Assembly (NCBI GenBank): GCA_016699975.1
Contig: CP064994.1
Coordinates: 65,222 to 129,221, forward strand
DNA: 64,000 bases
Direction of reading: 5' to 3'
DNA from: Candidatus Moraniibacteriota bacterium
Lineage (GTDB): Bacteria > Patescibacteriota > Minisyncoccia > Moranbacterales > UBA1568
Shown here: piece after piece, positions 1 to 64,000 of the stretch
Layout of the letters: every line of letters starts with the position of its first letter
How positions within the stretch are numbered: position 1 is the first letter of the stretch
The notes under the pieces: generated by a model
What the model saw: the letters and a program-made list of their open reading frames with translations, nothing else
Told to the model about the DNA's origin: nothing
Database searches by the model: none
Translations under genes and position numbers: made by a program

Positions 1-220
1 AGGAAAGCGCTTAACTATTTGACGCCGAATGAAGTTTTTGCCAGGGTACTGGAAAAGGGGCATTAAATTCTTGAACTCACCTAGCGAAAGCCCTCTCGAA
101 TAATCCTGCTAAAAGAAACAGTCAGGAGTAAAGCGAAAGCCGTTTGAATTGTTTTCCATCTCTTTTCCCAAGGAACATCCCCTCCACATTATTTCCAGTC
201 GACAACACTTTTTTTGCGAT

Positions 221-1234
221 ATGACACTCACTGCTTCCGAAACAAAGTCCGACGATGGTGCGCTCGACACGACACTGCGTCCACAGGGCTTCGACGAATA
301 TATCGGCCAGGAAAAAATCAAGCGGAATCTCCGCATCTTTATTGACGCCGCCCGAAAGCGCAAAGAACCCATCGAACACGTGTTGTTTTATGGTCCGGCA
401 GGCCTCGGGAAAACAACGCTCTCTCATATTATCGCCAAAGAAATGGGTGTCGGCATGAAGGTAACGAGCGGACCGGCCATAGAGCGGGTGGGAGACCTCG
501 GTTCTATCCTGACAAATTTGGAAAATGGCGATGTTCTCTTCATCGACGAAATTCACCGTCTCAACAAGCTGATCGAGGAGGTCCTCTACCCCGCAATGGA
601 AGACTACAAGCTCGATATTATTATCGGAAAAGGTCCCTCGGCGCGCACCATCCAGCTTGACCTGCCCAAATTCACCTTGATCGGAGCCACGACGCGGCTC
701 GGTTCCATCTCGAACCCACTTCGGAATCGTTTCGGATCCGTACATCGACTCGAATTTTATACCGAGGAAGAAATCGCGCGTATTCTTGCGCGCTCAAGCA
801 GCATTTTAAACGTCGCGATAGACGAAGGTGGCGGGAAGCATCTCGCCGCCGCAAGCCGCAAGACGCCGCGTGTCGCAAACCGGCTCTTAAAGCGCGCGCG
901 TGACTATGCGCAGTCTCGCGACGCAGAAATCATTACCGAAAAAATTGCAAAAGAGGCTCTCGATCTCCTGGAAATTGACGAACTCGGACTCGAACCAACC
1001 GATCGCCACATCCTCGAAACTCTGATCGAAAAATTTGGTGGTGGTCCCGTTGGTATCCAAACGATTGCGGCCGCGACGAGCGAGGAACGTGAAACGATCG
1101 AGGACGTCTACGAACCCTACCTGTTGCAGCTCGGCCTCATCGCGCGCACGCCTCGCGGCCGCGTCGCAAGTCCCGAAGCCTACGCCCATCTTGGCAAATC
1201 TCTTCCCGACGAGCATGCAAACAAATTGCTCTAG
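221..1234 (+). CDS. ruvB: Holliday junction branch migration ATPase RuvB
   Basis: Translation has the AAA+ Walker A (GPAGLGKTT), FIDEIHRL box and a RuvB C-terminal winged-helix region. The internal Met at 221 fits a typical RuvB N-terminus, though the ORF opens at 149. Confidence 0.9.
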
Positions 1235-1329
1235 ACTCCTCTCCCAAAAAGGAAAGAAGTTCCCCGAGCAAGTTCACATAGGGGTCATTTTGTTTTCGAG
1301 AGAAGCGCCACGCATGCTATAATGTGCCC

Positions 1330-1572
1330 ATGAAACTCCTTGTTGTGCCACTCTATCTTCTGTTTTTTCTCGCCGTTTCGTTTACGGGATTTTTTGTTGT
1401 TTTTCACCTGCTGCGTTACTCGGTAAACAAAAGAGTGGCACGCTTCACAGTGCTCCTTTTTATAATCGGCACGGGGATTCTTCTCGTCTCAAATGCCCTC
1501 CTCTTCTTTTCGATTCCCTTCGATACCATCACCAATCCCTTGCCGCCTTTGCCTTCCGAAAGCCAATTTTGA
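1330..1572 (+). CDS. small two-TM membrane protein (hypothetical)
   Basis: An 80-aa ORF with two hydrophobic helices lies directly downstream of a TGcTATAAT extended -10 at 1315-1323. No homology recognised. Confidence 0.3.
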   Translation: MKLLVVPLYLLFFLAVSFTGFFVVFHLLRYSVNKRVARFTVLLFIIGTGILLVSNALLFFSIPFDTITNPLPPLPSESQF

Positions 1573-1585
1573 TACTCCTCCCTTC

Positions 1586-2257
1586 ATGGATCCGCTTCAC
1601 AAAAATTTAAACGATCGATACTCGTTTCACGGGCAGGATTCCGGCGAAACCATTCTTTTTGTTATTCATCGGCATTGGTTCGATATTCTCATTCAATTTT
1701 TGCCATTTTTGGCAGCGCTCATCGGAATCGGGATTGCCTCGGTCGTCTTTGGCATTTTGTTTCCGGAGCTCCTCGCGGGCATCGATACGACACTCTTCTT
1801 TTTTATTGAGAATACGATCCTCGTTTTTCTGTGGCTCTTTGGATTCTTGGTATGGATCGACTACTACCTCGATGTCTGGATTATTACGGATCGACGCATT
1901 GTAAACATTGAACAGAATGGCCTGTTCGTGCGCCATATGAGTGAAGTGTTTCTGTTTCGCATTCAGGACGCAACGAGTGAAGTAGGCGGATTTTTTCCGT
2001 CCATTCTCAATTTCGGCGATGTCTACGTACAGAGTGCCGGTGAACGCGAACGGTTTCGCTTTCACAAAGTGCCCGACCCCTATGGAATCAAAGACACCAT
2101 CATGGACATGGTGCAAGAAACCCATCAAGACGAATCGGTTTTCTTCGAGAACGCCCTGGAAGCAGTCCGGCGAGGCGCCCCTTCTTCTCCCCACTCTTCT
2201 CCTTCCGAAAACCATCCAGGCCCCCCTTCTTCTCCGAAGCGATCCCGCCTTCCTTGA
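1586..2257 (+). CDS. membrane protein with bacterial PH (YdbT/DUF304-like) domain
   Basis: Two TM helices are followed by a region that resembles bPH_2-family proteins by overall pattern. The Pro/Ser-rich tail is low-complexity. Start chosen at the internal Met (MDPLHK). Confidence 0.5.
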   Translation: MDPLHKNLNDRYSFHGQDSGETILFVIHRHWFDILIQFLPFLAALIGIGIASVVFGILFPELLAGIDTTLFFFIENTILVFLWLFGFLVWIDYYLDVWIITDRRIVNIEQNGLFVRHMSEVFLFRIQDATSEVGGFFPSILNFGDVYVQSAGERERFRFHKVPDPYGIKDTIMDMVQETHQDESVFFENALEAVRRGAPSSPHSSPSENHPGPPSSPKRSRLP

Positions 2258-2308
2258 AACCTGGCCGCTTCTCGGATACACTGCGAACGTTATCCGTAGT
2301 GTATTGCT

Positions 2309-3028
2309 ATGTCGGGACATTCGCATTGGGCGGGCATTAAACATCGCAAGGGAATAAACGACGCGAAGCGCGCCAAAATTTTCACCAAACTCGCGCGCCC
2401 CATTACCATCGCCGCGAAGGGAGGGGGGAATCCAGAGACGAACTTCAAACTTCGCCTCGCGATCGATAAGGCACGCGAGTATAACATGCCGAAAGAAAAT
2501 ATCGATCGCGCGATCGAGCGCGGAACCGGTGAAGGAAAAGACGCCGCACGAATAGAAGAATTTGTCTACGAAGGATTCGGCCCGGGAAATACCGCCCTCC
2601 TCATCAAAGCTTCGACGGAAAACAAGAATCGCACCGTGAGCGAAGTAAAAAGCATTTTAACGAAGGGTGGCGGCAAATTCGTTCCCGCCGGCTCCGCATC
2701 CTTCCTCTTCCGAGAGGAGGGGGAAATCGTCCTCGACGTCTCGCCGGAAAACCGCGAATCAGCCGAGCTCGGCGCCATCGAAGCAGGCGCCGACGACACG
2801 GAGTACGATTCAGAGGAACACGCTTTATTTGTCTTTACTTCAGTTTCTTCGCTTCAGTCAGTCCGAGAAGCGCTCGAAAAAATACTCCCGCTCTCTTCGG
2901 TATCAATCGTCTTTCGCCCCAAAGAACGAGTCTCCATAAGCGAGGGTGACCGCGCAAAACTCGATCTTCTCCTTGAGACGCTCAATGATCACGACGATGT
3001 CGACACCGTTTACGACAATGCTGCATAA
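2309..3028 (+). CDS. yebC: YebC/PmpR family DNA-binding regulator
   Basis: The N-terminus MSGHSHWAGIKHRKG and the overall pattern match YebC, and the gene sits upstream of ruvC as in many bacteria. Confidence 0.9.
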   Translation: MSGHSHWAGIKHRKGINDAKRAKIFTKLARPITIAAKGGGNPETNFKLRLAIDKAREYNMPKENIDRAIERGTGEGKDAARIEEFVYEGFGPGNTALLIKASTENKNRTVSEVKSILTKGGGKFVPAGSASFLFREEGEIVLDVSPENRESAELGAIEAGADDTEYDSEEHALFVFTSVSSLQSVREALEKILPLSSVSIVFRPKERVSISEGDRAKLDLLLETLNDHDDVDTVYDNAA

Positions 3029-3097
3029 CAAATATCCTTCCTTTCCCTTGCCCCGAAAGAGAGAAATGAATATTTTTGACTCCCGAAAGAAAAATAT

Positions 3098-3587
3098 ATG
3101 CGCATCCTCGGTATTGATCCTGGAACGGCGACCGTAGGATGGGGCATTCTCGAAGGAGACGGGGATCGAATGGTCGCCCTTGCCTACGGACACATTTCAA
3201 CGAGTCCCACACTCCCGCTTCCAGAGCGGATAGGCGAAATAGCACGTGACCTTCGAACCCTGTGTCGCCTTCACCATCCCGAAGAAGCCTCCGTCGAAAA
3301 AATATTCTTTTCAAAATCAAAAGACCGTGATTGCGGTGAGTCAAGCAAGGGGCGCTATTCTCTTGACGCTCGAAGAGCTTGGCATTAGGCTTTTCGAATA
3401 CACGCCGCTTCAGATCAAGCAATCACTCACAGGATATGGTCGCGCCGACAAACGACAAATGCAGCTCATGGTAAAAAGCGTTTTAAAACTCCATGAGATT
3501 CCCCGCCCCGACGACACAGCGGACGCGCTTGCAATCGCCCTCTGCCACAGAAACAGTCGCGCTATGAACACCATCCTCGGAAAGTAG
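3098..3587 (+). CDS. ruvC: Holliday junction resolvase RuvC (reading frame broken by +1 indel near 3313-3316)
   Basis: ORF 3098..3388 gives the RuvC N-terminus (MRILGIDPGTATVGWGIL). The C-terminal two thirds (KTVIAVSQARG...ADALAIALCH) reads in the next frame from about 3318. Removing one A from the A4 run restores FFSNQKTVIAV, which matches RuvC. Confidence 0.8.
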
Positions 3588-3589
3588 CC

Positions 3590-4471
3590 GTGCTGCGAAA
3601 AAGTTTTTCAAAATGCGACGAAAGAAACGCCTCTTCCCAGAATGACTCCGAAACACACTCACTTCCCTCTCCGTCTCGCGCGATCGAAAAGTTGCGACGC
3701 TCTCGAAGGAAGCCGTTTGCGAAAGAAGAATATTCCGCATCAAAAACATTTTTAGCAGCCTTCTCGAAAAATTTTCATCTTCCTTTATTTTCACGTTCCG
3801 AATCTATAACCTTGTTTCTTATGACGCTGCATCCCCTCTTTCTTAATTTTGTCGCCCAAGGAGTACCAATCGACACGATCCGCTATATTCTCATGTTTCC
3901 CCTCATCGTGACTTTAGTCGCCTTCTTTCGACAAGTCGTGGGTATCAAAGCGTTTGGTATTTATACGCCATCAATCGTCACGTTCGCATTTCTTGCATTC
4001 GATCCGGGCGGCCTCAAATATGGAGTCGCCATTTTTGTGAGCATCATTCTAGTCGGCATGCTCTCGCGACTTCTCCTTCGCAGACTCCGGATTCTCTATT
4101 TGCCGCGCGTCGCAATTTCTCTCACAATCGTCGCACTCGCCATTCTCGCCATTCTCGTCGCGGGCGGTTCACTTCATCGAACCGGCCTCGCTTCCGTTTC
4201 CATCTTCCCTCTCCTCATCATGATCACCCTTGTCGAAAAATTCGTTGCGACGCAAATCGAAAAAGGGGATAAAGTCGCCCTTATGCTTGCGGGCGAGACC
4301 CTTTTCATTTCCCTGGTCGGCTACTTCCTCGCGCGCTCGTCGACTATCGCAGAGTATCTCCTCGCCTTCCCCTGGATCGTCCTCCTCACGATTCCCGTCA
4401 ACATCTTTCTCGGACGATGGAGAGGACTGCGGCTCTCTGAGCTCTTGCGTTTTTCAAAGTTGCTGAAATAG
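3590..4471 (+). CDS. multi-pass membrane protein, 7TM_transglut-like (partner of RimK-like ligases)
   Basis: Six to seven predicted TM helices with an FRQVVGIKAFGIYTPSI-type motif recalling 7TM_transglut (PF14402). It abuts a RimK-like ATP-grasp gene. The N-terminal 77 aa are hydrophilic, so the true start may be the Met at 3821. Confidence 0.55.
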   Translation: MLRKSFSKCDERNASSQNDSETHSLPSPSRAIEKLRRSRRKPFAKEEYSASKTFLAAFSKNFHLPLFSRSESITLFLMTLHPLFLNFVAQGVPIDTIRYILMFPLIVTLVAFFRQVVGIKAFGIYTPSIVTFAFLAFDPGGLKYGVAIFVSIILVGMLSRLLLRRLRILYLPRVAISLTIVALAILAILVAGGSLHRTGLASVSIFPLLIMITLVEKFVATQIEKGDKVALMLAGETLFISLVGYFLARSSTIAEYLLAFPWIVLLTIPVNIFLGRWRGLRLSELLRFSKLLK

Positions 4472-4511
4472 GAGTGGTGCCCTTCCGTTTTCATTTGTTG
4501 TTCTCTCGACT

Positions 4512-5939
4512 ATGATCCCCCTCCTCGAAGCATGGAAAAAAAGTCGCGATATTCTGGGCATGAATGCGCGGAATCTCGATTACCTTCGCCCATACAACAA
4601 AAAGCGCGCCAAGCGATTCGCAGACGACAAAATAGCCTGCAAGCGCCTCCTCGCAAAAAACGAATTGCCGGTTCCCCTCCTCATCGCGCGCATCAAAACA
4701 CTCGATGATCTTGAAAACTTCGACTGGTCAAAACTTCCCGAGAGCTTCGCCCTCAAACCGAATCATGGATTCGGCGGCGAAGGCATTCTCGTCGTATACG
4801 GAAAAAAGAAAAATGAAGAACACACCTGGATTAAAGCGGACGGCTCCCTCATCCGCGTCGAGGATCTGAAAACGCATATTCGAAATATTTTGGACGGTTC
4901 ATTCTCTCTCGCAAACATGCCAGACTCGGCATTTTTCGAAGAGCGCCTCAAGCTCCTCAAACTCTTCAAGCCCTATTCGTGGAAAGGGATCCCCGACATT
5001 CGTGTTATCGTCTTTAACCGCGTCCCGGTGATGGCGATGCTTCGCCTCCCCACCAAAGAGTCAGGCGGGAAAGCGAATCTTCAGCACGGAGCCCTTGGAC
5101 TCGGTATCGATATGGCAAACGGCACTACAACGAGTGCTGTTCAGGGGTTCGGCGGCTTCGCGCGCTCAATAGACTGTGTCCCCGGCACGCGTCTCGTTCT
5201 CTCGGGTATCCGCATTCCTTTCTGGAAAGAAATTCTCCGTCTTGCAGTCGAGGCCCAAAATATTTCGGGACTTGGCTACCTGGGCGCCGACATCGCGATC
5301 GACCGCGACCGCGGCCCGGTCTTCCTGGAATTAAATGCGCGACCCGGACTTTCCATTCAACTTGCCAACCTCGACGGACTCAAGGGTCGCCTAACGCGCG
5401 TTTCGGGACTCAAAGTGAAGACGGCGGAGAAGGGGGTGCGAATGGGCATGGATCTCTTCGGCGGTGAAATCGAGGAAGAGATCGAGGAAATCTCCGGCAA
5501 GAAAATTATCGGCACCGTAGAGAAAGTAAAACTCATCGGCAAGAACGGAAAAGAAATCGAAGTCGAAGCCAAAATAGACACCGGCGCCGACTCTACCTCC
5601 ATCGACACGGAGCTTGCGAGAGAGTTGGGGTTTGGGGAAGTTATGAATTTCTTTGAAACTATTCCAAAGCCGGAAAATACAGAGAATCGCTCAACTCTTA
5701 GCGCACTCTCTGCGGAGTACGATCAAAAATATAAGCACGCTCATCCAGATCTTTCCGGCGTCGTTTTTGTATATGCTCCGAACGGCTTCACAATGAGACC
5801 AAAGATTCTCATCTCATTCTTTCTCCATGGTGCTGAGGTATCTTCGAGGGTAAGCATCATTGAAAGATCCCGCATGCAATACCCTATAATAATAGGACGG
5901 AGAGATCTCAAGAAATTTCTCATCGATTCAAATAAATAA
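4512..5939 (+). CDS. RimK-like ATP-grasp ligase (alpha-L-glutamate ligase-related) fused to C-terminal retropepsin-like PF05618-type domain
   Basis: The N-terminal MIPLLEAWKKSRDILGMNARNLDYLRPYN... matches the RLAN/TIGR02291 pattern, and ATP-grasp motifs are present (KPNHGFGGEGI, ELNARPG). The C-terminal domain carries DTGA (KIDTGADSTS) and a terminal YPIIIGRRDLKKFLID, typical of the RimK-associated retropepsin-like putative protease. Confidence 0.75.
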   Translation: MIPLLEAWKKSRDILGMNARNLDYLRPYNKKRAKRFADDKIACKRLLAKNELPVPLLIARIKTLDDLENFDWSKLPESFALKPNHGFGGEGILVVYGKKKNEEHTWIKADGSLIRVEDLKTHIRNILDGSFSLANMPDSAFFEERLKLLKLFKPYSWKGIPDIRVIVFNRVPVMAMLRLPTKESGGKANLQHGALGLGIDMANGTTTSAVQGFGGFARSIDCVPGTRLVLSGIRIPFWKEILRLAVEAQNISGLGYLGADIAIDRDRGPVFLELNARPGLSIQLANLDGLKGRLTRVSGLKVKTAEKGVRMGMDLFGGEIEEEIEEISGKKIIGTVEKVKLIGKNGKEIEVEAKIDTGADSTSIDTELARELGFGEVMNFFETIPKPENTENRSTLSALSAEYDQKYKHAHPDLSGVVFVYAPNGFTMRPKILISFFLHGAEVSSRVSIIERSRMQYPIIIGRRDLKKFLIDSNK

Positions 5940-5985
5940 GGGGCTTGAGAGTGCCTCTTATTCGAATTTAGCGGAAAGGTATTTT

Positions 5986-6915
5986 ATGAAAGTCTTATTT
6001 CTTCTTGGCCATCAATCAGCCAATAACCATTCAAAAAAATTCCAGAGTAAATTCAGAGATTTTTTTCAATACGCAAGCGAAAGAACTTCTATAAAATTTT
6101 ATATATCAAATATTGAAGACTATGATACGAAACAAAAGCTGTTCTCTCATGCATTTGTAAGAAAATGGAATTCGTGGGACAAAGAGTTCCTTGTAAAGCC
6201 AGATATTATTTACGATAAAACATCGTACTTCCTTTCTCAGAAAAATTTAATGGAAATAAAAGAGGATATTTCTCAAAATTTTCGCTTCCTCAACCCATTG
6301 GAATTCAATAGAATTCTTACTGATAAGTGGGAGACGTATACTGTCATTCCGGATATACATCCGAAAACCATTCTCTTTCAAGAGAACGATGACTCGAAAA
6401 AAATCTTGGATATATCATCTTCATTAGTTGTGATAAAGCCACGATACGGATTCGGTGGAAAAGGCGTCACTGTTTCAACAAAAGAAAATTTCAAGCCAAT
6501 AAAAACTCCTTTCATCGTGCAGGAATTTATCGAAACTAGTGCCGGCATACCAAACATAACAAAGGGTCGCCATGACCTTCGAATATTCCTCAAAAATGAA
6601 ACTCCATTCTACTCAATAATACGCTCCCCTCAAAAAGACCCTTATATCGCAAACATAAATTTCGGTGGCGCATTGAAAGTAGTGCCGCTCGAGAAGATTC
6701 CGAGATCAGCATTCAGAGTCATCAACACCATCAGCAAAACCTTTTCTCGTTTCCCTAAGAAGCTCTACTCAATCGATCTATTTTTTGATAGGAATCAAAA
6801 TCCTTGGGTGGTAGAATGTAATTCTCGTCCAGGAATCATCCTTCATAAGAGTGAGCTCCCTTATCGTGAATTCTATTACGATCACCTTCTTGATTTTTTT
6901 CAACAATCTCTATGA
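5986..6915 (+). CDS. second ATP-grasp family ligase (RimK/cyanophycin-synthetase-like)
   Basis: Motifs VVIKPRYGFGGKGV and VVECNSRPG are ATP-grasp hallmarks. The gene is AT-rich compared with its neighbours. An AGG-rich RBS precedes the ATG. Confidence 0.65.
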   Translation: MKVLFLLGHQSANNHSKKFQSKFRDFFQYASERTSIKFYISNIEDYDTKQKLFSHAFVRKWNSWDKEFLVKPDIIYDKTSYFLSQKNLMEIKEDISQNFRFLNPLEFNRILTDKWETYTVIPDIHPKTILFQENDDSKKILDISSSLVVIKPRYGFGGKGVTVSTKENFKPIKTPFIVQEFIETSAGIPNITKGRHDLRIFLKNETPFYSIIRSPQKDPYIANINFGGALKVVPLEKIPRSAFRVINTISKTFSRFPKKLYSIDLFFDRNQNPWVVECNSRPGIILHKSELPYREFYYDHLLDFFQQSL

Positions 6916-8183
6916 AGATAATAACTATTACTGGGACAAAGGGGAAAACCACCATAACAAGAGCTCTCAGTGCCGTGCTTCATCGATTTGGGGAAACGAC
7001 TCTTCGAGTAGATACGGATGGCTACTACATCAATGAAAAACAAGAAGGAACTCTCGAAGAGAGCAAAAATCTCTATGGCCTTGTTCCTACCGTCTCACCC
7101 GGGAAGTACCTCCTCTCTATGAAAAGATACTATCCAGATTTTGTTGCTATCCTTGAGGCAGCCCTTGGAAGCGGCGGAAAATCAGGAAGAGGCTATGGAC
7201 TTCATACTATAGGGATATTTTCCAACGTCCTCGAAGATCATATGGGTATAGGTAAAATAAGAACAAGGTTGGATATAGCAAAAAGAAAAAATTTTATTTT
7301 TTCAGGTATTGATGTGGGCGGCTATGCCATCTTCAATGCAGATGATCGACTTGTCTGTTCGCAATTAAAACAAATCCCCGATTTCCGTTCTGTCCATCTT
7401 GTTCCTTGCGGTATCTCAAATCGCTTTTTCGACATTGAAAATCACCTTCAAAATGGAGGAAAAGCAGTTACTATCGTCGATGATTCCATCGTCATTCGAG
7501 CAAGAGAAGGCGACCAAAAAATTCTTTCAGTAAAAGATGTTTCATGGACATTCAATGGAAAGTATAGACCCTCCGTAGAAAATCTTCTTTTTATCGTTGG
7601 GGGACTCTATGCCTTCTTCGAGGAAAAGATCCCTCAGAGAGCTTTGCAAATTCTCAAAGAGTATCACCTCAACAGAGACGGGGGGAGACTATCACTTTTC
7701 GAAAATAAAGATGGCATCAAAGTCTTAATAGATTTCGCGCACGAAAAATACTCACTTTCAGAAATTGCAAAACTCGCACATAAACTCAAGAAAAGTAAGA
7801 AGAATAAGACTATCGGGATTTTGCGGTTAGCGCCAGACAGAACCGATAAAATGATTTTCGAAACCGGAAAATTCATTGCCCCTTCTTTTGATCATTTGAT
7901 AATTTATGACAAAATAGATGGCGTTCATAAAATGAAATATATCGGTAAAAAAACAAATATCGTACGAAACATTGGTGAGGTTTCTGACATTTTCCTGAAA
8001 GGAGCTCTGAGTGCAAAGAGAAAAAATATGGTAGAGAAAATACTCCTTGAAGAAAACGCTGTAAGGAAGGCTATCAAAATAGCCTGCCCAGGAGATGTCA
8101 TAATTTATATATGCAATGACGATCATAAAAAAAGTATCACTTATATGCAAAAATATCTCCATGCTAGTAGAAGAAATTCGTAA
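6912..8183 (+). CDS. Mur ligase family protein resembling the C-terminal domain of cyanophycin synthetase CphA
   Basis: The N-terminal P-loop ITGTKGKTTITRAL matches the Mur-ligase GTNGKTT motif, and ILEAALGSGG...NVLEDHMG matches the CphA/MurE central-domain pattern. Its start overlaps the stop of the preceding ATP-grasp gene, implying translational coupling. Confidence 0.7.
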   Translation: MKIITITGTKGKTTITRALSAVLHRFGETTLRVDTDGYYINEKQEGTLEESKNLYGLVPTVSPGKYLLSMKRYYPDFVAILEAALGSGGKSGRGYGLHTIGIFSNVLEDHMGIGKIRTRLDIAKRKNFIFSGIDVGGYAIFNADDRLVCSQLKQIPDFRSVHLVPCGISNRFFDIENHLQNGGKAVTIVDDSIVIRAREGDQKILSVKDVSWTFNGKYRPSVENLLFIVGGLYAFFEEKIPQRALQILKEYHLNRDGGRLSLFENKDGIKVLIDFAHEKYSLSEIAKLAHKLKKSKKNKTIGILRLAPDRTDKMIFETGKFIAPSFDHLIIYDKIDGVHKMKYIGKKTNIVRNIGEVSDIFLKGALSAKRKNMVEKILLEENAVRKAIKIACPGDVIIYICNDDHKKSITYMQKYLHASRRNS

Positions 8184-8226
8184 GATCCTTATTACAGAAA
8201 GCTTTTGAATCTTTTATAGACTATTC

Positions 8227-8255
8227 TTGAACCCCCGCTTCCCTCGCGGTACAAT
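8227..8255 (+). promoter_or_regulatory. sigma70-like promoter TTGAAC-N17-TACAAT upstream of PBP gene
   Basis: TTGAAC (8227-8232) is followed by a 17-nt spacer and TACAAT (8250-8255), about 80 nt upstream of the PBP start. Confidence 0.4.
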
Positions 8256-8335
8256 GCCGGTACTTCCCAGAAAACACTCTTCTCAAAAGAAAGGGTAAAA
8301 GATATTCGAGAATACACACCCTCGTATTTTCTCCT

Positions 8336-11185
8336 ATGGATCACCTGAAAACGGTACTGAGAGAAGCTCGTGCTGCGTGGCGGCGGGAGCGAAATAATCC
8401 TCATTCGTTTGCATCCACGATAGCGACTTCGGCACCCGGAAGATTCTTCTCAAAGATTTTTGCACGACAAAAAATCGGCACGACATCCTTCATTCGCGGA
8501 CCCCTCGGCACTATGAATGTTTCTTCGAATACTCTTTCACGAACACCATCGCCGCGCGACCCCAAACCCCGCGCGGGATTTTGGAAATGGGTACTTCGAA
8601 TCGCAATTGGAATTTTTGTGGGAGGCTTCCTCGCGGTCGTCGGCGTTTTCGCCTATTTTGCAAAAGATCTGCCCAGCCCTGGAAAAGTGAACAGCCGATT
8701 TATCGCCGAGTCGACCAAAATTTTCGACCGCACCGGGACACACCTCCTCTACGAAGTTCACGGCGAGGAAAAACGAACGATTATTCCCTTTTCTGAAATG
8801 CCACAGGTAATCCGCGCCGCCACCATCACTTTGGAAGACCGGGATTTCTATAATCACTATGGTATCAAGCTCGATTCCATCCTCCGTGCCCTCTTCAAGG
8901 ACTTTGTCAAAGGCGGATCAAGGCAGGGCGGCTCCACAATTACGCAGCAGTTTGTAAAAAACTCCCTCCTCACGCCAGAGAAAACACTGACCCGAAAGAT
9001 AAAGGAAGCGATTCTGTCGATAGAGATGGAACAAAAATTTTCGAAAGATGAAATTCTCGCGATGTATTTGAACGAGATTCCCTACGGCGCCAATGCTTAT
9101 GGAATCGAAGCGGCTTCGCAAACTTTTTTCGGAAAGAACGCAAAAAATCTCACTGTTGATGAAGCGGCCCTTCTCGCCGTCCTCCCGAACGCTCCCACAT
9201 ACTATTCTCCGTACGGCTCCCACCTCGACGAACTGAAAGCGAGACAAAAAAATGCGCTTACCCAAATGGCCGCTCTCGGCTATATCACCAAAGAGGCCGC
9301 TGAAGAAGCAAAACAAGTGGAGACCCTCGACAAACTCGTGCCACAACGAGAAGCGATCGCTGCGCCGCACTTCGTCATGTATGTGAAGGAATATCTTGCC
9401 AGGCGCTACGGCGACGAAGAAATCGAGCAAGGCGGGCTGCGAGTCATTACCACTCTCGACTGGGACAAACAGCAAGCCGCAGAAAAAGCGGTTTCGGAAG
9501 GAGCCGAGAAAAATCTTCGCTACAATGCGGAAAATGCCGCGCTCGTTGCGATCGATCCGAAGACCGGACAAATTCTCGCTATGGTTGGTTCGAAAAATTA
9601 CTTCGATACCAAAATAGACGGGCAGGTGAACGTCACCATTCGCGACCGCCAGCCGGGATCCTCCTTTAAGCCTTACGTCTATCTCGCTGCGTTCACCAAG
9701 GGCTATGTGCCCGAGACAATTCTTTATGATGTGCCCACCGAATTTCCGACCGATGACGGAAAAAATTACGCGCCACAAAACTACGATGGAACATTTCATG
9801 GACCTGTCTCGCTCGCAAAAGCGCTCGGCGGATCCCTCAATGTCCCGGCTGTCAAAACGCTCTACTTAGTAGGAGTGAATGATGCCATCGAACTCTCAAA
9901 GAGTCTCGGCATCACCACTCTCACGGAGCCAAAGCGCTATGGCCTTTCTCTCGTTTTGGGAGGAGGCGACGTCAAACTCCTCGATCATGTAAGTGCCTAC
10001 GCAACGCTCGCAACGGGTGGCATACGACGGGAAAAAACTGCCATTCTTCGTATCGAAAACTCGAAGGGCGAAGTGCGGGAAGAATATACTCAGTCGCCTG
10101 GAGAGCGCGTCGTTGGCGAAAAATTTGTCGCCATGCTCGATTCCGTTCTCTCCGAGAACGGAAACCGAGCGTGGATCTTCGGGGAAAATAATCCTCTGCG
10201 GTTCAACAATCGAGCCGTCGTTGCCAAGACCGGTACTACCAACCTCTTTAAAGACGCCTGGACGGTTGGCTATACCCCTTCCCTGGCGGCAGGCGTCTGG
10301 GTAGGAAACAATGATGCCTCTCCCATGAAGCTCGGGGCCGACGGCTCCTATGTCGCCGCTCCCATTTGGCGAGCATTTATGGACAAGGCCCTCGAGAACA
10401 CCGGGACAGAAGAGTTTCCGAAATACCGTCCCGAAGAAGAAATCGCACCGCGCGACGAAAACGGCAACGTCAAAAAAGAAGAGCAAAAAGATGAGAATGC
10501 CGAACAAGCTCCTTCATCCGACACGACATCCAAAGGCGTTCCTGATCCCTTCGAAACCGTCTTCCCGAAAATTGAAAAGCCGCTTCTCGGTGGCTATATG
10601 GAAAAACAAGAAGCCCTCAAAGTCTGTCGCATCCCAGGGAAGGATGATGAATACTGTCTTCCGAGCAAATATTGCCCCGAGAGCGAAGAAGTGAAGCGGG
10701 ACTTCGTAAGCGCAAACGATATTTTGGCCTATGTGGATCGTGACGATCCAAGAGGATCGATCCCAGAAAAACCCGAGCGCGACCCGCAATACAAAGCCTG
10801 GCAAAAAGCTGCGAAAGATTGGTACCAAAAGGATCGCAAAAGAATTTTCTCCGCCCCGCCCGAAAAAGAATGTTCCGAAGAAGATTTCGGCTCCAAGTTC
10901 GATCCCGAGATCTCCCTCTCTGTTCCCGATGAAACAGACTCGTCTTCACTCTCTATTTCCGCAAAAGGAAAAGCGCCTTATGGCGCCGAATCACTCGAAA
11001 TATTTGTCGACGGCGAAAGAATCGCCTCGGACGGAGGAGCTTCACTCTCCACCGATTACTCCATTCCTGATGGAAAGCGAGGGAGCACTCTCTCGATCGA
11101 AGCACGACTCAAGGATAAACTCGGAAACGAAGCGAAAGATACGAAAGATGTCCGCACGAAAGCCCCTGAAACAACGACTCCGTAA
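8336..11185 (+). CDS. ponA: class A penicillin-binding protein (transglycosylase/transpeptidase) with long C-terminal extension
   Basis: A TM anchor is followed by the glycosyltransferase-51 motifs (EDRDFYNHYGI, RQGGSTITQQ) and the transpeptidase motifs (SSFKP, SLN, KTGT). The last ~250 aa are an additional Cys-containing, Ig-like region. An alternative start is the Met at 8513. Confidence 0.9.
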   Translation: MDHLKTVLREARAAWRRERNNPHSFASTIATSAPGRFFSKIFARQKIGTTSFIRGPLGTMNVSSNTLSRTPSPRDPKPRAGFWKWVLRIAIGIFVGGFLAVVGVFAYFAKDLPSPGKVNSRFIAESTKIFDRTGTHLLYEVHGEEKRTIIPFSEMPQVIRAATITLEDRDFYNHYGIKLDSILRALFKDFVKGGSRQGGSTITQQFVKNSLLTPEKTLTRKIKEAILSIEMEQKFSKDEILAMYLNEIPYGANAYGIEAASQTFFGKNAKNLTVDEAALLAVLPNAPTYYSPYGSHLDELKARQKNALTQMAALGYITKEAAEEAKQVETLDKLVPQREAIAAPHFVMYVKEYLARRYGDEEIEQGGLRVITTLDWDKQQAAEKAVSEGAEKNLRYNAENAALVAIDPKTGQILAMVGSKNYFDTKIDGQVNVTIRDRQPGSSFKPYVYLAAFTKGYVPETILYDVPTEFPTDDGKNYAPQNYDGTFHGPVSLAKALGGSLNVPAVKTLYLVGVNDAIELSKSLGITTLTEPKRYGLSLVLGGGDVKLLDHVSAYATLATGGIRREKTAILRIENSKGEVREEYTQSPGERVVGEKFVAMLDSVLSENGNRAWIFGENNPLRFNNRAVVAKTGTTNLFKDAWTVGYTPSLAAGVWVGNNDASPMKLGADGSYVAAPIWRAFMDKALENTGTEEFPKYRPEEEIAPRDENGNVKKEEQKDENAEQAPSSDTTSKGVPDPFETVFPKIEKPLLGGYMEKQEALKVCRIPGKDDEYCLPSKYCPESEEVKRDFVSANDILAYVDRDDPRGSIPEKPERDPQYKAWQKAAKDWYQKDRKRIFSAPPEKECSEEDFGSKFDPEISLSVPDETDSSSLSISAKGKAPYGAESLEIFVDGERIASDGGASLSTDYSIPDGKRGSTLSIEARLKDKLGNEAKDTKDVRTKAPETTTP

Positions 11186-11251
11186 CACAGAGGCGTGAGG
11201 AAGCACAAGAAGAAGAAAGACAGGAAGAAAACACCTGAATACTCAAAAAGA

Positions 11252-11295
11252 GCGCCCTTTCTCGTACTGTGCGAGAAAGGGCGCATTTCTCTTTC
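11252..11295 (+). terminator. rho-independent terminator (13-bp perfect stem, T-rich tail)
   Basis: Stem GCGCCCTTTCTCG, loop TACTGTG, stem CGAGAAAGGGCGC, then ATTTCTCTTTC. It lies 67 nt after the PBP stop. Confidence 0.6.
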
Positions 11296-11401
11296 AATGC
11301 TCTATTGATTACTCATCAATTCAATAAAATAATGTAAACAAAAGCGAATTTTGTGAAAGAAGAAAGGGTTCTTTTTGAAGAAATCTGAGCGTATTTCAAT
11401 A

Positions 11402-11426
11402 AATATAGGCCACAAATATAGGCCAC
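11402..11426. repeat. tandem direct repeat AATATAGGCCAC x2
   Basis: Two adjacent 12/13-nt copies sit in the 400-bp non-coding gap between convergent genes. Confidence 0.5.
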
Positions 11427-11698
11427 GGTAAGTTTGAGCAGTATCTCTTTTCGTTTCTCTTGCAAAAAAATGACAGAAAGTCATTCCTCTCGAGAATTTT
11501 TCGAAGAAACAAAAACATATTTCCTCGTACGAGATTCCTCGCATTTTCAATCACTTCTTCACCGGGGACAAGGCCTGTCCTAAGCAGCAACACGAGTATG
11601 GGGAATCACATTTTCTTGCCCACTCATGAGTTTTCTCCAACTCAATTGTTTTTACAAGAAACGCATCTTTTTCTTCCAGGACTCCTCTCAATTTCCTC

Positions 11699-12292
11699 CT
11701 ATTGCTTCCGGAGGCTTTTAATCTCTTCTGTGAGCGACTGAACGAGGATCTCTATCTTCTCCAATTTTCGATCCGTCTCGGCTTTCTCATCCTTCTCTTT
11801 CCTTTCTTCTTCGCCGATATCTTCCACATCCTCCTGAATGCCATCCACGTCCTTCTGAATATCCTCGACGTCGTCCCCGATTTCTTCCACTTCTTTCTGA
11901 ATTCCCTCGACATCTTCGCCGATTTCTTCGACGTTTTCCTGAATCCCTTCAATATCTTCGGAAATGTCTTCTACATCTTCGCGAATATCTTCGATATGTT
12001 CGTGCACCTCGGTAATGTCTTTTGCCTGACGATTCACAGTCATCTGAATAAAGATCGCGAGATAAATCGCCTCGAGCGAGACGAGTGTTGTGAGGAGAAG
12101 GAGAATTTGATCGAAAGAGAATCCGAAAAACGAAAGCGTAAAGATGCCCACAAAAAGAAACGTGTGCACAAGAAGCGACATCGGAGACCCAATAGAACGC
12201 GCAAACCGCTCCGCGCCTCGCTCAAGTGGCGAAGTTGCAAAGGGGGAGCGCTGCTCTTCTGGAAGTTTCGGTTTATCGAGTGGGTTCGACAT
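11699..12292 (-). CDS. DUF1003 family membrane protein with acidic tandem-repeat C-terminal tail
   Basis: The two-TM core FDQILLLLTTLVSLEAIYLAIFIQMTVNRQAKD matches the DUF1003 signature (FDPYPF..LNL.LS.EAA..AP.ILMSQNRQ). The tail consists of about seven imperfect 8-aa repeats (EDVEDIxx). Confidence 0.6.
   Translation of the reverse strand: MSNPLDKPKLPEEQRSPFATSPLERGAERFARSIGSPMSLLVHTFLFVGIFTLSFFGFSFDQILLLLTTLVSLEAIYLAIFIQMTVNRQAKDITEVHEHIEDIREDVEDISEDIEGIQENVEEIGEDVEGIQKEVEEIGDDVEDIQKDVDGIQEDVEDIGEEERKEKDEKAETDRKLEKIEILVQSLTEEIKSLRKQ
11806..12000 (-). repeat. 24-nt period imperfect tandem repeats (coding, acidic octapeptide repeats)
   Basis: Repeating units of the form gatatcttccacatcctcctgaat... 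encode E/D-V-E-D-I repeats within the DUF1003 gene. Confidence 0.5.
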
Positions 12293-12322
12293 AGAAACAG
12301 TCTATCACGACTCTCTCTCCGG

Positions 12323-12360
12323 AAAAACAAAAAAGAGGAGATCGAACCACCGATCTCCTC
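12323..12360 (-). terminator. rho-independent terminator on minus strand (10-bp stem GAGGAGATCG/CGATCTCCTC followed by U-run)
   Basis: On the minus strand the hairpin is followed by TTTTTTGTTTTT. It lies just downstream of the small membrane-protein gene ending at 12374. Confidence 0.5.
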
Positions 12361-12373
12361 GAAACCTTCACCC

Positions 12374-12601
12374 TTACAGTACGTTCATTGAACTCACTGC
12401 AAGGGTGATAACATACCCCGCAATCCATGCGAGAATCCTCCCTATCAACGTCTCTTCTCGATCGGCGACGATAATGCCAATCGAGCAAAGCGCCCAGGAA
12501 GGGAGAAAAAATACTGACTGGTCGTGCGGCATTACTATTTCCAAAATTACCGCGATGACCACGTAGGGGAGCGCTTCCAGCGCACCCCAGATTATTTTCA
12601 T
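12374..12601 (-). CDS. small membrane protein (hypothetical, 75 aa)
   Basis: A strong SD (AGGAGGCGGAAATG) precedes the ATG, and there are two hydrophobic helices. Confidence 0.45.
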   Translation of the reverse strand: MKIIWGALEALPYVVIAVILEIVMPHDQSVFFLPSWALCSIGIIVADREETLIGRILAWIAGYVITLAVSSMNVL

Positions 12602-12677
12602 TTCCGCCTCCTCTCGTATCCCAACCCGGATATTGGGACACTCCCCAAAGAACATTCGCGACTCCGGCGCGAAAAAA

Positions 12678-13019
12678 CTACTTCTCCTGCTCCGACAACT
12701 CCCCGACATCCGCCGGTTTATCGTTAAAGCAGTTTTCCTCCACCCAGCACTTCCTGTGCACGGGAGTGAGTGGACCAAATATTGGCCCGTCTTCCGCAAG
12801 CAAAATATCTCTCGCGGATTCAAAACTCCTGTATGGCGGGCATATCCTCCTTGCCGCATGCTCCCGCACAGTTGGGCCGATATTTCCGACCGCCTGTCCA
12901 GTAACTGCATACACGAGGCTACTCGCGTATGCAAACCATTCAACATCCGATTTCATCGGATATTTTTCACGAGCAGCTTGGACCGCTCGCAAAAATAAAA
13001 TGCTTATGTCATCATCCAT
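12678..13019 (-). CDS. hypothetical protein (113 aa)
   Basis: An AAGGAGGG SD sits 7 nt upstream of the ATG. No recognisable domain. Confidence 0.45.
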   Translation of the reverse strand: MDDDISILFLRAVQAAREKYPMKSDVEWFAYASSLVYAVTGQAVGNIGPTVREHAARRICPPYRSFESARDILLAEDGPIFGPLTPVHRKCWVEENCFNDKPADVGELSEQEK

Positions 13020-13031
13020 TGCATTCCCTCC

Positions 13032-13355
13032 TTACTTGCCGCCAAACTTCTTCGCAAGGGCGGCGAGCAAATCCGCGGAAGCCGGTTTCTGCCCTCCTTC
13101 CTCCTGAGGATTCGGGAGCGGATTCATCCCTGCTTGCCTCCGAATTCGATCAATTTTCTCCCTTTCTTTCGGATCTTTCGGAGGAAGCTTGTCCAGTTTC
13201 CCGTTTACCAGACGGAACCCGCAATCCGTTGCGCGAGCGCGAATATCTTCCATGATCGCTTCCGCCCACTCGGCAAGTTCCGCCGAATATTCTTTCTCGT
13301 CTTCCGGGGACTGCCAATACGAGCGGAGAGGAAACTCTTTTAGAGTCTCATCCAA
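13032..13355 (-). CDS. hypothetical protein (107 aa)
   Basis: Protein-like composition, and it lies in the same minus-strand operon. No recognisable domain. Confidence 0.4.
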   Translation of the reverse strand: MDETLKEFPLRSYWQSPEDEKEYSAELAEWAEAIMEDIRARATDCGFRLVNGKLDKLPPKDPKEREKIDRIRRQAGMNPLPNPQEEGGQKPASADLLAALAKKFGGK

Positions 13356-14809
13356 CTCATACAGGTCAGCCCGAACTCCATAAAAATATTTCTCGCCTCT
13401 TCAAAGGCGCGAACCGCCCTTTCATGGGCTGTGTTGGCAGCTTCCCAGCCTGCGACAATTCCCTGCCGGCGCGAAACTTCCAGCTCATACGCCTCCTTGC
13501 CTTCGCGGAGAATCTTCTCAATAATTCTCTCGCAAGCCTTTCCATAGGCGCTCTCCCATTTTTCCCGATCGGACTCGGGAACAAATTTGAGGCACCCGCG
13601 GTATGGGTTGTTGCGAGCAAGCTCACGGATCTCCTTCCGGGCATACTCACTCGCCTGCTCGAGAATTTCCCGAGCTCCCTGGAGCATCCCTTCTTCACTC
13701 ACTTCCTGAGAGAAGAAAAGTTTCTGCCGTTCTTCTCCGGAAAGCCCCCAGGAGATTACTCGCCTGGTCACCCAGGTCTCGTAACACCCCCCAGACCGAA
13801 ACCCATCATCGGACTCCGGATAACTCACCCACTGTCGAGATGAAACGGTTTCCATACCGATTTCCCCTGGAGCCTCGAAAGACGCTCGTTCCTTCTCCGC
13901 TTCGAACAGTTTCCGTACCGGTTCGGTTACGGAGAAAGTTTCTTCCGCCGCCTGTTCCGGCGACGGAATCGAACGCCTCATTCTTTCCGCGATTTCTCGC
14001 TGTTCGGCCGCCGGAACAAGTTCCCAGAGCTTGTCCGGACAACTAATCCAGGACCCTCGACCCGAGAGAACCTCGGGGGAGAAAGTCACCTCCGGAAACC
14101 GGCATAACCGGAATGTTCCGGTTATGCTAATTTCATTTACGGGGTTCCATCCTTCCGGGACCTTGGAAAGCGTACCCGGCACATACTCCGCCTCCCACGC
14201 CCGAGTCGCCTCTTCCCAGGAAAGGCGCTTTTCTCCGGGGAGTTTCGGCTCATCTAGTCCAACCCCTCCATACAGGAGGCGGTTCGGATCCATACACCGA
14301 TCGCCGACTCCATTCCAAAAAAATCGAACAGTGTTGTGCTTGCTCGATTCCGTCCGGTCAGGCAGACCGAAAAGCGCAAAGACTTTCCAGGGATCTGGTC
14401 CCTGGAAAACCTCGCGTCGATCCTTGACTTCCCGATACTGGCGGTTTTCCTCTGGTTCATTGGTAGGCGTCCCGCCTAAGTGGGACCAATCTTCGAATCC
14501 TTCTTCGACGCACCGCCATTCATGGCGGCGGAATCCGGAAATCGGTTCGCCGACCGCTATCCAACCAAACCGAGCTGGCCGGATCGGCCTTACAAAGAGA
14601 ACTCCTTTCCTCTCACCCGGCTTCGTTTCCCCAGTAATCTCCACAAGGAAGAGCCGATTTTCTTCCAGCTCGATACCCTTCGGGTTCCCCCGATTGGCGC
14701 GATCGACAAAAACGATTTTTTTAGGGACATCGCCCGCTTGAATTGTCCCTTTCCATCCATCATTTCCATTCGTCCACAAAATAAGTGCGATTTTTTTCAC
14801 GTTCACGAG
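13340..14809 (-). CDS. large hypothetical protein (~490 aa)
   Basis: A GTG start is preceded by GGAGGAG. Minus-strand composition is protein-like, whereas the overlapping plus-strand ORFs are S/R/P-rich antisense artefacts. No recognisable domain. Confidence 0.5.
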   Translation of the reverse strand, partial: LVNVKKIALILWTNGNDGWKGTIQAGDVPKKIVFVDRANRGNPKGIELEENRLFLVEITGETKPGERKGVLFVRPIRPARFGWIAVGEPISGFRRHEWRCVEEGFEDWSHLGGTPTNEPEENRQYREVKDRREVFQGPDPWKVFALFGLPDRTESSKHNTVRFFWNGVGDRCMDPNRLLYGGVGLDEPKLPGEKRLSWEEATRAWEAEYVPGTLSKVPEGWNPVNEISITGTFRLCRFPEVTFSPEVLSGRGSWISCPDKLWELVPAAEQREIAERMRRSIPSPEQAAEETFSVTEPVRKLFEAEKERASFEAPGEIGMETVSSRQWVSYPESDDGFRSGGCYETWVTRRVISWGLSGEERQKLFFSQEVSEEGMLQGAREILEQASEYARKEIRELARNNPYRGCLKFVPESDREKWESAYGKACERIIEKILREGKEAYELEVSRRQGIVAGWEAANTAHERAVRAFEEARNIFMEFGLTCMSWMRL

Positions 14810-14953
14810 AAAACTCCTCCGCGTTTTTAAAAAAACAGACAACTCTCTCCGCCTTCGATTGTTTTTGAAGTAATCAAAGGCGAGGTTGAGCGGGGAGGGA
14901 TGCGATATCACTGTATGCACCCTCCCTCCCGCTAGTACAGATCTAATCTGGCG

Positions 14954-15751
14954 CTACCGGTATTTCGGTGCGCCCCTAACTGTCCCTGTTTCTTTCCAGC
15001 TGCCGTCTTCTTGTTGCTCGAAGACGGCATACATTTGTTTGCCAAAATCATAGCAAACCCCCACCCTTTTTGATCCGAGTGGGGATGGGATCAATTCTAT
15101 GTTTCCGTTTCCGGGGTTACCCTTCCCCGAATGACGGAGGAATGCTTCCAATCCCCGAGTATTCCATTCCTCCCAAATGGGTCGCATCCTATCGACGCCT
15201 TCCTGCGCCTCCTGGAGGGACTTTGCTCGGACACTCCAGTCCGAGAAAACTTCCTGCTCTAGAGTAACCAATACTACAGAGTCATCATCGAAGTAAGCAC
15301 GGATGCTCACTCCAGGGATCGTCGCCATCACCCTTTCTCGGAGCACTTCGACTTCTTCTTCCCTTTTCTTTTCCGCGTCGGCCTCCTCTTGCTCCGCACT
15401 CTTGTAGAAACGGACACGGCCCGGATTGAAATTTTCGGGAAGAATTACCCCCTCCCCAAATCCATTCCGCCACTGAAATTCATAGATTATGATGGCGTGA
15501 GGAATCTTGTTATGCAACTCCTTTGCCTCCGTTTCGCCAAATCTTCCAAATTTGGCATAAATTACAGTGTAACCCTTGAGATCAATTCCCTCCAGCCCCT
15601 GCTTTGGCAGGATAGCTTCCGGCATGCTCTCTTTTGAGAGGCAAACTGTAACCGCTTCTCCCTTACGACGAAACTTAATACTTAATTTCCATCTTTTCTC
15701 TCCTTCAATTTTAAGTAATAAAGAAATTGAAACAAAAAAATTCCACCACAT
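14954..15751 (-). CDS. hypothetical protein (265 aa)
   Basis: Long minus-strand ORF lying 36 nt downstream of the shared ~70-nt repeat. No recognisable domain. Confidence 0.5.
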   Translation of the reverse strand: MWWNFFVSISLLLKIEGEKRWKLSIKFRRKGEAVTVCLSKESMPEAILPKQGLEGIDLKGYTVIYAKFGRFGETEAKELHNKIPHAIIIYEFQWRNGFGEGVILPENFNPGRVRFYKSAEQEEADAEKKREEEVEVLRERVMATIPGVSIRAYFDDDSVVLVTLEQEVFSDWSVRAKSLQEAQEGVDRMRPIWEEWNTRGLEAFLRHSGKGNPGNGNIELIPSPLGSKRVGVCYDFGKQMYAVFEQQEDGSWKETGTVRGAPKYR

Positions 15752-15786
15752 TAACCTAACCGTTTCCGTTAAAATTAATGTGGGTT

Positions 15787-15856
15787 GAATTTTTAAAGAA
15801 CTTCTTCCTCCGAACCTTCAAATCAAATACTTTGAAGATTCTATTGGAAGGAGGAG
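15787..15856 (-). repeat. ~70-nt promoter-like repeat, copy A (upstream of gene 14954..15751)
   Basis: About 80% identical to copy B. Conserved blocks AAAGAACTTCTTCCTCCGAACC and TTGAAGATTCTATTGGAAGG flank a variable hairpin. On the minus strand it reads TTGAAG...N18...TTTAAAAAT. Confidence 0.5.
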
Positions 15857-15977
15857 CCATGCTATGTACTCCTCCAAAAAAATCAAACGTTTTCACGCAC
15901 ATTTTTTCTCGAAGCCGTGCGCAGGCTCCGCTCCTCCCGCGTCTGTCTCACCACAGTCGCGAAAAGAAGATTTTGGA

Positions 15978-16898
15978 CTAGCGGGTCATCATGACCCGCA
16001 TCGCCCTCAATACAAGGGCGATTCGCTCCACTTCGGCAGCGCGCTGGAACGCGCCACCGAAGCCTTCAAGAACAACCAGCGCCGGGCGCTTGTTGTTGGT
16101 CGCTTCCTGCGACCATCTTTCCTGGCAAACGGCGCGAAACTTCAGCGCCATTTCATCATCCTTGAATCCCACCTGGATTCGCCCTTTTTCAGGGCGGGTC
16201 CAGATGGCCCATTTATTTCCCTTGGCCGATTCGGCCAAGACACAATCTCCGCGATCCCCTTCGTACACCTTTTCTCCGTGTACGATGGAAATTTCCTGGG
16301 AAACGTTTAAAGGGCTTCCCGCCCTTTTTAACCATTTCTCAAAGATCTCCTTTTTCTGCAGAGTATCAATCTTCCAGGGCCCACCGCAGTGGGCCTTCAG
16401 AATCACTCGGCGATCCTCAAGTGGTACGATTTCTTCTCCTTGGAGAATCGCTTTTTCCATAGCGAGAAGTGGGTCCTCCTCCTCGCCGGCAGCCCGACGG
16501 GCTGCTGCTTCCATGCAGATTCTTTCCGTCACGGCATCCATGCCGTCGGGGTCGACGAGCCGAATAAGTCCCTGAACTGACTCCGGCGCGACCTCAATGG
16601 CCGCATCGAAAATATAATCCTTGTCAATAGCAAGGTGGGGGCACTCCAGCTCCAACAAACTTTGTATTTCGGGGGTCATATCGACTCCCCCCTCATTGTC
16701 CAGGGAGATCAGGCTCTCTCCGGATAAAAATCTCCCAACCTCTTCTTGGTAGTCGGAATACTCTTCTCTCGAAAAAACAATTTCTTGGAAATTTAGAGCC
16801 ACTTTCTTTCTCCTCTTCTTTGGAGTTTGAACCCTTCCTGCCATGGCGGACAGTGCTGAAGGGCTGCCGAAGAATTCGACGCACGACTTTGGAAACAT
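15978..16898 (-). CDS. hypothetical protein (306 aa)
   Basis: Long minus-strand ORF lying 36 nt downstream of copy B of the repeat. No recognisable domain. Confidence 0.5.
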   Translation of the reverse strand: MFPKSCVEFFGSPSALSAMAGRVQTPKKRRKKVALNFQEIVFSREEYSDYQEEVGRFLSGESLISLDNEGGVDMTPEIQSLLELECPHLAIDKDYIFDAAIEVAPESVQGLIRLVDPDGMDAVTERICMEAAARRAAGEEEDPLLAMEKAILQGEEIVPLEDRRVILKAHCGGPWKIDTLQKKEIFEKWLKRAGSPLNVSQEISIVHGEKVYEGDRGDCVLAESAKGNKWAIWTRPEKGRIQVGFKDDEMALKFRAVCQERWSQEATNNKRPALVVLEGFGGAFQRAAEVERIALVLRAMRVMMTR

Positions 16899-16934
16899 CC
16901 TTTCAAAACCCCGCGTCGAATTCTTGGCTTTCTC

Positions 16935-17004
16935 GAATTTTAAAGAACTTCTTCCTCCGAACCCTCAAACATGTTTCAGATTGAAGATTCTATTGGAAGG
17001 GAGA
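16935..17004 (-). repeat. ~70-nt promoter-like repeat, copy B (upstream of gene 15978..16898)
   Basis: Same conserved blocks as copy A, with the same 35-36 nt spacing to the start codon. Confidence 0.5.
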
Positions 17005-18819
17005 GCGAAAATTCCATTTTCGCTCTCCACATTCGCATGAACTTTCGATGGCATCCCTTTTGTAAGAGCCTTCTACTCATTCATACTTCCCGGCAAGTCA
17101 GTCCGGGCTTCTTTTTTTCCTCGTCCATTTGGGGACGGGTCCGGACTCCTCGCCGGCACAGGCGGCCTTTCTCCAGGCGCGCCACTCAAACAGGATGTCT
17201 CTTCGCTCTGGAGACACACTTGCTTGAGTGACGTACCTATTTCTTTCTCTCCTTTGTAATCGGAACTGCTCCGATCTTCGGACAGCGAAGAAACCTCCGC
17301 ACTGTCCGAAGACCAAAACATACTTCCCAAACAAAGAAATTGAGAAATATTCAAAGAACAGGGACCAGACCTTCTGTGGAAACTCTTTTGCTTTCACAAA
17401 AGAACCTCCATTGAAGGGGCAAGAGAGATTCCATCTCTTCTTGCCCGTAACCTTTCGTGCTCGTCCATGAGCACATATTTTGGCTTTGCGATCGGATCGC
17501 TTCCGAGGGCATCACCCCCCACCCCTCAAAGCCCGAGGTTCTCCGGTTTCTCGTTAACCGGCATCGCCACTCCTCGACCGCCCGATGTCCGGCGGCCTCA
17601 AATGGAGTTTCCCCACCTAACCTAGTTGATGACTCGGTACTCGATGAAGAGAAAAGTCGCTTTCGCGATTTCCTCTTCCGAGTACTCGTGGCGATCAGTG
17701 AGACGTGGAAGACCACGTACTCCCATGACCACCACCGAGTCACCGACCTTGACCACTACGCGCGGCGGCGCTTCGCGTCGATCGTTGGCTTGTGGCTTGG
17801 GTTCAAGCAGGATTCAACACCCTGCGAAACCACAGCCTTGGCCTCATCGACGCTCAGCAGTCGACGTTCGATGGTTTTTGCACCATCGAACATCGAGTCG
17901 GCGAGGGCAAAACCAAAGAAAATTTTTTTCATGGTTTTCTGCCTCTCACTCGTTCCAGAAAGCAACGTGCGCACTTCACCATGATCCGATCATGACTTAT
18001 AGCGCTTCCTCGAAACCTCCGAGGGTTACCCTCCAAAACAAGTGCAAACCGGAGCCCTCACAACGCGCGAGCCTCATACGCGCTCGGTTTTCTGAAAAAC
18101 CGAGAAAATCCGCTATTAATATAATGAAAAGAACAAAAAAAGCACTCTCAAAGGAATGCTTTTTGCAAGATATCTTGAGCAGCTAAACATGACTAAAACC
18201 GCCCAAGAAAGATCTTGCAAGAAATCTTCCTGTGGTTTGTCATGTTTAAAAAATTTCAAGGAACGAAAGCTGATCATCAACCTCTCTTCGAATACGCTTC
18301 CAAATATCTTTTCGTTTCCGAAGACATTCCTCGTGACGAAAGCTGGTTAGACTTCATCGCGAGACGATGTCTTGAGAAAGACTCAAAGAATCGTTCGAAT
18401 CGTGGCGCATTCGGAACGGAGGTACTCGCATGCTATTTGAAACGCCGCGCTGGACGCTTTCGGGATTCTTTCGAAATCCCCTACATGCAAGGACGCTCAC
18501 ACCTCCTGGTGACGGCCCCGGAAACAGCCTGCCACTGAAGCGGCGCTTCTCTACGGAACCTCGCCCAATTCTCTCAGTGTTTTCCTTCGCTCGTCTTGTT
18601 CGTCCATCTTCCATTCGATCTCCCTCCTCGCGAGAAACGGATCGAACGAATACGAACAAGATCGGAAGCGAAATGGAACGCTTCCCGGAACGTTGCCAGA
18701 AAGAGATATGCAAGCGAGGTCGAAGAGAAACGCGCGATCGGGAAGGACAAAGAGAAAAATCATATCCTCCGATTCCCGGCATCCTCATCGTTTCACCTGC
18801 AAATCCCTGTTCAGCAGAA

Positions 18820-19075
18820 AAAGTGTCAATGTGCCTTTTCTTATTCTTCTTCTCTCTTGCGTCACATCCCGACTTCTGTTCCCCTTTTCTTTTTTCATCG
18901 TGACACGCCAGTATATATCAAGAATTTACTTTTGTCAATTCTTTGTGTCATTTATACCATTTTCTCTCATTTTTAAACTATTGAAGAGAATTTTTTTGGC
19001 TTTATATATACTTTTATGTGTCACGTAATTTTGACATTAGAAGAGATTTTTGCTAGCATAAAAGTGTCAAAATTT
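18820..19075 (+). promoter_or_regulatory. cluster of GTGTCA / TGTCAC-N8-TGACA palindromic motifs upstream of TrmB-family regulator
   Basis: At least seven GTGTCA/TGACAC copies, including the palindrome TGTCACGTAATTTTGACA at 19019-19036. Candidate operator for autoregulation. Confidence 0.35.
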
Positions 19076-19089
19076 AAAGAATACTCCCT

Positions 19090-19905
19090 ATGTATGCCTC
19101 TTCTCTCGAGCACATCGGGCTCCGGCCCGAGCAGGCTCTCATCTACGAATCGCTCATGAAATCGGGTCCGTCTTCGGCAGGAGAAGTGCACAAAGCCGTC
19201 CCCCTCAAGCGCGGACTCGTCTACAAGGTGCTCGACGAGCTGGTGCTTCTTGGTCTCGTAGAGAAAAAGAGGGTGGAAACAGAAAAAACCATTCGATTCG
19301 AGGTGTGTCATCCGCTCAAGCTCAAAGCGTTTTCGGAGCGGCGCGAAACAGAAGCAAAAAACGCCACCCTCGCGCTCGAAGGCGTTCTCCCCTCTCTTAT
19401 CTCCGACTATAATCTGGTTTTGGGACAGCCCGGCGTACTAGTGTTCGAAGGACTAAGCGGCGTAAAAAAAGTGCTCGAAGACAACCTTGATCACAATCCG
19501 GAGAAAAAAATTTTTACCTTTTCTGACCTGGACGGATATACAAAATACCTCACCGACTGGAACAAGTGTCACTATGCCCCCAAGCGAAAGCGTCTTGGTA
19601 TTTATGAAAAGGCGCTTGTCTCGAATACCGAACAAGCGAGAGAATTCCTCAAAAACTATGAAGCGAACGAATTTACGGAAATACTTCTTATCGATTACGC
19701 GCGCTACCCCATGAAAACAGAGGTGAATATCTATAGCGGAAAAGTATCATTCGTTACTTTTTCGGAAAATTCCCTCATCGGCGTCATTATCGATAACCGA
19801 GAAATTCATGACACCCTTCTTACAATTTGGAAACTTGCCTGGGACTTGGGGCGAAAATCATTTGCTGAACTCCAACCCTCATGGACCCAGCGATTCGGAG
19901 CCTGA
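19090..19905 (+). CDS. TrmB-family (winged-helix) transcriptional regulator
   Basis: N-terminal HTH LGLRPEQALIYESLMKSGPSSAGEVHKAVPLKRGLVYKVLDELVLLGLVEKK is typical of TrmB, and the C-terminal domain is TrmB-like. Confidence 0.7.
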   Translation: MYASSLEHIGLRPEQALIYESLMKSGPSSAGEVHKAVPLKRGLVYKVLDELVLLGLVEKKRVETEKTIRFEVCHPLKLKAFSERRETEAKNATLALEGVLPSLISDYNLVLGQPGVLVFEGLSGVKKVLEDNLDHNPEKKIFTFSDLDGYTKYLTDWNKCHYAPKRKRLGIYEKALVSNTEQAREFLKNYEANEFTEILLIDYARYPMKTEVNIYSGKVSFVTFSENSLIGVIIDNREIHDTLLTIWKLAWDLGRKSFAELQPSWTQRFGA

Positions 19906-20031
19906 GATGCCCCTCGAAGACTCTTCAGAATCCAATGATCAATCTTTCTTACTCTTTTATTTTTTTTCGAGAAATTTTCATCACCCTGCTACAAATATCT
20001 ATCCTGAGGCGGAGCAAAAAACTGAAACCAC

Positions 20032-22296
20032 TTATGTCGTCTCGCCAACCGAGGGCTTCACGATATGTTTTTGTACGAAACGAAGAAGATCTCCAAGCGT
20101 TTCTGAACGGCGCAGCTCATCGAGAAGTTCCCTGCGCGTCTCTCGCATATTCTCTGAGGAACTCTCTGGCATATCGCTCAAGACTCGAAAGAAATGTATG
20201 AGAAGCGGCAGAACCACAGACTTCGCATATTCTTGTTGCTCTTTGGCAGGGAGCGTCAGTACTTTTCCTGAAATGAATCCTTCCGACGAAGCAATCACCT
20301 GATCTTCGAGCATTTCCATTCCCGCAGCAGGAAAATATGTGCTATAGGGTTCTCGAAAAGAGAGCTTTGTTTGTTCTTCGCCCGCCTTTCCCGAACGCCA
20401 TCCGAAACTTCGTGAATCCGTGGGTGCTACGAGAAACGAGAAGGCCAGTTTTCTCTTTTCAGATTTCGTGAGTATTCCCTGGAGAATCGGCCTCCGAACA
20501 GATAAAAGTGCCTGAGCGGCAGAAGATTTGTAGACTTGTCCACAGACGCTCCGACGGAGCGCCGGGTCGTTATTGAGCCTGTCCTGAATCGCTTCAAGAA
20601 TATCTTTCAATAGTGGCAACAGTTTTTCGTGTTGGTGCACATCAAAAAAATCTACATCTGGCATTTTCTCATGAGCGACTTCTTCGAGATGCTCAAGGAG
20701 CGCCGCCAGAATATCATACCGCGCTTCGTTGGGATGACTCACCTTCATCCCACGTATCGTAAGAATCGCCGCGATTTCTTCGAGAGCGTACGGAAGAAAT
20801 TTTTTCCGCTCTTCTTTTGAAAGGGGCGACGATCGTTTTTCGGAAAGAAGGGGGTTCGAAACCAGTTGACCAAAAGCATGTGCCCAAACGGGGGTTTCCG
20901 AAAGCTCGAACAGAAGTTTCCGGTATCGTTCAAATTGTTCACGTTTTTCCCCCGAAAGAAACGCCTCTGACGAAACAAATTCAAGATTATCGAGATGAAA
21001 CGCCTTTTTCATTCGTTCGTATCGCTCGAGTTCGACACGTGAGACGGCGCGAGCAGCATCAAGCGACTCTTCCCGCGTCATACCGTGGAGTGCCTCATAG
21101 TTCCAGGCCTGCGTTTCTGCGAAAAGAGGAATCGTAATCGGTCGCCCCTCCGACTGCAACCAAAAAAGAAAATTATAGAGATCAATCGGTTTTTCGCTTT
21201 GGCCTTCCCCATCGAGAACTTTTTTCCACTTGAACCATTCTTTAGAAATACCGAACGGAAAATATATTGGTTTGTCCGTTTCTGGAATTTCTGATTTCCG
21301 ATGTCTTACTTCGTTTTCAAAGTCCGAGAGAAATCCCTTGGGGAGGGTCGCGGATTCTCTTCCATACAACAATTCTTCCGATTTGTAGCGAACATGTCGG
21401 AGAAGCGTCTTGGCCGTCTCAAGCTTCTTCATAATTTCGGTGAATCGGCTTGTATTTTCATCCTTCCCTCCAATTCCATGTTCGAGAAAAAATCGGAATT
21501 CATCAATGAGTGACGCCACTCCTTCTTCGTCATAAAATTTCCCGGGAATCCAGCTTTCCTCATCGAAGAGTTCTCCTTCCATAAATTCATTCTCTTTCAT
21601 CTCGACCTCATCCATATCATCCCACTTCCCAACTCGCTGCTTCTCTTCCTTTTCCAAGAGAAGCGTTTTATTTCTTCGCTCAATCATCCACCGGTTGAGT
21701 TCAATTCTTTTCCTGGTTATTTCATCAAAGAGGCTCTTGAGTCGATTCATCGTATTCTTCATTTCAAAGAGCAGCGATTTGCGCGCCCTGATATCCGTCT
21801 CTATTTCTTCAGTAATCTTCTCTGCATCAATCGGAAGTTCGGAATGCAGGCGATCTTTCACCTCAAGAAAAATCGCGTTCGACTTTGCCAGAAAAGCGCC
21901 CGGCAGCCGATCTTGAATCCCGAACTCAAATGGAAAAATCTCCCGGAAAATTTCTGAGAACTCTTGTGTCCAACCCATTGAGGCGTCTGCAAACTCAACA
22001 TATTTAGCAAAGACGGAATCGGCTGCTCCTTGCGAGAGTCGCTCACCGATCTCAAGAATAACGTCTCCCATTTTTTCACCACCCTCCTCAAGAGAAAGGA
22101 AAGACTGAAGACGATCGTGAGCATTGCCATGTGCCAGAAAATCCCGTACACGGTCCGCTTCCGCTTCACTTTTTTCGAACAAAAAATTGAGAAATTGCAC
22201 CTGGGTTCCCACAGAAAAATCCTCGAGCGCTATTCCAAAATGATCCTCGATTTTTTTGCGGAATAGTGGCTCAAGCAGAGTTGAATAGAGGGTCAC
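20032..22296 (-). CDS. large hypothetical protein (754 aa)
   Basis: Long ORF with a 26-nt overlap onto the upstream 325-aa ORF, forming an operon. No recognisable domain. Confidence 0.55.
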   Translation of the reverse strand: MTLYSTLLEPLFRKKIEDHFGIALEDFSVGTQVQFLNFLFEKSEAEADRVRDFLAHGNAHDRLQSFLSLEEGGEKMGDVILEIGERLSQGAADSVFAKYVEFADASMGWTQEFSEIFREIFPFEFGIQDRLPGAFLAKSNAIFLEVKDRLHSELPIDAEKITEEIETDIRARKSLLFEMKNTMNRLKSLFDEITRKRIELNRWMIERRNKTLLLEKEEKQRVGKWDDMDEVEMKENEFMEGELFDEESWIPGKFYDEEGVASLIDEFRFFLEHGIGGKDENTSRFTEIMKKLETAKTLLRHVRYKSEELLYGRESATLPKGFLSDFENEVRHRKSEIPETDKPIYFPFGISKEWFKWKKVLDGEGQSEKPIDLYNFLFWLQSEGRPITIPLFAETQAWNYEALHGMTREESLDAARAVSRVELERYERMKKAFHLDNLEFVSSEAFLSGEKREQFERYRKLLFELSETPVWAHAFGQLVSNPLLSEKRSSPLSKEERKKFLPYALEEIAAILTIRGMKVSHPNEARYDILAALLEHLEEVAHEKMPDVDFFDVHQHEKLLPLLKDILEAIQDRLNNDPALRRSVCGQVYKSSAAQALLSVRRPILQGILTKSEKRKLAFSFLVAPTDSRSFGWRSGKAGEEQTKLSFREPYSTYFPAAGMEMLEDQVIASSEGFISGKVLTLPAKEQQEYAKSVVLPLLIHFFRVLSDMPESSSENMRETRRELLDELRRSETLGDLLRFVQKHIVKPSVGETT

Positions 22297-23248
22297 ACGA
22301 AGCGACGCTTCTGAGTCTTCTTTGTTTTTTTGAGAAAAGCCCTCGCTTTGAAGCTATCTCTTCGACCGACACCTTCTTCACCGGTTTTCTTTTTCCGGAA
22401 AGCGAAGCAGCGTCATCGGGAGTGAGCTCGAAGAAGAAGTCAACGCGGAATTCCGGCGTATACAAAACGGCAAAACGGTCACTCACTCGGCTTACCGTTC
22501 CCCAGAGTTTATGCGGATCTTCGCGTATCAAACCTTTTTCTCGATCCTCTTCCAGCACAGGAAGATCATACTCTTGAGAAATTTTTGGCTCATGAAATCG
22601 TTCGAATGCTTCTGATCGCTCTTCGTGCTTAAAAAAATCAAAACTTTCTTTCCGAAAAGCAGAAAAAAGTGTTTCTACATTTCCTGGTTCCTTGAGAATC
22701 GCCTCCGCACTCCACGAGAGATCTCCTCCCACATTGGCATATTCCTCCGGAAGGACGAACACTTCCACATAGTCCCAGTTCTTTTCCAAAAAAGATCGCT
22801 TTTCCTCAAGACTCCAATGATCCAATTGGTCATGCCGAAGCGCCCCTTCTATCCAAAATCGAACCAATGCGCTTTTTGTTTGGGATCCAATTTCTTCGAG
22901 CGCCTGTTTCCCTTCCTCCAAGAAATTAAGCGCCATTTCTTCATACGAGAAATCTCGAATATCAGAAATAATTTCTGCGGCCTTCAGCGCGACAAGCGAA
23001 TCTTTCTTGTGATCTCGCCAGACGCGAAGAACTTCTTGAAATTCTTCTTCGGAAAAATCGTAGAGGAAATCCCGCGTCGAAAGATCCTTCAAAATTTGAA
23101 GTGCTTCTTCGCGAGACTCTTCTCTTCGCGGATTTTCTTGCGCGACGGGCTCTTTCTTTTCTTCTCTGGGAGAGGATTCCCGAGTCGAACCTTCCAAAGC
23201 CGTCGCGCTCTCTTTTTCAAAAGAAAATCTGGGACTCATACCACCCAT
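22271..23248 (-). CDS. hypothetical protein (325 aa), acidic
   Basis: Long ORF with a Glu-rich N-terminus. No recognisable domain. Confidence 0.5.
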   Translation of the reverse strand: MGGMSPRFSFEKESATALEGSTRESSPREEKKEPVAQENPRREESREEALQILKDLSTRDFLYDFSEEEFQEVLRVWRDHKKDSLVALKAAEIISDIRDFSYEEMALNFLEEGKQALEEIGSQTKSALVRFWIEGALRHDQLDHWSLEEKRSFLEKNWDYVEVFVLPEEYANVGGDLSWSAEAILKEPGNVETLFSAFRKESFDFFKHEERSEAFERFHEPKISQEYDLPVLEEDREKGLIREDPHKLWGTVSRVSDRFAVLYTPEFRVDFFFELTPDDAASLSGKRKPVKKVSVEEIASKRGLFSKKQRRLRSVASCDPLFNSA

Positions 23249-23353
23249 TGTACCATCCTCACTTCTTTCTCGAGAAAATATTTTTTTCTTTACTCAAATC
23301 TGCTGCGTGTGAAGGAGTCTATTCAAGAGCACTCTGAATCGAGCTCTACATTT

Positions 23354-23692
23354 TCACCCTGCATACTCGTGAGAGACTTTTATTTCGAGAACGGCAGAGC
23401 CAGCAGAATCGGTGAGTCGCTCCAAAAGTTCGGGAGCGAAAAGACGCATTTCCTCGGCCCAGAGACTCGACTTCGCCTTCAGGAAGAGTTTGCCGTCACG
23501 AAAAAACGAGGGCCGAACCATGGCCGCCCCACGCTTCCCGTACTCTTCCTCGAGCACTTTGGAAACGAGAAAAAAAATCGTTTTCTCATCGATTTTTTTG
23601 GTGGTGCGACTTCGGAGCGCGGTATCAATCGGAACTCCTTCCGCGCGCTTCGTCACGTATTTCGAACTCAAAAATTTCCCCAGTGATTTCAT
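23354..23692 (-). CDS. DUF721 (DciA-like) protein
   Basis: The pattern LWAEEMRLFAPELLERLTDSAGSAVLEIKV fits the DUF721 signature, and the gene sits immediately downstream of dnaN. Confidence 0.6.
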   Translation of the reverse strand: MKSLGKFLSSKYVTKRAEGVPIDTALRSRTTKKIDEKTIFFLVSKVLEEEYGKRGAAMVRPSFFRDGKLFLKAKSSLWAEEMRLFAPELLERLTDSAGSAVLEIKVSHEYAG

Positions 23693-23706
23693 ACACCTTC
23701 CTCACT

Positions 23707-24859
23707 TCACTTTTGAATCGGCATCATAATGTAGGTAAAGCCGGCCCGAAGAGGCGTATTGTCGGCATTTTTGAGAGCAACCGGTGTGCCAGAGGTATTC
23801 GCGAGAAATACGACCGTGTCGCTCTCGATGAACGACACGCCATCGAGCACCGCTTTGGGAGAGAAGACGGTGCGAAGTTGACCAGCACCGGATCGGGAAA
23901 GAGCGCGCACCTCGGCGCGTTGCTCCCCAACACCACTTCCCACCGCCTCAACGAGAACGAAATCTTCGCCCGAATCGGATCCGAGTTCGATAGCAACTTC
24001 GCCAGAAGAAAAAACGCTTGCAATGCGGAGCGCCCGTTGAAATTCGTCCCGATTGAGCTCCGCAGAAAATGAGAATTCCAGAGGCATAATCTGCCGATAA
24101 TCCGGAAACTTCCCAAGAATAAGGCGGAGAGTACCTCAACGCCATCGAGTTCGAAAAAATCTGATTCTCTTCGAGCGTCATGCGAATCATTTTCTGTTGA
24201 ACACCAATCGCTCGCGATACTTCAAGGAGGGTAGTCGAAGGGAGAATGAGTGAGCCTCCCGCGGAAAACGCTTCAAGAACTTCTGCTTCGAGGGGCGCCG
24301 AAAACGGAAGAATTTCTTCACTCAAACGAAAGCTATCAGTTGCCGCCAGACGAACCCGCTCTTTTTCAAAGAGAAAGTTGACTCCGGTGAGCTCGAGCCG
24401 CGTTTCTTGTGTCGCGACACAAGGCAAGAGCCTCGAAAGAGCGCGCTTCAGCGCTTCCGCCGGAAGTTCGGTCGCAACACCTGCCTTCTTTTGTGGCATG
24501 ATGGGAAACTCGCTCGCGGGAAGCCCCTTTATTTTCACCCGATATCCCGCGCACGAGACCGAAAGCGCCTGATCCTTTTCTTCGAGCGTCACGACTTCCG
24601 TCTCCGGCAAATTTACGACGAACTGCGAGAGAATTTTTGCTGGCACCGTAAGACTTCCTTCCCGCTCCACCTTGGCACCGACGCGAGCTACAACACCGAT
24701 CTCCAAATTCGTCGCCGAAAGTTTGAGTCGACCAGATTCCGTCTCGAGGAGAAAATTGCCGAGAATCGGGAGAGAGCTCTGTCGCCCCGTTACGCGCTCC
24801 GCATATCCGATCGCGCGTTTCAAATTTTCTTGCGTACAAACGAGTTTCATAGGGATCAT
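23707..24859 (-). CDS. dnaN: DNA polymerase III beta sliding clamp (frame broken by 1-nt indel near 24120-24130)
   Basis: The first ~240 aa (SLPILGNFLLE, VNFLFEKERVRLAATDSFRL) match DnaN domains I-II. Domain III (GKFPDYRQIMP...GFTYIMMPIQK) continues in another frame. Removing one C/G in the ctccgcc run restores the frame. Confidence 0.85.
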
Positions 24860-25032
24860 GGTTACGAAGTTACACAGGGTCTCTATTTTCCGAAAATCAG
24901 AGAATATTTACGAGTAGGAAACTTTCTCGATGCTCCGACAAAGTTCGCGTTTTATTTTTTCTATAGAGAGCTATCCTCGTCACAGAAGCTCTCTCTCGCT
25001 TCGAAGAAGGAAGCCGAGGAACGCTGCTTTGC

Positions 25033-26561
25033 TTACGTTCGGTAGAGTCGCTCCCTGAGACTCACAATGTCTTCTTTCAATCGACCGTCTTTCTCAATAT
25101 CCTTTCGGACGCGCTCGATCGCATGGAGTACGGTTGTGTGATCACGTCCACCGAAATACTGTCCGATCGCCGAAAGAGACACCGAGAGTTCCTGTCGCGC
25201 AATGTACATTGCCACCTGACGCGCAAAAGCGATATGCTTCTTTCGTCCCTTTTTTTGGAGTTCTTCTTCCGGCACATTATAGAATTCAGCGGAGGCCTTT
25301 GCGATACTTTCGAGGGTCACCGTTTGTTTGTTGACCGTGATAAGATTACCGAGAATCTTTTCGATATAGGGAACAGTCGGATGCACTTTCTGAAATTCAG
25401 CGGACGCGAGTACACGGTTGAGCGCACCTTCGAGCTCACGCGCATTGTTGGTAATGTTTTCTGCGATAAAACGAACGCATTCGTCATCGAGGACATTTCC
25501 TTTTTCCGTAAGCTTGAGGCGAAGAATCGCCATGCGCGTTTCAAGATTCGGGCGGCTCACATCCGCAATCATCCCACCTTCAAAACGACTTTTGAGACGA
25601 TCTTCCAAGGTCGGGATCGCTTTCGGGGTACGGTCGCTCGTAATCACCACCTGCTTGTTTGCAAGGTGAAGTGTATTAAAGACATGAAAAATTCTTGTTG
25701 CGTTTTCTCACGCCCGGAGAGAAACTGCACGTCGTCGATGAGGAGCACGTCAATTTCGCGGTATTCGTTCTTGAAGGTTTCCATCGACTGATTCTTCAGG
25801 CTGTTGATAAGTTCGTTGGTAAACTCTTCCGATGTGGTGTATCGAACTCTCTTTTCCGGTGACCGCTTCAGAACCTCGTTCCCGATCGCCTGAATAAGAT
25901 GCGTTTTTCCTACCCCAACCACGCCGTAAATGAAAAGAGGGTTGTAAAGCGTTCCCGGACTCTGTGAAACCGCGAAACACGCAGCGCGAGCGAGCTCATT
26001 GTTCTCTCCCACGATAAAATTTTCAAATGTGTAGCGTGGATTTAAGTTCGATCGACGCTTTCTGGAAGATGCGCCCCCTTCCTCAAGAGCCGAGGTTCCG
26101 GAAGGCGCGAACATATGCGGAAGCCGGGGCGACACGACCTGAGACGGCGAAGAGGAAGAAATTCGAACCGGGAGAATGCCATTCGCACTCGCAAGAGAAG
26201 GGGCGACACTCGTCGGAAGAGAGGGCGCGGTAGGAGAGGAGACTGGTGTTACTTCGGGAGTTCTCCTTCCAATATCCATGGCTTTCGGAGTGGCGATTCC
26301 CTCAAGATTCGGCTGATAGAAACAGGAGATTTCTCGAATCGAAGGATCCTGGCGTTCAAGCGCCTGGAGAATAATGTGGTTATACCGATTTTCGAGCCAC
26401 TCTTTTGTAAAGGGGTTTCCCACTGCAATCCGAGCCACACCATCTTCGAGCGCTACGAGACGAGTACGTAAAAACCACGTCTCAAAATTCGCCTTCGAAA
26501 CCGAAAGCTCAAGTTCCCCCAATACAACCTTCCAAAGCTCATCGAGCGACATACAATACAA
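25033..26561 (-). CDS. dnaA: chromosomal replication initiator DnaA (frame broken by 1-nt deletion in T/A homopolymer near 25686-25690)
   Basis: The N-terminal domain is followed by the AAA+ region (GVVGVGKTHL, IDDVQFL). The frame then shifts, and the alternate frame reads [22 protein letters not shown] followed by the DnaA C-terminal DNA-binding domain (HTTVLHAIERV). Confidence 0.85.
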
Positions 26562-26689
26562 TAGAACTCATGCGGCGATTCAACCGTCCTCTTGACATTC
26601 TTCGGGGGCTTTTTCGTTTCGATTTTGTTTGAGAAAAATGAAGCCGTTTTTCTTATAGTACACAATGCGAGGGACGTTGTAAAAAGGCC

Positions 26690-26698
26690 TGTGGATAA
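26690..26698 (-). promoter_or_regulatory. consensus DnaA box (TTATCCACA, reverse orientation)
   Basis: The plus strand reads TGTGGATAA, an exact reverse complement of the 9-mer. A degenerate neighbour TGTGCACAA sits at 26701-26709. Confidence 0.5.
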
Positions 26699-26778
26699 GA
26701 TGTGCACAAATGAATATATGATTTCTTGTTGACGATTTTCAGTTCACTTGATACACTTCCAAATACTTTTTTCACTCT

Positions 26779-26916
26779 ATGAAACGAACGTATCAACCGA
26801 AAAAATTGCGTCGAAAACGCCGACACGGATTCCGAGAGCGGATGGAAACTCCCGGCGGACGCGCCGTCCTCACACGGCGTCGACAAAAAGGACGCAAACG
26901 TCTGACGGTCGCCTAG
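26779..26916 (+). CDS. rpmH: 50S ribosomal protein L34
   Basis: Translation [45 protein letters not shown] is the L34 signature. It is too short to appear in the ORF track. Confidence 0.85.
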
Positions 26917-26926
26917 AAAAGTCTTT

Positions 26927-27364
26927 ATGTTGCCGCGAAATCACCGTCTTGCTCGCGAATCATTAACCATCTTGTTTCGCGACGGAAGAAGAGTTTTCGG
27001 AGATCACTTTTCTCTTATTGTCATCAAATCCTCGCGAGAGACGTCCTCACAATGGGCATTTGTCACGAGTAAAAAGGTGTTTCGAAACGCCACAGACCGA
27101 AATCGCGGTAAGCGCCTGATGCGCGAATCCATTCGCGCGCTCCTCCCAAATATTGCACCCGGCACCAAGGCCATCATGCTCTTTTCCCGAAAGCCAGGAG
27201 AGCCCTTCAAATTTATGTCCGCCCAACATGAAATCGAAAGCCTCCTTCATAAGGCACATCTCCTCAACTCTTCCGCCCCTTCTCAAATGACTCACTCTTC
27301 TCTCAGCACTCCTCACGTATTAGAACGACGCGCCTCTTCTCCAAACAAACATAACGTCTTTTAG
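26927..27364 (+). CDS. rnpA: RNase P protein component
   Basis: Immediately follows rpmH. The sequence LPRNHRLARESLTILFRDGRRVFGDHFSLIV is RnpA-like. Confidence 0.8.
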   Translation: MLPRNHRLARESLTILFRDGRRVFGDHFSLIVIKSSRETSSQWAFVTSKKVFRNATDRNRGKRLMRESIRALLPNIAPGTKAIMLFSRKPGEPFKFMSAQHEIESLLHKAHLLNSSAPSQMTHSSLSTPHVLERRASSPNKHNVF

Positions 27365-27394
27365 CATCTCTTTCTTTATTTTTTATTCCATTTC

Positions 27395-28177
27395 ATGTCC
27401 GCGCTCTTTCACAGTCTCGTCTATCAACCTATTTATAACCTGCTCGTCTTTCTCTACGACTTTGTGCCGGGAGGCGATTTCGGTATCGCTATTATTCTGG
27501 TGACCATTCTCCTCAAAACGGCGCTTTTTCCGCTGTCACAAAAGCAAATCGAATCTCAGAAGAAAATGCAAGATATTCAGCCAAAACTGAAGGATATTCA
27601 AAGAAAGCACAAAGACAATCGAGAAAAGCAGAGTCGTGCCATCATGGAGTTTTACCGAGAAAATAAGGTAAATCCTCTTTCGGGCTGTTTGCCTATTATC
27701 ATCCAGCTTATCATTCTGATTGCCATTTATCGCGTCTTGTTTAATATATCCCAGGCCGACTTCAAAGCGTCTTCCGATGTGCTTTACTCTTTCATAAAAA
27801 ATCCGGGTGATATCGGCCGCTTTTTTCTCGGGATACTTGATCTCTCAAAGCCAAGTATCTTCCTCGCTGTCACGACCGCCCTTGCCCAGTACTATCAAAT
27901 GAAAATGGTGATGGCAAACAAGGAATCAGAGAAGCCAAAAACACTGAAGACGAAACCGGATCAAAAAGAATCTACCTCTCCCGCCGAGCCCGATTTCAGT
28001 GAGATTATGATGAAGCAAATGCTCTATATCGGGCCTGCGCTTACCCTATTCTTCGGCATGACATTTCCCTCTGGACTTGCGCTCTATTGGCTCGCTTCGA
28101 CGCTCTTTATGATCGCGCAGCAATGGTATCTCCTCAAAAAGACACCGGTATCCACACGTCTCCCTGCCGCATCGTAA
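27395..28177 (+). CDS. yidC: membrane protein insertase YidC (short Gram-positive type)
   Basis: Oxa1/YidC core motifs are present (ALFPLSQKQIESQKKMQDIQPKLKDIQRKHKDN; GCLPIIIQLIILIAIYRVL). Confidence 0.85.
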   Translation: MSALFHSLVYQPIYNLLVFLYDFVPGGDFGIAIILVTILLKTALFPLSQKQIESQKKMQDIQPKLKDIQRKHKDNREKQSRAIMEFYRENKVNPLSGCLPIIIQLIILIAIYRVLFNISQADFKASSDVLYSFIKNPGDIGRFFLGILDLSKPSIFLAVTTALAQYYQMKMVMANKESEKPKTLKTKPDQKESTSPAEPDFSEIMMKQMLYIGPALTLFFGMTFPSGLALYWLASTLFMIAQQWYLLKKTPVSTRLPAAS

Positions 28178-28321
28178 AATTTTCTTCGATAAAAAGAATA
28201 TCTCTCTACGCCCCGCCACAGAAAACTGGCGGGGCGGGTCTTTTCAGGGACCGGTAAGGGGTGGTATTCTCCCAAGAAGGACGGGTTACCAATTGTCTTT
28301 TTTCTTCTCCACGAAACCCCT

Positions 28322-28816
28322 ATGAATCATACCGCCGCTCTCGACATCACACGCGCCCTCCTCGAGCAAATGGGAATTTCCGCGGAAGTCTCGCTCGAAA
28401 GTCCCTCACTTCCACTCCAGGGAGAATGTGTGTGTCATATTCGGATCGAGGAAGGATCTCACCTCCTTATCGGGCAGCGCGGACTTAATCTCGAAGCGCT
28501 CCAAACAATCGCTCGTCTCATCGTTCGCAAGAAATGTGATGGGTGGGCGAATTTTTCGGTTGATGTCAATGAATATTGGCACAAGAAAAGCGAGGGGCTG
28601 TTCCGCGAAGCACGGGAAGCCGAACAAAAAGCTCTTGCCGAAAATCTTCCCGTCTCCCTTCGGCCCATGAGCGCTTTTGAACGAAAATGTGTCCACCTCG
28701 CCCTGGCCGATTCGACCGCCGTCACGACCGAGAGTACCGGGAGCAAAGAAAGGCGGCAAGTAGTGGTAACACCTAGTTCCGTGAACCGCACTTCCGATCG
28801 GACCTCAGACGAGTAA
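28322..28816 (+). CDS. jag: Jag/KhpB RNA-binding protein (KH + R3H)
   Basis: Sits downstream of yidC and carries an R3H-like C-terminus (ERKCVHLALADSTAVTTESTGSKERRQVVVTP). Confidence 0.75.
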   Translation: MNHTAALDITRALLEQMGISAEVSLESPSLPLQGECVCHIRIEEGSHLLIGQRGLNLEALQTIARLIVRKKCDGWANFSVDVNEYWHKKSEGLFREAREAEQKALAENLPVSLRPMSAFERKCVHLALADSTAVTTESTGSKERRQVVVTPSSVNRTSDRTSDE

Positions 28817-28857
28817 CACATTCCCCTTCCTCGTTTCATTTTTGAAATCCTTGTTTC

Positions 28858-30306
28858 ATGGCGCTCGCGAGACGGATTGCTTACAATGTTGTCTTTAACT
28901 CGATTGCTAAAATCGCTTCGACCGTGCTCGCGCTCGTCGCGATTGGTTTTATCACGCGCTACCTCGGCAAAGAAGGATTTGGGGATTATGCGACCGTGCT
29001 CGCTTTCTTTTCGCTCTTTAGCTCTTTGGCCGACCTCGGGCTTTCCACCCTCCTCGCACGAGAAATCTCGCGCAAAGACGCACCGGAGCCCACTATCATA
29101 GGAAATGTCCTCGCACTTCGCCTGGGAACCTCGGCAAGTGTTTTTTTGATCGCGCTCGTCTTCATTCCCTTTCTTCCCTATGGATCTGATCTCCGTTTGG
29201 GAATAGCCCTTGCCGCCGCCTCATTCCTCGTCGCATCTTCTTCCGGAATCTTAAATGGTATTTTTCAGAAACGCCTCATCATGTTCCAGGTGGCGGCGAT
29301 AGAGCTTACCGGGAAAGTGCTTCAACTTGGTATTATCATTCTTGCGGTTTTCTTCGATTGGGGATTCATCGCCATCGTTTCGGCGCTTTTTGCCTCTCTC
29401 TTCTGGAATGCCATTTCCGTGTACATTTTCGCTCGGCGAGCCATCTCCTTTCACCTCTCTTTTGACGTTTCCTTCTGGAAATCTTTCCTTCGCGAATCAG
29501 CACCGATCGGACTCATTTCCATCGTCACGTTCACCTATTTCAAAATGGACACTATTTTCCTTTCGGTTTTACAAGGAAGTGCCGATGTCGGTATCTATAA
29601 CGCCGCGTACAAGATTATCGAAAATCTCACCTTTTTCCCCGCAATGATCGCCGGTCTCGTTCTTCCGCTCTTCTCTCGATACATTCTTCAGGAACCAGAA
29701 AAGTTTCGGATAGTAGCCGATAAGACCTTTAAAGTGTTCGTCGCTTTTGCTGCCCCCCTCTCCATTGGAGGATTTTTTCTCGCTGAAGATCTCGCGCGAC
29801 TTATCGGAGGCTCGGAATTCGTTGAGTCTGCGGCGCCGCTTCGCTTTCTCATATTCGCGCTCGGGGCCATTTTCTTTGGGAATTTTTTTAATGCCATTCT
29901 CATCGCAGGAAACAAGCAAAAATATCTTCTCATTGTCCTCTCCGGCGTCGCGCTCATAAATATCGCAGCAAACCTCGTGTTGATTCCACAATTTTCTTAT
30001 ATGGCGGCCGCATTTACTTCGCTCGGTACGGAAAGTCTCGTGGCATTCGCGACCGCCTTTCTTGCCTCGAAACTCCTCGGATATCGCCCTTCATTCGAAG
30101 GTATCATTGGAATACTTTTTTCCGCATTCTTGATGGGCAGCATCCTCTTTTTCTTTCAGAATCTCCCCTTTCCTTTGCTGCTCCTCTTTGGAATAGTCTC
30201 CTATCTCCTCTCCCTCTCACTGACCGGTTCAATTACCAAAAATGAACTCGAACTTCTCTTTTCCCGATCATCCTCTTCGAAAGAAGCATCTCTCCTCGAG
30301 AACTAA
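28858..30306 (+). CDS. polysaccharide biosynthesis protein / Wzx-type flippase (MOP superfamily)
   Basis: About 12-14 TM helices and an N-terminal pattern (IAYNVVFNSIAKIASTVLALVAIGFITRYLGKEGFGDY) typical of Wzx/PST family proteins. Confidence 0.75.
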   Translation: MALARRIAYNVVFNSIAKIASTVLALVAIGFITRYLGKEGFGDYATVLAFFSLFSSLADLGLSTLLAREISRKDAPEPTIIGNVLALRLGTSASVFLIALVFIPFLPYGSDLRLGIALAAASFLVASSSGILNGIFQKRLIMFQVAAIELTGKVLQLGIIILAVFFDWGFIAIVSALFASLFWNAISVYIFARRAISFHLSFDVSFWKSFLRESAPIGLISIVTFTYFKMDTIFLSVLQGSADVGIYNAAYKIIENLTFFPAMIAGLVLPLFSRYILQEPEKFRIVADKTFKVFVAFAAPLSIGGFFLAEDLARLIGGSEFVESAAPLRFLIFALGAIFFGNFFNAILIAGNKQKYLLIVLSGVALINIAANLVLIPQFSYMAAAFTSLGTESLVAFATAFLASKLLGYRPSFEGIIGILFSAFLMGSILFFFQNLPFPLLLLFGIVSYLLSLSLTGSITKNELELLFSRSSSSKEASLLEN

Positions 30307-30342
30307 GGAGAAACAACGAAGACTCATCCTCTCCGAACGCTC

Positions 30343-31200
30343 ATGAATGTTCCTCCTCTTGTTTTCATCGTGATCCTGAACTATAACGCTCGTGCGACAA
30401 TTTTCGACTGCCTGAAGTCAGTGCTCGGGCTCGAAGCGGCACGATTCGAAGTCCTGGTCGTTGATAATTTCTCGACAGACGGTTCGTTCGACGAACTCTC
30501 GAAACGGTTTCCCAAGATCCATACCCTCCAAAACGGTGAAAATGGGGGATTTGCGCGCGGCGTAAATTCTGGGATCCGCGCCGCTCTTCAGAAAGGCGCC
30601 GATTTCATCTGGCTTCTGAACCCAGACACCCTTGTTCAAAAAGACGCTCTCTTTCGCCTTCTCGAGTTCGCGACAAAGTATCCGGACGTTGGCTTAGTAT
30701 CGCCCCTTCTTCTCTCACCCGAAACAAACACTGTATGGTTCGGGGGGGGCACGTACCAGTTTATTCGACAGCGAGTTGTCCATACTCCCCCCACAAGAAA
30801 ACGAGGCGCATACGAAACCGACTTCATTTCGGGCTGCGCTCCGCTCATTCACAAAGAGGTCTTCCGAAAAATCGGGCTCTTCGACGAAACCTTCTTCCTC
30901 TACTATGAAGATGCTGATTTTTCCCTTCGAGCCAAAAAAGCAGGATTTCGACTCATAGTACTTCCGGAAGCTCTTGTGTTTCACTCCGAAGCAAGCACTA
31001 CTCGACCAGAAAAACTTTTTTTTCTCGTCCGTTCCGGTCTCTTCTTTTTTTGGAAACATACACCGCTCTTTCTTCGTCCGCTTTTTTGGCTCATTATTTT
31101 TTCTTCGCTTCGCCCGAGTTTCTTTCCGGAGCGTACTTTCTCGCAAGAATCAAGAGAAGGACGATTCCCTAAAACGCGCCTTCCGAGAATTTCTCTATGA
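30343..31200 (+). CDS. family 2 glycosyltransferase
   Basis: FIVILNYN...VVDN.STDGS is followed by the DxD-type region and YEDADFSLRAKKAGFRL. Confidence 0.8.
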   Translation: MNVPPLVFIVILNYNARATIFDCLKSVLGLEAARFEVLVVDNFSTDGSFDELSKRFPKIHTLQNGENGGFARGVNSGIRAALQKGADFIWLLNPDTLVQKDALFRLLEFATKYPDVGLVSPLLLSPETNTVWFGGGTYQFIRQRVVHTPPTRKRGAYETDFISGCAPLIHKEVFRKIGLFDETFFLYYEDADFSLRAKKAGFRLIVLPEALVFHSEASTTRPEKLFFLVRSGLFFFWKHTPLFLRPLFWLIIFSSLRPSFFPERTFSQESREGRFPKTRLPRISL

Positions 31201-31997
31201 ATAAAGATTCTCCTGATATTTCCTTTCTCATTGTCAATTACCGAAGTGCCTCGCGCTTACCGGCTTGCTTTTCTTCTCTGAAAAATCTGGCGTTGCCGCT
31301 TTCCTTCGAGTGTATTGTTGCAAACAATGACCCTTCGGAAGAAAATGCCCTTCAGGATCTCCAAAAAGATTTTTCGTTTGATCTCCTACCGCTTTCCAAA
31401 AATCGCGGGTTCGGCCGAGCCGTCAACATGGCAGCGAGACGATCTCGGGGGACAGTTCTCTTCCTCTTAAATCCCGATGCCCGCTTTCTTTCGGGAAACA
31501 TGACGGAGCTGGTTCGCTGCTTCGAAAAGAATCCGTCGCTCGGAGCAGTCGGCATGCAACTTCTCGAAGAGAGGGATCGTCCTCAACCATGGAGTTTCGG
31601 CTCTCCGGTTACGCTCCTTCGAATCGCAAGAAATCATCTCAGTCGACCTCAAGAAATTTTACGAGAAACCCCGGAACACTTCGTTGAAACGTCCTGGGTA
31701 AGCGGAGCCGCACTCGCGATCCCACGCTCACTATTTTTTCGAATTCAGGGTTTCGACGAGCGGTTCTTCCTCTATTTCGAAGATATCGATCTGTGTACCC
31801 GCGTACAAATGCTCGGGAAAAAAGTGGGTCTCTTCCCATCGGCGCGAGTTCTTCATGTCGGAGGAGCAAGCATGCCCAAAAAGCGACTGCAAAAAAAATG
31901 GTACTACCGTTCCCAGGATTTCTATTTTCAAAAGCACCGTCCTCCATACGAACAATTTCTCCTCAAAATTCTCCGAAAATGCTTCGGGAAATACTGA
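31197..31997 (+). CDS. family 2 glycosyltransferase
   Basis: FLIVNYRS...NNDPSEEN, GFGRAVN and FFLYFEDIDLCTRVQMLGKKV are present. Its start overlaps the previous gene. Confidence 0.8.
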   Translation: MNKDSPDISFLIVNYRSASRLPACFSSLKNLALPLSFECIVANNDPSEENALQDLQKDFSFDLLPLSKNRGFGRAVNMAARRSRGTVLFLLNPDARFLSGNMTELVRCFEKNPSLGAVGMQLLEERDRPQPWSFGSPVTLLRIARNHLSRPQEILRETPEHFVETSWVSGAALAIPRSLFFRIQGFDERFFLYFEDIDLCTRVQMLGKKVGLFPSARVLHVGGASMPKKRLQKKWYYRSQDFYFQKHRPPYEQFLLKILRKCFGKY

Positions 31998-32101
31998 ACC
32001 GTTCCGCGAAAATTTTTGAAACATTTTCCGCTTCCAATAGAAAGGCTGAGAGAAAGAGAGGAAAAGAGGTGTTTCTCAATCGAGACTGTAAGGCGCTTCA
32101 T

Positions 32102-33481
32102 ATGGCTCTTCCGCAGGAAAAAAATGTTGTTTCTGATTCACACAGATACTCTCATCCTTTTGGGTTCACGGAGATCTTCTTTCTGATTTTCTGCGCCACA
32201 CTGCCATTTCAGTTTGCGATCAACCCCACTTCCACAATAGATCTTCATCTTTCTCGTCTTTTCATTCCGATTCTTTTTCTCGTGTGGGCAGGAAACTCGC
32301 TCCTCCGACGATCTTTTTTTCTTCCGCTCACGAAAGAGACATTGCTCTTGTCCCTCTTTCTCTTTCTGTCGGCATTTTCTCTTCTCTTTACCGAACAAAG
32401 AGAATGGGGAATGAGAAAACTTTTTTTTCTTCTTTCATTTTTCCCTCTTTTCTTGGTAGCAACAGCGCTCTTTCGGAACGTCTCTTTTTTGACACGAGCG
32501 TTTTCTCTCCTTTTTTGGGGAGGCGCACTCTCCGCAATCGCAGGAATAGTGCAGAGCATGCTTCCTTTTTTTCTTGGTCTTGATCCCACCCTTTCTTTGT
32601 GGCATCGATTTCTACTTCCATTTTTCTCGGGAAGAGCCTCCGCAGAAACAATTTCGAACTTCTCGAGTATGGTCGTGAATGTTGGAGGATTCAATTTTCT
32701 GCGGGCGAGCGCCTTCTTTCCGGATCCGCATATCGCTGCTTTCTTCTGGGGCATGCTTCTCCCCTTCGGCGTTCTTTTTACCTTTCATTCCCGAGGACGG
32801 CAGCGAGTTTTTTTCGCGATGGGAACGCTTGCGCTCATTCTTGCCGATCTCCTGACTTTCTCTCGCGGAGGACTCTTCGCGCTTCTTGGCACATTTCTGA
32901 TCTTTTTCTTCATTTCACTTCCTCTTCTCTTCCGAAAATATTCCGTTCTCGTTTTCCTCATTCTCTTTCTCGGAGGAATTTTTTTGCTTGTTCCAAATCC
33001 CTTTTCTCTCCGACTTTTCTCGAGTATAAATGAGAGCGATCACTCTGTTTCCGGAAGAATTGCCATCTTTCACGAAGCACTCGATATCGTACGGGAACAC
33101 CCTATTCTCGGGGTAGGGCTCGGCAACTACTCGAATACGGTGAAGCCATCGGCCGACTATCGAGAGCCGCGCTACGCGCACAACCTTTTTCTCGATATTT
33201 CCGCAGAAACAGGTCTTCCGACCGGTATCATTTTTTTCACGTTCCTCTTTTTTCTCTTAAAAACTTTCTTTTCCCGTGAAGCACATCCGATTCTTCGTGC
33301 TTCTGGATATTCTCTTCTTCTCTTTTCGCTCCATGCTCTCTTTGAAACGCCTCTCTATTCGGTTCATATCCTGCCATTCCTCATCCTTCTCATGGCAGTC
33401 AGCTCTGCAAGATTCTCTTTCCACTCTATCACAACCCCACAAAGCAAAGACTCTTCTTACTCTCTTCCAAACGTACCGTGA
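32102..33481 (+). CDS. O-antigen ligase/polymerase family (Wzy_C) membrane protein
   Basis: Multi-pass membrane protein with a Wzy_C-like loop (RASAFFPDPHIAAFFWGMLLPF...LTFSRGGLFALLGTFLIFF; HNLFLDISAETG). The start is uncertain; the ORF opens at 31793. Confidence 0.65.
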   Translation: MALPQEKNVVSDSHRYSHPFGFTEIFFLIFCATLPFQFAINPTSTIDLHLSRLFIPILFLVWAGNSLLRRSFFLPLTKETLLLSLFLFLSAFSLLFTEQREWGMRKLFFLLSFFPLFLVATALFRNVSFLTRAFSLLFWGGALSAIAGIVQSMLPFFLGLDPTLSLWHRFLLPFFSGRASAETISNFSSMVVNVGGFNFLRASAFFPDPHIAAFFWGMLLPFGVLFTFHSRGRQRVFFAMGTLALILADLLTFSRGGLFALLGTFLIFFFISLPLLFRKYSVLVFLILFLGGIFLLVPNPFSLRLFSSINESDHSVSGRIAIFHEALDIVREHPILGVGLGNYSNTVKPSADYREPRYAHNLFLDISAETGLPTGIIFFTFLFFLLKTFFSREAHPILRASGYSLLLFSLHALFETPLYSVHILPFLILLMAVSSARFSFHSITTPQSKDSSYSLPNVP

Positions 33482-33537
33482 AATCCCTTTCCAGGAAATA
33501 CGGGCAAATAAGAAAAGCCAACCCTTGTCTCAAGAAA

Positions 33538-34845
33538 ATGAACATGGATACATTAAGACTCTTCCTTCTCCTTGTTTCGTTCTCCCTTCTCCCTTTTGAA
33601 AATCTGCGGGGAACTATTTTTGACATTCCGCTTTTTGCGAGCGAGGGAGCAACACTCCTTCTCGTTCTTGCAATTCTCCCTCTTTTCTTTGGAGAAAAAA
33701 GGTGGTTTCGTTTCAAAACGCCATTTTTTCTCGAAAATATTTGGCTCCAAAAATGGTTTTTTCTGGGTCTTCTCTGTCTTCTTCTCGGCGTCATCACTTC
33801 TTTGGTGCGAGGAATGATGCCCGATGCGCTCTGCCCGCTTGAGGCGACACGGACGCGTCACGGACTCGGTATTCTTCTCTCATGGTTCCTCTTTCCTCTC
33901 ATTTTAGGGTATAGCGCCTTCATTCTTGCACAGCGCCACTCCAAAGCGACCGTACTTTTTTTACTTTCTCTTTCTTTCATCCCCCTCTTGATTTTCTTAC
34001 TCTCAATCTGGATCTCGGGAGGCGGGTTTACGTATGATCAGCGGTTCCAAGGGCACATGAACTCTCCAAATGTTCTTGCGATGTATCTGGTTCCCGCAGC
34101 ACTTCTTTTTTGGTATTTCTTTCGACGACGCGGAGAGCTCTTCTCCGCAAAAAATTCTCTTCCACATATTCGTCATTTATTTTTTGCACTCTTTTTCTTG
34201 TCTGTTTTTTTTCTCATTTCGACTCGATCTTTTTCCGGAAGTATCAGCTTTTTCGGCGCCTTCTTGTTTTTTGAATATTCCCTCCTCACACGTCGAATTC
34301 GAATACCACTTCTTCTCGCCGGCATCTTCACCTTGCTTCTTGCAGGGAGTATTTTCTTACATGAACGCTTCGACAACCAATCATTTTTCGATCCAAATTC
34401 ACGATCTTCCTTTGCTTCTCGCGTGATGATTTGGAAAGCTGCCGGACTCATGATAGCCGAAAGTCCGGTTTTTGGTATTGGACCGGGAAATTTCGGTCCT
34501 TGCTACCTTTCTCACCAGCGTTTCTTTCCGCCATACCTTGAATGGTCAGCTCCCGAGCCGCACAATCTCTTCCTTGCCTTCTGGCTGGGGAGCGGTATCC
34601 TTGGAACTTTCGGGTTTTTTTCCCTTCTCCTCCTCTGGTTGTTCGCGCTTTATCCAAAAAGAGAAGAGAAGAGCAAAATAGCACTTCTCTTTCTGGCGAT
34701 TGTCATCGCACTCCTTCTTCACGGCCTTTTCGATACTCCCTATTGGCGCGCTGGACTCGCAGGCATTTTTTGGACGGTGTTTTTTCTCGGCCTACAGCTT
34801 TTGGAACGCAAATCTGAGGCATCTCTCCAAAGAAGAGAAAGCTGA
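33538..34845 (+). CDS. second O-antigen ligase-family membrane protein (paralog)
   Basis: Multi-pass membrane protein with a similar PEPHNLFLAFWLGSGILG loop pattern. Start taken at MNMDTL. Confidence 0.55.
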   Translation: MNMDTLRLFLLLVSFSLLPFENLRGTIFDIPLFASEGATLLLVLAILPLFFGEKRWFRFKTPFFLENIWLQKWFFLGLLCLLLGVITSLVRGMMPDALCPLEATRTRHGLGILLSWFLFPLILGYSAFILAQRHSKATVLFLLSLSFIPLLIFLLSIWISGGGFTYDQRFQGHMNSPNVLAMYLVPAALLFWYFFRRRGELFSAKNSLPHIRHLFFALFFLSVFFLISTRSFSGSISFFGAFLFFEYSLLTRRIRIPLLLAGIFTLLLAGSIFLHERFDNQSFFDPNSRSSFASRVMIWKAAGLMIAESPVFGIGPGNFGPCYLSHQRFFPPYLEWSAPEPHNLFLAFWLGSGILGTFGFFSLLLLWLFALYPKREEKSKIALLFLAIVIALLLHGLFDTPYWRAGLAGIFWTVFFLGLQLLERKSEASLQRRES

Positions 34846-35153
34846 AATTCACCCTTCCTTTTCGCCGCTGGAAAGAAGGGCTCCGAACCAAAAACGAAAG
34901 ATTCTTGAAAATTTTTGGATCGAAAGAGGTTCAGGGCGTCACAAACGAGAAAGACTCGTCTCGAAAGGAGGCGCGAAGGAACTACAAAAGTTTTTTGAGC
35001 AAAAACTTGAAGAAAATGGGGAGCAAAGTAACACTTTTCAAAATCAGTCTATAAAGAATTCCCAGAAGGAGTTTTGACCTCCTACAAAGAGACCCTTCAC
35101 AAGTATGGGTAATTCCCGGCAAAGCGAGGGCTTCACGCTCTCAGCTCTCGTCT

Positions 35154-36299
35154 TCACAAAGAGAGACTCACTCGGTAGAGCTTTCCGTCTCTTCTGTTTC
35201 TGAAAAAAAGTGATGTTTCTTCGGCATCGATCATGAGAGACTCCGCGTCGAAGCTCTGTGTAATATCTTTCGTATCGACAACACGAGATTTCTCACCCGT
35301 TTCTACATCCACTTTCCAAAAAGTATCCGCGGTCAAAATGGGTTTCTCGTAATAGTCGTTGGGAAGAATACTTCCTTGGGGGAGGGTCCCCGGAAGCGCA
35401 TAGTAAACAAATCGTCCATTTCGAGACCAGACTGCCTTTCCTACCAAAGAAGGAATGAAAAGATTCCGATAATTACTCCCATCCAAATCAATAAGGCCGA
35501 GCGTCAGCACTGTTCCTTCGGATTGCGTGACACCACTCACGAGAGTCTCCCCACCACGAGGAGAAAATAAGTAGTCGGTACCATACATGCCGGAAAACAC
35601 TTCTGTCGGTTCCGTCGCCAGGGCCGAAAACACGTGGAGACTGGTCTTCTCAAATGCGTTCGGCGCATTCCAAAAAGCGATACGCGCGCTCTGCGGCACA
35701 GCACTTATCGTCAAGCGGTCGAAGGGAGTCGTTCCGATTTTCTCCCAACCGGTTCCGTCTGGAGCAGCAATATTCACGGTGCGCTCGCCTGTTCCTAAGT
35801 CGGTATAATGGTAAATGATGCGGTCTCCAAGCGTTGTCCAGGCGGGAAATTCTATTCCCTCAGGAAGGGGGAGAAGCTCTTTCGATTCCCGAACAAGCAA
35901 GAACCATTCGGAAGGTTCCTTTTCCACAAGCGCCTTATCGCGAGCATTCGACCATACAATTCCACGTGGCGGAAAGGGAAACTCTATGAGAGTTTTTACT
36001 GTTTCTTCAAGAAGAAATCTTTGTTTCACCGCACGCTCATCTTTCGACACATACAAAACCGAACGACTATCGGCGTCGAGAACCGGCAGAGTCACTTCTT
36101 GTTCGGTGAGTGCGGTAATTTTTTCGATACTCTCTTTCTTTGTCGGTCCTTCATCTTTCCCAAATTCCACTCGAGTATTCGATCCTCCGGAAGACACCTT
36201 TCCTTCGAAAGGGTTGTTCTTGAAGAAAAAGTTGTAAATGAGAAAGAAAACAAGAAAAACAAAAAAAAGAGACGTAAGAACAATGAAGAACTTCTTCAT
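35154..36299 (-). CDS. membrane-anchored secreted protein, beta-propeller (TolB/WD40-like) repeats
   Basis: An N-terminal TM anchor is followed by repetitive beta-strand motifs (DGKLYRVSLS type). It is the first gene of the T4SS-like minus-strand cluster. Confidence 0.55.
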   Translation of the reverse strand: MKKFFIVLTSLFFVFLVFFLIYNFFFKNNPFEGKVSSGGSNTRVEFGKDEGPTKKESIEKITALTEQEVTLPVLDADSRSVLYVSKDERAVKQRFLLEETVKTLIEFPFPPRGIVWSNARDKALVEKEPSEWFLLVRESKELLPLPEGIEFPAWTTLGDRIIYHYTDLGTGERTVNIAAPDGTGWEKIGTTPFDRLTISAVPQSARIAFWNAPNAFEKTSLHVFSALATEPTEVFSGMYGTDYLFSPRGGETLVSGVTQSEGTVLTLGLIDLDGSNYRNLFIPSLVGKAVWSRNGRFVYYALPGTLPQGSILPNDYYEKPILTADTFWKVDVETGEKSRVVDTKDITQSFDAESLMIDAEETSLFFRNRRDGKLYRVSLSL

Positions 36300-36302
36300 A
36301 GA

Positions 36303-37622
36303 TCAACTATGACCATCGCAGCTACACCCAGAAACACTTATGTGTACGTGATTACCCTCGTCATTGACGAAAGGAACGCCACAAGCGCGAGCAGCCGACT
36401 TGATAGATTCCTTCGATGCTGCACTCCCCCTTGTCGATATATCAGCGGCACATGACTTCGGATTCTTTTTCGATCCACCATAATGGCAGGAATTCTTCGT
36501 ATGCGCACAGGCTGCATCACTAAAGTTATTCTGGCAACGACTGAATCCGGCACTATCTGAAATACTCGAGATTTGCATTTTTCCACTTCCAACTTTATCC
36601 GTCATACACTTTAGTGCATCAAGCAGTGGTTGCGATGCATCGCTACTACATTGATTTTGTATACCTGATTGCCATGTTACATCAAGAGCACAGCTTCCTG
36701 ACCCTGCTGGAGGAATCGACCCGATTGGCGAAGAAGATGCGCCTCCATCAACCGCCGCCACAGAAAGTCCACTCAACTTGAGCTTGGTAAGATCGGGATT
36801 GATGGTATCTAAGATAAGCCACGAGATGAGTGCAATAATAAGGCCAATAAGCGCACCATAGATGGTTTTCTTGGCAGTTCCCAGAAGATGTGTATTCCCG
36901 GCACTCGAGAGGTAGAGAAACCCTCCCACGATAAGCATGAAGAGCGCGGAAAGAGCAACCACCCACAAAGCGAAGAGGTAGAGATTTTTAAAATACGTAT
37001 CGAAATTTCCATTTGCATTTTCAAATCCTGGAAGGTTTTCGAGGGGAGTATATTGTAAAGAGGATGCTTTTCCAGAATCGGGAGATAAGTTATTTGTCGT
37101 TGACAATTTACAACAACTTTGAACTGCTTCTGAAGTAGAGCTCTTGCATTCTCCAATCTTTGTACCAGTCGTACATCCAGAGTTTACTGCCCCTGAATCA
37201 AGAGCGCAGATTCCTCCTGCCGCTTTACAAGAAGTATCATCATCGGGGACAGAGCCCGGTGCCATACAGCACATTAAACTTGACCCTCCAGAAATATTTG
37301 AGCTGCACTGTCCAAGAGCACTTTCGCCAAAGGAGCAGCCATTATTATTTTGAGTATACTGACGGCAGATACCACTTTCGTTTTGACCACACTTATCACC
37401 AACATTATAGACCTTCTGACAACAGCTTGAATTCACCGAATCATCACTGCAATTCCCTATTCGAGTTTTCCCATTCGAACACACTGCCTCACAAGAAGCC
37501 GTTTTATCTCCATAAGTTAAGCAGTCCGATCTTGTTTCAGGAGCTGCCCCTACCACAAAAGGACTAAGAAGAAAAACCCAAAGAAAGCTTCTGAAAAAAT
37601 AATGTGGAAAGAGAAATCTCAT
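36303..37622 (-). CDS. Cys-rich secreted/membrane protein with internal pilin-like (VirB2/TrbC-like) two-helix hairpin
   Basis: A signal peptide is followed by an extracellular region with more than 20 Cys. The central hydrophobic pair LYLFALWVVALSALFMLIVGGFLYL ... TIYGALIGLIIALISWLIL is separated by a short polar loop. A Cys-rich C-terminal region follows. Confidence 0.55.
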   Translation of the reverse strand: MRFLFPHYFFRSFLWVFLLSPFVVGAAPETRSDCLTYGDKTASCEAVCSNGKTRIGNCSDDSVNSSCCQKVYNVGDKCGQNESGICRQYTQNNNGCSFGESALGQCSSNISGGSSLMCCMAPGSVPDDDTSCKAAGGICALDSGAVNSGCTTGTKIGECKSSTSEAVQSCCKLSTTNNLSPDSGKASSLQYTPLENLPGFENANGNFDTYFKNLYLFALWVVALSALFMLIVGGFLYLSSAGNTHLLGTAKKTIYGALIGLIIALISWLILDTINPDLTKLKLSGLSVAAVDGGASSSPIGSIPPAGSGSCALDVTWQSGIQNQCSSDASQPLLDALKCMTDKVGSGKMQISSISDSAGFSRCQNNFSDAACAHTKNSCHYGGSKKNPKSCAADISTRGSAASKESIKSAARACGVPFVNDEGNHVHISVSGCSCDGHS

Positions 37623-40315
37623 ACTTGATATTTATTTTTCGAACCTTCAAATATCTCTCCCAATGAGAACGAAAATGCCACTCCCGTAATCAAGAGAATC
37701 ATCCCCAAAGAAAGAAAGAGGCGAACAGAGAAGAGAACAAATGGAGGTACCGAAGAAATGAGTGAGGCAAAGAATGTATTCGTCTTTTCTTTTCCAAGGT
37801 AATTATTACCATCCACAAGCCGAACTTGAATCTCTTTCGAAAAACGAGTGGTCTCTGAACTGAAAGGTGAGATTCTCCAGATATCAAAGAGCGCTTTCCT
37901 CAGTTCTCGCGGTTGATTATAGCTTCCTGAAAGTGTCACTGTATAAATATCCCCAGGAATACCGTTGAGGGCGAGCGAGAGTCCAGAATCGTTCCATTTA
38001 AACGGCTTTCCATTGATAGACCATATCATTTCATTTTGAGTATCTCCATTTTTTATACCATTCACGATAAAAGAGCCGAGTGTTTCTGGACGAAAAAGTG
38101 CCGAAAGTTTCGCTTCCCCGCCAGGAATTCCATCAAAGGAAGTTTTACTGAGGTCGGTCACTTCGGATCCGTCGAGATTCACGTATTTTCCGAGATATTT
38201 CGGCCACGCTATTTCGTCGTCTTCAGAAATAATATCGAAATCGGGCTCGACAATTTGAAATCGCCGAGAAACGGTGAATGATTTTCCAGTTTGCGCATTA
38301 CTCGCCGAAGCAGAAACAATATACACATCTCCTACTTTTCCGGAAACCGGGAAAAAATTGACTGGCCCTTGTTTTCCATCAACACACTCTCCCGAAACTT
38401 GACTCGTGCACACGAGAGCTTCTCCGTTTAAAGTCCAACTGAAATCCCGCATATCGCTGCCAGCATCATCAAGCGAAACGCCAACAATTTGTTGGTTTAG
38501 TACGGGACAAATCGTTTGCTGGAACATATTTTCGGCACAGAAAGAGGTTCCGTTTCGTCGAACGCTGACGAGTCCGGTGGAGGCATTCACTACGGCATCC
38601 ACATCGGAAACGTCAATCGACTTATTGGCCACTACCTTGACAACCAAAGAAGCAGTTCCACTCTGGCTCGCTTTTCCATTAAAGCTTTCGGTGGCATTTA
38701 CCGTAATACGAAGGTAAGCGATGTCATCCCGCAAATACTCTCCGAAACCAGGAATAATAGTGCCCGTCTTCGGATCTCGAAAATCGCTTTCGTTCAAGTT
38801 AAGATTGATCGCCAAATCGGTAAGGCCATTCCCTTGCGCCAACCCGATGTTTCGAGCGGTTTGGAGATCCCTGGTAATATCGACCCACACATTCTCTTCA
38901 TTGAATCGCGTATTGAAAGTTCCATCTTTGCTTGCCTGAACACGCCACACATAATTCGTAAATGAGGAGCCTCGGCGAGCATTCGACGATGACGCTCGTG
39001 CCGTGACAAGGTCACCTGTTTGAGCGAGAGACGATGCGGAAGCTCCGCTTTCCGCCCACGGGATAAGTTTTGCGGAGGGCTCTTCGGGAGTCGCAGAGAG
39101 TGAAACTTCGAGATTCTCTGCTTGTCCTCCTTCAGTTGGATCGACAAGATTTTTCTCAAGACAATCATTCAAACTGAAACCATTCGTTTTTCCCCGTACC
39201 GTTTTTATGGAAACATCGTATCCTTTCACCGTCACGGTTTTTGAGCCTTTCATCTCTTCCGGAATCTGGCAGTTATTTTTCGGCAGCGCCCACATGATCA
39301 TTTTACTGGAGTCGTCGTACTTGGTGGTGTACATCGAAGTACCCTCGACTATTACGCCCACCATATCTTCCGGCGCATACGACCATCGAAAAACATCTTG
39401 TCCAAGCCCTGCCAAGTTCGCTTCGTCTTTATTTCCATTCCGCGCGGTACTCGGATTTTCTGGATCCGTTCTCCAAAAACGCTCTTCTTCTATGGGAAAT
39501 TTCGAAGGACCGTCGTCATTATCACCTATAGGACCCGCTTCTCGCACTTCACCGTTATCGGTAATTCGGTACATCTGAGGAAACAGGTGTTCACAGTATG
39601 AAGTTTCCCCACTGTTAATCTCGTAATTGTGCCCGTCGACAAAGTCATGTACATAACAATAGTAATTTTTGTCTGATTTCGAATCACCGCCAAACGTGGC
39701 GCGATATCCGTCTTCGTCGCGATCGCCCCCCTTAGTTCCCGTTGGACTAATACGACTCGGCGCACTTGAGCGATACATGTTTCTTGCGCAGTTTTCCCGC
39801 TCTTCATCGGAAAGATTTCCATCGAGCGAGCAGGTAGCGTCAAAGTTTCCCGCAGCGATAAGTTGCATCGCTTCTATCTTCCAGTCTTCAACAGTAATTT
39901 TATCATCGTCATTCCTATCGCAGCGTTCGCGCTTTTCTCGGTTGGGTTCATTGTCGAGATCACATCCTTTCCGGCGAATAAACCACGTGTAATAAAGTGT
40001 TTCTTTCGAGCCATCGAAAAATTCCGGAAAAGCGCGTGCCTCAACCGACGTGCCTGGTTTTGGATCGGAAGGACTGAAATACAAAAGCACCTGCGGCGCC
40101 TGGCCCTTCTGAGAAGAAACATTGAAGTTTTCTCCTTGATTCTGAAGGCTTTCCTTATCGAGATGATATCGTTTCTCAAAAGCCTCAAACATGCTGGATG
40201 AGGAGCTACTCACGCTCGGCATGTTGGTCACAAAAACATTCGTAAGCTGCGCGGAAGCAGCCGAGGGAAGAACGAGAAAAAAAATGGTCAGCAATCGAAG
40301 AAAGAACAATCGCAT
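37619..40315 (-). CDS. very large secreted surface protein (898 aa) with C-terminal TM anchor
   Basis: Has a signal peptide (LVLPSAASAQ), a mostly beta-rich extracellular body and a C-terminal hydrophobic anchor. It overlaps the downstream gene by 4 nt. Confidence 0.6.
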   Translation of the reverse strand: MRLFFLRLLTIFFLVLPSAASAQLTNVFVTNMPSVSSSSSSMFEAFEKRYHLDKESLQNQGENFNVSSQKGQAPQVLLYFSPSDPKPGTSVEARAFPEFFDGSKETLYYTWFIRRKGCDLDNEPNREKRERCDRNDDDKITVEDWKIEAMQLIAAGNFDATCSLDGNLSDEERENCARNMYRSSAPSRISPTGTKGGDRDEDGYRATFGGDSKSDKNYYCYVHDFVDGHNYEINSGETSYCEHLFPQMYRITDNGEVREAGPIGDNDDGPSKFPIEEERFWRTDPENPSTARNGNKDEANLAGLGQDVFRWSYAPEDMVGVIVEGTSMYTTKYDDSSKMIMWALPKNNCQIPEEMKGSKTVTVKGYDVSIKTVRGKTNGFSLNDCLEKNLVDPTEGGQAENLEVSLSATPEEPSAKLIPWAESGASASSLAQTGDLVTARASSSNARRGSSFTNYVWRVQASKDGTFNTRFNEENVWVDITRDLQTARNIGLAQGNGLTDLAINLNLNESDFRDPKTGTIIPGFGEYLRDDIAYLRITVNATESFNGKASQSGTASLVVKVVANKSIDVSDVDAVVNASTGLVSVRRNGTSFCAENMFQQTICPVLNQQIVGVSLDDAGSDMRDFSWTLNGEALVCTSQVSGECVDGKQGPVNFFPVSGKVGDVYIVSASASNAQTGKSFTVSRRFQIVEPDFDIISEDDEIAWPKYLGKYVNLDGSEVTDLSKTSFDGIPGGEAKLSALFRPETLGSFIVNGIKNGDTQNEMIWSINGKPFKWNDSGLSLALNGIPGDIYTVTLSGSYNQPRELRKALFDIWRISPFSSETTRFSKEIQVRLVDGNNYLGKEKTNTFFASLISSVPPFVLFSVRLFLSLGMILLITGVAFSFSLGEIFEGSKNKYQV

Positions 40316-40330
40316 ACAAAAAGATTGATT

Positions 40331-41074
40331 TTATGAAATCATCATGGCGAGTACCGAAAGTAGTATAGCAGAAAAAAATGAAAAGCAGAACGAGAGAAAT
40401 ACTGATTCAGTTATAAAAACAATGCTCGCAGAGAGACTCGACCACAAGAAAGTTATGAGGAGCGAAAAATTTCCGCCGCTTCCCGAAAGAGTTCGATGTT
40501 CAAAAAATCCCACAACGAGTATTAACAAAGCATGAGCAAGAAGCGCCCATGTTCCGAACTTTCTTTTCCAGGTAAGCAGGAAGAAGCCGCGAAAAAAGAA
40601 TTCTTTGAGAAACAAAAACCAGGTAAGAAAAAGTGTGGTAACGAGAAAAGCCGAGAAGCTGCGTTGCCATTCGATATTCTTTGGATTCGCAACAAGCGCC
40701 TTTCCGGCTTCGGTCCACGAAAAAAGAATGAAGCAAACAGAAACAAAGAAAGCAAGGTGCGCGCACAAGAGAAATATATTCACGACCCATCCTCTTTTCC
40801 CCCACGAGAGCCCGAAGTCCAAGAGAGATTCTTTGGCGATAAGGCGTAAGAAGAGAACAGGGAGAAGAAAAAGTGCCGAGAAGGAAACGAGCAATTTCTG
40901 AGCGGCACTCTCTTGAGGAAACAAGAGAAGAAGCAGAACGCCCGAAGCGACGATTCCTTGCGAGGCGAGAAATGCTCGGTCGAAAATTCTTCGGGAAAAT
41001 TTGGGAGTCGGTTTCATGGGAACGATTCCGGGAGACCCGGCACAAAAAGCGACAGGTATTACTCTCTTTTTCAC
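40331..41074 (-). CDS. CPBP/CAAX-type intramembrane protease family protein (putative)
   Basis: Six TM helices with the motif EFFFRGFF (ExxxR plus FRG) and conserved His residues (LAHAL, FEH). Confidence 0.5.
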   Translation of the reverse strand: MKKRVIPVAFCAGSPGIVPMKPTPKFSRRIFDRAFLASQGIVASGVLLLLLFPQESAAQKLLVSFSALFLLPVLFLRLIAKESLLDFGLSWGKRGWVVNIFLLCAHLAFFVSVCFILFSWTEAGKALVANPKNIEWQRSFSAFLVTTLFLTWFLFLKEFFFRGFFLLTWKRKFGTWALLAHALLILVVGFFEHRTLSGSGGNFSLLITFLWSSLSASIVFITESVFLSFCFSFFSAILLSVLAMMIS

Positions 41075-41082
41075 TGAAATCG

Positions 41083-42033
41083 CTATGCAGCCTCATTCAC
41101 CTTCCATGTCTCTTGCGCTTGATTCGAAACACGAGATTTATCCGCATTCCTCCGCTCTTTCCAAGCGACTTGGGCCAGAAGGGTGAGATTTTTTTGCATA
41201 CGCTTCCGGTCAAACCTCTTTTCATTTCGGGCGCGGACAAACTTTTTATCGAAATTGTGGATCGCGAGAACCGCAAGGATGGTGAAAGGAAGCAAATTGA
41301 AGGGAAATGTGAGACCCTCAACTGGAATAAGCCCGAGCAGGATAAGCGCATCGATGATCGCAAGCCGCATATTTCCGGCAATTCGGTATCTCTTTTTTGG
41401 AAAAAAGAGGAGGAGAAAGAGAAGAAGAGTAACACAGATGCTGATGAGTGTTCCAATGCCGGGAATCGCAAGGACCATCGTGTAGTCCATAATATCCTTA
41501 AACGTAGCCACCAAAAGAAGGGGCGCGTATGAAGAAAGACGTACGCGCTCTTCTTTGTTTGGGAGGTGAAGAGATGAGGAATCATCCTCTCCTGCAGCCT
41601 CTTCTTCTTCAGCTGCACGCTCAAGAAGACGATTTTGTCTTTCCGCTTCGAGCATGGCCGCATGTTCACGCCGTTCCCACTCTTTTTCCTCCAAAATCCT
41701 TGCTTCTTCGTCGTCTTCTGGCTCCGCCTTTTGTGGCGGAGCAGAACGAGGAACAAGAGGGGTTGGCGGAACAGTACTCGTTCCTTCAACGGGCGTCCGA
41801 GACTGAGATAAGAGAGATCGAGCTCCATTTGAATAAGGAGGGACTTGCGTATCCATCAAAGCGCGTTTTTTGTCAGGATCAATACTCGCGCTCGGCGACT
41901 GCAAAGGAGAAAGAGGGTTTTTCTTCTCAGGCGAAATTTGGAGGAGAGGAGGAGATGTGCGACTCCGTGAAGGAAGCTCTCTTCCCTCAATTTGCCTCCC
42001 TTCCTCACGAATTTTTGCAGACAAAAGCGCCAT
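41083..42033 (-). CDS. membrane protein with disordered Pro/Glu-rich N-terminus (hypothetical, T4SS cluster)
   Basis: The ORF sits immediately upstream of VirB4. The C-terminal half has three to four TM helices. Confidence 0.45.
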   Translation of the reverse strand: MALLSAKIREEGRQIEGRELPSRSRTSPPLLQISPEKKNPLSPLQSPSASIDPDKKRALMDTQVPPYSNGARSLLSQSRTPVEGTSTVPPTPLVPRSAPPQKAEPEDDEEARILEEKEWERREHAAMLEAERQNRLLERAAEEEEAAGEDDSSSLHLPNKEERVRLSSYAPLLLVATFKDIMDYTMVLAIPGIGTLISICVTLLLFLLLFFPKKRYRIAGNMRLAIIDALILLGLIPVEGLTFPFNLLPFTILAVLAIHNFDKKFVRARNEKRFDRKRMQKNLTLLAQVAWKERRNADKSRVSNQAQETWKVNEAA

Positions 42034-42214
42034 ATCGTTTCAAAGAAACTTTCTTCAGAAACTCATTGTGAGCAGCGAATGTTTTTCAGAATTTTCCCCA
42101 GAAACAGAGTGTTCTTTCTCATTCCTTCTGATCGGAAGCAATCTTCTAACCCACAAATAAAGCGTTGATGGAAGCAAGAAAGATGCAAAGCTCTCTCAAA
42201 ACAAAAACATGCGC

Positions 42215-44033
42215 TTACCCGTTCATTTCATCGAATTCCCGCTTCGCTGCTTCGATTTCGGCGAGCTGTTCGGGGTTTGATGTGATAATTTGGTCTTCGC
42301 TGTAGGAAGCAACCACCTTGATCGCGACGTGTTTCGATCCGGCAAAAAATATTCCTTCTCCTACCGCACTTTCGAGCAACAGGAATTTTTCGTGATCCGT
42401 GAGATAAAAAGGTTTCCGAAACGACATCGATGGAAGCGGGTGATTGGCGAAGGAGCAGTTGAAGCGAGGAGTTGGTAACAATGGGTTTTCCGTAACGAGA
42501 ACTCATGAAGTCGCTGATGTCTTGTGTGATAGTCGTAAGTCCTGCAAAGTATTTTCGCGCACGTTTTGCGATACCGAAGAGGAAACTTGCCGCATCGTCA
42601 TTTTGCATCATGATCCACGCCTCGTCGACCACGATCAGTCTCCGGCGAAGCTCCGAACGCATTTCATTCCACACATAGTGAAGAATGAGGTACATCGCTA
42701 CCGGCCGCAATTCTTCTTCGAGGTCTCGAATGTTAAACACCACAAATTGATTATTCATGGTGATATTGCTCGCGTGGTTTAAGAATCCGGAAAATATTCC
42801 TTTCGTATATTTCTCGAGTCGAGCCGAAAGCGACTCGGTTCCTTCCATGTTACGGAGCACTTCATAGAGATCTCCTATGGTGGGGAAGCTCGAAGGGGTG
42901 AGCGTTGAAAGATCAGTTTTTCCCGTGATATCCCGAACGGCATATGTCTCACGAAGAGCCTGATCAAGAATCGAGTCTTCCTCGGGCGTCACGCTTCCGA
43001 GCATCAAATGGAGAAGACCAATCAAGGTAGCAATATTGCTCCGCAGAAGCCCTTCAAAATCCTCTTCTTCATCGCGCTTTTTGGGAAGATCAAACGGATT
43101 GATATGAAAGGGCGAATTGAGACTCATCTGAATAAATGACCCATCAACGGACTCCGCAAGATGCTTGTACTCATTCTCCGGATCAATCACGATCACATTG
43201 GTATCGAACATCATGGAGCGCAGGATTTCAAGTTTGACAAAGTAGCTTTTTCCTGCGCCTGACTTCGCAAAGATGACCATGTTCGCGTTTTCCAATTTAA
43301 ACCGGTCAAAGAGAATGAGACTGTTATTGTGTCGATTAATTCCATAGAGAATACCGTCATTCGAAGAGAGGTCAGCGGAAACAAAGGGAAAGGTAGTCGA
43401 AAGCGGCGCAGTATTGAGGTTGTTTGCCACATCGAGTTCGTCCATGCCAACAGGGCGCGTCGCAGTAAAACCCTGTTGCATCCGCATGACCGCAGGTTTG
43501 ATATAGACAAGTTGAGATTCGAGAAATGCCTCAACGGAACGACTCATGCGATTGAGCTCCTCGACAGAAGAAGCGTAGAGCGAAATGTAAACGCCAAAAC
43601 GAAAGAACTTTTCCGTTCCCTGCTGAAGTTTGTCGCGAAGTTCTTCAATATCGTGAAGCGCGGTTTCAAGAATGGGACTGCGTATCTTCCCCGCTTCCGC
43701 CTCGATTTGAATTGAAGACTCAACCCGAGTCGCCGATTTGAGGAGGTTTCGCAAAATGTCCCGCGTATCGACGGGGTGCACGAACATCGAAACATCCATC
43801 GGAAAATCAAGGTTAATAATCGGAGAAAACCAGTTCGTGTTCAAAAATCGCGGATAGGCGATAATAAAATGCGTGCGTACCAAAGTTTCTCCCGCCTGCA
43901 ACGAATTAGCACTAATTTTAATCGCCGACGGCGCGATAAGATCGCGAATGCGGGCCACTCCCTTTTGGTAGAGCGCCTCACTTTGCAAAATTTCGTTTTG
44001 TTCTCCGTTTGGATTGAGAAAAGGAACGCGCAT
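42215..44033 (-). CDS. virB4: VirB4/TrbE/CagE-family T4SS ATPase (frame broken by 1-nt insertion in A/T run near 42405-42412)
   Basis: Walker A (FAKSGAGKSYF) and Walker B (RLIVVDEAW) are present. The C-terminal 88 aa (YLTDHEKFLLLESAVGEGIFFAGSKHVAIKVVAS) read in another frame, and removing one T restores ...VSETFYLTDHEK. Confidence 0.85.
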
Positions 44034-44261
44034 AAAAAACGTTTTCGTTTTCTTGGCAAAGGTTCATCTCTCCTATTTTCGCACAATGAAAGAAAAGAGG
44101 GAACCGTCGAGGACTTCGTTCAGGAAGAAGGGATAGAGACACAGCACTGTTTCCAAGAGAAGCAGTCGAAGAATGCTTCTCCTTAAGCAAGGAATTCCGC
44201 AAGGTTTCCTTCTGTGCAAAGAAAACGAAGCCTTCTTTCCTGCTCTGCTTCTGTAAGCCCC

Positions 44262-44960
44262 TTACCGCTCCACCTCAACATCGATCGCTTCAATATTTTT
44301 CGTAAGACGCGTAGTGAAAAGCGAAGGATTGTAAGAGTTATACAAAAGCTCGATAATTTCTTCCGTATTGAGGGGCGCTACTTTGAGACCCGTTTGGGAG
44401 AGTCCGAAACTCACATGATCGACACGCTGCCACAACTGATTTTTGTAGGTCTCAAAAAATTCACGTCGTTCCGAAACAGCACCCGCCGGATTAAACAGCG
44501 TAGTAAGTCCTCGGAATAGCCCTTTCTCTTTGTCTTCAACCGGAGAAAACGGCACAACGACATAAAAGAGCTTTGACATAATATTTGATACTTCCGAAAG
44601 ACTTTTGATAAAAGTTTGGTACTCCGAGATCTGCATCCGTAAAAGATCATTTCGCTGCTGATTCTCTTTGTCTTTCAGAAGTTCGATGTAGGGACGGATA
44701 TCAAATCGGCGCGAGGAAATGACCATCTGTATAGGAAAATCGAGAGAATTGAGAAAATTTTGGTACTGAAAAATAATAGCGTCTTGTTCCTCCGCAGATT
44801 TGAGATCAAAGTTGAGCGAAGAAACAAGGAGAATGGACCGCAGTGAACCGTTTTTGAGGACAATCACGCCATCACGTATTTCATTCACGTCGACATATCG
44901 CTGCGTGCTCGACGAAGCGTCCTCGGAAACAGGTTTTCGTGAGGGAGCGAGGGATTCCAT
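44262..44960 (-). CDS. VirB4 N-terminal-domain-like protein (possible detached or frameshifted N-terminus of VirB4)
   Basis: DGVIVLKNGSLRSILLVSSLNFDLKSAEEQDAIIFQYQNFLNSLDFPIQMV matches the N-terminal region of Gram-positive-type VirB4 (PrgJ/TrsE/ConE). The 228-nt gap to the VirB4 ORF is open in a third frame. Confidence 0.5.
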   Translation of the reverse strand: MESLAPSRKPVSEDASSSTQRYVDVNEIRDGVIVLKNGSLRSILLVSSLNFDLKSAEEQDAIIFQYQNFLNSLDFPIQMVISSRRFDIRPYIELLKDKENQQRNDLLRMQISEYQTFIKSLSEVSNIMSKLFYVVVPFSPVEDKEKGLFRGLTTLFNPAGAVSERREFFETYKNQLWQRVDHVSFGLSQTGLKVAPLNTEEIIELLYNSYNPSLFTTRLTKNIEAIDVEVER

Positions 44961-44986
44961 ATGACAAGAGAATAAACAAACTCCTT

Positions 44987-45409
44987 TTATTTGCGATCGA
45001 CCAATCGCGCGAGATCACGGATATCGCGTACCGAGAGCGGCTGAGGCGATTCTTGGGTCACTTTTTTCTCCACCGTTTTCGGCGCCTCCTTCGTCGTCAT
45101 ACCAGGTCGATCCCATGTATAGACTTTCGGTCGAAAGAGATACATCGACGCGTGAATCGTAAACGAAAGAAGGGATTGATTATATGGCCGATAAAAGGCA
45201 AAGAGAGAAAAGAGCAGGATCACCGGGACAGACAGCACGAAAAAAGTCGCCGTATCGAAAAAACTCCACAAAATAAAGAGAACCGCTCCCATGCCGACGA
45301 GCCATGCGATCTGTTTCGCTGTGAGGGGACCAGCTACCTTATCCTCGACATCGATAAATTGGGGGACATTGAAGAGCATACGCTTTCTTGGAAACTCAAA
45401 AAAAGACAC
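44987..45409 (-). CDS. PrgI/VirB3-like small membrane protein
   Basis: FNVPQFIDVEDKVAGPLTAKQIAWLVGMGAV plus two TM helices fits the PrgI family pattern, and the gene lies upstream of VirB4. Confidence 0.55.
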   Translation of the reverse strand: MSFFEFPRKRMLFNVPQFIDVEDKVAGPLTAKQIAWLVGMGAVLFILWSFFDTATFFVLSVPVILLFSLFAFYRPYNQSLLSFTIHASMYLFRPKVYTWDRPGMTTKEAPKTVEKKVTQESPQPLSVRDIRDLARLVDRK

Positions 45410-45501
45410 GCCTCCTCATTTCTCTTTCCGTTACCACCTCAAACGAGAGGGAGAAATACGACGCATCCGATCAGAACAATACTTCCCGGAGAAGAATTGT
45501 A

Positions 45502-46944
45502 TTATACGGGTTCTTTCCCCGAAGGTCGAATGACGCTGACCACTCGAGGATCATTTGAGGAAGCCCGTTCTGCTCGCTTAGGAAGTGAAACCGAAGAAGC
45601 CATGGTACGGTTCGGTTGCGATGTCTCGGGAAGCGTCGCTTTCTCATTTGGGAGAATGTGGCTCGAACTAAAGCTTATCTTCCCCGTTGTCTCACCCCGC
45701 TTCTCACTCTCAATATTTTTTTGAGGAGAAGTTTCTAATTTCAATTCGGATTCCCGTGTCATTTTTTTGGGGGCTGAAAAAACAGGTGAAGTTATCCCCC
45801 CTTTGTTCGTCTCAGGCATTCCTGTAACCGAAAACGAGGAAGGAAAACTATAAACCGGATTTGAAATACCGGAAGATACTTTTCCTCCCAAAGAAGGATC
45901 TGGCGTTGGCATTTTCAGTTCCGAAAAATTCGATGTCTTTGAGGGAAGAGGTTGTTCGTCAGTGCGAGCCGTTCCTATTTCAGGCTTCACTTCACGTTGG
46001 GGTGCGAGAGCCCCCTTGGTACTCCACTCAAGCGCTTTCTTGATGGGTGAACTTGCCGTCGGAAAAACTTCTTTTGGCCGGAATGAAGTACCGATCACTT
46101 CAGACGACGCTCTGGGAGTAACCGATGTAGCACGAGCGTTATCAGAAGGCTTCTCTTCGAAAGCAGGAAAAACAATTTCTTGGCGCTCCTTATCAATGGT
46201 AACGGGAATATTCTCATCGAGAGACCGGAAAAGAAGCGAGAGTTTCTCCCGATCGGGAGCATTTAAGCGCTTTGTATTTTCTCCCTGAAAAAGAAACTGC
46301 CCTCGATCCATTGAAGAGTGCTTCCGAATACCAAGAACGTCTCGATAATGTCGCACCCAGTTTCGGAGCGATCCACGAACCGGTCCCGATTCGCCTTTCA
46401 CAATAATTCGATCTTCCGTAACGGTTTGCTCGGAAAGTCGCTGATATTTTGCCATCGCATCGAGAAGCGGCAGAGATTCTGTTTTTACTGTCTGATTCTC
46501 ATTTTCAATCAATTTCTTTTCTCTCTCTTCCTGTCTTCTATCCTCCAAATACCAAGATTCGAGTTCTCGTGTCTTTCTCTGTGCCTCTTCCTCGGAAAGA
46601 AGTGGCTGTGATGATTTTTTTTGCCATTGAGACAAAAGTTGAATCGAATCCGGAAAGAGGTCCGGAAACTTTTGAAGTATTTTTTTATTCAAACCACAAG
46701 CTATACCAAAAATGATTCCTTCAGGAATCCTCGGTATCTTTATGTGGAGCTCTTGCGGAAGATTCGAAGGTGGGAACGATTTGGTGAGAAGCGGTGCCAC
46801 AATCCCAATTACCTCGCCAACTTCCATTTCATTGTCAATGCCGAATTGAAAACAAATGTCCTGGCATAGAAAACGAGGCTCATCACTCCAGAAGAAAGAG
46901 TGGACTGGTTCCGGCAATTCCCGTGTTTTCCGAAAAAGAGACAT
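45502..46944 (-). CDS. hypothetical protein (480 aa) with S/P/T-rich disordered C-terminal half
   Basis: Long ORF inside the T4SS-like cluster. No recognisable domain. Confidence 0.45.
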   Translation of the reverse strand: MSLFRKTRELPEPVHSFFWSDEPRFLCQDICFQFGIDNEMEVGEVIGIVAPLLTKSFPPSNLPQELHIKIPRIPEGIIFGIACGLNKKILQKFPDLFPDSIQLLSQWQKKSSQPLLSEEEAQRKTRELESWYLEDRRQEEREKKLIENENQTVKTESLPLLDAMAKYQRLSEQTVTEDRIIVKGESGPVRGSLRNWVRHYRDVLGIRKHSSMDRGQFLFQGENTKRLNAPDREKLSLLFRSLDENIPVTIDKERQEIVFPAFEEKPSDNARATSVTPRASSEVIGTSFRPKEVFPTASSPIKKALEWSTKGALAPQREVKPEIGTARTDEQPLPSKTSNFSELKMPTPDPSLGGKVSSGISNPVYSFPSSFSVTGMPETNKGGITSPVFSAPKKMTRESELKLETSPQKNIESEKRGETTGKISFSSSHILPNEKATLPETSQPNRTMASSVSLPKRAERASSNDPRVVSVIRPSGKEPV

Positions 46945-46956
46945 GGGGGAAGAAAA

Positions 46957-49233
46957 CTAAATGTTTCGTACACGATGATCGTTGTTCAGTCTTTTCAATT
47001 GATCAATATTTTTACTTCCCGAGGCATTACCATTACTATTAATATGATCTTTAATAATTTTAGCATTCACCAAACCATCATCTCCTGTTTCTGCCATCTT
47101 GGAAATAATATCCACATATTTCCCGCGAACGTTTTCTGTTATGAGATTAAGATTACTATTGATAACAGAGGATTTGAGACGCTTCAAAGAATCTCCATCG
47201 CCTCGCTGGAACAGGACCTTCTTCGCTTCTTCTTCTGAATCTATAGACTTATGAAATTCTCCCGTTTGTGCGACGTGGGCCGATTGTATATTACGAAGAA
47301 CATCAAAGTCTTTCAAATTCTTCCAGTCGGTCGCTGTTATTTCACTTCCATTCGAATCAACTCCTTTTATTTTACTATCCTTGATATCTTGGCTAATTTT
47401 TGTAATAGCTCCATCAAGCGCGGTTTTAATTTGAGTTGCATAGGCTCCTCCCTTCGACCTCAACTCTTCAAAGTCTTTATTGGTAATCGTCTTTGCTTTA
47501 AAAGCGTACTCCAAAAGCTGAGGAGTCAAGCTCTTATCCGATATTTTCTTCCAGTCAATTTTCCCGGTCGCCACATAGCTCTCCAGCTGCTTCGTATTCA
47601 ACACCCCATTCTTATCGGTAAATGCGGCTACGGGATTAAAGTTGCGCATCTTCGATTCAAAAACTTTTGAAACCTGAGAATTTTCTCCAAAGAGATTCCT
47701 CACCGTGTTCAAATCATTTTGTGTTGCAAGATTACGATCAGCAAGCTCTATAAGCGCCGCCGCTTTCTCGTGAGTATTTCCCTTCTGCACGATCTCATTG
47801 AGTTTATCAGGATCCAAATCAACCATGCCTTTCTTCTTAGCTGCATCGTCAACCAATTTTTTATTTTCTTGGTCAAGTCTCGTTTGAGCAGCATCTCCAC
47901 CACCCGCTCGTACCGCCCACCTGCGTTCCCGGCTAGCAAGTGCTTCTTTTCCAAATCCAAGAGCATTTGCTCTATCTTGAATCGCTTGTTTCACTCCTCC
48001 CGTTATTCCTAATTGCCGCAAAGGGTAAGTAATCGGTGCGTGCCAGCCTCTTCTTACCCAATTTCCCATTTTTCTTCCCGCATTCGAGCCCCACTTTATA
48101 CCAAGCCCTGATATATCATTACTGGATTTCTCGGCCCAGGTAATAGCAATCCAAAAAAGCACAATGGGAATGGCAAAAAATGCAACCGCCGAGACCATAG
48201 AATCATTCACCGAATTCCCCGAAGAAACAAACGCACCTCCAGTTGCATAGTTAGGATAAATCAATGCACCCGCTTCGCGCATAACAATGATCGCAATGAG
48301 GGTCAACATCACGGCAATAGGACCATAAAATGCCCATTTAAAAAGTTTTGACCACCAGTCTCGCGCATAACTTTGAAGTGCTGGGGTAATCATCCCCACA
48401 AAACCAATTGGAGCAAACATTACAAGAATCGCAAGCGAAATCATACGAACCACCATCAAGACTGCGAGCGTCAAAAACGATGCGCCGAACAAAAACATAC
48501 AAATGGTAGCAGCAAGAAGATGGGTGGTACTAAAAGAAGAAATACTTGTCGTACCCTCAATCCCTGGAATAAGAATTTTTTGTATATTTGAAGAGCCAAG
48601 CAAACCTTCGGCAAATTTCCCACTCGTAAAAGCACTCGCTGTATTTGCCTCAGGACTTCCACCAAACACGTTTTGTGCAAAGAAATACATGGGAACATTG
48701 GCAATATCTATTACAAAGCGCGCAATAGGGAAGCTAAAATTCACCAAGAGCGCCATTATAATAAGAAGCGGAATGGTTTTCTTGTATTCATACTTATCAA
48801 GTTGAAATATGGTCGCAAAGGCCGAAAACAAAAGAACAAGGATAAAAAAGATATTGCAAAAATCTCGCACCACTATCCATACCTCATACAGCGCACCGGC
48901 ATTCATGAGTTTGGTGAACGTATTCACATCAATCGCCCACACAAACATATTCGCCGCGAGCATGGTAATCCAAGAAAAAAACACAAAAAAGGGGTAAATT
49001 AAAACATTCAAAGAAGTGGAGAACCAGCTTGACATCGAATCTCCTCCTTGCGTTTGTGCAAATAAAACAGTAGGCAAAAACAAAAAAATCCAAAGAAAGA
49101 TGAAAAATCTTCCCAAGGAGGGGGAATTCAAAAAAATGCGCGAGAAAAATTTCTGTATCGTTTTTATTTGAGAGAGAAGAATCACAAGAAGAGAGGTAAG
49201 AAGCACACTTCTTTTTCGAACAAAGTATATCAC
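46957..49233 (-). CDS. VirB6/TrbL-like polytopic membrane protein with long hydrophilic C-terminal extension
   Basis: A signal/TM segment and six or more TM helices occupy the first ~400 aa, then ~350 aa are hydrophilic and Lys/Asn-rich. AT-rich composition. Confidence 0.6.
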   Translation of the reverse strand: MIYFVRKRSVLLTSLLVILLSQIKTIQKFFSRIFLNSPSLGRFFIFLWIFLFLPTVLFAQTQGGDSMSSWFSTSLNVLIYPFFVFFSWITMLAANMFVWAIDVNTFTKLMNAGALYEVWIVVRDFCNIFFILVLLFSAFATIFQLDKYEYKKTIPLLIIMALLVNFSFPIARFVIDIANVPMYFFAQNVFGGSPEANTASAFTSGKFAEGLLGSSNIQKILIPGIEGTTSISSFSTTHLLAATICMFLFGASFLTLAVLMVVRMISLAILVMFAPIGFVGMITPALQSYARDWWSKLFKWAFYGPIAVMLTLIAIIVMREAGALIYPNYATGGAFVSSGNSVNDSMVSAVAFFAIPIVLFWIAITWAEKSSNDISGLGIKWGSNAGRKMGNWVRRGWHAPITYPLRQLGITGGVKQAIQDRANALGFGKEALASRERRWAVRAGGGDAAQTRLDQENKKLVDDAAKKKGMVDLDPDKLNEIVQKGNTHEKAAALIELADRNLATQNDLNTVRNLFGENSQVSKVFESKMRNFNPVAAFTDKNGVLNTKQLESYVATGKIDWKKISDKSLTPQLLEYAFKAKTITNKDFEELRSKGGAYATQIKTALDGAITKISQDIKDSKIKGVDSNGSEITATDWKNLKDFDVLRNIQSAHVAQTGEFHKSIDSEEEAKKVLFQRGDGDSLKRLKSSVINSNLNLITENVRGKYVDIISKMAETGDDGLVNAKIIKDHINSNGNASGSKNIDQLKRLNNDHRVRNI

Positions 49234-50208
49234 AAAAAAGAGGAGTCAAGAAATTTCCTGAGAAGCACACCCTTTTCTCCTTGGTAATGATATTCTCTTC
49301 TGTATTCTTTAAATAAAATTATCGTTATTAGTGATGTGTGTTTGTTGAAAAGAAGCTTATTTGCTTCTAGATGCAAAAAGATAAGGAAAAGAGAGTGGTG
49401 GAAGAAGTACTAAAGTTTGGTGGAAAAAAAGAAATTTTCTTTTTTAGGAAAGTTATTTACGAGAACATCGGGAGAATTCACAGGGTTTTTCTTTGTTTTT
49501 TCACCGAAAAAGATGAGATAACAACAGGATATCAACAATTTTTCAGATATTTTAAAAAAAGAATTTCTTTTTCTAGAATTATTAATAACAAAAATTTTCT
49601 TGGTGGCTCCTTGTTTTCTGAAAAGGAGGACGTTTTTAGAGGATTTTTACTTTACAGAAGTATCAAAGAAAACTTCATTCTTTCTCTTTGAAGCAGAGTT
49701 TTTGAGTGATATTGCTACAAACGAAACATTTTTTTGGAACCGAACTCCAGAATTCCTGTCATTTCCCATAAGGTTCTTCATTTGATTTGACGGAGAATAC
49801 ACAAAAAAGAGTTTTTCTGAACCTGTTTTTTATGAGAGCTTCCAAAAATTCTCTTGAAATCTTGTCCTTTGACCCATTTGAGCTCATCTGAGAGAAGGAG
49901 TTTTTGTATTGAGTGGTGGAAGTCTTGAAAAGGCAATGCTCTTGATCGTTACTTAAGCAAATTTCTGTAAAATTTTTCAGAGTTCTCAGCATGATTTATC
50001 GTAATTCTTTCTCATTCTCTCTCCATTCACATTTCTTTCGGTAAAGATCACACTCTCATTTCGTTTGATTGAGCGGTGTATTCTTGGTTTTTTTCACTTC
50101 TTCAAATCACATGTTCCCAATTTTTTCAGTGCTGCTTTTAATTTTAGAAAAATACTCCCGAAGGGAGTATTGTAAAGATTTAAAAAATGGTGTTTTGAAG
50201 CCTCTTCC

Positions 50209-51396
50209 TTAGTAAATGTAGCCTTTAATACTTCGACTGGTTGTGGGAAGGGTGCGGCGGTTTGTTTTTCCCCACCCAACATAATTCATTTCGCTGACGG
50301 TAATTTCATCGCCGGACACTTTTTCCACAAGGGCTACGTGTCCGTAATATCGATTTTCGGTGGTGACGACAATGGAGCCGACGCGAGGTGCTTTCCCAGT
50401 TTTGTATCCGAGCGCTTTAGCATTGTAAAGCCATGTCCCAGCATTTCCTCCCCACGGAACATAGCGCTTTTGGGAGACATACCATGTACAGTAGCCAAAA
50501 GGAAAGCGGTGTCCTGAACCGGCTTTCCCTTCCGGAGTGCGCCAACCAGAAATATCAGTTGCTGATCCTCCTGAAGACGTTGCATATTCGCGTCGCTCAA
50601 AAACAGGAGCTGGTTTCGGCGCTTCCTCTTTGTAGCCATCGGGAATAATGAGTTCCTCGCCCGGCTCAATGCGGCCGTCGGCGGGGAGGTTGTTAAAGGC
50701 GATAATTCGATCCTTGTCGCCATGGTACTTCTTGGCGATATCTTCGAGTGTGTCTTTTTCGGAGACAATATGCTTGAGTCCCGCGACCGGAAGAATAAAT
50801 ATCTGATCGCCGGGGCGTATCTCGTCCACATTTTGGAGATCATTCGCCCACAGAATAGTATTAACAGTAATACGATGTTTTTCGGCTACACTGCTTAGGG
50901 TGTCGCCATCTTGAATGGTGTAGATACTCACCCCACCTTCTTCCTCAGGATCTTTTTGAATAAGAGGAGAGAGATCGGCGGAGGCAATGGCGGGCAATCT
51001 TTTGGTTTCCTCGCTTTCTTCAAGGAGTGCCGAGGGATCGACGGGAGTGGATGCTTGAGCGAGGGGAAGTCCAGAGAGACTTTCTCGAATGGAAGGCGCC
51101 GATGGCTTTGGCGTGCCAGTATTTTTGGAATAAAAATAGCCGGAGAGCACGCCCCCAGGCTTTTCAGAAGAAGAGATAATAGTTCCTGTCACCAAAACGG
51201 CGCTTCCGAGCACAACCGAGAGGGCAGAATATTGGCGAAATAAATGAAGAATGCGAACCGTACGGTGTTGTTTGAAAGAAACAACACATTTTCGCTGAAA
51301 ACGGTGAAATTCAGTGTTCCCTCTTTTCAGAAACCCTCGAATTCGCTCTGAGAGACGGGTTTCTGTGGCGCGACGTATACGAGGAGAAATACGCAA
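50209..51396 (-). CDS. peptidoglycan hydrolase: 2x LysM + C-terminal CHAP domain
   Basis: Two LysM repeats (DTLSSVAEKHRITVNTILWAN; DTLEDIAKKYHGDKDRIIAFNN) are followed by a CHAP domain (GYCTWYVSQK...GNAGTW...GSIVV...GHVALVE). The true start is probably internal, at the signal anchor. Confidence 0.75.
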   Translation of the reverse strand: MRISPRIRRATETRLSERIRGFLKRGNTEFHRFQRKCVVSFKQHRTVRILHLFRQYSALSVVLGSAVLVTGTIISSSEKPGGVLSGYFYSKNTGTPKPSAPSIRESLSGLPLAQASTPVDPSALLEESEETKRLPAIASADLSPLIQKDPEEEGGVSIYTIQDGDTLSSVAEKHRITVNTILWANDLQNVDEIRPGDQIFILPVAGLKHIVSEKDTLEDIAKKYHGDKDRIIAFNNLPADGRIEPGEELIIPDGYKEEAPKPAPVFERREYATSSGGSATDISGWRTPEGKAGSGHRFPFGYCTWYVSQKRYVPWGGNAGTWLYNAKALGYKTGKAPRVGSIVVTTENRYYGHVALVEKVSGDEITVSEMNYVGWGKTNRRTLPTTSRSIKGYIY

Positions 51397-51625
51397 TTCC
51401 TTTCAATTGCTTCGCCACCGTAGAGACTCGAAAGAAATGAGTCTCATTGAGAGGGGAAGCCTACGGTTTTTACGCAACGTTGAGTATACGAAAGCGGCCT
51501 TATATTGTCAATGTTTTTTGATATATTTTTGTCAAATATCCTTTGTGAGAGCCAAGAGTTTCCTTCTTCTCCGTGCTATACTGAAAAGACATCAGAAGAA
51601 GAAAAAGCTTTTCAAATCAGCCTCT

Positions 51626-52561
51626 ATGGTGCCTATTCCTCACATGCTTCATCGCTTTCTCGAATATGTAGAAATTGAACGTGGCCGATCTCCAAAAACA
51701 GTGGAGACGTACGCGCGTGTATTGCGGCAGTTTTTCGCGTGGGGGAATATCCAAATGATTGATGATATAACACTTGAAACGCTGCGAAAATATCGAATAT
51801 TTTTGAATCGAAAAACCAACACTCGCGGCGAAGAACTCAGAAAAAGTACACAGAATCACCATGTAATTGTCCTTCGTGTGTTTTTGCGCTATCTCGCAAA
51901 GAACGGGTATACCTCGATTTCTCCGGACATGATTGAAACAGCCAAAGTTCCAGAGCGACAGGTGGAATTTTTAAATCGTGAGGAGTTGGAACGGCTTTTT
52001 GTTGCTTGTGCTGGAATGGGAGAAAACACGCTTCGGAATCGGGCGATTATCGAAGTGTTGTTTTCTACGGGGCTGCGTGTGTCGGAATTAGTTGGTTTGA
52101 ATCGAGAGTCGTTTTCAGGAGCTACAAAAGAATTGAGCGTTCGAGGAAAAGGAGGAAAAGTTCGCCCTATTTTTATCTCTGATCGAGCACGGGAGGCACT
52201 TGATCGTTATCTCGCCGCTCGAAAGGATATTGATCCTGCTCTTTTCATTGCCTCAAAAAAAGGATTTGCGGCCACCTCTTCCCTTTCGGACCGTCGGATA
52301 TCAACGAGAACAGTGGAGCGAATCGTGTCCCAGCTTGCGACGAAGGCGGGAATACTCAAATCCGTTCACCCGCATACGCTTCGACATAGTTTTGCCACGG
52401 ACCTTCTCAAAAATGGCGCCGATATTCGAAGTGTCCAGGCCCTTCTGGGCCATGCTTCCATTACTACGACGCAAATTTATACGCATGTCACCGACCAGGG
52501 TCTTCGTGACATTCACCGGCGTTTCCATGGAAAAGATGAACCAGAAAACGCATCGTCATAA
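51626..52561 (+). CDS. tyrosine site-specific recombinase XerC/XerD-like
   Basis: Catalytic-domain motifs are present (LRNRAIIEVLFSTGLRVSEL; HPHTLRHSFATDLLKNGADIRSVQALLGHASITTTQIYTHV). Start taken at MVPIPHML. Confidence 0.8.
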   Translation: MVPIPHMLHRFLEYVEIERGRSPKTVETYARVLRQFFAWGNIQMIDDITLETLRKYRIFLNRKTNTRGEELRKSTQNHHVIVLRVFLRYLAKNGYTSISPDMIETAKVPERQVEFLNREELERLFVACAGMGENTLRNRAIIEVLFSTGLRVSELVGLNRESFSGATKELSVRGKGGKVRPIFISDRAREALDRYLAARKDIDPALFIASKKGFAATSSLSDRRISTRTVERIVSQLATKAGILKSVHPHTLRHSFATDLLKNGADIRSVQALLGHASITTTQIYTHVTDQGLRDIHRRFHGKDEPENASS

Positions 52562-52692
52562 CTGATCCGTTATTCTCAGGTACCTGACTCCTCGAAAGAA
52601 TGCTCGAATCTTTGTGCGTCGAATAATCAGGATGAGGGGAAGAGTGGGGAGGATTTTCTCGGTTGTTTCGATCCTCTCTTGTCTGTGAAAGT

Positions 52693-54888
52693 TCACGATC
52701 GTGTGAGTGGGGCAATGCCGAGTGCGAGTTTCTTCACTCCTGTCGTTCGAAAAGCGATGGTTGCGAGGGTGCCATCCACTTTAATCACGACGCCATTTCC
52801 GAAGGTGGGATGAGATACGCTGTCTCCGGGACGGAAAGTGTCGGAAGAGAGTTTTTTTCTGGAGGGGAGCGCTTCACGTTGTGAGGAAACAGAGAAATGG
52901 TCATTTTTTTTGGGCCGTGGTTTCTTCTGCTCTATTTCTACCAAATGTTCAGGGATCTCGGCGATGAATCGTGACGGTGCATTCATCTGTGTTGAACCGA
53001 AAATCATTCGCGTTTCCGCAGACACGAGCCAGGCTTTCTCTTTGGCCCTCGTTAATCCGACATACATGAGGCGACGCTCTTCCTCGAGCTCCGCGGGAGA
53101 AAGGGCACTTCGAGAGTGTGGGAATATACCCTCTTCGAGACCCACCAAAAAGACAAAAGGAAATTCAAGACCTTTTGCACTGTGGAGGGTCATGAGATGC
53201 ACGGTGTTCGCGGTGCCATCAATCATATCTGTGTCTGCTACTAGGGCAACCTCTTCTAAGAAAAGCGAAATCGCTTCCGGAAGAGGGGTTCCATCATACT
53301 TTTTTGCAACGGAGAAGAGTTCGCGCACGTTCTCGAGTCGAATTTTTCCTTCTTCCGAGCCATCGTCCAGCATCGAACGGTAGCCGGTTTCGTCGAGAAT
53401 CATCGTAAGAAATGGAGACAGCGTTTCGAATTCGGAAATTTTTTGAGATGCCAAGGTGATGGATTTTGCAAAATCGGCAATAGCTTTTTTCTTGGAAGGC
53501 GGGAGAGGAAGGTTTTCGAAATGAGACCCTTGTGCAAATTCAATCGGATTTTGTCCGGACTTTTTTGACTCTGAAAACCATTTTTCGAGGGTTTTTGCTC
53601 CAATGCCGCGCGCTGGTTCGTTGACGACACGAATGAGAGAGAGTGTGTCCGCGTAATTTGTGACGAGGCGCAGGTAGGAAAGAGCGTCTTTTATTTCTTT
53701 TCGGTGATAGAATTTGAGTCCTCCGACGACACGATAGGGAATCGTGTGGCGCAGGCATGCTTCTTCCAGGGCGCGCGACTGCGCATTTGTGCGGTACAAA
53801 ACAGCGCAGTCGGAAAATGGATGTTGTTTATCGCGGCAGAGTTCGAGAATAGTGCGGGCGACAAAATTTGCTTCTTCGGATTCATCTTCCGCTTCAAAGA
53901 TGCGGATGGGATCGCCACCTGAGGCTTTGGTCCACAGCTTTTTGTGTCGCTGATGAGCATTTCGTTCAATGATGCTTCCGGCAGCGTCGAGAATAACCTG
54001 TGTCGACCGATAGTTCTGATCGAGCGTGACAATAGCTGCTTCTGGATAATCTTTTTCGAAATTCAAAATATTTCGAATATCTGCCTGACGCCATCCGTAG
54101 ATAGACTGGTAATCATCGCCAATCGCAAAGAGATTTCGGTGTTCCTCTGCGAGAAGATGAATAAATCGGTACTGGGCGTGATTGGTGTCTTGGTACTCGT
54201 CTACCAATATGTATCGAAACAGATTTCGGTAGTGATGAAGACGTTCGGGATATTCCCGAAAGAGACGAATGGTGAGCGAAAGAAGATCGTCAAAATCGAG
54301 CGAGTGACTTTCTCGCAGTTCTTTTTGATACCTTCGGTACGATTTGGCAACAAGGTCTTCATAGGCACTCCCTGCTTGCAACTCGAATGCGTTTTCATCA
54401 AGGAGAAGATTTTTCGCTCGGGAGACGGCATCGAGAATTGCGCGTGGATGGATATTTTTGGGATCGATCTCCAGGGACTTCATGACCCGTTTCATAAGGG
54501 CAAGCTGGTCGTCCGCATCGAGAATGGTAAAGGTGGGTTTATATCCCAAGATGGGGATATCTTTTCGAAGAATGCGGGAACAAATACTGTGAAAGGTTCC
54601 GATATGCGGCAGGGCGTCCGTTTTCAAGTGGTGTGATGATGCTTCGGGATCACTGCTCCCCAGGAGAGAGGAGAGGCGTGTTTTCATTTCCTCGGCAGCT
54701 TTGTTGGTAAATGTAACTGCCAGGATATGCCGCGCCAAAACCCCCTTTTCTCGAAGGAGGTGAGCGATACGGTGGGTCAGTGTTTTTGTTTTTCCGCTTC
54801 CCGCACCCGCGACAATGAGAACTGGACCCTCGGTTGTTTCGACGGCACGCTGTTGTTCCGGGTTGAGTTCGGAAGAAGATGATTTCAT
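52693..54888 (-). CDS. uvrD: ATP-dependent DNA helicase UvrD/PcrA
   Basis: LNPEQQRAVETTEGPVLIVAGAGSGKTKTLTHRIAHLL is followed by the full SF1 helicase motif set (YILVDEYQDTN, TLHSAKGLEFPFVFLVGLEEG). Confidence 0.9.
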   Translation of the reverse strand: MKSSSSELNPEQQRAVETTEGPVLIVAGAGSGKTKTLTHRIAHLLREKGVLARHILAVTFTNKAAEEMKTRLSSLLGSSDPEASSHHLKTDALPHIGTFHSICSRILRKDIPILGYKPTFTILDADDQLALMKRVMKSLEIDPKNIHPRAILDAVSRAKNLLLDENAFELQAGSAYEDLVAKSYRRYQKELRESHSLDFDDLLSLTIRLFREYPERLHHYRNLFRYILVDEYQDTNHAQYRFIHLLAEEHRNLFAIGDDYQSIYGWRQADIRNILNFEKDYPEAAIVTLDQNYRSTQVILDAAGSIIERNAHQRHKKLWTKASGGDPIRIFEAEDESEEANFVARTILELCRDKQHPFSDCAVLYRTNAQSRALEEACLRHTIPYRVVGGLKFYHRKEIKDALSYLRLVTNYADTLSLIRVVNEPARGIGAKTLEKWFSESKKSGQNPIEFAQGSHFENLPLPPSKKKAIADFAKSITLASQKISEFETLSPFLTMILDETGYRSMLDDGSEEGKIRLENVRELFSVAKKYDGTPLPEAISLFLEEVALVADTDMIDGTANTVHLMTLHSAKGLEFPFVFLVGLEEGIFPHSRSALSPAELEEERRLMYVGLTRAKEKAWLVSAETRMIFGSTQMNAPSRFIAEIPEHLVEIEQKKPRPKKNDHFSVSSQREALPSRKKLSSDTFRPGDSVSHPTFGNGVVIKVDGTLATIAFRTTGVKKLALGIAPLTRS

Positions 54889-55083
54889 GAGAAAAAAAGA
54901 AGCGATCTTTCGCGGTTTGAACGTTTCGAACGCTCTTTCTAAAAAAGCGCTCTCTCGTGAGGGAAGAGAGTGTGGACTCTCTCATCAGTTGCTGCCTGTC
55001 AGGCGTTGTCGTGAGAGACAGGTAAACTGTACCACACTCTCCCAAAATTGCGCGAGGGAGGAACTCTTTGATATGGTGAAGAT

Positions 55084-55548
55084 ATGTCATTTCTCGCTCG
55101 TATTATTCGATCAATCGAGTTTTCTCCGACCAGCGTCGGCCTCTTTTCGGTTGCGTTTGTGTCGCTTATTGTCTCGAGACTCTTGGTGGAGTCATGGCTT
55201 TTCGGATTTCCAGTCCGTTCGGGGACATTTCTTTTCTACGAATGGTCTCACAACTTCTCTTTCTTTCTCGTAGCCTTCCTGTTGTTCATCCCCCTGCTTC
55301 GATTTTTCGCCCGCATTTCTTTTCGCACCGCTTCTTCCATCATGTTATTCGGATTTCTCATTATCCTCACTCCTCCCGTCATAGATTTTGTTGTTTCTGA
55401 CGGTCGGGGTGTGTGGAGCTTTTATATTTTCGATGGATTTCCTGGACTTCTCAAGCGGTATTTCACGTTTTTCGGTGACCGTCCCGATGTGAGGATCACC
55501 TACAGCGTGCGGATAAAAATAACGCTCGTCACGATATTTATTTCCTGA
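55084..55548 (+). CDS. hypothetical membrane protein (4 TM, 154 aa)
   Basis: Hydrophobic ORF separated from the UbiA-like gene by 25 nt containing T7 and A6 runs. Status uncertain. Confidence 0.35.
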   Translation: MSFLARIIRSIEFSPTSVGLFSVAFVSLIVSRLLVESWLFGFPVRSGTFLFYEWSHNFSFFLVAFLLFIPLLRFFARISFRTASSIMLFGFLIILTPPVIDFVVSDGRGVWSFYIFDGFPGLLKRYFTFFGDRPDVRITYSVRIKITLVTIFIS

Positions 55549-55573
55549 TATATTTTTTTAAAAAACGCGTCGT

Positions 55574-56737
55574 TTGTTTCGTGCTCTCGGAGCGAAAATT
55601 GCTTCCTATACCCTTCTCTTTTTTCTCGGTACATTTCCGTCATGGATAGCGATCATTATGCATGATGTGGTTTCCGGGTCGGGAAGCATTCAAGCCTCTG
55701 ATGTCGCGGGAATATTTTTGTCTCCCTTCTCTTTTTTTTCAAGAGGCGCGATTGATCCGCGGTCGATTCTCAATGCGAAAATGAGCCTCGTTTATTCGCT
55801 CCTTCTTCTTCCGCTCTTTGCGGCGCTTGTTTTTCGTTGGGATAAGAAAGTCTTCTTCGCGCTCTTTCGAAACGCTCGTTTTCCACAAATGCTCTATCAT
55901 GGCGGTCTCCTTGGCATGGGGATGGGGCTTGCCTTTTTTTTCACTCGGCCGGTTGAAGTTTTTGATTTCTTTGATTTTTTGGGGGCAGCATCGCTTCTGA
56001 GCGCGACTTTGTTTGCCTGGTATGCCTCGGTTGTGGTAAATGATACTTTTGACGAAGCGATCGATCAAAAGACCAATTCTTTTCGTCCTCTTCCTTCGCG
56101 AGCGATTGAACCTGTTTTGTACCGAACGATTGGCGCTCTCTTCTTCGCAGCTTCCCTTTTTCTTTCGGCTCTCGTCTCTGTGTCTTCGGCATTGTTTCTT
56201 TTTGCATATCAGGCACTCGCTTGGGCCTACTCTGCTCCCCCCTTTCGGCTCAAGCGTTTTCCGGTGGTCGCATCGCTTCTGAGCGCGGTTGCAAGCCTCC
56301 TTGTTCTTTTTGCAGGCTATACACTCATCTCTTCCGATGGATCCATTCGTACGTTCCCAACCTCGATCGTTTTCCTCTTTTTGTTTGCCTATACTGCCTC
56401 TATTCCGCTTAAAGATTTTAAAGATATCGAGGGTGACCGCTCGGACAGTGTTTGGACACTCCCCGTTCTTCTGGGTCCGGATCGAGCGAAGCTCTTCATC
56501 GCTTCGGGAATGTTTGTTTCGTTTTTGGCGAGCGTATTCGTGTTTCGTGCTCCTCAGCTTTTTTTGCTCGCTCTCCTTTTTGGTGGCTGGTCCTTTTGGG
56601 GAGTTCTCTCAATGAGAGATGCGAAAGTTGTGGCCGGAAAACGAAAAACGGGCAGAATCACGTACCGGTCTGTTTTGTGGTGGATACTTGGAATTGTTTT
56701 TCTCTACGGGCTTTTTGCGGCGGGAATGGTTGTGTAA
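55574..56737 (+). CDS. UbiA-family prenyltransferase (membrane)
   Basis: TTG start. The aspartate-rich motif VVNDTFDEAIDQ (NDxxDxxxD) is present with a second D-rich loop (DFKDIEGD), and there are ~9 TM helices. Confidence 0.7.
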   Translation: MFRALGAKIASYTLLFFLGTFPSWIAIIMHDVVSGSGSIQASDVAGIFLSPFSFFSRGAIDPRSILNAKMSLVYSLLLLPLFAALVFRWDKKVFFALFRNARFPQMLYHGGLLGMGMGLAFFFTRPVEVFDFFDFLGAASLLSATLFAWYASVVVNDTFDEAIDQKTNSFRPLPSRAIEPVLYRTIGALFFAASLFLSALVSVSSALFLFAYQALAWAYSAPPFRLKRFPVVASLLSAVASLLVLFAGYTLISSDGSIRTFPTSIVFLFLFAYTASIPLKDFKDIEGDRSDSVWTLPVLLGPDRAKLFIASGMFVSFLASVFVFRAPQLFLLALLFGGWSFWGVLSMRDAKVVAGKRKTGRITYRSVLWWILGIVFLYGLFAAGMVV

Positions 56738-56904
56738 AGCTCCTTTTCTTCTCTGGCGCTCTTTAGTGCATGTGGGTTAGAGGGCAAGATGGACTCATGG
56801 AAGTATAAACACTCGTTTTTCATGGTTTTGTTGCACGCTTCAGGGATACTTCTGAGACAGCGTGTTTTCGAGAAACGACACCGAAAATTATTCCGAGAGC
56901 GCTC

Positions 56905-57681
56905 TCAGGAGTTCAATCCACTCTTCCTTCGAAAGCTCTTCCCGCGCGCATTTTTCGTCTTTCCGCTCTCGATCAGGAAGCGCTCGATACGGTCTTTTGA
57001 AAACATTCGGTGTGCAGCAAAATTATTGGCAAGCGTTTTTCGCTTTGAAGCGAAACCGATTTTGGCGAGACGAAGCACGGCTTCGCGCATTTCGAACGGG
57101 AGACGATTTGAGTGGGGAATAACCTGGAGAATAGCGCTCTCGACTTGTGGCACGGGAAAGAAACTTTCTTTCGGAACGAGAAAGAGGAGCTTTGCTTCTC
57201 CGAAGAGGCTGATCGAAAGTGAGAGGAGGCTTCTCTTTTTATTCTTCTCCACAATGCGTTCCGCTACTTCTTTCTGAACAAGGAGCACGATCGACTGCGG
57301 CGCCTCTTCAAGTGCGGTAAGCTTTCGGAGGATGCTTCCCGTAATTGCGTAGGGAATATTCCCGAATATGGCCCACGGAAGTTGTTGAGAGGAGTATTTC
57401 TTAACGATCGTGTCGATCGAGGTGTGAAGGATATCTCCTTCGAGGAGAGAGACATTCGAAGAAGGAGGAAATTTTTCTCGAAGAATAGGGAGAAGGTCTC
57501 GGTCGAATTCAAGCGCAAGAACATGGTGGGCGTGTCGCGCGAGAACTTCTGTGAGTGCTCCTTCGCCTGCGCCGATTTCGAAAATAGCATGGAACAGGTG
57601 AGCCCTTCCTTCGCTTGCAATTCTTTCGAGAATCGATTGTTCTGAAAGAAAATTTTGACTCAGGTGTTTTTTGGGGAGCAT
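56905..57681 (-). CDS. rsmA: 16S rRNA (adenine1518/1519-N6) dimethyltransferase RsmA/KsgA
   Basis: HLSQNFLSEQSILERIA and the SAM motif EIGAGEGALTEVL match the KsgA pattern. Confidence 0.85.
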   Translation of the reverse strand: MLPKKHLSQNFLSEQSILERIASEGRAHLFHAIFEIGAGEGALTEVLARHAHHVLALEFDRDLLPILREKFPPSSNVSLLEGDILHTSIDTIVKKYSSQQLPWAIFGNIPYAITGSILRKLTALEEAPQSIVLLVQKEVAERIVEKNKKRSLLSLSISLFGEAKLLFLVPKESFFPVPQVESAILQVIPHSNRLPFEMREAVLRLAKIGFASKRKTLANNFAAHRMFSKDRIERFLIESGKTKNARGKSFRRKSGLNS

Positions 57682-57814
57682 AGTAAAGTGTTGAACTGAG
57701 GAAGAGAAGAGAGCTTTTCCCCCTTTCTCTTAGAATTGCTGTACAGATGAATATTGTGAGAGGAGGCAATTTCTCGATCGTTTCCGATCAAACTTTTGCT
57801 ATCGAAAAAAAGCC

Positions 57815-58771
57815 TTAATTGAGAATCTCTTCCACTTTGACAGGAATAATTCCCGCGCCGAGAGGGGCAATCACTTCGAAAGCGACGGCATCGAGATCGA
57901 TAATACGACCCTTTCCGAAGGGACCGCGATCGTTAATTTTGACGATGACGGATTTTCCGGTATCTGTATTGGTGACGCGGACAGAGCTCCCGAAAGGAAG
58001 CCACGGGTTGGCTGCGGCACGTGTTCCGGTGTGTCGGTACCAGGAGCCGAGACCCTCATGTTTTTTGCCGACTTTTACCTTGGTTCCTTGGGTGACGATC
58101 TCAGTAATGGTCTCTTTCTGAAGAGTGCTCTCAAGGAGCTTTCGGCTTTCCTCTCTGCTGTTGTGCGAAACGATACGGTACCGGAGCGTTCGAATGCCAG
58201 GAGCGCCCTTTTGCGTGACTGTACGGGTTCGCCACGAGAGTGTGGAATCTTCTCTTTCTTCTGTTTTAAAAGGAATTTCTTTATGAACTACTTCTTCCCG
58301 AATCTCCACCCGGGTTACCACGAGATCATTCTTTTCTTTGAGGGCGCGTGTTCTGTGGGGAGACACCAAGTCGTCTTGTGTAATTGATATGCCGGTTTCA
58401 GCAAGAAGCGCTTCGATAGTATGGAGAACAGTCTCTCCTTCCTGCTTGGTTCCATCGACTTCGATTGAGTATTTTTTGGATCTCGTGAGGAGGACAGTAG
58501 TTCCAGGGCCGAGTTTCGTTTCTGGCTGAGGAAAAAGAAGATCACTTTGTCCAAAGGGAATACCGGTGCGATCAAGTAACGCTTGTACCGTTTCTCCTCG
58601 GAAAGCATTTTCAGGAAACCATAGTCCGTCGAGGTTGAGAGTAATTTGAAAGGTTTCGGGAGAGGATTGCTCACGAGGCGTTTTCAAGAAGAAATGGAAA
58701 AACGCTCCTCCCGCTGCCAAAAATACGAGGACGAGAAAGAGATACTTGAGAAAAGGGATAGTTTTCTTCAC
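57815..58771 (-). CDS. YabE-like protein (DUF348/G5-type repeats + C-terminal 3D/RlpA-like DPBB domain)
   Basis: An N-terminal TM anchor is followed by the C-terminal GLGSWYRHTGTRAAANPWLPFGSSVRVTNTDTGKSVIVKINDRGPF, a 3D/RlpA double-psi beta-barrel. Its neighbour ksgA matches the B. subtilis yabE arrangement. Confidence 0.65.
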   Translation of the reverse strand: MKKTIPFLKYLFLVLVFLAAGGAFFHFFLKTPREQSSPETFQITLNLDGLWFPENAFRGETVQALLDRTGIPFGQSDLLFPQPETKLGPGTTVLLTRSKKYSIEVDGTKQEGETVLHTIEALLAETGISITQDDLVSPHRTRALKEKNDLVVTRVEIREEVVHKEIPFKTEEREDSTLSWRTRTVTQKGAPGIRTLRYRIVSHNSREESRKLLESTLQKETITEIVTQGTKVKVGKKHEGLGSWYRHTGTRAAANPWLPFGSSVRVTNTDTGKSVIVKINDRGPFGKGRIIDLDAVAFEVIAPLGAGIIPVKVEEILN

Positions 58772-58834
58772 TTCCCTATTGTGCCTTGAAATTTCGAGAG
58801 AGACAACCGGTTAGTTTGATGGAGAAAAATGCCA

Positions 58835-60361
58835 CTACTCCGTTTTGAATCGATACTGGACGGCTTCTGCGAGGTGCTTCGGAGCAAGATCGGTTGCCTC
58901 TTCAAGGTCCGCGATGGTCCGCGCAAGTTTGATGAGGCGATAGTATGCGCGGGCCGAGAGACGCAAAGATGAGACGGCTTGTCGCAAGAGTTCTTTGGAC
59001 TCATGCTCAAGCGGGCAGAGTTCGCGAATGAGCGCTGAATTCATTTCGGCATTCGTAAATATCCCTCTTCCTTCAAGGCGTTTTCGTTGAAGTTCGCGTG
59101 CTCGTTCCACTCGCTTGCGGATATTGAGGCTCGATTCAGCATCTTCGGTCGCCTCAAGTTTGTCGAAAGGAACGCGCGGCACTTCGATATGGAGGTCGAT
59201 GCGATCCATGATGGGACCAGAAATTTTCGCTTTGTATCGGGCAGTTTCCCGAGGTGAGCACGAGCAGAGTCGTTCGGGATCGCTCAGGTTTCCGCACGGA
59301 CATGGATTCATGGCGGCTACCAGGATAAAGCGTGCTGGAAAATGGAGGGATCCTTTGGCACGGGAGACGGTGATGTGTCCGTCCTCGAGGGGCTGACGAA
59401 GATTCTCGAGCACGTTCTTCGAGAACTCGCCGAATTCATCGAGGAAAAGGACGCCTCGATGCGCGAGCGAAATTTCGCCAGGCCGAGGATAGGCGCCACC
59501 GCCCACCAAAGAAACAGCGCTTGCGCTGTGGTGCGGCGCACGAAATGGCCGGGTGGTCACCAGTGTGTTCGATTTGGTTAAAAATCCTGCTACAGAAAAT
59601 ATTTTGGTGATCTCGATACTTTCTTCGAAATCGAGTTTAGGAAGAATGGAGGGAAGTGTTTTCGCGAGAACGGTTTTCCCGCTTCCTGGAGGGCCGCTCA
59701 TGAGGATATTGTGTCCCCCGGCTGCCGCAATTTCGAGGGCGCGTTTCGCGTGTTCTTGTCCGCGCACATCCTTCATATCAAGAAGAAAGGGTTCTTCTTG
59801 GAACAGGGTTTCTAGGTCGGTAGTGGGATGAGAGAGAGTTTGTGTTGTTCCTGAGAGATGTTGTGCGACTTCGCTGAGAGAGTGAACAGGAAAAATGCGA
59901 ATGTTTCGAACCAGGGCGGCTTCCGGTGCATTTTTTTCGGGAACATAAATTTCGGAAAACCCGAGTCTTTCTGCGAGGAGCGCAATTGGAAGAACGCCGC
60001 TTACCGGACGAACTTTGCCATCAAGAGAAAGCTCGCCGATGAAGAGTTTGTCTCGAAAATCAAACTGGAGTTGTTCGGTCGCGAGAAGAAACCCAAGTGC
60101 CATCGGCACATCGTAGACCGGGCTGTTTTTTGGGAGATCGGCTGGAGCGAGATTCACAGTAATGCGCCCGAATCGGTGTGGCGGTACGAAACCACTGTTC
60201 TTGAGGGCGGAGCTGACACGGTCGCGCGATTCTTTGATAGTGGTGTCGGGAAGTCCGACCACGGTAAAATGGTGCATGCCGGTATTGAAGGCATCCACTT
60301 CTACTTCCACAAGTTCGCTGTCGAGCCCGAGAGTCGCAGCGGAAAAAATTTTAGCAGGCAC
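58835..60361 (-). CDS. comM: Mg-chelatase-like AAA+ protein YifB/ComM
   Basis: The ChlI-type N-terminal domain (FSAATLGLDSELVEVEVD) is followed by AAA+ motifs (MSGPPGSGKT, VLFLDEFGEF) and a C-terminal Mg_chelatase_C region. Confidence 0.85.
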   Translation of the reverse strand: MPAKIFSAATLGLDSELVEVEVDAFNTGMHHFTVVGLPDTTIKESRDRVSSALKNSGFVPPHRFGRITVNLAPADLPKNSPVYDVPMALGFLLATEQLQFDFRDKLFIGELSLDGKVRPVSGVLPIALLAERLGFSEIYVPEKNAPEAALVRNIRIFPVHSLSEVAQHLSGTTQTLSHPTTDLETLFQEEPFLLDMKDVRGQEHAKRALEIAAAGGHNILMSGPPGSGKTVLAKTLPSILPKLDFEESIEITKIFSVAGFLTKSNTLVTTRPFRAPHHSASAVSLVGGGAYPRPGEISLAHRGVLFLDEFGEFSKNVLENLRQPLEDGHITVSRAKGSLHFPARFILVAAMNPCPCGNLSDPERLCSCSPRETARYKAKISGPIMDRIDLHIEVPRVPFDKLEATEDAESSLNIRKRVERARELQRKRLEGRGIFTNAEMNSALIRELCPLEHESKELLRQAVSSLRLSARAYYRLIKLARTIADLEEATDLAPKHLAEAVQYRFKTE

Positions 60362-60487
60362 ACGATAAAAGAGAGAGGAATATTCTTGAGCGCGTTTTTT
60401 TGCTTTTTCTTTGCATTATTTTCTCCCTACTTCTTTTATTTTTTTATTTATTGTTGAACGATTCGATACCCATGTTGTTGAGATATT

Positions 60488-60928
60488 TTACTTTTGATTT
60501 TTGGTATTCGTCTCGGCACAAAAAAGAGTGAACAAAAGGAGGACCGCCCCGAGACTAATGCCAACATCGGCTATATTGAAGGCTGGAAAGAAGAATAGTG
60601 GAAAAAAGTCCGGAACACAACCCCAGCGAAGTCGATCGAGAAAATTGGAGGCAGCCCCTCCTCCCAAAAGTGCTATTGCTACCGCCCTCATTTTGTACCA
60701 GGAAGAGCTGTCTCGAATGCCGATTCTGAGAAAAGAGGCAATCATGAGAATGCCAAGAAGTGTGGAAAGAAGGAGAAATTTTTGGGGAATGGGTATGCCG
60801 AAGCCAATCCCCGGATTACAGAGAAGGGGTTTTCCGAGGAGGGCATTTCCTCCTTGAGCACACAAGAAAAAAAATACTCCGCCCAAAAAAGCGGAGTATT
60901 GAAGACGATTTCGAGACATAGAACTCAC
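60488..60928 (-). CDS. lspA: lipoprotein signal peptidase II
   Basis: Carries the NPGIGFG, SNFLDRLRWGCVPDFF and FNIADVGI motifs and four TM helices. Confidence 0.8.
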   Translation of the reverse strand: MSSMSRNRLQYSAFLGGVFFFLCAQGGNALLGKPLLCNPGIGFGIPIPQKFLLLSTLLGILMIASFLRIGIRDSSSWYKMRAVAIALLGGGAASNFLDRLRWGCVPDFFPLFFFPAFNIADVGISLGAVLLLFTLFCAETNTKNQK

Positions 60929-61272
60929 TATTTTACTATGGTCCGCGCGGCGGGATAGGCACGAAGTCGTTCAAGCGGAATTTCCTGTCCACTTTCTTCG
61001 CATATGCCGTAGTTTCCTTCCTCCATTTTTTTGAGAGCGCTCAGAATATCGCGCAGTTCTTGCTCGAGGTTCGCTTCGACTGCGATATTGTCGACGTATG
61101 CTTCGACTTCCGTTGCATTTTCGTCCATGTCGGTACCGATTTCCTCCATGCGAGTTTGATAGTCACCGTCGGCATTTTTGACTGCAAACTTTGAGAGAGC
61201 CTCTTCGATCCGTTTCTTTTCGAAGAGGAGCTTTTCTTTGAGTTCGCTCAGGATGGCGGGGTTGAGAGACAT
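60928..61272 (-). CDS. DksA/TraR-family zinc-finger protein
   Basis: A coiled-coil N-terminus is followed by the C-terminal GNYGICEESGQEIPLERLRAYPAARTIVK, DksA/TraR-like. Its stop overlaps the lspA start. Confidence 0.6.
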   Translation of the reverse strand: MSLNPAILSELKEKLLFEKKRIEEALSKFAVKNADGDYQTRMEEIGTDMDENATEVEAYVDNIAVEANLEQELRDILSALKKMEEGNYGICEESGQEIPLERLRAYPAARTIVK

Positions 61273-61404
61273 AGGAAAATGTTATCGGATACAGGAGAGT
61301 ATACGGCGAGAGTGACGACTTGTAAAGTAAAATATGAATCGGATTTTTCCAGAACGGAGGAGAATTTGCTCAAAAAACTTCTGGGAGCATTAAGCCCCTT
61401 TCAT

Positions 61405-61777
61405 TTAGAAAAACAAATGTTCAAAATGCTGGAAAGATGCTTTGTGGTTCGCGTCAAAGAGAACAGTGACGGCGTCGAAGTGATAGGGGGCGTCGCGTAA
61501 ATTTTTTGATTGCAGAAAGTGTGTTGCGATTCTCTCAAGCTTCCCAAGTTTGGCAGGAGTAAGGTTGTCTTCCGGAAATGTGTTTTTTGCATCACCTTGC
61601 CTTGTTTTTACTTCTACAAAGATGATTACCCCTTCTTTTTGCGCGACAATGTCTATTTCCCCAAGCTGTTTTCCTGTCGGATTTCGATAATTGGTTTCGA
61701 GGATTCTGAAGCCTTTCTTTTGAGATAAGACCCTGCGAGGCGCTCCCCCTTCTTCCCGAGGGACTCGTGGTGGTCAA
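61405..61777 (-). CDS. yraN: UPF0102/YraN-family endonuclease (frame broken by indel in G5/C5 run near 61743-61750)
   Basis: The minus-strand translation GFRILETNYRNPTGKQLGEIDIVAQKEGVIIFVEVKTRQG...PYHFDAVTV matches YraN. Only the N-terminal ~12 codons (MTTTSPSGRRG) are in another frame. Confidence 0.6.
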
Positions 61778-62227
61778 ACAAAAAAGAAAGCGAAGAAATG
61801 ATTATCATAGCTTTATATAAGCAAAAACTCTCATTTCCGACAAGAGAAGAAAAGGCCCTCAGAAAATAAAAAATACCCTCTCGGGTTTTTGGATAGCGGC
61901 ATTGAAAGAGAAAGGAGTTGGTTGCCGGGCGTCATACGCCCGATTAATAATATAATTGGCGAGACGCCCGGCTGATGCGCCAACGCGTGCTTTTGGTACC
62001 TCGCTCCGGGTGAAGAAGCGTTCGTACTACAGACTTCGCGTATTTTGTGCGCATTATTTATGCACTCTTCCGATACTTGAGTGCCGCCCATACCGTATCC
62101 TTGGCATTCGCCGTCTTCGAGATGTTTTCTCATCTCGTTTTTTGAAAGAACTGTGATTTTCTTTTCTTTTTCTTTTTCTGTCTTTAATTTTTGTGCGACA
62201 GATTTTTGTTTTTGTTTTTTTTGTGGT

Positions 62228-62327
62228 GCTCCTCCTCGGATCGAGGAGCGCCCCGAATTTTTCGGGGAGGAACAGTAGGGGGGTTCCAATCGCAAATAGG
62301 GGGAAATTGCGATTGGAGCCCCACTAC
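62228..62327. other. cluster of three consecutive stable hairpins (7-bp, 7-bp, and 21-bp near-perfect stem) in an ORF-poor region
   Basis: The three hairpins are GCTCCTCCTCG-GAT-CGAGGAGCGCC, CCCCGAA-TTT-TTCGGGG and GTAGGGGGGTTCCAATCGCAA-ATAGGGGGAAA-TTGCGATTGGAGCCCCACTAC. Confidence 0.4.
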
Positions 62328-62824
62328 CCTTTCTGAAAGAAGGACAATGACGGTTGGGATTTCCAAAAATTTTTAAAGAGCGTTATTTCACTGGAACAAT
62401 TTCAGTATATCAAAAAAGAAAGTGCGGGTCAATCAAAATTATTTGTGGTTTCGAAGTCTCGTGTGGAGCGGAATTTTTCTTGCTGGAAAATTTTTCTCTC
62501 AACCATGTTCTGTGAATAAAAATCTTGATTTCAAAAAGAAATTTTTTTCTTTTTGGCTCTCTTCCGCCACAATGCCATATCACTTCAAGAAAAACGCCTC
62601 TTCTTTTTCTATTTTTTCTCCATTTGTGAGTCTGGAGGATTTTGAAAAAGGAAAGTGACGTTATTTCTTTTGAAATCTTCACCATCTTTGTCGATGAGGG
62701 ATCCCCTTTCCGGAACTTCTCGGAACGGAATCAGCCTTTCCTCCTTCTTGGTGGGACTCAAGGGATTGTTCGCAGGGAAAGGAAAAAAATCCCTCATTTT
62801 TCCTTGCAGGGCACTCCTTCCTTG

Positions 62825-64000
62825 CTAGAGAGCAGGTTTTTCGATCAGGATGTCCACCAGTGCTTCGGAGGTGTTTTTGCTGGTAGCGATCACGAGGAAG
62901 TCTTTTGCGAGGACGTAATCAAGAGAAAGATTATTTTGAGCAGGAAAATTGAAGTATCGAACCGGCGCCTCTCGATATTTTGCACTCGCAAATACGGGGA
63001 AGGCTTCTGTTGGAGGCTTCTCCACTAAGAGAAGGTTCTTAAGGCTGATCGGAAGAGTTCCTTCTGAAGCGGCGAGAAATTTTTTGGCATCGCTCTTCCC
63101 CTTTATTTTTATGGAAAGGCCAAGACGAGGAGAACCCTTGTCGAGAAAGAGGAAGAGGGTAAAGTTATTTTCGAGACTGTTTAAGAGGTCTCCGGAGAGA
63201 CTGAGATTGAGCACTGATGCGAAGATGAAAAAAGCGATCGGAGTATTTGTTTTATCAACCACGGCAAATGGAACGGGACCGTTCATGCCAGCCTCTTTCA
63301 TGGTTTTTGCATGAGTGAGAAGGCGTTCGCGAATCGTTGATACGGTTTCTGTTTCGACGTCGATAATGAAAGGGTTTGATTTTTCAGCAGAAAAAGGAAG
63401 TTTTTCGAGCGCCTTTTTTTGTTCGAGTGTTGTGAGGGATGTATCAACGGAAATGTCCGGAAGCGAAAAGAAAGAATTTCCCGGTGAATTCGAAGGTTGT
63501 CGTGTCGTCCAAAAATAATATCCGCCCGATGCGATGAGAAGCGCCACTACTGCAGCCAGAAGGAATTTTTTCCATCCCCACCCTTGATCAAATACAATAT
63601 TGTCGGGAAGAGTTTTGGAGCCTGGGGTTTCCGAAACCGAAGTCGCGCGCGGAGGGAGAACAGCACTTTTTTTGGAAGCTTCCTCTATGGGCCAGGTGCC
63701 CGTTCGAAGAGATGCTTCTGCAGAAGGAGTGGGCGGAGAAGAAGGAGGGGTCTCTCTGGAAGGAAGTGTTTTCCTTTCGATTCCGATGGCTGCTGTCTTT
63801 GGGAGTTGGTTGGTGAGGGATTCTTGAGGAGACCTTTGAAATGAAGGGAGATTCAGTGAGGGACTTCGAGGAGGCATGAATGTCTTTGGGGCGCGAGGAA
63901 GCTCTGTTCGAGACGGGGAAGGAAGTGTTGCAGGAGGAGCTTTGGTGGGAGAGGGTTCGAGTGACGGAGTTTTTGTGGTTTCTTGAGTAGGAGGAGTTGG
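62825..64000 (-). CDS. hypothetical membrane-anchored protein with Pro/Thr/Ser-rich N-terminal region (5' partial, continues beyond window)
   Basis: The minus-strand frame is open from 62825 to the window edge. There is one TM segment (LLAAVVALLIASGGYYFW). No recognisable domain. Confidence 0.45.
   Translation of the reverse strand, partial: PTPPTQETTKTPSLEPSPTKAPPATLPSPSRTELPRAPKTFMPPRSPSLNLPSFQRSPQESLTNQLPKTAAIGIERKTLPSRETPPSSPPTPSAEASLRTGTWPIEEASKKSAVLPPRATSVSETPGSKTLPDNIVFDQGWGWKKFLLAAVVALLIASGGYYFWTTRQPSNSPGNSFFSLPDISVDTSLTTLEQKKALEKLPFSAEKSNPFIIDVETETVSTIRERLLTHAKTMKEAGMNGPVPFAVVDKTNTPIAFFIFASVLNLSLSGDLLNSLENNFTLFLFLDKGSPRLGLSIKIKGKSDAKKFLAASEGTLPISLKNLLLVEKPPTEAFPVFASAKYREAPVRYFNFPAQNNLSLDYVLAKDFLVIATSKNTSEALVDILIEKPAL

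Follow-up and report, generated by a model that had tools for sequence, protein, structure and literature searches.

The window, that is, the whole stretch of 64,000 nucleotides of a Moranbacteria (CPR) genome that was analysed, carries four confirmed open reading frames (genes 1 to 4), all on the plus strand. The initial annotation described them as a 7TM protein, a RimK-like ATP-grasp enzyme fused to a retropepsin-like domain, a second ATP-grasp enzyme and a CphA-like Mur ligase, and Pfam, NCBIfam and PDB profile searches largely agree with these assignments. None of the four proteins matched the PADLOC anti-phage defence models. The proposed tie to the 7TM / ATP-grasp / PF05618 amidoligase system is also borne out by the domain matches. 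In Mol Biosyst in 2009, Iyer, Abhiman, Burroughs and Aravind reportedly predicted such a three-gene system (7TM-transglutaminase, ATP-grasp and PF05618 peptidase), said to be devoted to peptide ligation with a membrane component, and the three identical domain families are linked here in one neighbourhood. To our knowledge, neither a CPR fusion architecture, nor a swappable accessory-ligase cassette, nor a CphA-M-type Mur ligase was described in that work.

Gene 1 (3821..4471, plus strand) codes for the 7TM protein, of 216 aa. Its start had been set at GTG 3590, but none of 80 related loci conserves the resulting 77-aa extension, and a gene call made independently begins at the equivalent of 3821. 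ATG 3821 is the most likely start, leaving a non-coding spacer between ruvC and gene 1 (3588..3820) that shows no nucleotide conservation among the 80 loci. The protein matches PF14402 7TM_transglut (E = 2e-29, 103 bits) and only positions 298-507 of the 508 positions of the RloB model NF052267 (87 bits, cut-off 900). It thus corresponds solely to the 7TM half of RloB, with neither an ectodomain nor a transglutaminase domain. Hydropathy reveals six clear transmembrane segments and a seventh, weaker one; together with the positive-inside pattern, it predicts an N-out/C-in topology in which the K/R-rich tail, GRWRGLRLSELLRFSKLLK, would be cytoplasmic. In other CPR phyla the homologous proteins have a signal peptide together with a PKD ectodomain, and no transglutaminase match was found in these long forms. 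Unlike RloB, which has an inactive transglutaminase ectodomain, the CPR proteins have either no ectodomain or a PKD-containing one. The 7TM gene lies directly 5' of the fusion gene in nearly all of the 80 loci, the exceptions being those in which the upstream DNA is missing.

Gene 2 (4512-5939, plus strand, 475 aa) is the ligase-retropepsin fusion, and no transmembrane segment or signal peptide was detected in its product by hydropathy. The ligase domain (residues 1-320, 4512..5471) matches PF14397 (E = 7e-64, 216 bits, cut-off 31) and TIGR02291, 'alpha-L-glutamate ligase-like' (E = 3.5e-82, 275.9 bits, cut-off 314.2); it clearly seems to fall in the RloC-type ATP-grasp clade, though below the NCBI equivalog threshold for TIGR02291. 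K82, the GFGGEG stretch at 86-91, D260, E273 and N275 are invariant in the homologue alignment. The C-terminal RloA/RimB-like domain (residues 333-475, 5508..5939) scores 24 bits against PF05618 as a single sequence, under the cut-off of 27, and 17-33 bits against the RloA models (cut-offs 210-280). However, the profile of its family matches the RloA structures 9g58 (3.8e-11) and 9g59 (4e-10) and Lpg0085 2pma (1e-7), D356-T357-G358 (encoded at 5577-5585) is invariant in the homologues, and the structure prediction, although poor overall (pLDDT 63), has fold matches to RloA, foamy-virus protease and DDI1. Because profile matches, invariant DTG and model fold matches coincide, the retropepsin domain can be considered confirmed. 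G462 is likewise invariant, and K354, R429 and R452, which are nearly so, align with conserved basic residues of the RloA structures; by this alignment pattern they are candidate counterparts of the RloA residues that bind poly-Glu. An insertion of about 45 aa in the retropepsin domain is shared by Moranbacteria-type proteins and several other CPR lineages and is absent from the Woesebacteria-type.

Both domains are joined by a Glu-rich linker, GGEIEEEIEEISGK (residues 317-330, 5460..5501), which is invariant or nearly so in Moranbacteria-type homologues and has low pLDDT in the model. That it acts as a pseudo-substrate or as a self-cleavage site is a speculation. The fusion itself had been recognised correctly, but it is not a peculiarity of this locus: more than 100 homologues (64-82% identity, mostly of about 438-500 aa) have the same architecture, including some from Woese-, Doudna-, Shapiro- and Collierbacteria-labelled loci. 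It is the usual form in Moranbacteria as well as in other CPR phyla.

Among the closest known systems is rloABC, an operon of Pseudomonas aeruginosa (Lormand et al. 2025, mBio; PMC12239564). RloA and RimB cleave poly-Glu stretches, and the defects of rloA1-3 mutants are suppressed by deletion of rloB or rloC (PMC12239564), which indicates that the ligase and the membrane protein make what the protease removes. The CPR locus shares with rloABC the TIGR02291/PF14397 ATP-grasp, the PF14402 7TM module and the PF05618 retropepsin with its DTG motif and conserved basic residues. However, RloA is secreted, while the CPR retropepsin, for which no signal peptide is predicted, is attached C-terminally to a cytoplasmic ligase; for this reason the Pseudomonas model is not directly transferable. 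The hosts also differ, since RloB has been reported to be 96% proteobacterial (PMC12239564) and the present locus belongs to CPR bacteria. A further difference is the presence of one to three additional ligase genes after the core in 70 of the 71 loci whose downstream region is readable.

These additional genes are not a fixed part of the locus. In Moranbacteria the gene order is ruvB-yebC-ruvC-7TM-fusion-[slot]-pbp1A, and genes 1 and 2, which keep their synteny in the closest relatives at 70-90% identity, are a vertically inherited core. By contrast, five genomes whose gene-2 ligase domains are at least 80% identical have four different cassette compositions in the slot, and gene 4 is missing in the nearest relatives. 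The four genes had been presented as one compact set; what exists is a conserved pair followed by a swappable low-GC cassette of ligase genes. The synteny in related genomes that was to be checked holds for genes 1 and 2 and fails for genes 3 and 4, whose slot is refilled, and the suggestion of horizontal acquisition fits the latter two only. The 70 cassettes contain one (35 loci), two (29) or three (6) extra ATP-grasp genes, of diverse RimK-like types, and the 111 cassette ATP-grasps are distributed in 45 clusters at 40% identity; a Mur ligase is present in 5 and a GT4 enzyme in 7 of the 71 readable cassettes. In 65 of 71 loci the cassette has a lower GC than the core (Wilcoxon p = 5e-12), the largest drop being that of the window's own locus. 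Here the segment replaced between close relatives (5640..8600) has a GC content of 0.33-0.44 versus about 0.50 in the flanks. Nucleotide homology blocks shared with loci L003, L055, L006 and L083 place its left edge at about 5640 or 5880, depending on the relative, and its right edge about 270 nt inside pbp1A. The C-terminal half of the retropepsin domain of gene 2 is itself mosaic between relatives, the identity of residues 376-475 being uncoupled from that of the N-domain.

A 10-bp hairpin overlaps the gene-2 stop codon (5935..5962, plus strand; -13.4 kcal/mol, z = -2.86 versus shuffles) and is followed by a weak U tract; where the core gives way to the cassette, it may serve as a partial terminator or as a stabiliser. 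This hairpin and the sharp GC break (from 0.50 to 0.36-0.39) are also compatible with a separate transcription unit formed by genes 3 and 4, with its own function. Two unrelated systems would then lie side by side: an Rlo-like pair, and an independently mobile module that landed by chance in a recombination-prone slot before pbp1A and acts on another substrate. The absence of gene 4 from the nearest relatives points in the same direction, as does the existence of Mur plus ATP-grasp pairs devoid of the 7TM/fusion core, which stand alone in Magasanikbacteria and inside a glycosyltransferase cluster in Andersenbacteria. However, amidoligases fill the slot in 70 of 71 loci, even in CPR phyla in which pbp1A is not adjacent, so that chance insertion is hard to invoke. 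Relatives of gene 4 also recur with a RimB-like retropepsin and RimK in unrelated arrangements, as described below, and we regard two independent systems as unlikely.

Gene 3 (5986..6915, plus strand, GC 0.36), the first gene of the cassette, is preceded at 7 nt by a Shine-Dalgarno-like GGAAAGG site and codes for a 309-aa ATP-grasp ligase of the RimK/GshB/LysX clade. Pfam and NCBIfam matches to RimK/GshB/YheCD-type ATP-grasps are weak but consistent, and the top structural matches of the AF2 model (pLDDT 92.4) are RimK 4iwx (6e-15), GshB and ArgX/LysX. Among the 31 homologues found (best, 68% identity) K151, D264 and E277 are invariant and N279 nearly so. The earlier description of this enzyme as cyanophycin-like needs correcting: it does not resemble the CphA G domain in particular, neither TIGR02068 nor the PDB CphA1 sequences match it, and CphA1 does not appear among its top 50 structural matches.

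RimK and RimB add and trim poly-glutamate on ribosomal protein S6. The CPR locus resembles this pair in combining a cytoplasmic ATP-grasp enzyme of the alpha-L-glutamate ligase type with a retropepsin that is cytoplasmic, as RimB is; the fold of gene 3 is nearest to RimK, and in locus L094 a relative of gene 4 adjoins a genuine RimK (RimK_N + RimK, 1.4e-54) and a RimB-like gene. A RimK/RimB-type system is nonetheless very unlikely here. Genes 2 and 3 score only 41 and 39 bits against TIGR00768 RimK (cut-off 143), no Pfam match to RimK_N (PF18030) was found in either of them, and the gene-2 ligase belongs with the RloC-like TIGR02291/PF14397 group and is paired with a 7TM protein, a membrane partner that seems obligatory. 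Moreover, the initial annotation would have given way to an ordinary RimK if rpsF had been nearby, and no rpsF exists anywhere within the 64-kb window.

Gene 4 (6912..8183, plus strand, GC 0.39) codes for a 423-aa protein and overlaps gene 3 by the 4-nt sequence ATGA, in agreement with the translational coupling proposed for both genes. Pfam detects Mur_ligase_M and Mur_ligase_C, and the protein aligns with positions 481-860 of the cyanophycin synthetase model TIGR02068 (E = 8.6e-56) and with residues 490-871 of CphA1 7wac. It begins at the P-loop ITGTKGKTT. The CphA-like Mur ligase of the initial annotation is confirmed. The alignment covers the whole M domain (Mcore + Mlid) of CphA1 (7LG5, 7WAC), and K12, T13, T35, E82, R259 and H277 correspond to TeCphA1 K499, T500, T522, E558, R731 and H748. 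Gene 4 is thus a true homologue of the M domain of CphA1, encoded on its own and keeping all ATP/Mg residues. An exhaustive profile search places its nearest relatives beyond its own family in the M domains of CphA-like proteins of 870-900 aa.

A cyanophycin synthetase split into two polypeptides (genes 3 and 4), making Asp-Arg cyanophycin as a nitrogen store, would account for this full-length M domain with its catalytic residues intact, for these relatives and for the ATP-grasp gene located immediately 5' of gene 4. However, the split-CphA idea stands for gene 4 and falls for gene 3, which is not CphA-G-like. Whole-protein TIGR02068 scoring gives gene 4 189 bits versus a cut-off of 850. Neither the N domain nor a fused G domain of CphA1 (about 870-900 aa) is present, and the gene-4 family carries K in place of the adenine-stacking N497. 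The ATP-grasp partners of gene-4 relatives differ in type and position, and, as had been noticed from the start, there is no cyanophycinase close to the locus. Such a synthetase is highly improbable.

The genomic contexts of the gene-4 family are Rlo-like, RimK/RimB-like or glycan loci and not loci of cyanophycin metabolism. Relatives of gene 4 adjoin a RimK-type ATP-grasp in L024, L083-L092, L094 and L096; L093 is the sole context examined in which no ATP-grasp was detected beside them. In L092, L094 and L096 the gene-4 relative lies beside RimK and a separate PF05618 retropepsin (confirmed by Pfam in L094). This recurrence of Mur ligase, RimK-type ligase and retropepsin supports a single pathway.

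In most Moranbacteria loci the slot lies directly 5' of pbp1A and is co-oriented with it, which suggests another possibility: the ligases could add or branch residues of the peptidoglycan stem peptide or cross-bridge, PBP1A would polymerise the precursor, and cassette variation would reflect different cross-bridge chemistries. Both ligase types have precedents in the modification of stem peptides and cross-bridges in Gram-positive bacteria, examples being the D-aspartate ligase, an ATP-grasp enzyme, and MurT, which is Mur-like. In Pseudomonas, rlo mutants are affected in their shape, their osmotic tolerance and their sensitivity to beta-lactams, and in Vibrio rloABC is induced by VxrB, a regulator of cell-wall stress (PMC12239564), which fits as well. 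However, pbp1A was not detected beside most loci that are not of the Moranbacteria type, for instance those labelled Woese-, Shapiro- and Collierbacteria. Gene 4 scores far higher with the CphA M domain (189 bits) than with the MurE models, which reach at most 63 bits (cut-offs 257-586), and neither an N-terminal Mur UDP-binding domain (Pfam/NCBIfam) nor the MurT-specific DUF1727 (Pfam) was detected in it. Scanning of neighbouring proteins gave no glutamine amidotransferase match that could represent a GatD-like partner. Gene 4 is surrounded solely by ligase genes and pbp1A, without the adjoining mur operon that would have indicated a standard Mur enzyme. Peptidoglycan tailoring, which departs from the explanation favoured below mainly in the acceptor, is quite unlikely.

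The explanation that we favour, to which we give about an even chance, is that the locus is the form taken in CPR bacteria by amidoligase systems of the Rlo / RimK-RimB type, with a conserved core and variable accessory ligases, and that it probably assembles an acidic, branched peptide at the membrane and trims it. On an acceptor at the cytoplasmic side of the membrane, the ATP-grasp enzymes would lengthen an acidic, alpha-linked chain rich in Glu/Asp. The M domain of CphA1 attaches Arg to the side chain of Asp (PMC9427784), and the Mur-type ligase may similarly couple an amine or amino acid to a carboxylate in a side chain of that acidic chain, yielding a branched isopeptide. The fused retropepsin would trim or release the chain, and the 7TM partner would anchor the ligase and relay either the product or a signal to the envelope. 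All four proteins would then share one product. The preference for acidic substrates, the acidic and branched character of the product and its export or display by the 7TM protein are conditional on this scheme; the analysis identified neither a product or acceptor nor a substrate gene.

A bolder version, which we consider doubtful, is that CPR bacteria possess a lineage-wide, ribosome-independent 'peptide-coding' locus, in which a fixed core and rapidly exchanged ATP-grasp and Mur-type ligases would assemble a short, strain-specific branched surface (glyco)peptide. If true, this would be the equivalent, in peptide form, of O-antigen variation, and host or phage interactions would have shaped it in these episymbionts. 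By analogy only, the locus recalls O-antigen and capsule loci in its conserved flanks, its low-GC middle block and an enzyme content that varies between close relatives. However, its variable enzymes are mostly ATP-dependent peptide ligases and not glycosyltransferases, GT4 enzymes being found in few cassettes.

The initial annotation had described four consecutive plus-strand genes as one compact peptide-ligation set. All four ORFs are confirmed in the window, but they differ in their conservation. The first two, coding for a 7TM membrane protein (gene 1, 3821-4471) and an ATP-grasp::retropepsin fusion (gene 2, 4512-5939), form a conserved core, whereas the ATP-grasp ligase of 309 aa (gene 3, 5986-6915) and the Mur ligase of 423 aa (gene 4, 6912-8183) fill a slot whose content varies between relatives. 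The fusion gene is directly preceded by the 7TM gene in 80 genome loci, with the exception of a few lacking upstream DNA, and the order conserved in Moranbacteria is ruvB-bPH-yebC-ruvC-7TM-fusion-[slot]-pbp1A. The nearest genomes share 87-90% identity with the window in gene 1, 72-81% in gene 2, and 73-77% in PBP1A. Gene 3 reaches at most 33% in these genomes (56% in locus L083 only), and gene 4 is absent from them, L083 (68%) being the sole exception. Nucleotide homology with loci L003 and L055 ends at 5870-5885 and restarts at 8607-8640; with L006 and L083 it ends earlier, at 5639, within the retropepsin domain. The window is from a Candidatus Moraniibacteriota (CPR/Patescibacteria) genome; the products of genes 2, 3 and 4 have identical counterparts among NCBI MAG proteins, and L001, an independent Logan assembly of the same organism, carries the same locus.

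The slot holds at least one extra ATP-grasp in 70 of 71 loci (one in 35, two in 29, and three in 6), a Mur ligase in 5/71, and a GT4 in 7/71. For instance, L003 contains two RimK-like ATP-grasps, L004 two ATP-grasps, L055 two ATP-grasps plus a further protein of 654 aa, L006 a GT4, a further protein and an ATP-grasp of 487 aa, L024 a Mur ligase and an ATP-grasp, and L083 a gene-3-like ATP-grasp, a Mur ligase and a third ATP-grasp. No remnant of a third ATP-grasp comparable to that of L083 was found between gene 4 and pbp1A. The 111 cassette ATP-grasps fall into 45 clusters at 40% identity, while gene 2 over the same loci shows 42-82% identity. Cassette GC is lower than core GC in 65 of the 71 loci (median -4.4 points, Wilcoxon p = 5e-12), and the largest drop is that of this window (-12.6 points), where GC falls from about 0.50 to 0.33-0.44 across roughly 5600-8200. 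A 10-bp hairpin (5935-5962, -13.4 kcal/mol, z = -2.9) lies across the gene-2 stop codon. Scans of promoter and terminator consensus gave counts that did not differ from those in shuffled sequence, and among the small ORFs of the window none was convincing as a precursor or carrier peptide.

Upstream of the core, ruvC (3096-3587) is read in two frames because 2 nt are missing from a T5/A5 homopolymer (about 3311). L001, which shows no other difference in the 600-nt alignment around ruvC, codes for an intact RuvC of 163 aa. The frame break thus probably reflects misassembly at the homopolymer and does not mark a pseudogene. Loci L004, L006, L009, L013 and many more share the ruvB-yebC-7TM-fusion-pbp1A synteny and 60-87% identity with the window. 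These records (TPA_asm/binchicken MAGs) are titled 'uncultured Bdellovibrionales' or 'Gammaproteobacteria', organism labels that look wrong.

The 7TM identity proposed for gene 1 is borne out by a match to PF14402 (7TM_transglut, 2e-29). Its start had been placed at 3590, but none of 80 related loci conserves the 77 residues of 3590-3820, be it as protein or as DNA. The conserved part (216 aa) starts at the ATG at 3821, where an independent gene call also begins. In the NCBIfam model of RloB, the membrane protein of the Pseudomonas aeruginosa rloABC operon (which also encodes the protease RloA and the ligase RloC), gene 1 covers the C-terminal 7TM half only. Hydropathy and the positive-inside pattern are consistent with seven TM helices with the N-terminus out and a K/R-rich tail in. 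Homologues from other CPR phyla have, behind a signal peptide, either a short linker or a PKD-containing ectodomain (~500-560 aa), an arrangement that fixes the N-out orientation. All gene-1 forms terminate in the cytoplasmic motif G(R/K)W(T)GLRLxE(Y/L)xRF. No TM segments were found in the products of genes 2-4.

The 475-aa product of gene 2 matches PF14397 (7e-64) and the 'alpha-L-glutamate ligase-like' model TIGR02291 (3.5e-82, 276 bits against a cut-off of 314). As a single sequence, its last ~140 residues match PF05618 and RloA below threshold; as a profile, the C-terminal domain matches the RloA crystal structures 9g58 (3.8e-11) and 9g59 (4e-10), Lpg0085 (2pma, 1e-7) and, weakly, DDI1. 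In the AlphaFold model, the expected folds were recovered as RimK N-terminally and as Lpg0085, RloA, foamy-virus protease and DDI1 C-terminally. This model, built from a low-diversity alignment, is poor (pLDDT 63 overall, 70-93 in the retropepsin part) and was thus taken as weak support only, beside the profile-to-PDB result. The ATP-grasp residues K82, GFGGEG, D260, E273 and N275 are invariant, as are D356-T357-G358 and the glycine G462 of IIGRxD in the retropepsin; K354, R429 and R452, which line up with conserved basic residues of RloA, are nearly so. Moranbacteria-type proteins also conserve the Glu-rich linker GGEIEEEIEEISGK.

The fusion had been regarded as a departure from the usual arrangement in separate genes. 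It is real but not peculiar to this genome, since more than 100 homologues (64-82% identity, mostly ~438-500 aa) share the architecture, and it is present too in genomes labelled Woese-, Doudna-, Shapiro- and Collierbacteria. Judging from these sequences, the fusion is the norm for this lineage. Residues 376-475 show 33-68% identity to relatives, in a pattern uncoupled from that of the N-domain (69-83%). Co-variation of this C-terminal half of the retropepsin with the Mur ligase or the cassette type was considered and rejected; identity to the window over these residues is just 38-40% in the Mur-bearing L083, L086 and L024, and 59-68% in the Mur-less L003, L004 and L005.

Genes 3 and 4, whose translational coupling is legible as an ATGA overlap, had been taken to reproduce, over two ORFs, the domain order of cyanophycin synthetase (CphA). 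This holds for gene 4, which is CphA-M-like, but not for gene 3, which has no sequence match to CphA1 and whose top 50 structural matches do not include it. Gene 3 belongs to a small family (31 matches) with conserved ATP-grasp catalytic residues and weak matches to the YheCD, RimK, GSH-S and MptN families; its model (pLDDT 92) is closest to RimK (4iwx, 6e-15), GshB and ArgX/LysX. Gene 4 consists of Mur_ligase_M and Mur_ligase_C. It matches positions 481-860 of the cyanophycin synthetase model TIGR02068 (8.6e-56), MurE being far worse (63 bits), and aligns with residues 490-871 of CphA1 in the PDB, which is the whole M domain. Its K12/T13/T35/E82/R259/H277, invariant or nearly so in the family, correspond to TeCphA1 K499/T500/T522/E558/R731/H748, and the NADD and DxAH motifs are retained.

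When 1.84 billion representatives were searched exhaustively with a profile, about 100 stand-alone proteins of the gene-4 type (400-440 aa, E <1e-50), counted as clusters at 50% identity, were recovered. They are followed, at ~186 bits, by the M domains (residues ~481-865) of CphA-like proteins of 870-900 aa. By these profile scores, gene 4 therefore falls into a separate stand-alone family, with the CphA M domain as the nearest relative that has been characterised. The same search returned P0366, P0368-P0370 and P0377 (~600-650 aa), with a full M-domain match from residue ~200-240; these are possible G+M fusions that lack the CphA N domain, and would then stand between CphA1 and the stand-alone family.

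Scanning metagenomes with the gene-4 alignment mostly picked up the generic P-loop pattern, with only about 6 true family members among the matches, and exact-protein look-ups of gene-4 relatives were used instead. In L083, L085, L086 and L024 the Mur ligase lies in the same slot behind the 7TM/fusion core. In L087 and L088 (Magasanikbacteria) it stands alone with a RimK/GSH-S ATP-grasp, and in L089 and L090 (Andersenbacteria) it is located, with a RimK-like ATP-grasp, within a GT2/GT4/GT9/YfhO/deacetylase glycan cluster. L092, L094 and L096 have the order Mur - stand-alone retropepsin - RimK-like ATP-grasp; in L094 the last two are a PF05618 protein (2.8e-16) and a genuine RimK (RimK_N, 1.4e-54). 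L093 is the sole examined context in which no ATP-grasp was detected beside the gene-4 relative. A RimK-type ligase is thus a recurrent neighbour of the Mur ligase, and three of the loci add a protease of the family found fused in gene 2. The full order at L094 4731-11611 is dnaJ - ATP-grasp - 365-aa protein - gene-4-like Mur ligase - RimB-like retropepsin - genuine RimK - DUF192, which ties a stand-alone CphA-M-type ligase to the canonical RimK/RimB pair. In L087, the Mur and ATP-grasp pair is immediately preceded by two small ORFs (7444-7991; 84 and 88 aa, GC 0.23-0.27), which could be its substrates or partners; neither acidic C-termini nor informative family matches were found in them.

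The product of RimK is alpha-linked poly-Glu. RimB and RloA cut stretches of 8 or more Glu, and the effect of losing the RloA proteases is suppressed when rloB or rloC is lost (PMC12239564). The CphA1 M domain joins Arg to the terminal Asp through the beta-carboxylate of the latter (PMC9427784). From these facts and the anatomy of the locus we infer a three-step mechanism: the cytoplasmic ligases, tethered to the 7TM protein, would build an acidic chain, gene 4 would add a side-chain branch, and the fused retropepsin would trim or release the chain. Alternatives to this mechanism are two independent modules, peptidoglycan tailoring, S6 modification, or true cyanophycin synthesis. With respect to the destination of the product, the frequent swapping, the low GC and the GT4s present in some cassettes resemble surface-antigen loci, an analogy that suggests that it may reach the envelope. 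The core pair is kept at 60-80% identity in Moranbacteria genomes of ~1 Mb, and an envelope role in these host-attached organisms is likely. PADLOC defence models gave no match.

The PF14402/ATP-grasp/retropepsin triad was reportedly described by Iyer et al. in 2009. It is also known from the rloABC work (PMC12239564). Our literature search found no description of the CPR fusion architecture, of the 7TM-only partner, of the CPR locus as such, of an obligatory accessory-ligase cassette and its turnover, or of a stand-alone CphA-M-type ligase family. In contrast to Rlo, the CPR locus has ligase and protease in one protein, a membrane partner reduced to the 7TM module, and recognisable added ligases; it thus constitutes a compact system for heterologous reconstitution, with a bearing on Rlo function. 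The stand-alone CphA-M-type ligases are candidates for side-chain, isopeptide-forming ligation. The surface-antigen-like cassette turnover suggests that a non-ribosomal peptide structure diversifies at the level of strains, for which no earlier description in CPR was found.

Elsewhere in the window, large minus-strand ORFs (480-898 aa) at 13340-14920, 20032-22296, 37619-40315 and 45502-49233 had no Pfam match at E <= 1e-4; the minus-strand ORF at 46957-49233 lies within a second low-GC stretch (GC 0.38 at 48-50 kb). A surface-polysaccharide block (28858-34845), with strongly negative AT skew, encodes a Wzx-type flippase (Polysacc_synt, 1.5e-30) and two adjoining Wzy_C/O-antigen-ligase-like membrane proteins (4.7e-22 and 1.6e-16). 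A TraG/VirB4-like P-loop ATPase (42228-44033, minus strand; PF19044, 3.3e-27) may be part of the type IV secretion or competence-like machinery reported in Patescibacteria.

What the first reader, a model, noticed from the sequence alone, without database searches (positions are those of the whole stretch)
4512..5939. ATP-grasp ligase fused to RimK-associated retropepsin-like domain
The C-terminal ~150 aa carry the aspartyl-protease-like DTGA signature (EVEAKIDTGADSTSID) and the characteristic terminal YPIIIGRRDLKKFLID motif of the PF05618 family. That family is normally a stand-alone partner of RimK-type ligases. Fusing ligase and putative peptidase into one polypeptide implies an obligate functional coupling, such as product trimming or processing, and is an uncommon architecture.
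Basis: partly seen in the sequence, partly recalled or inferred. Interest (0 to 1): 0.6.

Follow-up and report, generated by a model that had tools for sequence, protein, structure and literature searches.

The report
Fused peptide ligase and retropepsin-like protease
This gene really does encode one protein that joins an ATP-dependent peptide ligase to a retrovirus-type aspartic protease, but the fusion is the standard form in hundreds of ultra-small Patescibacteria species and is a compact variant of the recently described Rlo/Rim "add and trim glutamate tails" systems.

Summary
Confirmed. ORF 4512..5939(+) encodes 475 aa. Residues 20-298 are an RloC-type ATP-grasp ligase (PF14397, E 7e-64; 42% identical to a Legionella RloC). 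Residues 335-470 are an RloA/RimB-type retropepsin-like domain: invariant DTGA, an IIGR motif, PDB matches to RloA, and a confident model whose Foldseek hits are all retropepsins.

The fusion is not an indel artefact. All 80 species-representative loci examined carry both domains in one continuous ORF.

It is not rare in its lineage. It is syntenic across Moraniibacteriota and occurs in other Patescibacteria, sometimes extended by MATCAP or YdjC domains.

A RloB-like membrane protein with about seven predicted helices and no transglutaminase domain lies directly upstream. RimK-like ligases usually follow downstream.

Most likely this is a cytoplasmic, membrane-associated writer/eraser of acidic peptide tails or polymers. 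The protease keeps the residues RloA uses to bind poly-glutamate. The actual substrate is unknown.

A protease-ligase hybrid (RimBK) is already published, but with the opposite domain order and a different ligase subfamily. I rate this a new variant of a known kind, of moderate interest.

The parts
3821..4471 (+). RloB-like membrane protein, about 7 TM helices by hydropathy, with no N-terminal transglutaminase domain. The mechanical ORF starts at GTG 3590. The conserved start is ATG 3821 (M78), giving 216 aa.
   Evidence: PF14402 7TM_transglut, E 2e-29. Residues 95-293 are 29% identical to Legionella RloB residues 310-505, E 6e-24. Seven hydrophobic segments span residues 100-275, followed by a basic C-terminal tail. 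Most orthologue matches start near q78, and the L039 orthologue is 218 aa starting at the equivalent Met. The gene lies directly upstream on the same strand in 78 of 80 loci.
4512..5939 (+). Fusion gene, 475 aa: RloC-type ATP-grasp ligase, conserved linker, and RloA/RimB-type retropepsin-like peptidase.
   Evidence: The identical protein is in NCBI as 'MAG: ATP-dependent zinc protease [Candidatus Moraniibacteriota bacterium]' on a 1.05 Mb contig.
4569..5405 (+). ATP-grasp ligase domain, residues 20-298.
   Evidence: PF14397, 216 bits. TIGR02291, 276 bits. RimK-family models match only weakly. 42% identity to a stand-alone 'alpha-L-glutamate ligase-like protein' in a canonical rloABC operon, E 2e-71. 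Best PDB folds for the full model are RimK 5zct/5zk6/4iwx/7qys, then ArgX/LysX and the CphA1 ATP-grasp (G) domain. Invariant D260, E273, N275 and R277 sit in the ELNARPG motif.
5454..5513 (+). Conserved acidic linker, residues 315-334: LFGGEIEEEIEEISGKKIIG.
   Evidence: Nearly invariant in 120 orthologues. pLDDT is below 50 for residues 318-334 in the full-length model. It is absent from the stand-alone RloC tail. Acidity is lost in distant fusions, while the hydrophobic i/i+4/i+7 pattern is kept.
5514..5921 (+). Retropepsin-like aspartic peptidase domain, residues 335-470.
   Evidence: PDB sequence hits are RloA 9g58, RloA2 9g59 and Lpg0085 2pma only. AF2 model pLDDT 92.8. Foldseek top hits are Ddi1 RVP, Lpg0085, RloA, foamy virus, HTLV and EIAV proteases, and Rickettsia APRc. 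27% identity to Legionella RloA, E 1e-7.
5577..5588 (+). Catalytic motif D356-T-G-A359.
   Evidence: Invariant in 120 of 120 orthologues. It aligns with the DTGA of RloA 9g58. K354, R429 and R452 align with K46, R114 and R137 of RloA, the residues reported to coordinate poly-Glu.
5986..6915 (+). Second ATP-grasp ligase, 309 aa, RimK/GSH-synthetase-like. Probably an accessory ligase of the same cluster.
   Evidence: Pfam RimK, GSH-S_ATP and YheCD hits. A homologue lies downstream of the fusion in 44 of 80 loci. 93 of 124 downstream ORFs in 73 loci are RimK-like ATP-grasp proteins. GC is 0.36 against about 0.52 in neighbouring genes.
6912..8183 (+). Mur-ligase-type protein, 423 aa, resembling the Mur-ligase-like (M) domain of cyanophycin synthetase. 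It overlaps the preceding stop (ATGA). This is a variable accessory gene.
   Evidence: TIGR02068 positions 481-860, E 9e-56. PDB CphA 7wac, E 7e-24. Found in only 1 of 80 related loci, L018. GC 0.387.

Best explanation
The window carries a compact, Patescibacteria-type version of the Rlo system. Its core is a two-gene cassette: a RloB-like 7TM membrane protein without the extracytoplasmic transglutaminase domain, followed by one polypeptide that fuses a RloC-type ATP-grasp amidoligase to a RloA/RimB-type retropepsin-like endopeptidase.

Shown here:
- the homology of all three modules to rloA, rloB and rloC;
- the retropepsin fold with an intact DTGA;
- conservation of the ATP-grasp Mg/ATP motif;
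- the absence of a signal peptide or TM segment in the fusion;
- strict conservation of the cassette.

Inferred mechanism:
- The ligase domain uses ATP to add alpha-linked acidic residues, most likely glutamate as RimK does, to a carboxylate acceptor. The acceptor could be a protein or peptide C-terminus, or a growing free chain.
- The protease domain must pair with a second copy to form the two-Asp active site. It cuts the acidic chain, setting tail length or releasing oligomers, as RimB does for RimK products and as RloA does with poly-Glu in vitro.
- Fusion fixes 1:1 stoichiometry and places both activities in the cytoplasm, docked at the cytoplasmic face of the 7TM partner. This suits cells without a periplasm, which would explain why the secreted protease and the periplasmic transglutaminase domain of Pseudomonas are missing.
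- The RimK-like ligases usually encoded just downstream probably extend or diversify the same product.

Pairwise homology to a canonical rloA-rloB-rloC operon (L081):
- Ligase: 42% identity, E 2e-71.
- Protease: 27% identity, E 1e-7.
- 7TM protein: 29% identity, E 6e-24.

Active-site and substrate residues:
- The catalytic D356 is invariant in 120 orthologues. So are R429 and R452, and K354 is nearly so; these three are the counterparts of RloA's poly-Glu-binding R114, R137 and K46.
- ATP-grasp residues D260, E273 and N275 are also invariant.

Conservation and localisation:
- One continuous ORF in 80 of 80 species loci, with the 7TM gene adjacent upstream in 78 of 80. The two exceptions are cut by contig ends.
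- The fusion has no hydrophobic segment (maximum KD19 score 1.4) and no signal peptide.
- The 7TM C-terminal tail is strongly basic, so it is probably cytoplasmic.

Other fusions linking the same modules:
- 7TM::ATP-grasp fusion on a Halobacterium plasmid.
- ATP-grasp + retropepsin + MATCAP carboxypeptidase, and ATP-grasp + retropepsin + YdjC, in other Patescibacteria.
- 93 of 124 ORFs just downstream are RimK-like ligases.

Published biology:
- RimB cleaves poly-Glu tails and stimulates RimK, and a RimBK hybrid is proteolytically active (PMC11957791).
- RloA cleaves stretches of 8 or more Glu, and loss of rloB or rloC suppresses the phenotypes of mutants lacking all three rloA genes (PMC12239564).
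Against: - No biochemical activity is known for any RloC-type ligase. Its amino-acid specificity and acceptor are unknown even in Pseudomonas.
- The purified RimBK hybrid did not glutamylate RpsF.
- The PF05618, TIGR02291 and RloA/RloB NCBIfam scores for the window proteins are below the curated cut-offs, so these are divergent relatives rather than equivalogs.
- The protease core carries a helical middle region where RloA has strands, and TM-scores are only 0.45-0.5. Specificity may therefore differ.
- Dimerisation was not modelled.
- Neighbours such as GT4 glycosyltransferases, YdjC, a Mur-type ligase and PBP1A leave room for a cell-envelope product other than poly-Glu.
Confidence: 0.6

Rival explanations
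1. Self-processing polyprotein. The retropepsin-like domain cuts the conserved, disordered acidic linker (EIEEEIEE) in cis or in trans. This would release a free protease dimer and a ligase with a Glu-rich C-terminus, which could itself prime glutamylation, much as retroviral proteases excise themselves.
For: - The linker is nearly invariant in 120 orthologues and is predicted to be disordered.
- RimB and RloA cleave internal Glu-rich stretches.
- The stand-alone RloC tail lacks this segment.
Against: - The linker has at most three consecutive Glu, whereas RimB needs about 5 and RloA at least 8 contiguous Glu, and bulky interruptions abolish cleavage.
- In distant fusions the acidity is lost but the hydrophobic i/i+4/i+7 spacing is kept (P0164, P0203, P0238). 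That pattern suggests a packing helix rather than a cleavage site.
- Triple fusions continue beyond the protease with no comparable acidic linker.
Confidence: 0.1
2. The protease domain acts mainly as a regulatory or substrate-binding module of the ligase, either as an allosteric activator or as a chain-length ruler, and not as a bulk 'eraser'. RimB stimulates RimK ATPase and poly-Glu synthesis in a comparable way.
For: [quoted passage not shown] Permanent tethering would make a futile synthesis-degradation cycle costly, which favours a controlled role.
Against: The DTGA motif and the substrate-coordinating K and R residues are invariant, which argues that catalysis is retained. The isolated RimB domain of RimBK is fully proteolytic. 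The two roles are not mutually exclusive.
Confidence: 0.15
3. The cluster builds or edits a cell-envelope component other than poly-glutamate. Candidates are a peptide side chain on a glycopolymer or peptidoglycan-like precursor, or a cyanophycin-like polymer. In that case the protease would process a different substrate.
For: - PF14397 is named for an association with sugar transfer.
- Downstream genes include several ATP-grasp ligases, GT4 glycosyltransferases, YdjC deacetylase-like proteins, a CphA M-domain-like Mur ligase in this window, and PBP1A.
- Pseudomonas rlo mutants show cell-shape and beta-lactam phenotypes.
- Disruption of a putative inactive-transglutaminase/7TM gene of the RloB type in a Tn screen changes membrane-vesicle output.
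Against: The residues that bind poly-Glu in RloA are conserved here. The ligase fold is closest to RimK. The glycosyltransferase, YdjC and Mur-ligase neighbours are variable rather than core.
Confidence: 0.15
4. The fusion is an assembly or indel artefact that removed a stop codon between two genes.
For: This assembly does contain at least one homopolymer frameshift, in ruvC only about 1.2 kb upstream. Noisy long-read assemblies fragment the orthologous gene.
Against: 80 of 80 independent species loci, and 120 of 120 top protein clusters from many projects and sequencing platforms, have the same single ORF. The junction is conserved at the protein level.
Confidence: 0.01

Closest known systems
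rloABC operon of Pseudomonas aeruginosa and other Gammaproteobacteria (Lormand et al. 2025, mBio, PMC12239564); canonical example examined here: Legionella adelaidensis plasmid, L081
   Same: All three protein modules are homologous: the RloC-type ATP-grasp (42% identity), the RloA-type retropepsin-like peptidase with DTGA and the K/R residues that bind poly-Glu, and the RloB 7TM module. The genes are adjacent and on the same strand.
   Different: - The protease is fused to the C-terminus of the ligase, has no signal peptide and is therefore cytoplasmic. RloA is secreted and disulfide-stapled.
- The RloB-like protein lacks the roughly 300-aa periplasmic inactive transglutaminase domain.
- Gene order is B-(C::A) instead of A-B-C.
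- The host is a Patescibacteria genome, whereas the paper reports RloB as 96% proteobacterial.
- Extra RimK-like ligases lie downstream.
- Scores fall below the NCBIfam RloA/RloB cut-offs.
RimB/RimK and the RimBK hybrid (Little et al. 2025, J Biol Chem, PMC11957791)
   Same: A cytoplasmic retropepsin-like peptidase is functionally and physically coupled to an ATP-grasp alpha-L-glutamate ligase. In RimBK the two are one polypeptide and the protease domain is active. The ligase fold here is closest to RimK among solved structures.
   Different: - In RimBK the protease is N-terminal to the ligase; here it is C-terminal.
- The ligase here belongs to PF14397/TIGR02291, not the RimK family (TIGR00768 scores 41 bits against a cut-off of 143).
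- RimBK has no reported 7TM partner.
- RimBK is found mainly in Flavobacteriales and Rhodobacterales. This points to an independent fusion event.
Eukaryotic tubulin tail code: TTL/TTLL ATP-grasp ligases with MATCAP/CCP peptidases
   Same: The logic is the same: an ATP-grasp enzyme adds C-terminal residues and a dedicated peptidase removes them. Relatives of this protein carry a MATCAP (PF08014) domain fused after the retropepsin domain, and some downstream ligases hit the TTL Pfam model.
   Different: There is no tubulin and the substrate is unknown. The window protein itself has no MATCAP domain. The resemblance is one of analogy and domain family, not a demonstrated shared pathway.

Membership tests
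PF05618 / RloA-RimB retropepsin-like aspartic peptidases | Catalytic D-T/S-G-A motif | tested here: met
   DTGA at residues 356-359. It is invariant in 120 orthologues and aligns to the DTGA of RloA 9g58.
PF05618 / RloA-RimB retropepsin-like aspartic peptidases | Retropepsin (single-lobe acid protease) fold | tested here: met
   Domain model pLDDT 92.8. All top Foldseek PDB hits are retropepsin-like (Ddi1, Lpg0085, RloA, retroviral proteases, APRc) with probability 1.00 and TM-scores of 0.45-0.5. The middle region is helical, unlike RloA.
PF05618 / RloA-RimB retropepsin-like aspartic peptidases | Score above the Pfam gathering threshold | tested here: not met
   24.3 bits against a cut-off of 27 for the window sequence. 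Most orthologues carry a precomputed PF05618 hit, and a profile of the domain finds only PF05618 structures in the PDB.
PF05618 / RloA-RimB retropepsin-like aspartic peptidases | Basic residues that coordinate poly-Glu (RloA K46, R114, R137) | tested here: met
   K354, R429 and R452 occupy the aligned positions with identical spacing (D+66 and +23). They are invariant or nearly invariant.
PF05618 / RloA-RimB retropepsin-like aspartic peptidases | Homodimer forming the Asp dyad; cleavage of poly-Glu | not testable with these tools
   Only monomer models could be made, and no biochemistry was possible.
RloA (secreted Rlo peptidases; NCBIfam NF052262-4) | N-terminal signal peptide or periplasmic location; equivalog score | tested here: not met
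   The domain is internal to a cytoplasmic fusion with no hydrophobic N-terminus. RloA3 scores 33 bits against a cut-off of 210, and RloA1 scores 28 against 280.
RloC / TIGR02291 alpha-L-glutamate ligase-like; PF14397 | ATP-grasp domain of this subfamily | tested here: met
   PF14397 scores 216 bits against a cut-off of 31.4. 42% identity to the ligase of a canonical rlo operon, E 2e-71. The TIGR02291 score of 276 is below its trusted cut-off of 314, so this is a divergent member and not an equivalog.
RimK proper (TIGR00768) | Family-level sequence score | tested here: not met
   41 bits against a cut-off of 143. There is no phmmer hit to any PDB RimK, only fold-level similarity.
RloB (inactive transglutaminase fused to 7TM) | 7TM_transglut membrane module | tested here: met
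   PF14402 scores 103 bits against a cut-off of 25. 29% identity to RloB residues 310-505. Seven hydrophobic segments.
RloB (inactive transglutaminase fused to 7TM) | N-terminal inactive transglutaminase domain | tested here: not met
   There is no match to RloB residues 1-300. The protein is 216-293 aa against 508 aa for RloB, and NF052267 scores 87 bits against a cut-off of 900.
RimBK hybrid (Little et al. 2025) | RimB domain at the N-terminus of a RimK-family ligase | tested here: not met
   The domain order is reversed and the ligase subfamily differs.

The most novel reading that the evidence does not exclude
The Patescibacteria cassette would be a minimal, all-cytoplasmic, membrane-docked 'peptide-tail code' machine. 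Several ATP-grasp writers and one to two fused erasers (retropepsin, with or without MATCAP) would act on a so far unknown acceptor at a 7TM scaffold.

The nearly invariant acidic linker would work as a built-in pseudo-substrate or self-cleavage site that gates the protease. Because the cassette sits in a fixed core-genome position in very small genomes, it would be an essential envelope or osmotic homeostasis device. It would also be the simplest system in which to solve what Rlo proteins actually do.
Probability: 0.15. Interest if true: 0.7.

Novelty: new variant of a known kind. Interest (0 to 1): 0.42.

Why it matters
The biochemical function of the Rlo system is still unknown, although it affects osmotic tolerance, beta-lactam resistance, biofilm formation and cell shape in Pseudomonas.

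The fusions found here are independent genomic evidence that the three Rlo modules act on one another or on one product: ligase to protease, 7TM to ligase, and ligase to protease to MATCAP. In this lineage everything happens on the cytoplasmic side.

The finding also extends Rlo-like systems well beyond Gammaproteobacteria, into Patescibacteria, where the cassette is core and syntenic.

A single soluble 54 kDa protein carrying both activities would be a convenient object for working out substrate and product.

Tried and rejected
- Indel artefact. I took this seriously because ruvC in the same window is frameshifted. I rejected it after finding 80 of 80 continuous ORFs.
- Naturally split versions in Moranbacteria. 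The short PF05618-only proteins on long contigs (P0286, P0278) turned out to be fragments of genes shattered by frameshifts in noisy assemblies. The 7TM, ruvC and ATP-grasp genes in those contigs are fragmented too.
- A second homologue search with the protease domain alone returned only fragments. It was useful for the alignment but not for architecture.
- Iyer et al. 2009 (PMC3268129), which first described these amidoligase neighbourhoods, is not held in the library.
- The promoter and terminator scan of 3000-8400 gave counts no different from shuffles, so operon boundaries could not be set.
- phmmer of the ATP-grasp domain and of the downstream 309-aa ligase against the PDB found nothing. 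Only fold comparison links the fusion's ATP-grasp domain to RimK.
- The first attempt to scan all downstream ORFs exceeded the residue limit. I repeated it with ORFs of 460 aa or fewer.
- The literature search found no paper describing this fusion in Patescibacteria.
Full report
**Observation.** ATG 4512 is the first possible start after an in-frame stop. Both quoted peptides are present, and DTGA is encoded at 5577-5588.
- Pfam assigns residues 20-298 to ATPgrasp_ST (PF14397, E 7e-64). Residues 333-470 match Zn_protease (PF05618), but only at 24.3 bits, just under the gathering score of 27.
- NCBIfam gives TIGR02291 'alpha-L-glutamate ligase-like' at E 3.5e-82 for the N-terminal part. The C-terminal part gives weak hits to the RloA1-3 'retropepsin-like aspartic peptidase' models.

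**Is the C-terminal domain really a PF05618-type retropepsin?** Yes, on four lines of evidence.
- phmmer of residues 321-475 against all PDB sequences finds RloA from P. fluorescens (9g58, E 7e-6), Legionella Lpg0085 (2pma) and P. aeruginosa RloA2 (9g59), with DTGA aligned.
- A profile built from 74 relatives finds only these three structures (2e-8, 1e-6, 3e-5).
- An AlphaFold2 model of the domain is confident, with pLDDT 92.8. Its Foldseek matches in the PDB are retropepsin-like proteins: Ddi1 RVP domains, Lpg0085, RloA, foamy virus, HTLV and EIAV proteases, and Rickettsia APRc. The top-ranked matches all have probability 1.00.
- TM-scores are modest (0.45-0.5) because the stretch between the DTGA strand and the flap hairpin is predicted helical here (H366-371, H375-381, H393-407) rather than beta as in RloA.
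- The terminal IIGRRDL corresponds to the G-R-(D/N) helix motif of retroviral proteases. That last point rests on my own knowledge of HIV-1 PR (...IIGRNLL...).

**Substrate-binding residues.** Lormand et al. showed that RloA K46, R114 and R137 coordinate poly-glutamate and are needed for activity. Using the 9g58 alignment, their counterparts here are K354, R429 and R452, with identical spacing from the catalytic Asp. In 120 orthologues D356, R429 and R452 are invariant and K354 is nearly so.

**Is the fusion real?** The concern was legitimate. ruvC, 1.2 kb upstream, is split over two frames by one extra T in a T-run at about 3308-3311. Removing that base restores a 162-aa RuvC, which matches 70 related loci in a single alignment. 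The fusion ORF, however, is not an artefact.
- The 120 best protein clusters (64-82% identity, from NCBI, JGI, ENA and Logan assemblies) are all the fused protein, nearly all 438-481 aa; the shortest lack only the N-terminus. All of them have D[TS]GA in the C-terminal part.
- A scan of GTDB species-representative genomes found at least 596 relatives. All of the best 80 loci carry both domains in one continuous frame.
- The junction LFGGEIEEEIEE(I/L)SG(K/R)(K/R)(I/V)IG is itself nearly invariant.
- Short 'stand-alone' relatives on long contigs are fragments of genes shattered by frameshifts in noisy assemblies.

**Distribution.**
- The exact protein is deposited as 'MAG: ATP-dependent zinc protease [Candidatus Moraniibacteriota bacterium]' on a 1.05 Mb contig. 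Moraniibacteriota belongs to the Parcubacteria/Patescibacteria groups.
- An exhaustive search with the protease domain found 473 clusters (at 50% identity) with E of 1e-3 or better.
- These include fused proteins of 460-500 aa labelled Parcubacteria, Kerfeldbacteria and Patescibacteria, and genuine stand-alone forms of about 160 aa. One of the stand-alone forms sits next to RimK genes.
- They also include longer fusions: ATP-grasp + retropepsin + MATCAP (PF08014) of about 790-916 aa, and ATP-grasp + retropepsin + YdjC.
- The architecture is therefore common in this superphylum, not rare.

**Context.**
- The 80 loci are strongly syntenic: RuvB...YebC-RuvC-7TM-fusion-...-PBP1A.
- The gene directly upstream (78 of 80 loci; the two exceptions are cut by contig ends) is a PF14402 '7TM_transglut' protein.
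- In the window it is best read from ATG 3821, giving 216 aa. It has seven hydrophobic segments and a strongly basic C-terminal tail.
- It aligns with residues 310-505 of a 508-aa Legionella RloB (E 6e-24) and lacks the transglutaminase domain entirely.
- That Legionella plasmid shows the canonical operon of RloA (152 aa), RloB (508 aa) and RloC (314 aa). The window fusion is 42% identical to its RloC (E 2e-71) and 27% identical to its RloA (E 1e-7).
- A Halobacterium plasmid encodes a 584-aa 7TM::ATP-grasp fusion. This ties the membrane module physically to the ligase and puts the 7TM C-terminus in the cytoplasm.
- Downstream of the fusion, 93 of 124 ORFs of 460 aa or fewer in 73 loci are RimK-like ATP-grasp ligases. 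The others include GT4 glycosyltransferases, YdjC and MATCAP.
- One related locus has PKD-PKD-7TM, the triple fusion, three further ATP-grasps and a second MATCAP.
- In the window the downstream genes are a 309-aa RimK/GSH-synthetase-like ligase and a 423-aa Mur-type ligase resembling the M domain of cyanophycin synthetase. Both have low GC (0.36-0.39 against about 0.52), and the Mur-type gene is shared by only one of the 80 loci.

**Mechanism.** The homologies, intact catalytic motifs, cytoplasmic location and conserved pairing with the 7TM protein are shown. The rest is inferred from published work.
- RimK polymerises alpha-L-Glu onto RpsF or as free chains. RimB cuts poly-Glu and stimulates RimK. 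A RimB-RimK hybrid is proteolytically active.
- RloA cleaves runs of 8 or more Glu, and deleting rloB or rloC suppresses the rloA triple mutant.
- I therefore read the window protein as a self-contained writer/eraser: an ATP-grasp that adds acidic residues to a carboxylate acceptor, and a dimerising aspartic endopeptidase that trims or releases the chain. It would work at the cytoplasmic face of the 7TM partner.
- In cells without a periplasm this replaces the secreted-protease arrangement of Pseudomonas.
- The full-length model has pLDDT 80 with a disordered linker at residues 318-334. The ligase domain's nearest solved folds are RimK, ArgX/LysX and the CphA1 G domain.

**The linker.** Its conservation exceeds what a passive tether needs, and it is acidic. 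That invites a self-cleavage or pseudo-substrate idea, but three points argue against it.
- The linker has only three consecutive Glu.
- Distant fusions lose the charge while keeping the hydrophobic periodicity.
- Published specificities require 5-8 contiguous Glu.
I keep this as a low-probability rival.

**Comparison and novelty.**
- The closest systems are rloABC and RimB/RimK/RimBK.
- This is not a RimBK. The domain order is reversed, the ligase subfamily differs, and there is a 7TM partner.
- It is not an equivalog of RloA, RloB or RloC by NCBIfam thresholds.
- It is best described as a RloC::RloA fusion paired with a transglutaminase-less RloB.
- Literature searches found no description of it. 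Public annotation labels it generically.

**Verdict.** The claim of rarity is not. The feature is a real, conserved, undescribed variant of a recently characterised kind, of moderate interest mainly as a tractable handle on Rlo function.

Noticed in passing
window 3098..3587 (+): ruvC is split over two reading frames (ORFs 3098..3388 and 3246..3587). Deleting one T from the T-run at about 3308-3311 restores an intact 162-aa RuvC that matches 70 related loci in a single alignment. This is either a homopolymer sequencing error in this assembly or a genuine pseudogene.
   Followed up: yes
window 5986..8183 (+): Two overlapping genes form a low-GC island (GC 0.36 and 0.39 against about 0.52 in neighbours): a 309-aa RimK/GSH-synthetase-like ATP-grasp and a 423-aa Mur-type ligase. 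The Mur-type ligase matches cyanophycin synthetase positions 481-860 (E 9e-56; PDB 7wac, 7e-24). Together they look like a split cyanophycin-synthetase-like pair. The Mur-type gene occurs in only 1 of 80 related loci (L018).
   Followed up: partly
L083 4167..5921 (Halobacterium sp. DL1 plasmid CP007061.1): An unannotated 584-aa ORF fuses a 7TM_transglut-like membrane domain to the N-terminus of a RloC-type ATP-grasp ligase. This is a different fusion of the same system, found in an archaeon.
   Followed up: partly
P0128, P0164, P0203, P0204, P0136, P0238; L087 1870..10678: Other Patescibacteria carry ATP-grasp + retropepsin + MATCAP (PF08014) triple fusions, an ATP-grasp + retropepsin + YdjC fusion, and an 854-aa form with an unassigned C-terminal half. 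L087 also has a PKD-PKD-7TM protein, three more ATP-grasp genes and a second MATCAP gene in the same syntenic slot.
   Followed up: partly
window 5472..5939 versus 4512..5471: Within the fusion gene the protease-coding part has clearly lower GC (0.44, GC3 0.49) than the ligase part (0.54, GC3 0.62). It is also less conserved among orthologues (41-77% against 61-82% identity).
   Followed up: no
window 11699..12292 (-): A 197-aa protein with a hydrophobic N-terminal half and a long acidic repeat region (EDIxEDVE-type units). Among the 80 related loci it was found only in the closest one (L001).
   Followed up: no
loci L003, L005, L013, L038 and others; NZ_AP026896.1: Many contigs with typical Moranbacteria synteny are titled 'uncultured Bdellovibrionales', 'Bathyarchaeia archaeon' or 'Fimivivens'. 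These are probably mislabelled bins. A 4.9 Mb Aeromonas caviae record is filed as a plasmid in PLSDB.
   Followed up: no

Follow-up and report, generated by a model that had tools for sequence, protein, structure and literature searches.

An orphan-gene block within an 11-kb insertion next to dnaN and dnaA of a Candidatus Moranbacteria bacterium: probable cargo of mobile DNA

How does a run of genes without recognisable relatives come to stand near dnaN and dnaA, at a position where related genomes hold none of it, and is it still intact? The stretch of DNA analysed here (the window, 64,000 nucleotides) comes from an uncultured Candidatus Moranbacteria bacterium of the CPR/Patescibacteria, a group whose genomes are small and contain many unannotated genes and for which, to our knowledge, little is known about how accessory DNA is gained. 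An earlier note made from the sequence alone singled out a run of minus-strand genes in this window as a possible acquired island carrying a defence, toxin or other accessory system. On balance the block is probably acquired mobile-element cargo, now partly decaying, within an 11-kb lineage-specific insertion; the insertion, the rarity of the genes, their shuffling, their lesions and the purifying selection within their families are observed directly. The locus is a concrete case of a variable insertion adjoining dnaA-dnaN in CPR/Patescibacteria and is laid out as follows.

11699-12292: DUF1003 gene, left border of the insertion
12300..23400 (approximate, about 11 kb), no strand assigned: lineage-specific insertion, with the DUF1003 gene on one side and a DUF721-like gene on the other
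19090..19905, plus strand: gene for a TrmB-family helix-turn-helix regulator, divergent and belonging to the same insertion
20032..23248, minus strand: remainder of the insertion, with two ORFs of 754 aa and 325 aa (p325), neither with a family match
23354-23692: DUF721-like gene, right border of the insertion, preceding dnaN and dnaA

The gene order PBP1A, dnaN with dnaA, p260 is kept in more than 50 of 80 related Moranbacteria loci. The gap between PBP1A and the dnaN-dnaA pair measures about 0.8 kb in most loci. In the four nearest relatives it reaches about 3.9 kb, of which the interval from the DUF1003 gene to dnaN makes up about 2.6 kb; this interval is 11.6 kb long in the window. The orphan-gene block forms the left half of the 11-kb insertion, the content of which is absent from all 80 loci though the flanking genes are conserved there, and the four nearest relatives, whose flanking genes share 70-77% protein identity with those of the window, are without the block. 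The six ORFs of the block (g1 to g6) and p325 find no match in any of the 80 loci, the 754-aa ORF finds a single short one (41% over 94 aa, in L069), and the TrmB-like gene that the nearest relatives carry is no orthologue of the TrmB-family gene here. Housekeeping functions combined with a conserved position, named beforehand as evidence against an island, were looked for and not found.

The locus resembles strain-variable genomic islands in being inserted at a syntenic site and absent from relatives, in its deviant composition and translation signals, in its signs of decay and in having cargo that is accompanied elsewhere by a serine recombinase, an IS3 transposase or a phage-like contig. 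It differs from them in that the window lacks an integrase, a tRNA target and flanking repeats: neither direct nor inverted repeats of at least 9 bp occur at the insertion junctions, no tRNA gene marks the insertion, and the island ORFs scanned with Pfam and NCBIfam contain no integrase, transposase or other recombinase domain. A further difference is that the cargo families are uncharacterised and nearly confined to Patescibacteria metagenomes. Contig L001, which derives from the same organism, ends at ~17082 and ~12305, near the ends of the block.

The block had been described as noticeably richer in GC than its surroundings, and it is indeed the most GC-rich 4.5-kb stretch of the window (0.518, with 0.472 over the whole window; 99.5th percentile, about +1.9 sd), with a tetranucleotide distance at the 98th percentile, but the contrast is modest and the core PBP1A gene (0.513) and dnaN-dnaA (0.509) are equally GC-rich. 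The remark that AGGAGG sites are rare elsewhere is borne out, as AGGAGG, GGAGG or AGGAG precedes five of the five true starts of the block and 33 of the approximately 50 long ORFs elsewhere in the window are without any Shine-Dalgarno (SD)-like motif. An anti-SD motif is detected in only 48% of Parcubacteria 16S rRNAs (PMC9297842). SD sites in a host that is largely without them offer a simple marker by which foreign DNA might be spotted in genomes of this kind. The proposal of an acquired island is supported by the insertion at an otherwise conserved locus, by a large protein without GTDB relative, by SD use unlike that of host genes and by the modestly deviant composition.

What the block encodes depends on how its reading frames are counted. 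All six minus-strand ORFs reported earlier are present, but they amount to five genes, the 490-aa and 107-aa ORFs (13340-14920 and 13032-13355) being parts of a single gene, g3g4.

15978..16802, minus strand: g1, 274 aa; GTG start with AGGAG 7 nt upstream
14954..15751, minus strand: g2; the proteins of its family are about 245 aa long and all start MEIK[FL]RRKGE
13032..14806, minus strand: g3g4, a single gene (about 591 aa) that an apparent 1-nt deletion in the T-run at ~13387 divides in the assembly
12678..13019, minus strand: g5, 113 aa; AGGAGG ribosome-binding site; no family match
12374..12601, minus strand: g6, 75 aa; predicted to form three transmembrane helices; ATG start with AGGAGG 6 nt upstream
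12335..12360, minus strand: intrinsic-terminator-like hairpin of 11 pairs followed by TTTTTTG, closing the block just past g6

At ~13387 the window reads T5, and T6 stands there in L001 and L002, independent metagenome assemblies that represent the same organism (>99.8% identical) and that both have a single 629-aa ORF; the more distant homologues P0002 and P0003 are single ORFs too, conserved across the g3/g4 junction. Because dnaN and dnaA are broken in the window in the same way, at a T6 run (~24157) and a T5 run (~25689) respectively, and are intact in relatives, the split of g3g4 is most likely an assembly or sequencing indel, a T being missing from the T-run, and a programmed frameshift was rejected on the same grounds. 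Gene counts and apparent pseudogenes of this window therefore have to be read warily. Homologues also revise the starts to GTG 16802 for g1, ATG 15692 for g2, GTG 14806 or 14800 for g3g4 and ATG 12601 for g6.

Lesions are also present in g1 and g2. In g2 a tandem duplication of 7 bp (ATTAAGT twice, 15686-15673) comes after the canonical ATG, at codon 5, and leaves MEIKY and a stop; when read from an ATG further upstream, at 15751, the long ORF recovers the frame and gains about 22 foreign aa at its N-terminus. The g2 DNA is identical in L001. In contig L001, of the same species, and in the homologues P0005 and P0006, g1 has a further 33 aa (99 bp, at 16637) which are lacking in the window. Since the g1 deletion is in frame and the g2 frame is regained from the upstream ATG, both genes may still be functional.

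Judged from sequences and predicted structures, the block genes are real, because dN/dS is 0.11-0.24 and the AF2 models are confident. g1, g2, g3g4 and one relative of g6 belong to tiny uncharacterised families which are restricted to Patescibacteria and phage-like contigs. g1 has three matches (dN/dS 0.11 among the homologues) and occurs alone, without other block genes, in L088 and L089. g2-like genes are solitary amid housekeeping genes in eight metagenome loci, and a g2-like gene in L096 is followed, some 2.1 kb downstream, by a large serine recombinase. Searching 5.8 billion proteins gave three matches to g3g4 (dN/dS ~0.2), and the 185,579 GTDB species genomes contained no relative; a profile search yields 33 distant relatives (alignment A4), the profile of which returns only the three close relatives from the 5.8-billion-protein index. 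Among the distant relatives P0025 lies on a phage-like contig (PHROG matches of 1e-34, 4e-28 and 1e-15) and P0019 in an ordinary chromosomal setting with no mobility genes nearby, and P0009 is adjoined by an IS3 transposase. P0003 is an in-frame chimera of a g2 N-terminus and a g3g4 C-terminus. Homology between the N-domains of g2 and g3g4 was rejected, as hhalign showed no similarity, and P0003 is therefore a fusion and not a swap between paralogues; to judge from this chimera, the adjacency of g2 and g3g4 would be the only gene pairing that extends beyond the block. The exact g5 sequence is found on four metagenome contigs of the same organism. The g6 homologue of a homologous island, L005, has 78 aa and 40% identity and is placed upstream in its island, not downstream as in the window; save for this g6-like gene, neither g5 nor g6 was found alongside g3g4 homologues elsewhere. 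Three uncharacterised protein families are defined here, two of them with confident predicted structures and no solved or viral match.

The lack of recognisable homology is confirmed, as Pfam, PADLOC, PHROGs, NCBIfam and PDB sequences give no match to the block proteins and Foldseek finds nothing except a weakly S1/OB-like N-terminal domain in g3g4; the AF2 model of g2 (pLDDT 92.5) has no fold match in the PDB. The suggested defence, toxin or other accessory system finds no support in these family searches, and g1, g2 and g3g4 each occur alone elsewhere, with no conserved operon, and two genes are lesioned here. A known defence or toxin system was rejected, the PADLOC, Pfam, NCBIfam and PHROGs scans being empty for all proteins: none of the 5027 models of PADLOC-DB v2 matches any of g1 to g6, the only PADLOC matches being coiled-coil noise to the neighbouring DUF1003 coiled-coil protein, nothing in PHROGs is significant, and there is neither a toxin or immunity domain nor a small gene pair conserved together of the kind expected for a toxin-antitoxin or polymorphic toxin system. 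A phage or plasmid origin by direct similarity was likewise rejected, as tblastn and blastn against 50,697 phage records and scans of IMG/VR gave no match, and a similarity search of a plasmid collection gave none.

The AF2 model of g3g4 (pLDDT 84) predicts an S1/OB-like beta domain at the N-terminus, an alpha/beta region with an ESxDGYRxAGSYE motif in the middle, long coiled-coil helices, and a basic tail ending ..LAALAKKFGGK. Foldseek relates the N-domain to IF1 (3i4o; probability 0.8, target-normalised TM-score 0.45) and to NusA S1, Rrp4 and viral S1-like proteins (probability 0.9-0.97), in each case with sub-threshold E-values, which are 0.04-0.3 for the OB-type matches, and the domain has no Pfam S1 or CSD match. 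In the distant family members P0016 and P0038 a cold-shock-like GYGF domain occupies the same position, that of P0016 matching TmCsp weakly (E = 0.57). The likeness to S1/cold-shock OB-fold proteins such as IF1, NusA S1 and CspA is a weak superposition of the N-terminal beta domain, and the difference is that the other ~450 residues, comprising the alpha/beta region, a 70-residue helix and the basic tail, match no known structure or family.

The flank of the block described as ORF-poor (~16900-19090) indeed contains no ORF with a significant Pfam match. It holds several candidate control signals and, together with the g1/g2 junction, two kinds of hairpin element which are specific to the island.

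15791..15857, minus strand: hairpin copy B, between g1 and g2; arms CTCCTTCCAATAGAATCTTCAA / TTTGAAGGTTCGGAGGAA, loop variable
16938..17006, minus strand: hairpin copy A, upstream of g1
17007..17236, minus strand: conserved non-coding leader, 75% identical to L005:3068-3294
17237..18311, minus strand: ORF-poor core; no ORF with support
18312..18373, minus strand: 62-nt hairpin element, 97% identical between window and L005, where its flanks are unalignable
18910..18938, minus strand: strong sigma-70-like promoter, TTGACA-17-TATACT (11/12 positions), pointing to the block
19031-19059, plus strand: promoter-like site of the TrmB gene, divergent from the preceding promoter

Relative to L005 the substitutions in the leader show no preference for any of the three codon phases, and its indels are not multiples of three. 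The position of the ORF-poor core is taken in L005 by a 386-aa protein with a Csx3 domain, and that island is flanked by an AAA_14/DUF4143 ATPase. The 62-nt element has a predicted fold of -25.2 kcal/mol (z-score -3.4), no Rfam match and no copies beyond the window and L005 in the scans made; for the ORF-poor stretch as a whole, Rfam has no match at its gathering thresholds and, in E-value mode, none that is credible. No independent contig spanning this stretch was found. The idea of a frameshifted DUF1874/B116-like gene at 17932-17618 was dropped because the sequence, once repaired, matches nothing in Pfam or the PDB. The other hairpin is present in four copies, two in the window and two in L005, which share their orientation, lie at gene junctions and have invariant arms, the loops differing in sequence and length (10-21 nt). 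Within the block it precedes only g1 and g2 and is lacking at the g2/g3g4, g3g4/g5 and g5/g6 junctions. An exact-pattern scan of viral and JGI metagenome collections gave no matches, and a covariance model run over 487 kb of related loci returned only the four known copies.

It is proposed that the genes are independently shuffling cargo of mobile DNA with no fixed operon, which a mobile element, phage-like or integrative, probably brought in. Transcription, on the minus strand, would begin at the promoter at 18938-18910, perhaps controlled by the divergently encoded TrmB protein, and stop at one shared terminator; translation would be from SD-led starts, and the genes would now be in partial decay. 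The putative S1/cold-shock-type OB domain of g3g4 may bind RNA or single-stranded DNA, and the protein may oligomerise via its long coiled coil. The conserved-arm hairpins before g1 and g2 may serve as RNA- or DNA-level punctuation at cassette junctions.

The same layout could also be that of an intact accessory operon of a new kind, such as an anti-phage or nucleic-acid-targeting system, in which TrmB would control the long leader, g3g4 would be effector or sensor, g6 a small membrane partner and the hairpins sites of RNA control or processing. Divergent TrmB gene, strong promoter, long leader and single terminator are operon-like, the families are under purifying selection, the hairpins and the 62-nt element are both conserved, and the exchange of S1-like, cold-shock-like and g2-type N-domains recalls sensor-domain swapping in defence proteins. 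As a variable island of uncharacterised genes with modular domain swapping and a relative, L005, that contains the Csx3-domain protein and adjoins the AAA_14/DUF4143 ATPase, the locus is also comparable to anti-phage defence islands. It differs from these in the empty PADLOC result, in the absence of co-occurrence of g1, g2 and g3g4, which are found singly elsewhere, and in having no nuclease, NTPase or toxin domain, nor any other enzymatic domain recognisable by sequence or fold; with g2 broken at codon 5 and g1 short of 33 aa, an intact operon is considered unlikely, and decaying mobile-element cargo is preferred.

Appreciably less probable is that the island represents a new, Patescibacteria-restricted cassette platform, in which recombination or RNA processing at the hairpins adds, removes and rearranges orphan genes. 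Such a platform would, improbably again, be marked by the 62-nt hairpin at its head, the conserved non-coding leader and the junction hairpins with variable loops; its cargo would include modular OB-fold proteins with exchanged N-domains, and g3g4 might recognise the hairpins.

CPR genomes are rich in hypothetical proteins, and the block might accordingly consist of ordinary lineage-specific core genes that were never acquired and look orphan through poor sampling. P0019 is chromosomal with mobility genes not nearby, and the GC of the block equals that of PBP1A and dnaA. This is very unlikely and largely refuted by synteny, the block being missing in the four nearest relatives and in all 80 loci, and the homologues lie in differing genomic contexts and SD use is unlike that of host genes.

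The hairpins further invite comparison with integron cassette arrays and CALIN, the latter being clusters of attC sites lacking an integrase; attC sites carry the consensus boxes R''(RYYYAAC)-L''...L'-R'(GTTRRRY) with extrahelical bases. Co-oriented genes and reshuffled content are shared features, and imperfect hairpins with conserved arms and a variable centre are a partial likeness, seen before g1 and g2 and at two junctions in L005, whereas the island has no IntI, its arms are off the R/L box consensus and a hairpin stands at only two of five junctions, in two islands only. Read directly in the four copies, the arms CTCCTTCCAATAGAATCTTCAA / TTTGAAGGTTCGGAGGAA offer AAAGAAC and GTTCTTT as the closest candidates, both outside the consensus. 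An integron-like or otherwise site-specific cassette array, in which each gene would be a mobile cassette bounded by the hairpin and the hairpin, folded as a single strand, would be recombined in the manner of attC, is the least probable reading: the four co-oriented junction hairpins, the different gene order and content of the window and L005 islands and the breaks of L001 near the block ends speak for it, but the scanned island ORFs include no integrase or recombinase, g3g4, g5 and g6 have no preceding hairpin, no extra copies turned up in the related loci, viral collection or JGI metagenomes, and any hairpin upstream of the g1 homologues of L088 and L089 is degenerate. In L088 the g1 homologue adjoins DNA that is homologous to the window at 32.6-33.2 kb.

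The minus-strand genes between 12374 and 16898 are best interpreted as the orphan cargo of an acquired island that is specific to the lineage and is decaying in part. A backbone running from PBP1A through dnaN and dnaA to p260, a gene beyond dnaA, is kept across 80 Moranbacteria loci with a gap of approximately 0.8 kb in most, and the four nearest relatives carry PBP1A, DUF1003, another TrmB-like gene, DUF721 and dnaN. In the window the DUF1003 gene ends at 12292 and the DUF721-like gene occupies 23354-23692; the roughly 11 kb in between consist of the block genes g6 to g1, an ORF-poor stretch, a gene of the TrmB family and two ORFs (754 and 325 aa). All 80 related loci lack g1-g6 and the 325-aa ORF, and the large protein g3g4, encoded by ORFs g3 and g4, has no relatives among 185,579 GTDB species genomes; this places the block within an insertion specific to the lineage. 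This absence bears out the earlier note in suggesting an acquired island but not in proposing a defence or toxin system, given that there are no PADLOC matches and that the genes are found apart elsewhere. The PBP1A gene adjoining the block matches MAGs of Candidatus Moranbacteria (Moraniibacteriota) with at most 77% protein identity. An integrase, a tRNA gene and flanking repeats were sought at the insertion and were not found.

All six ORFs described for the block are present in the window sequence, but they amount to five genes, as g3 and g4 are one. The true gene starts were set by comparison with homologues:
16802, minus strand: GTG start of g1 (274 aa in the window)
15692, minus strand: ATG start of g2
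14806 or 14800, minus strand: GTG start of g3g4 (about 591 aa)
12601, minus strand: ATG start of g6

In the metagenome contigs L001 and L002 a T-run at window position ~13387 contains six T compared to five in the window and g3 and g4 form a single 629-aa ORF, while the more distant homologues P0002 (72% identity) and P0003 are also single ORFs in which the junction region is conserved. Both dnaN and dnaA (window 23707-24859 and 25033-26561) are each divided into two ORFs by T-run frameshifts (a T6 run at ~24157 and a T5 run at ~25689, respectively) and are intact in relatives. That two essential genes are frameshifted, both at homopolymers, points to assembly or sequencing indels, which most likely also account for the separation of g3 from g4. 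Such errors render the other apparent pseudogenes of the window suspect. The 7-bp tandem duplication directly after codon 4 of g2, which yields MEIKY followed by a stop, is real since L001 also carries it; an upstream ATG at 15751 gives g2 a long ORF again with a foreign N-terminus. The g1 protein of the window is short of 33 aa (99 bp at 16637) that are retained in L001, a contig of the same species, and in both distant homologues. The 99 bp (window 16637; L001:447-545) represent an in-frame presence/absence polymorphism between two assemblies of this organism, which otherwise share about 99.9% identity. Four metagenome contigs, L001 and L002 among them, encode the exact g5 protein and match the window with 96.7-100% identity.

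The block, which had been described as richer in GC than its flanks, is the most GC-rich 4.5-kb stretch of the window (0.518 compared to 0.472 overall; 99.5th percentile, approximately +1.9 sd), and its tetranucleotide distance lies at the 98th percentile within the window. However, the PBP1A gene (0.513) and dnaN-dnaA (0.509) reach the same level and composition by itself is therefore weak evidence. The ribosome-binding sites agree with the earlier description in that Shine-Dalgarno (SD) motifs precede the block starts and are mostly missing elsewhere: AGGAGG is located upstream of g5 and g6, GGAGG upstream of g3 and AGGAG upstream of g1 and g2 at their corrected starts, whereas 33 of the approximately 50 long ORFs outside the block, including PBP1A, UvrD and ComM, have no SD-like motif. 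A published survey detected the anti-SD motif in just 48% of Parcubacteria 16S rRNAs (PMC9297842), which makes a host that seldom uses SD plausible.

The block proteins are as unrecognisable as first described, with no matches in Pfam, PADLOC, PHROGs, NCBIfam or PDB sequences. Values of dN/dS between 0.11 and 0.24 (g1, the N-terminal part of g2, and the core and tail of g3g4) argue that g1, g2 and g3g4 are real genes under purifying selection. Three homologues exist for g1, and the g2 family consists of proteins of about 245 aa which all begin with MEIK[FL]RRKGE. Only three matches to g3g4 were obtained among 5.8 billion proteins, and an exhaustive profile search added 33 distant relatives (17-33% identity), none of which contains a Pfam domain. 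These share the motifs FGxPD, PGE, YxESxDGYRxAGSYE and EWxxRY, and many possess an additional C-terminal module together with a basic tail (..KFGKKR) or a zinc ribbon. The AlphaFold2 models of g3g4 (pLDDT 84) and g2 (pLDDT 92.5) are confident, and neither has a full-length Foldseek match in PDB or BFVD. A weak resemblance to IF1, S1 and viral S1-like domains (Foldseek probability 0.8-0.97, E-values 0.04-0.3) is confined to the N-terminal beta domain of g3g4, and the relatives P0016 and P0038 have a cold-shock-like GYGF domain in its place. The models and these similarities point, at moderate confidence, to a long coiled-coil body with an OB-type nucleic-acid-binding head, and binding of nucleic acid is probable for this largest product of the block.

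That the block is a functional operon of a new accessory or defence type is less likely, as its genes carry lesions and do not co-occur elsewhere; they are not a conserved operon. The loci L088 and L089 contain g1 homologues without g2-g6, and in L088 the adjacent DNA matches a distant part of the window (32.6-33.2 kb). Solitary g2-like genes are found amid housekeeping genes in eight metagenome loci, and P0019, a distant relative of g3g4, stands alone on a 396-kb Patescibacteria contig. P0003 (L005:4197-6026) is an in-frame chimera of g2 residues 23-158 (136 aa) and g3g4 from residue 157 onwards, which implies that g2 and g3g4 were once adjacent and that a later deletion apparently gave rise to P0003. 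Profile comparison of the g2 and g3g4 N-domains revealed no homology. A mobile element is the probable source of the acquired island: a large serine recombinase lies ~2.1 kb downstream of the g2-like gene in L096, an IS3 transposase adjoins the homologue P0009 and the homologue P0025 is located on a phage-like contig. In two metagenome loci (L096:1407-4777; L099:2989-4092) a conserved 367-aa protein without a Pfam match is encoded after a g2-like gene, and in L096 the recombinase (Resolvase, Recombinase and Zn_ribbon_recom domains) follows it.

The related locus L005 (877-6026) is collinear with window 18373-13032 and differs in its cargo and flanks. At the site of the ORF-poor stretch it encodes a 386-aa protein (L005:1685-2845) with a C-terminal Cas_csx3 domain (PF09620, E = 2e-18). 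Near its N-terminus this protein carries the P-loop-like motif GPPHSGKS. An AAA_14/DUF4143 ATPase is encoded at the contig's far end. The non-coding features of the island are:
16938-17006, minus strand: hairpin copy A, ~68 nt, preceding g1
15791-15857, minus strand: hairpin copy B, ~68 nt, preceding g2
18312-18373, minus strand: 62-nt hairpin, 97% identical to L005:877-938 with unalignable flanks
18938-18910, minus strand: predicted strong sigma-70-like promoter, directed at the block and divergent from the TrmB gene
after g6, minus strand: predicted clean terminator

Two further copies of the ~68-nt hairpin are present in L005, and a search of 487 kb of related loci, a viral collection and JGI metagenomes revealed no others. 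Its arms are invariant while the loops vary in sequence and length. It is appealing, though weakly supported, to read these hairpins as belonging to an integron-like cassette platform; they fall outside the attC consensus. Housekeeping genes are contradicted as an explanation by the synteny. The 62-nt hairpin has no Rfam match and no copy besides those in the window and L005. The 230 nt upstream of hairpin A are 75% identical to L005 with substitutions distributed evenly over codon phases, which is indicative of a conserved non-coding leader. To a specialist the acquired island is a fairly typical variable part of a CPR genome, its unusual details being SD-bearing genes in a mostly SD-free host, island-specific hairpins and a chimeric gene.

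L001, an independent metagenome assembly, covers the block alone and its contig ends at window 17082 and 12305, just beyond hairpin A and just past the terminator, possibly a sign that the flanks vary between strains. In the DUF1003/DUF948 membrane protein gene 21-bp tandem repeats (11808-11992) encode (E/D)DIxEDVE heptads, and the related strain L003 departs from the window mainly inside this repeat region. A second minus-strand cluster at 35154-49245, in which most of the large genes (898, 758 and 439 aa) are unannotated, includes a TraG/VirB4-like P-loop ATPase (42228-44033). In contrast to the housekeeping genes, several members of this cluster have SD-like motifs, and it is possibly a further region that is foreign or involved in secretion. 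GC falls to its minimum for any kilobase of the window at 49001-50000 (0.328), where the cumulative GC skew is also lowest; replication may start or end here, ~23 kb from dnaA.
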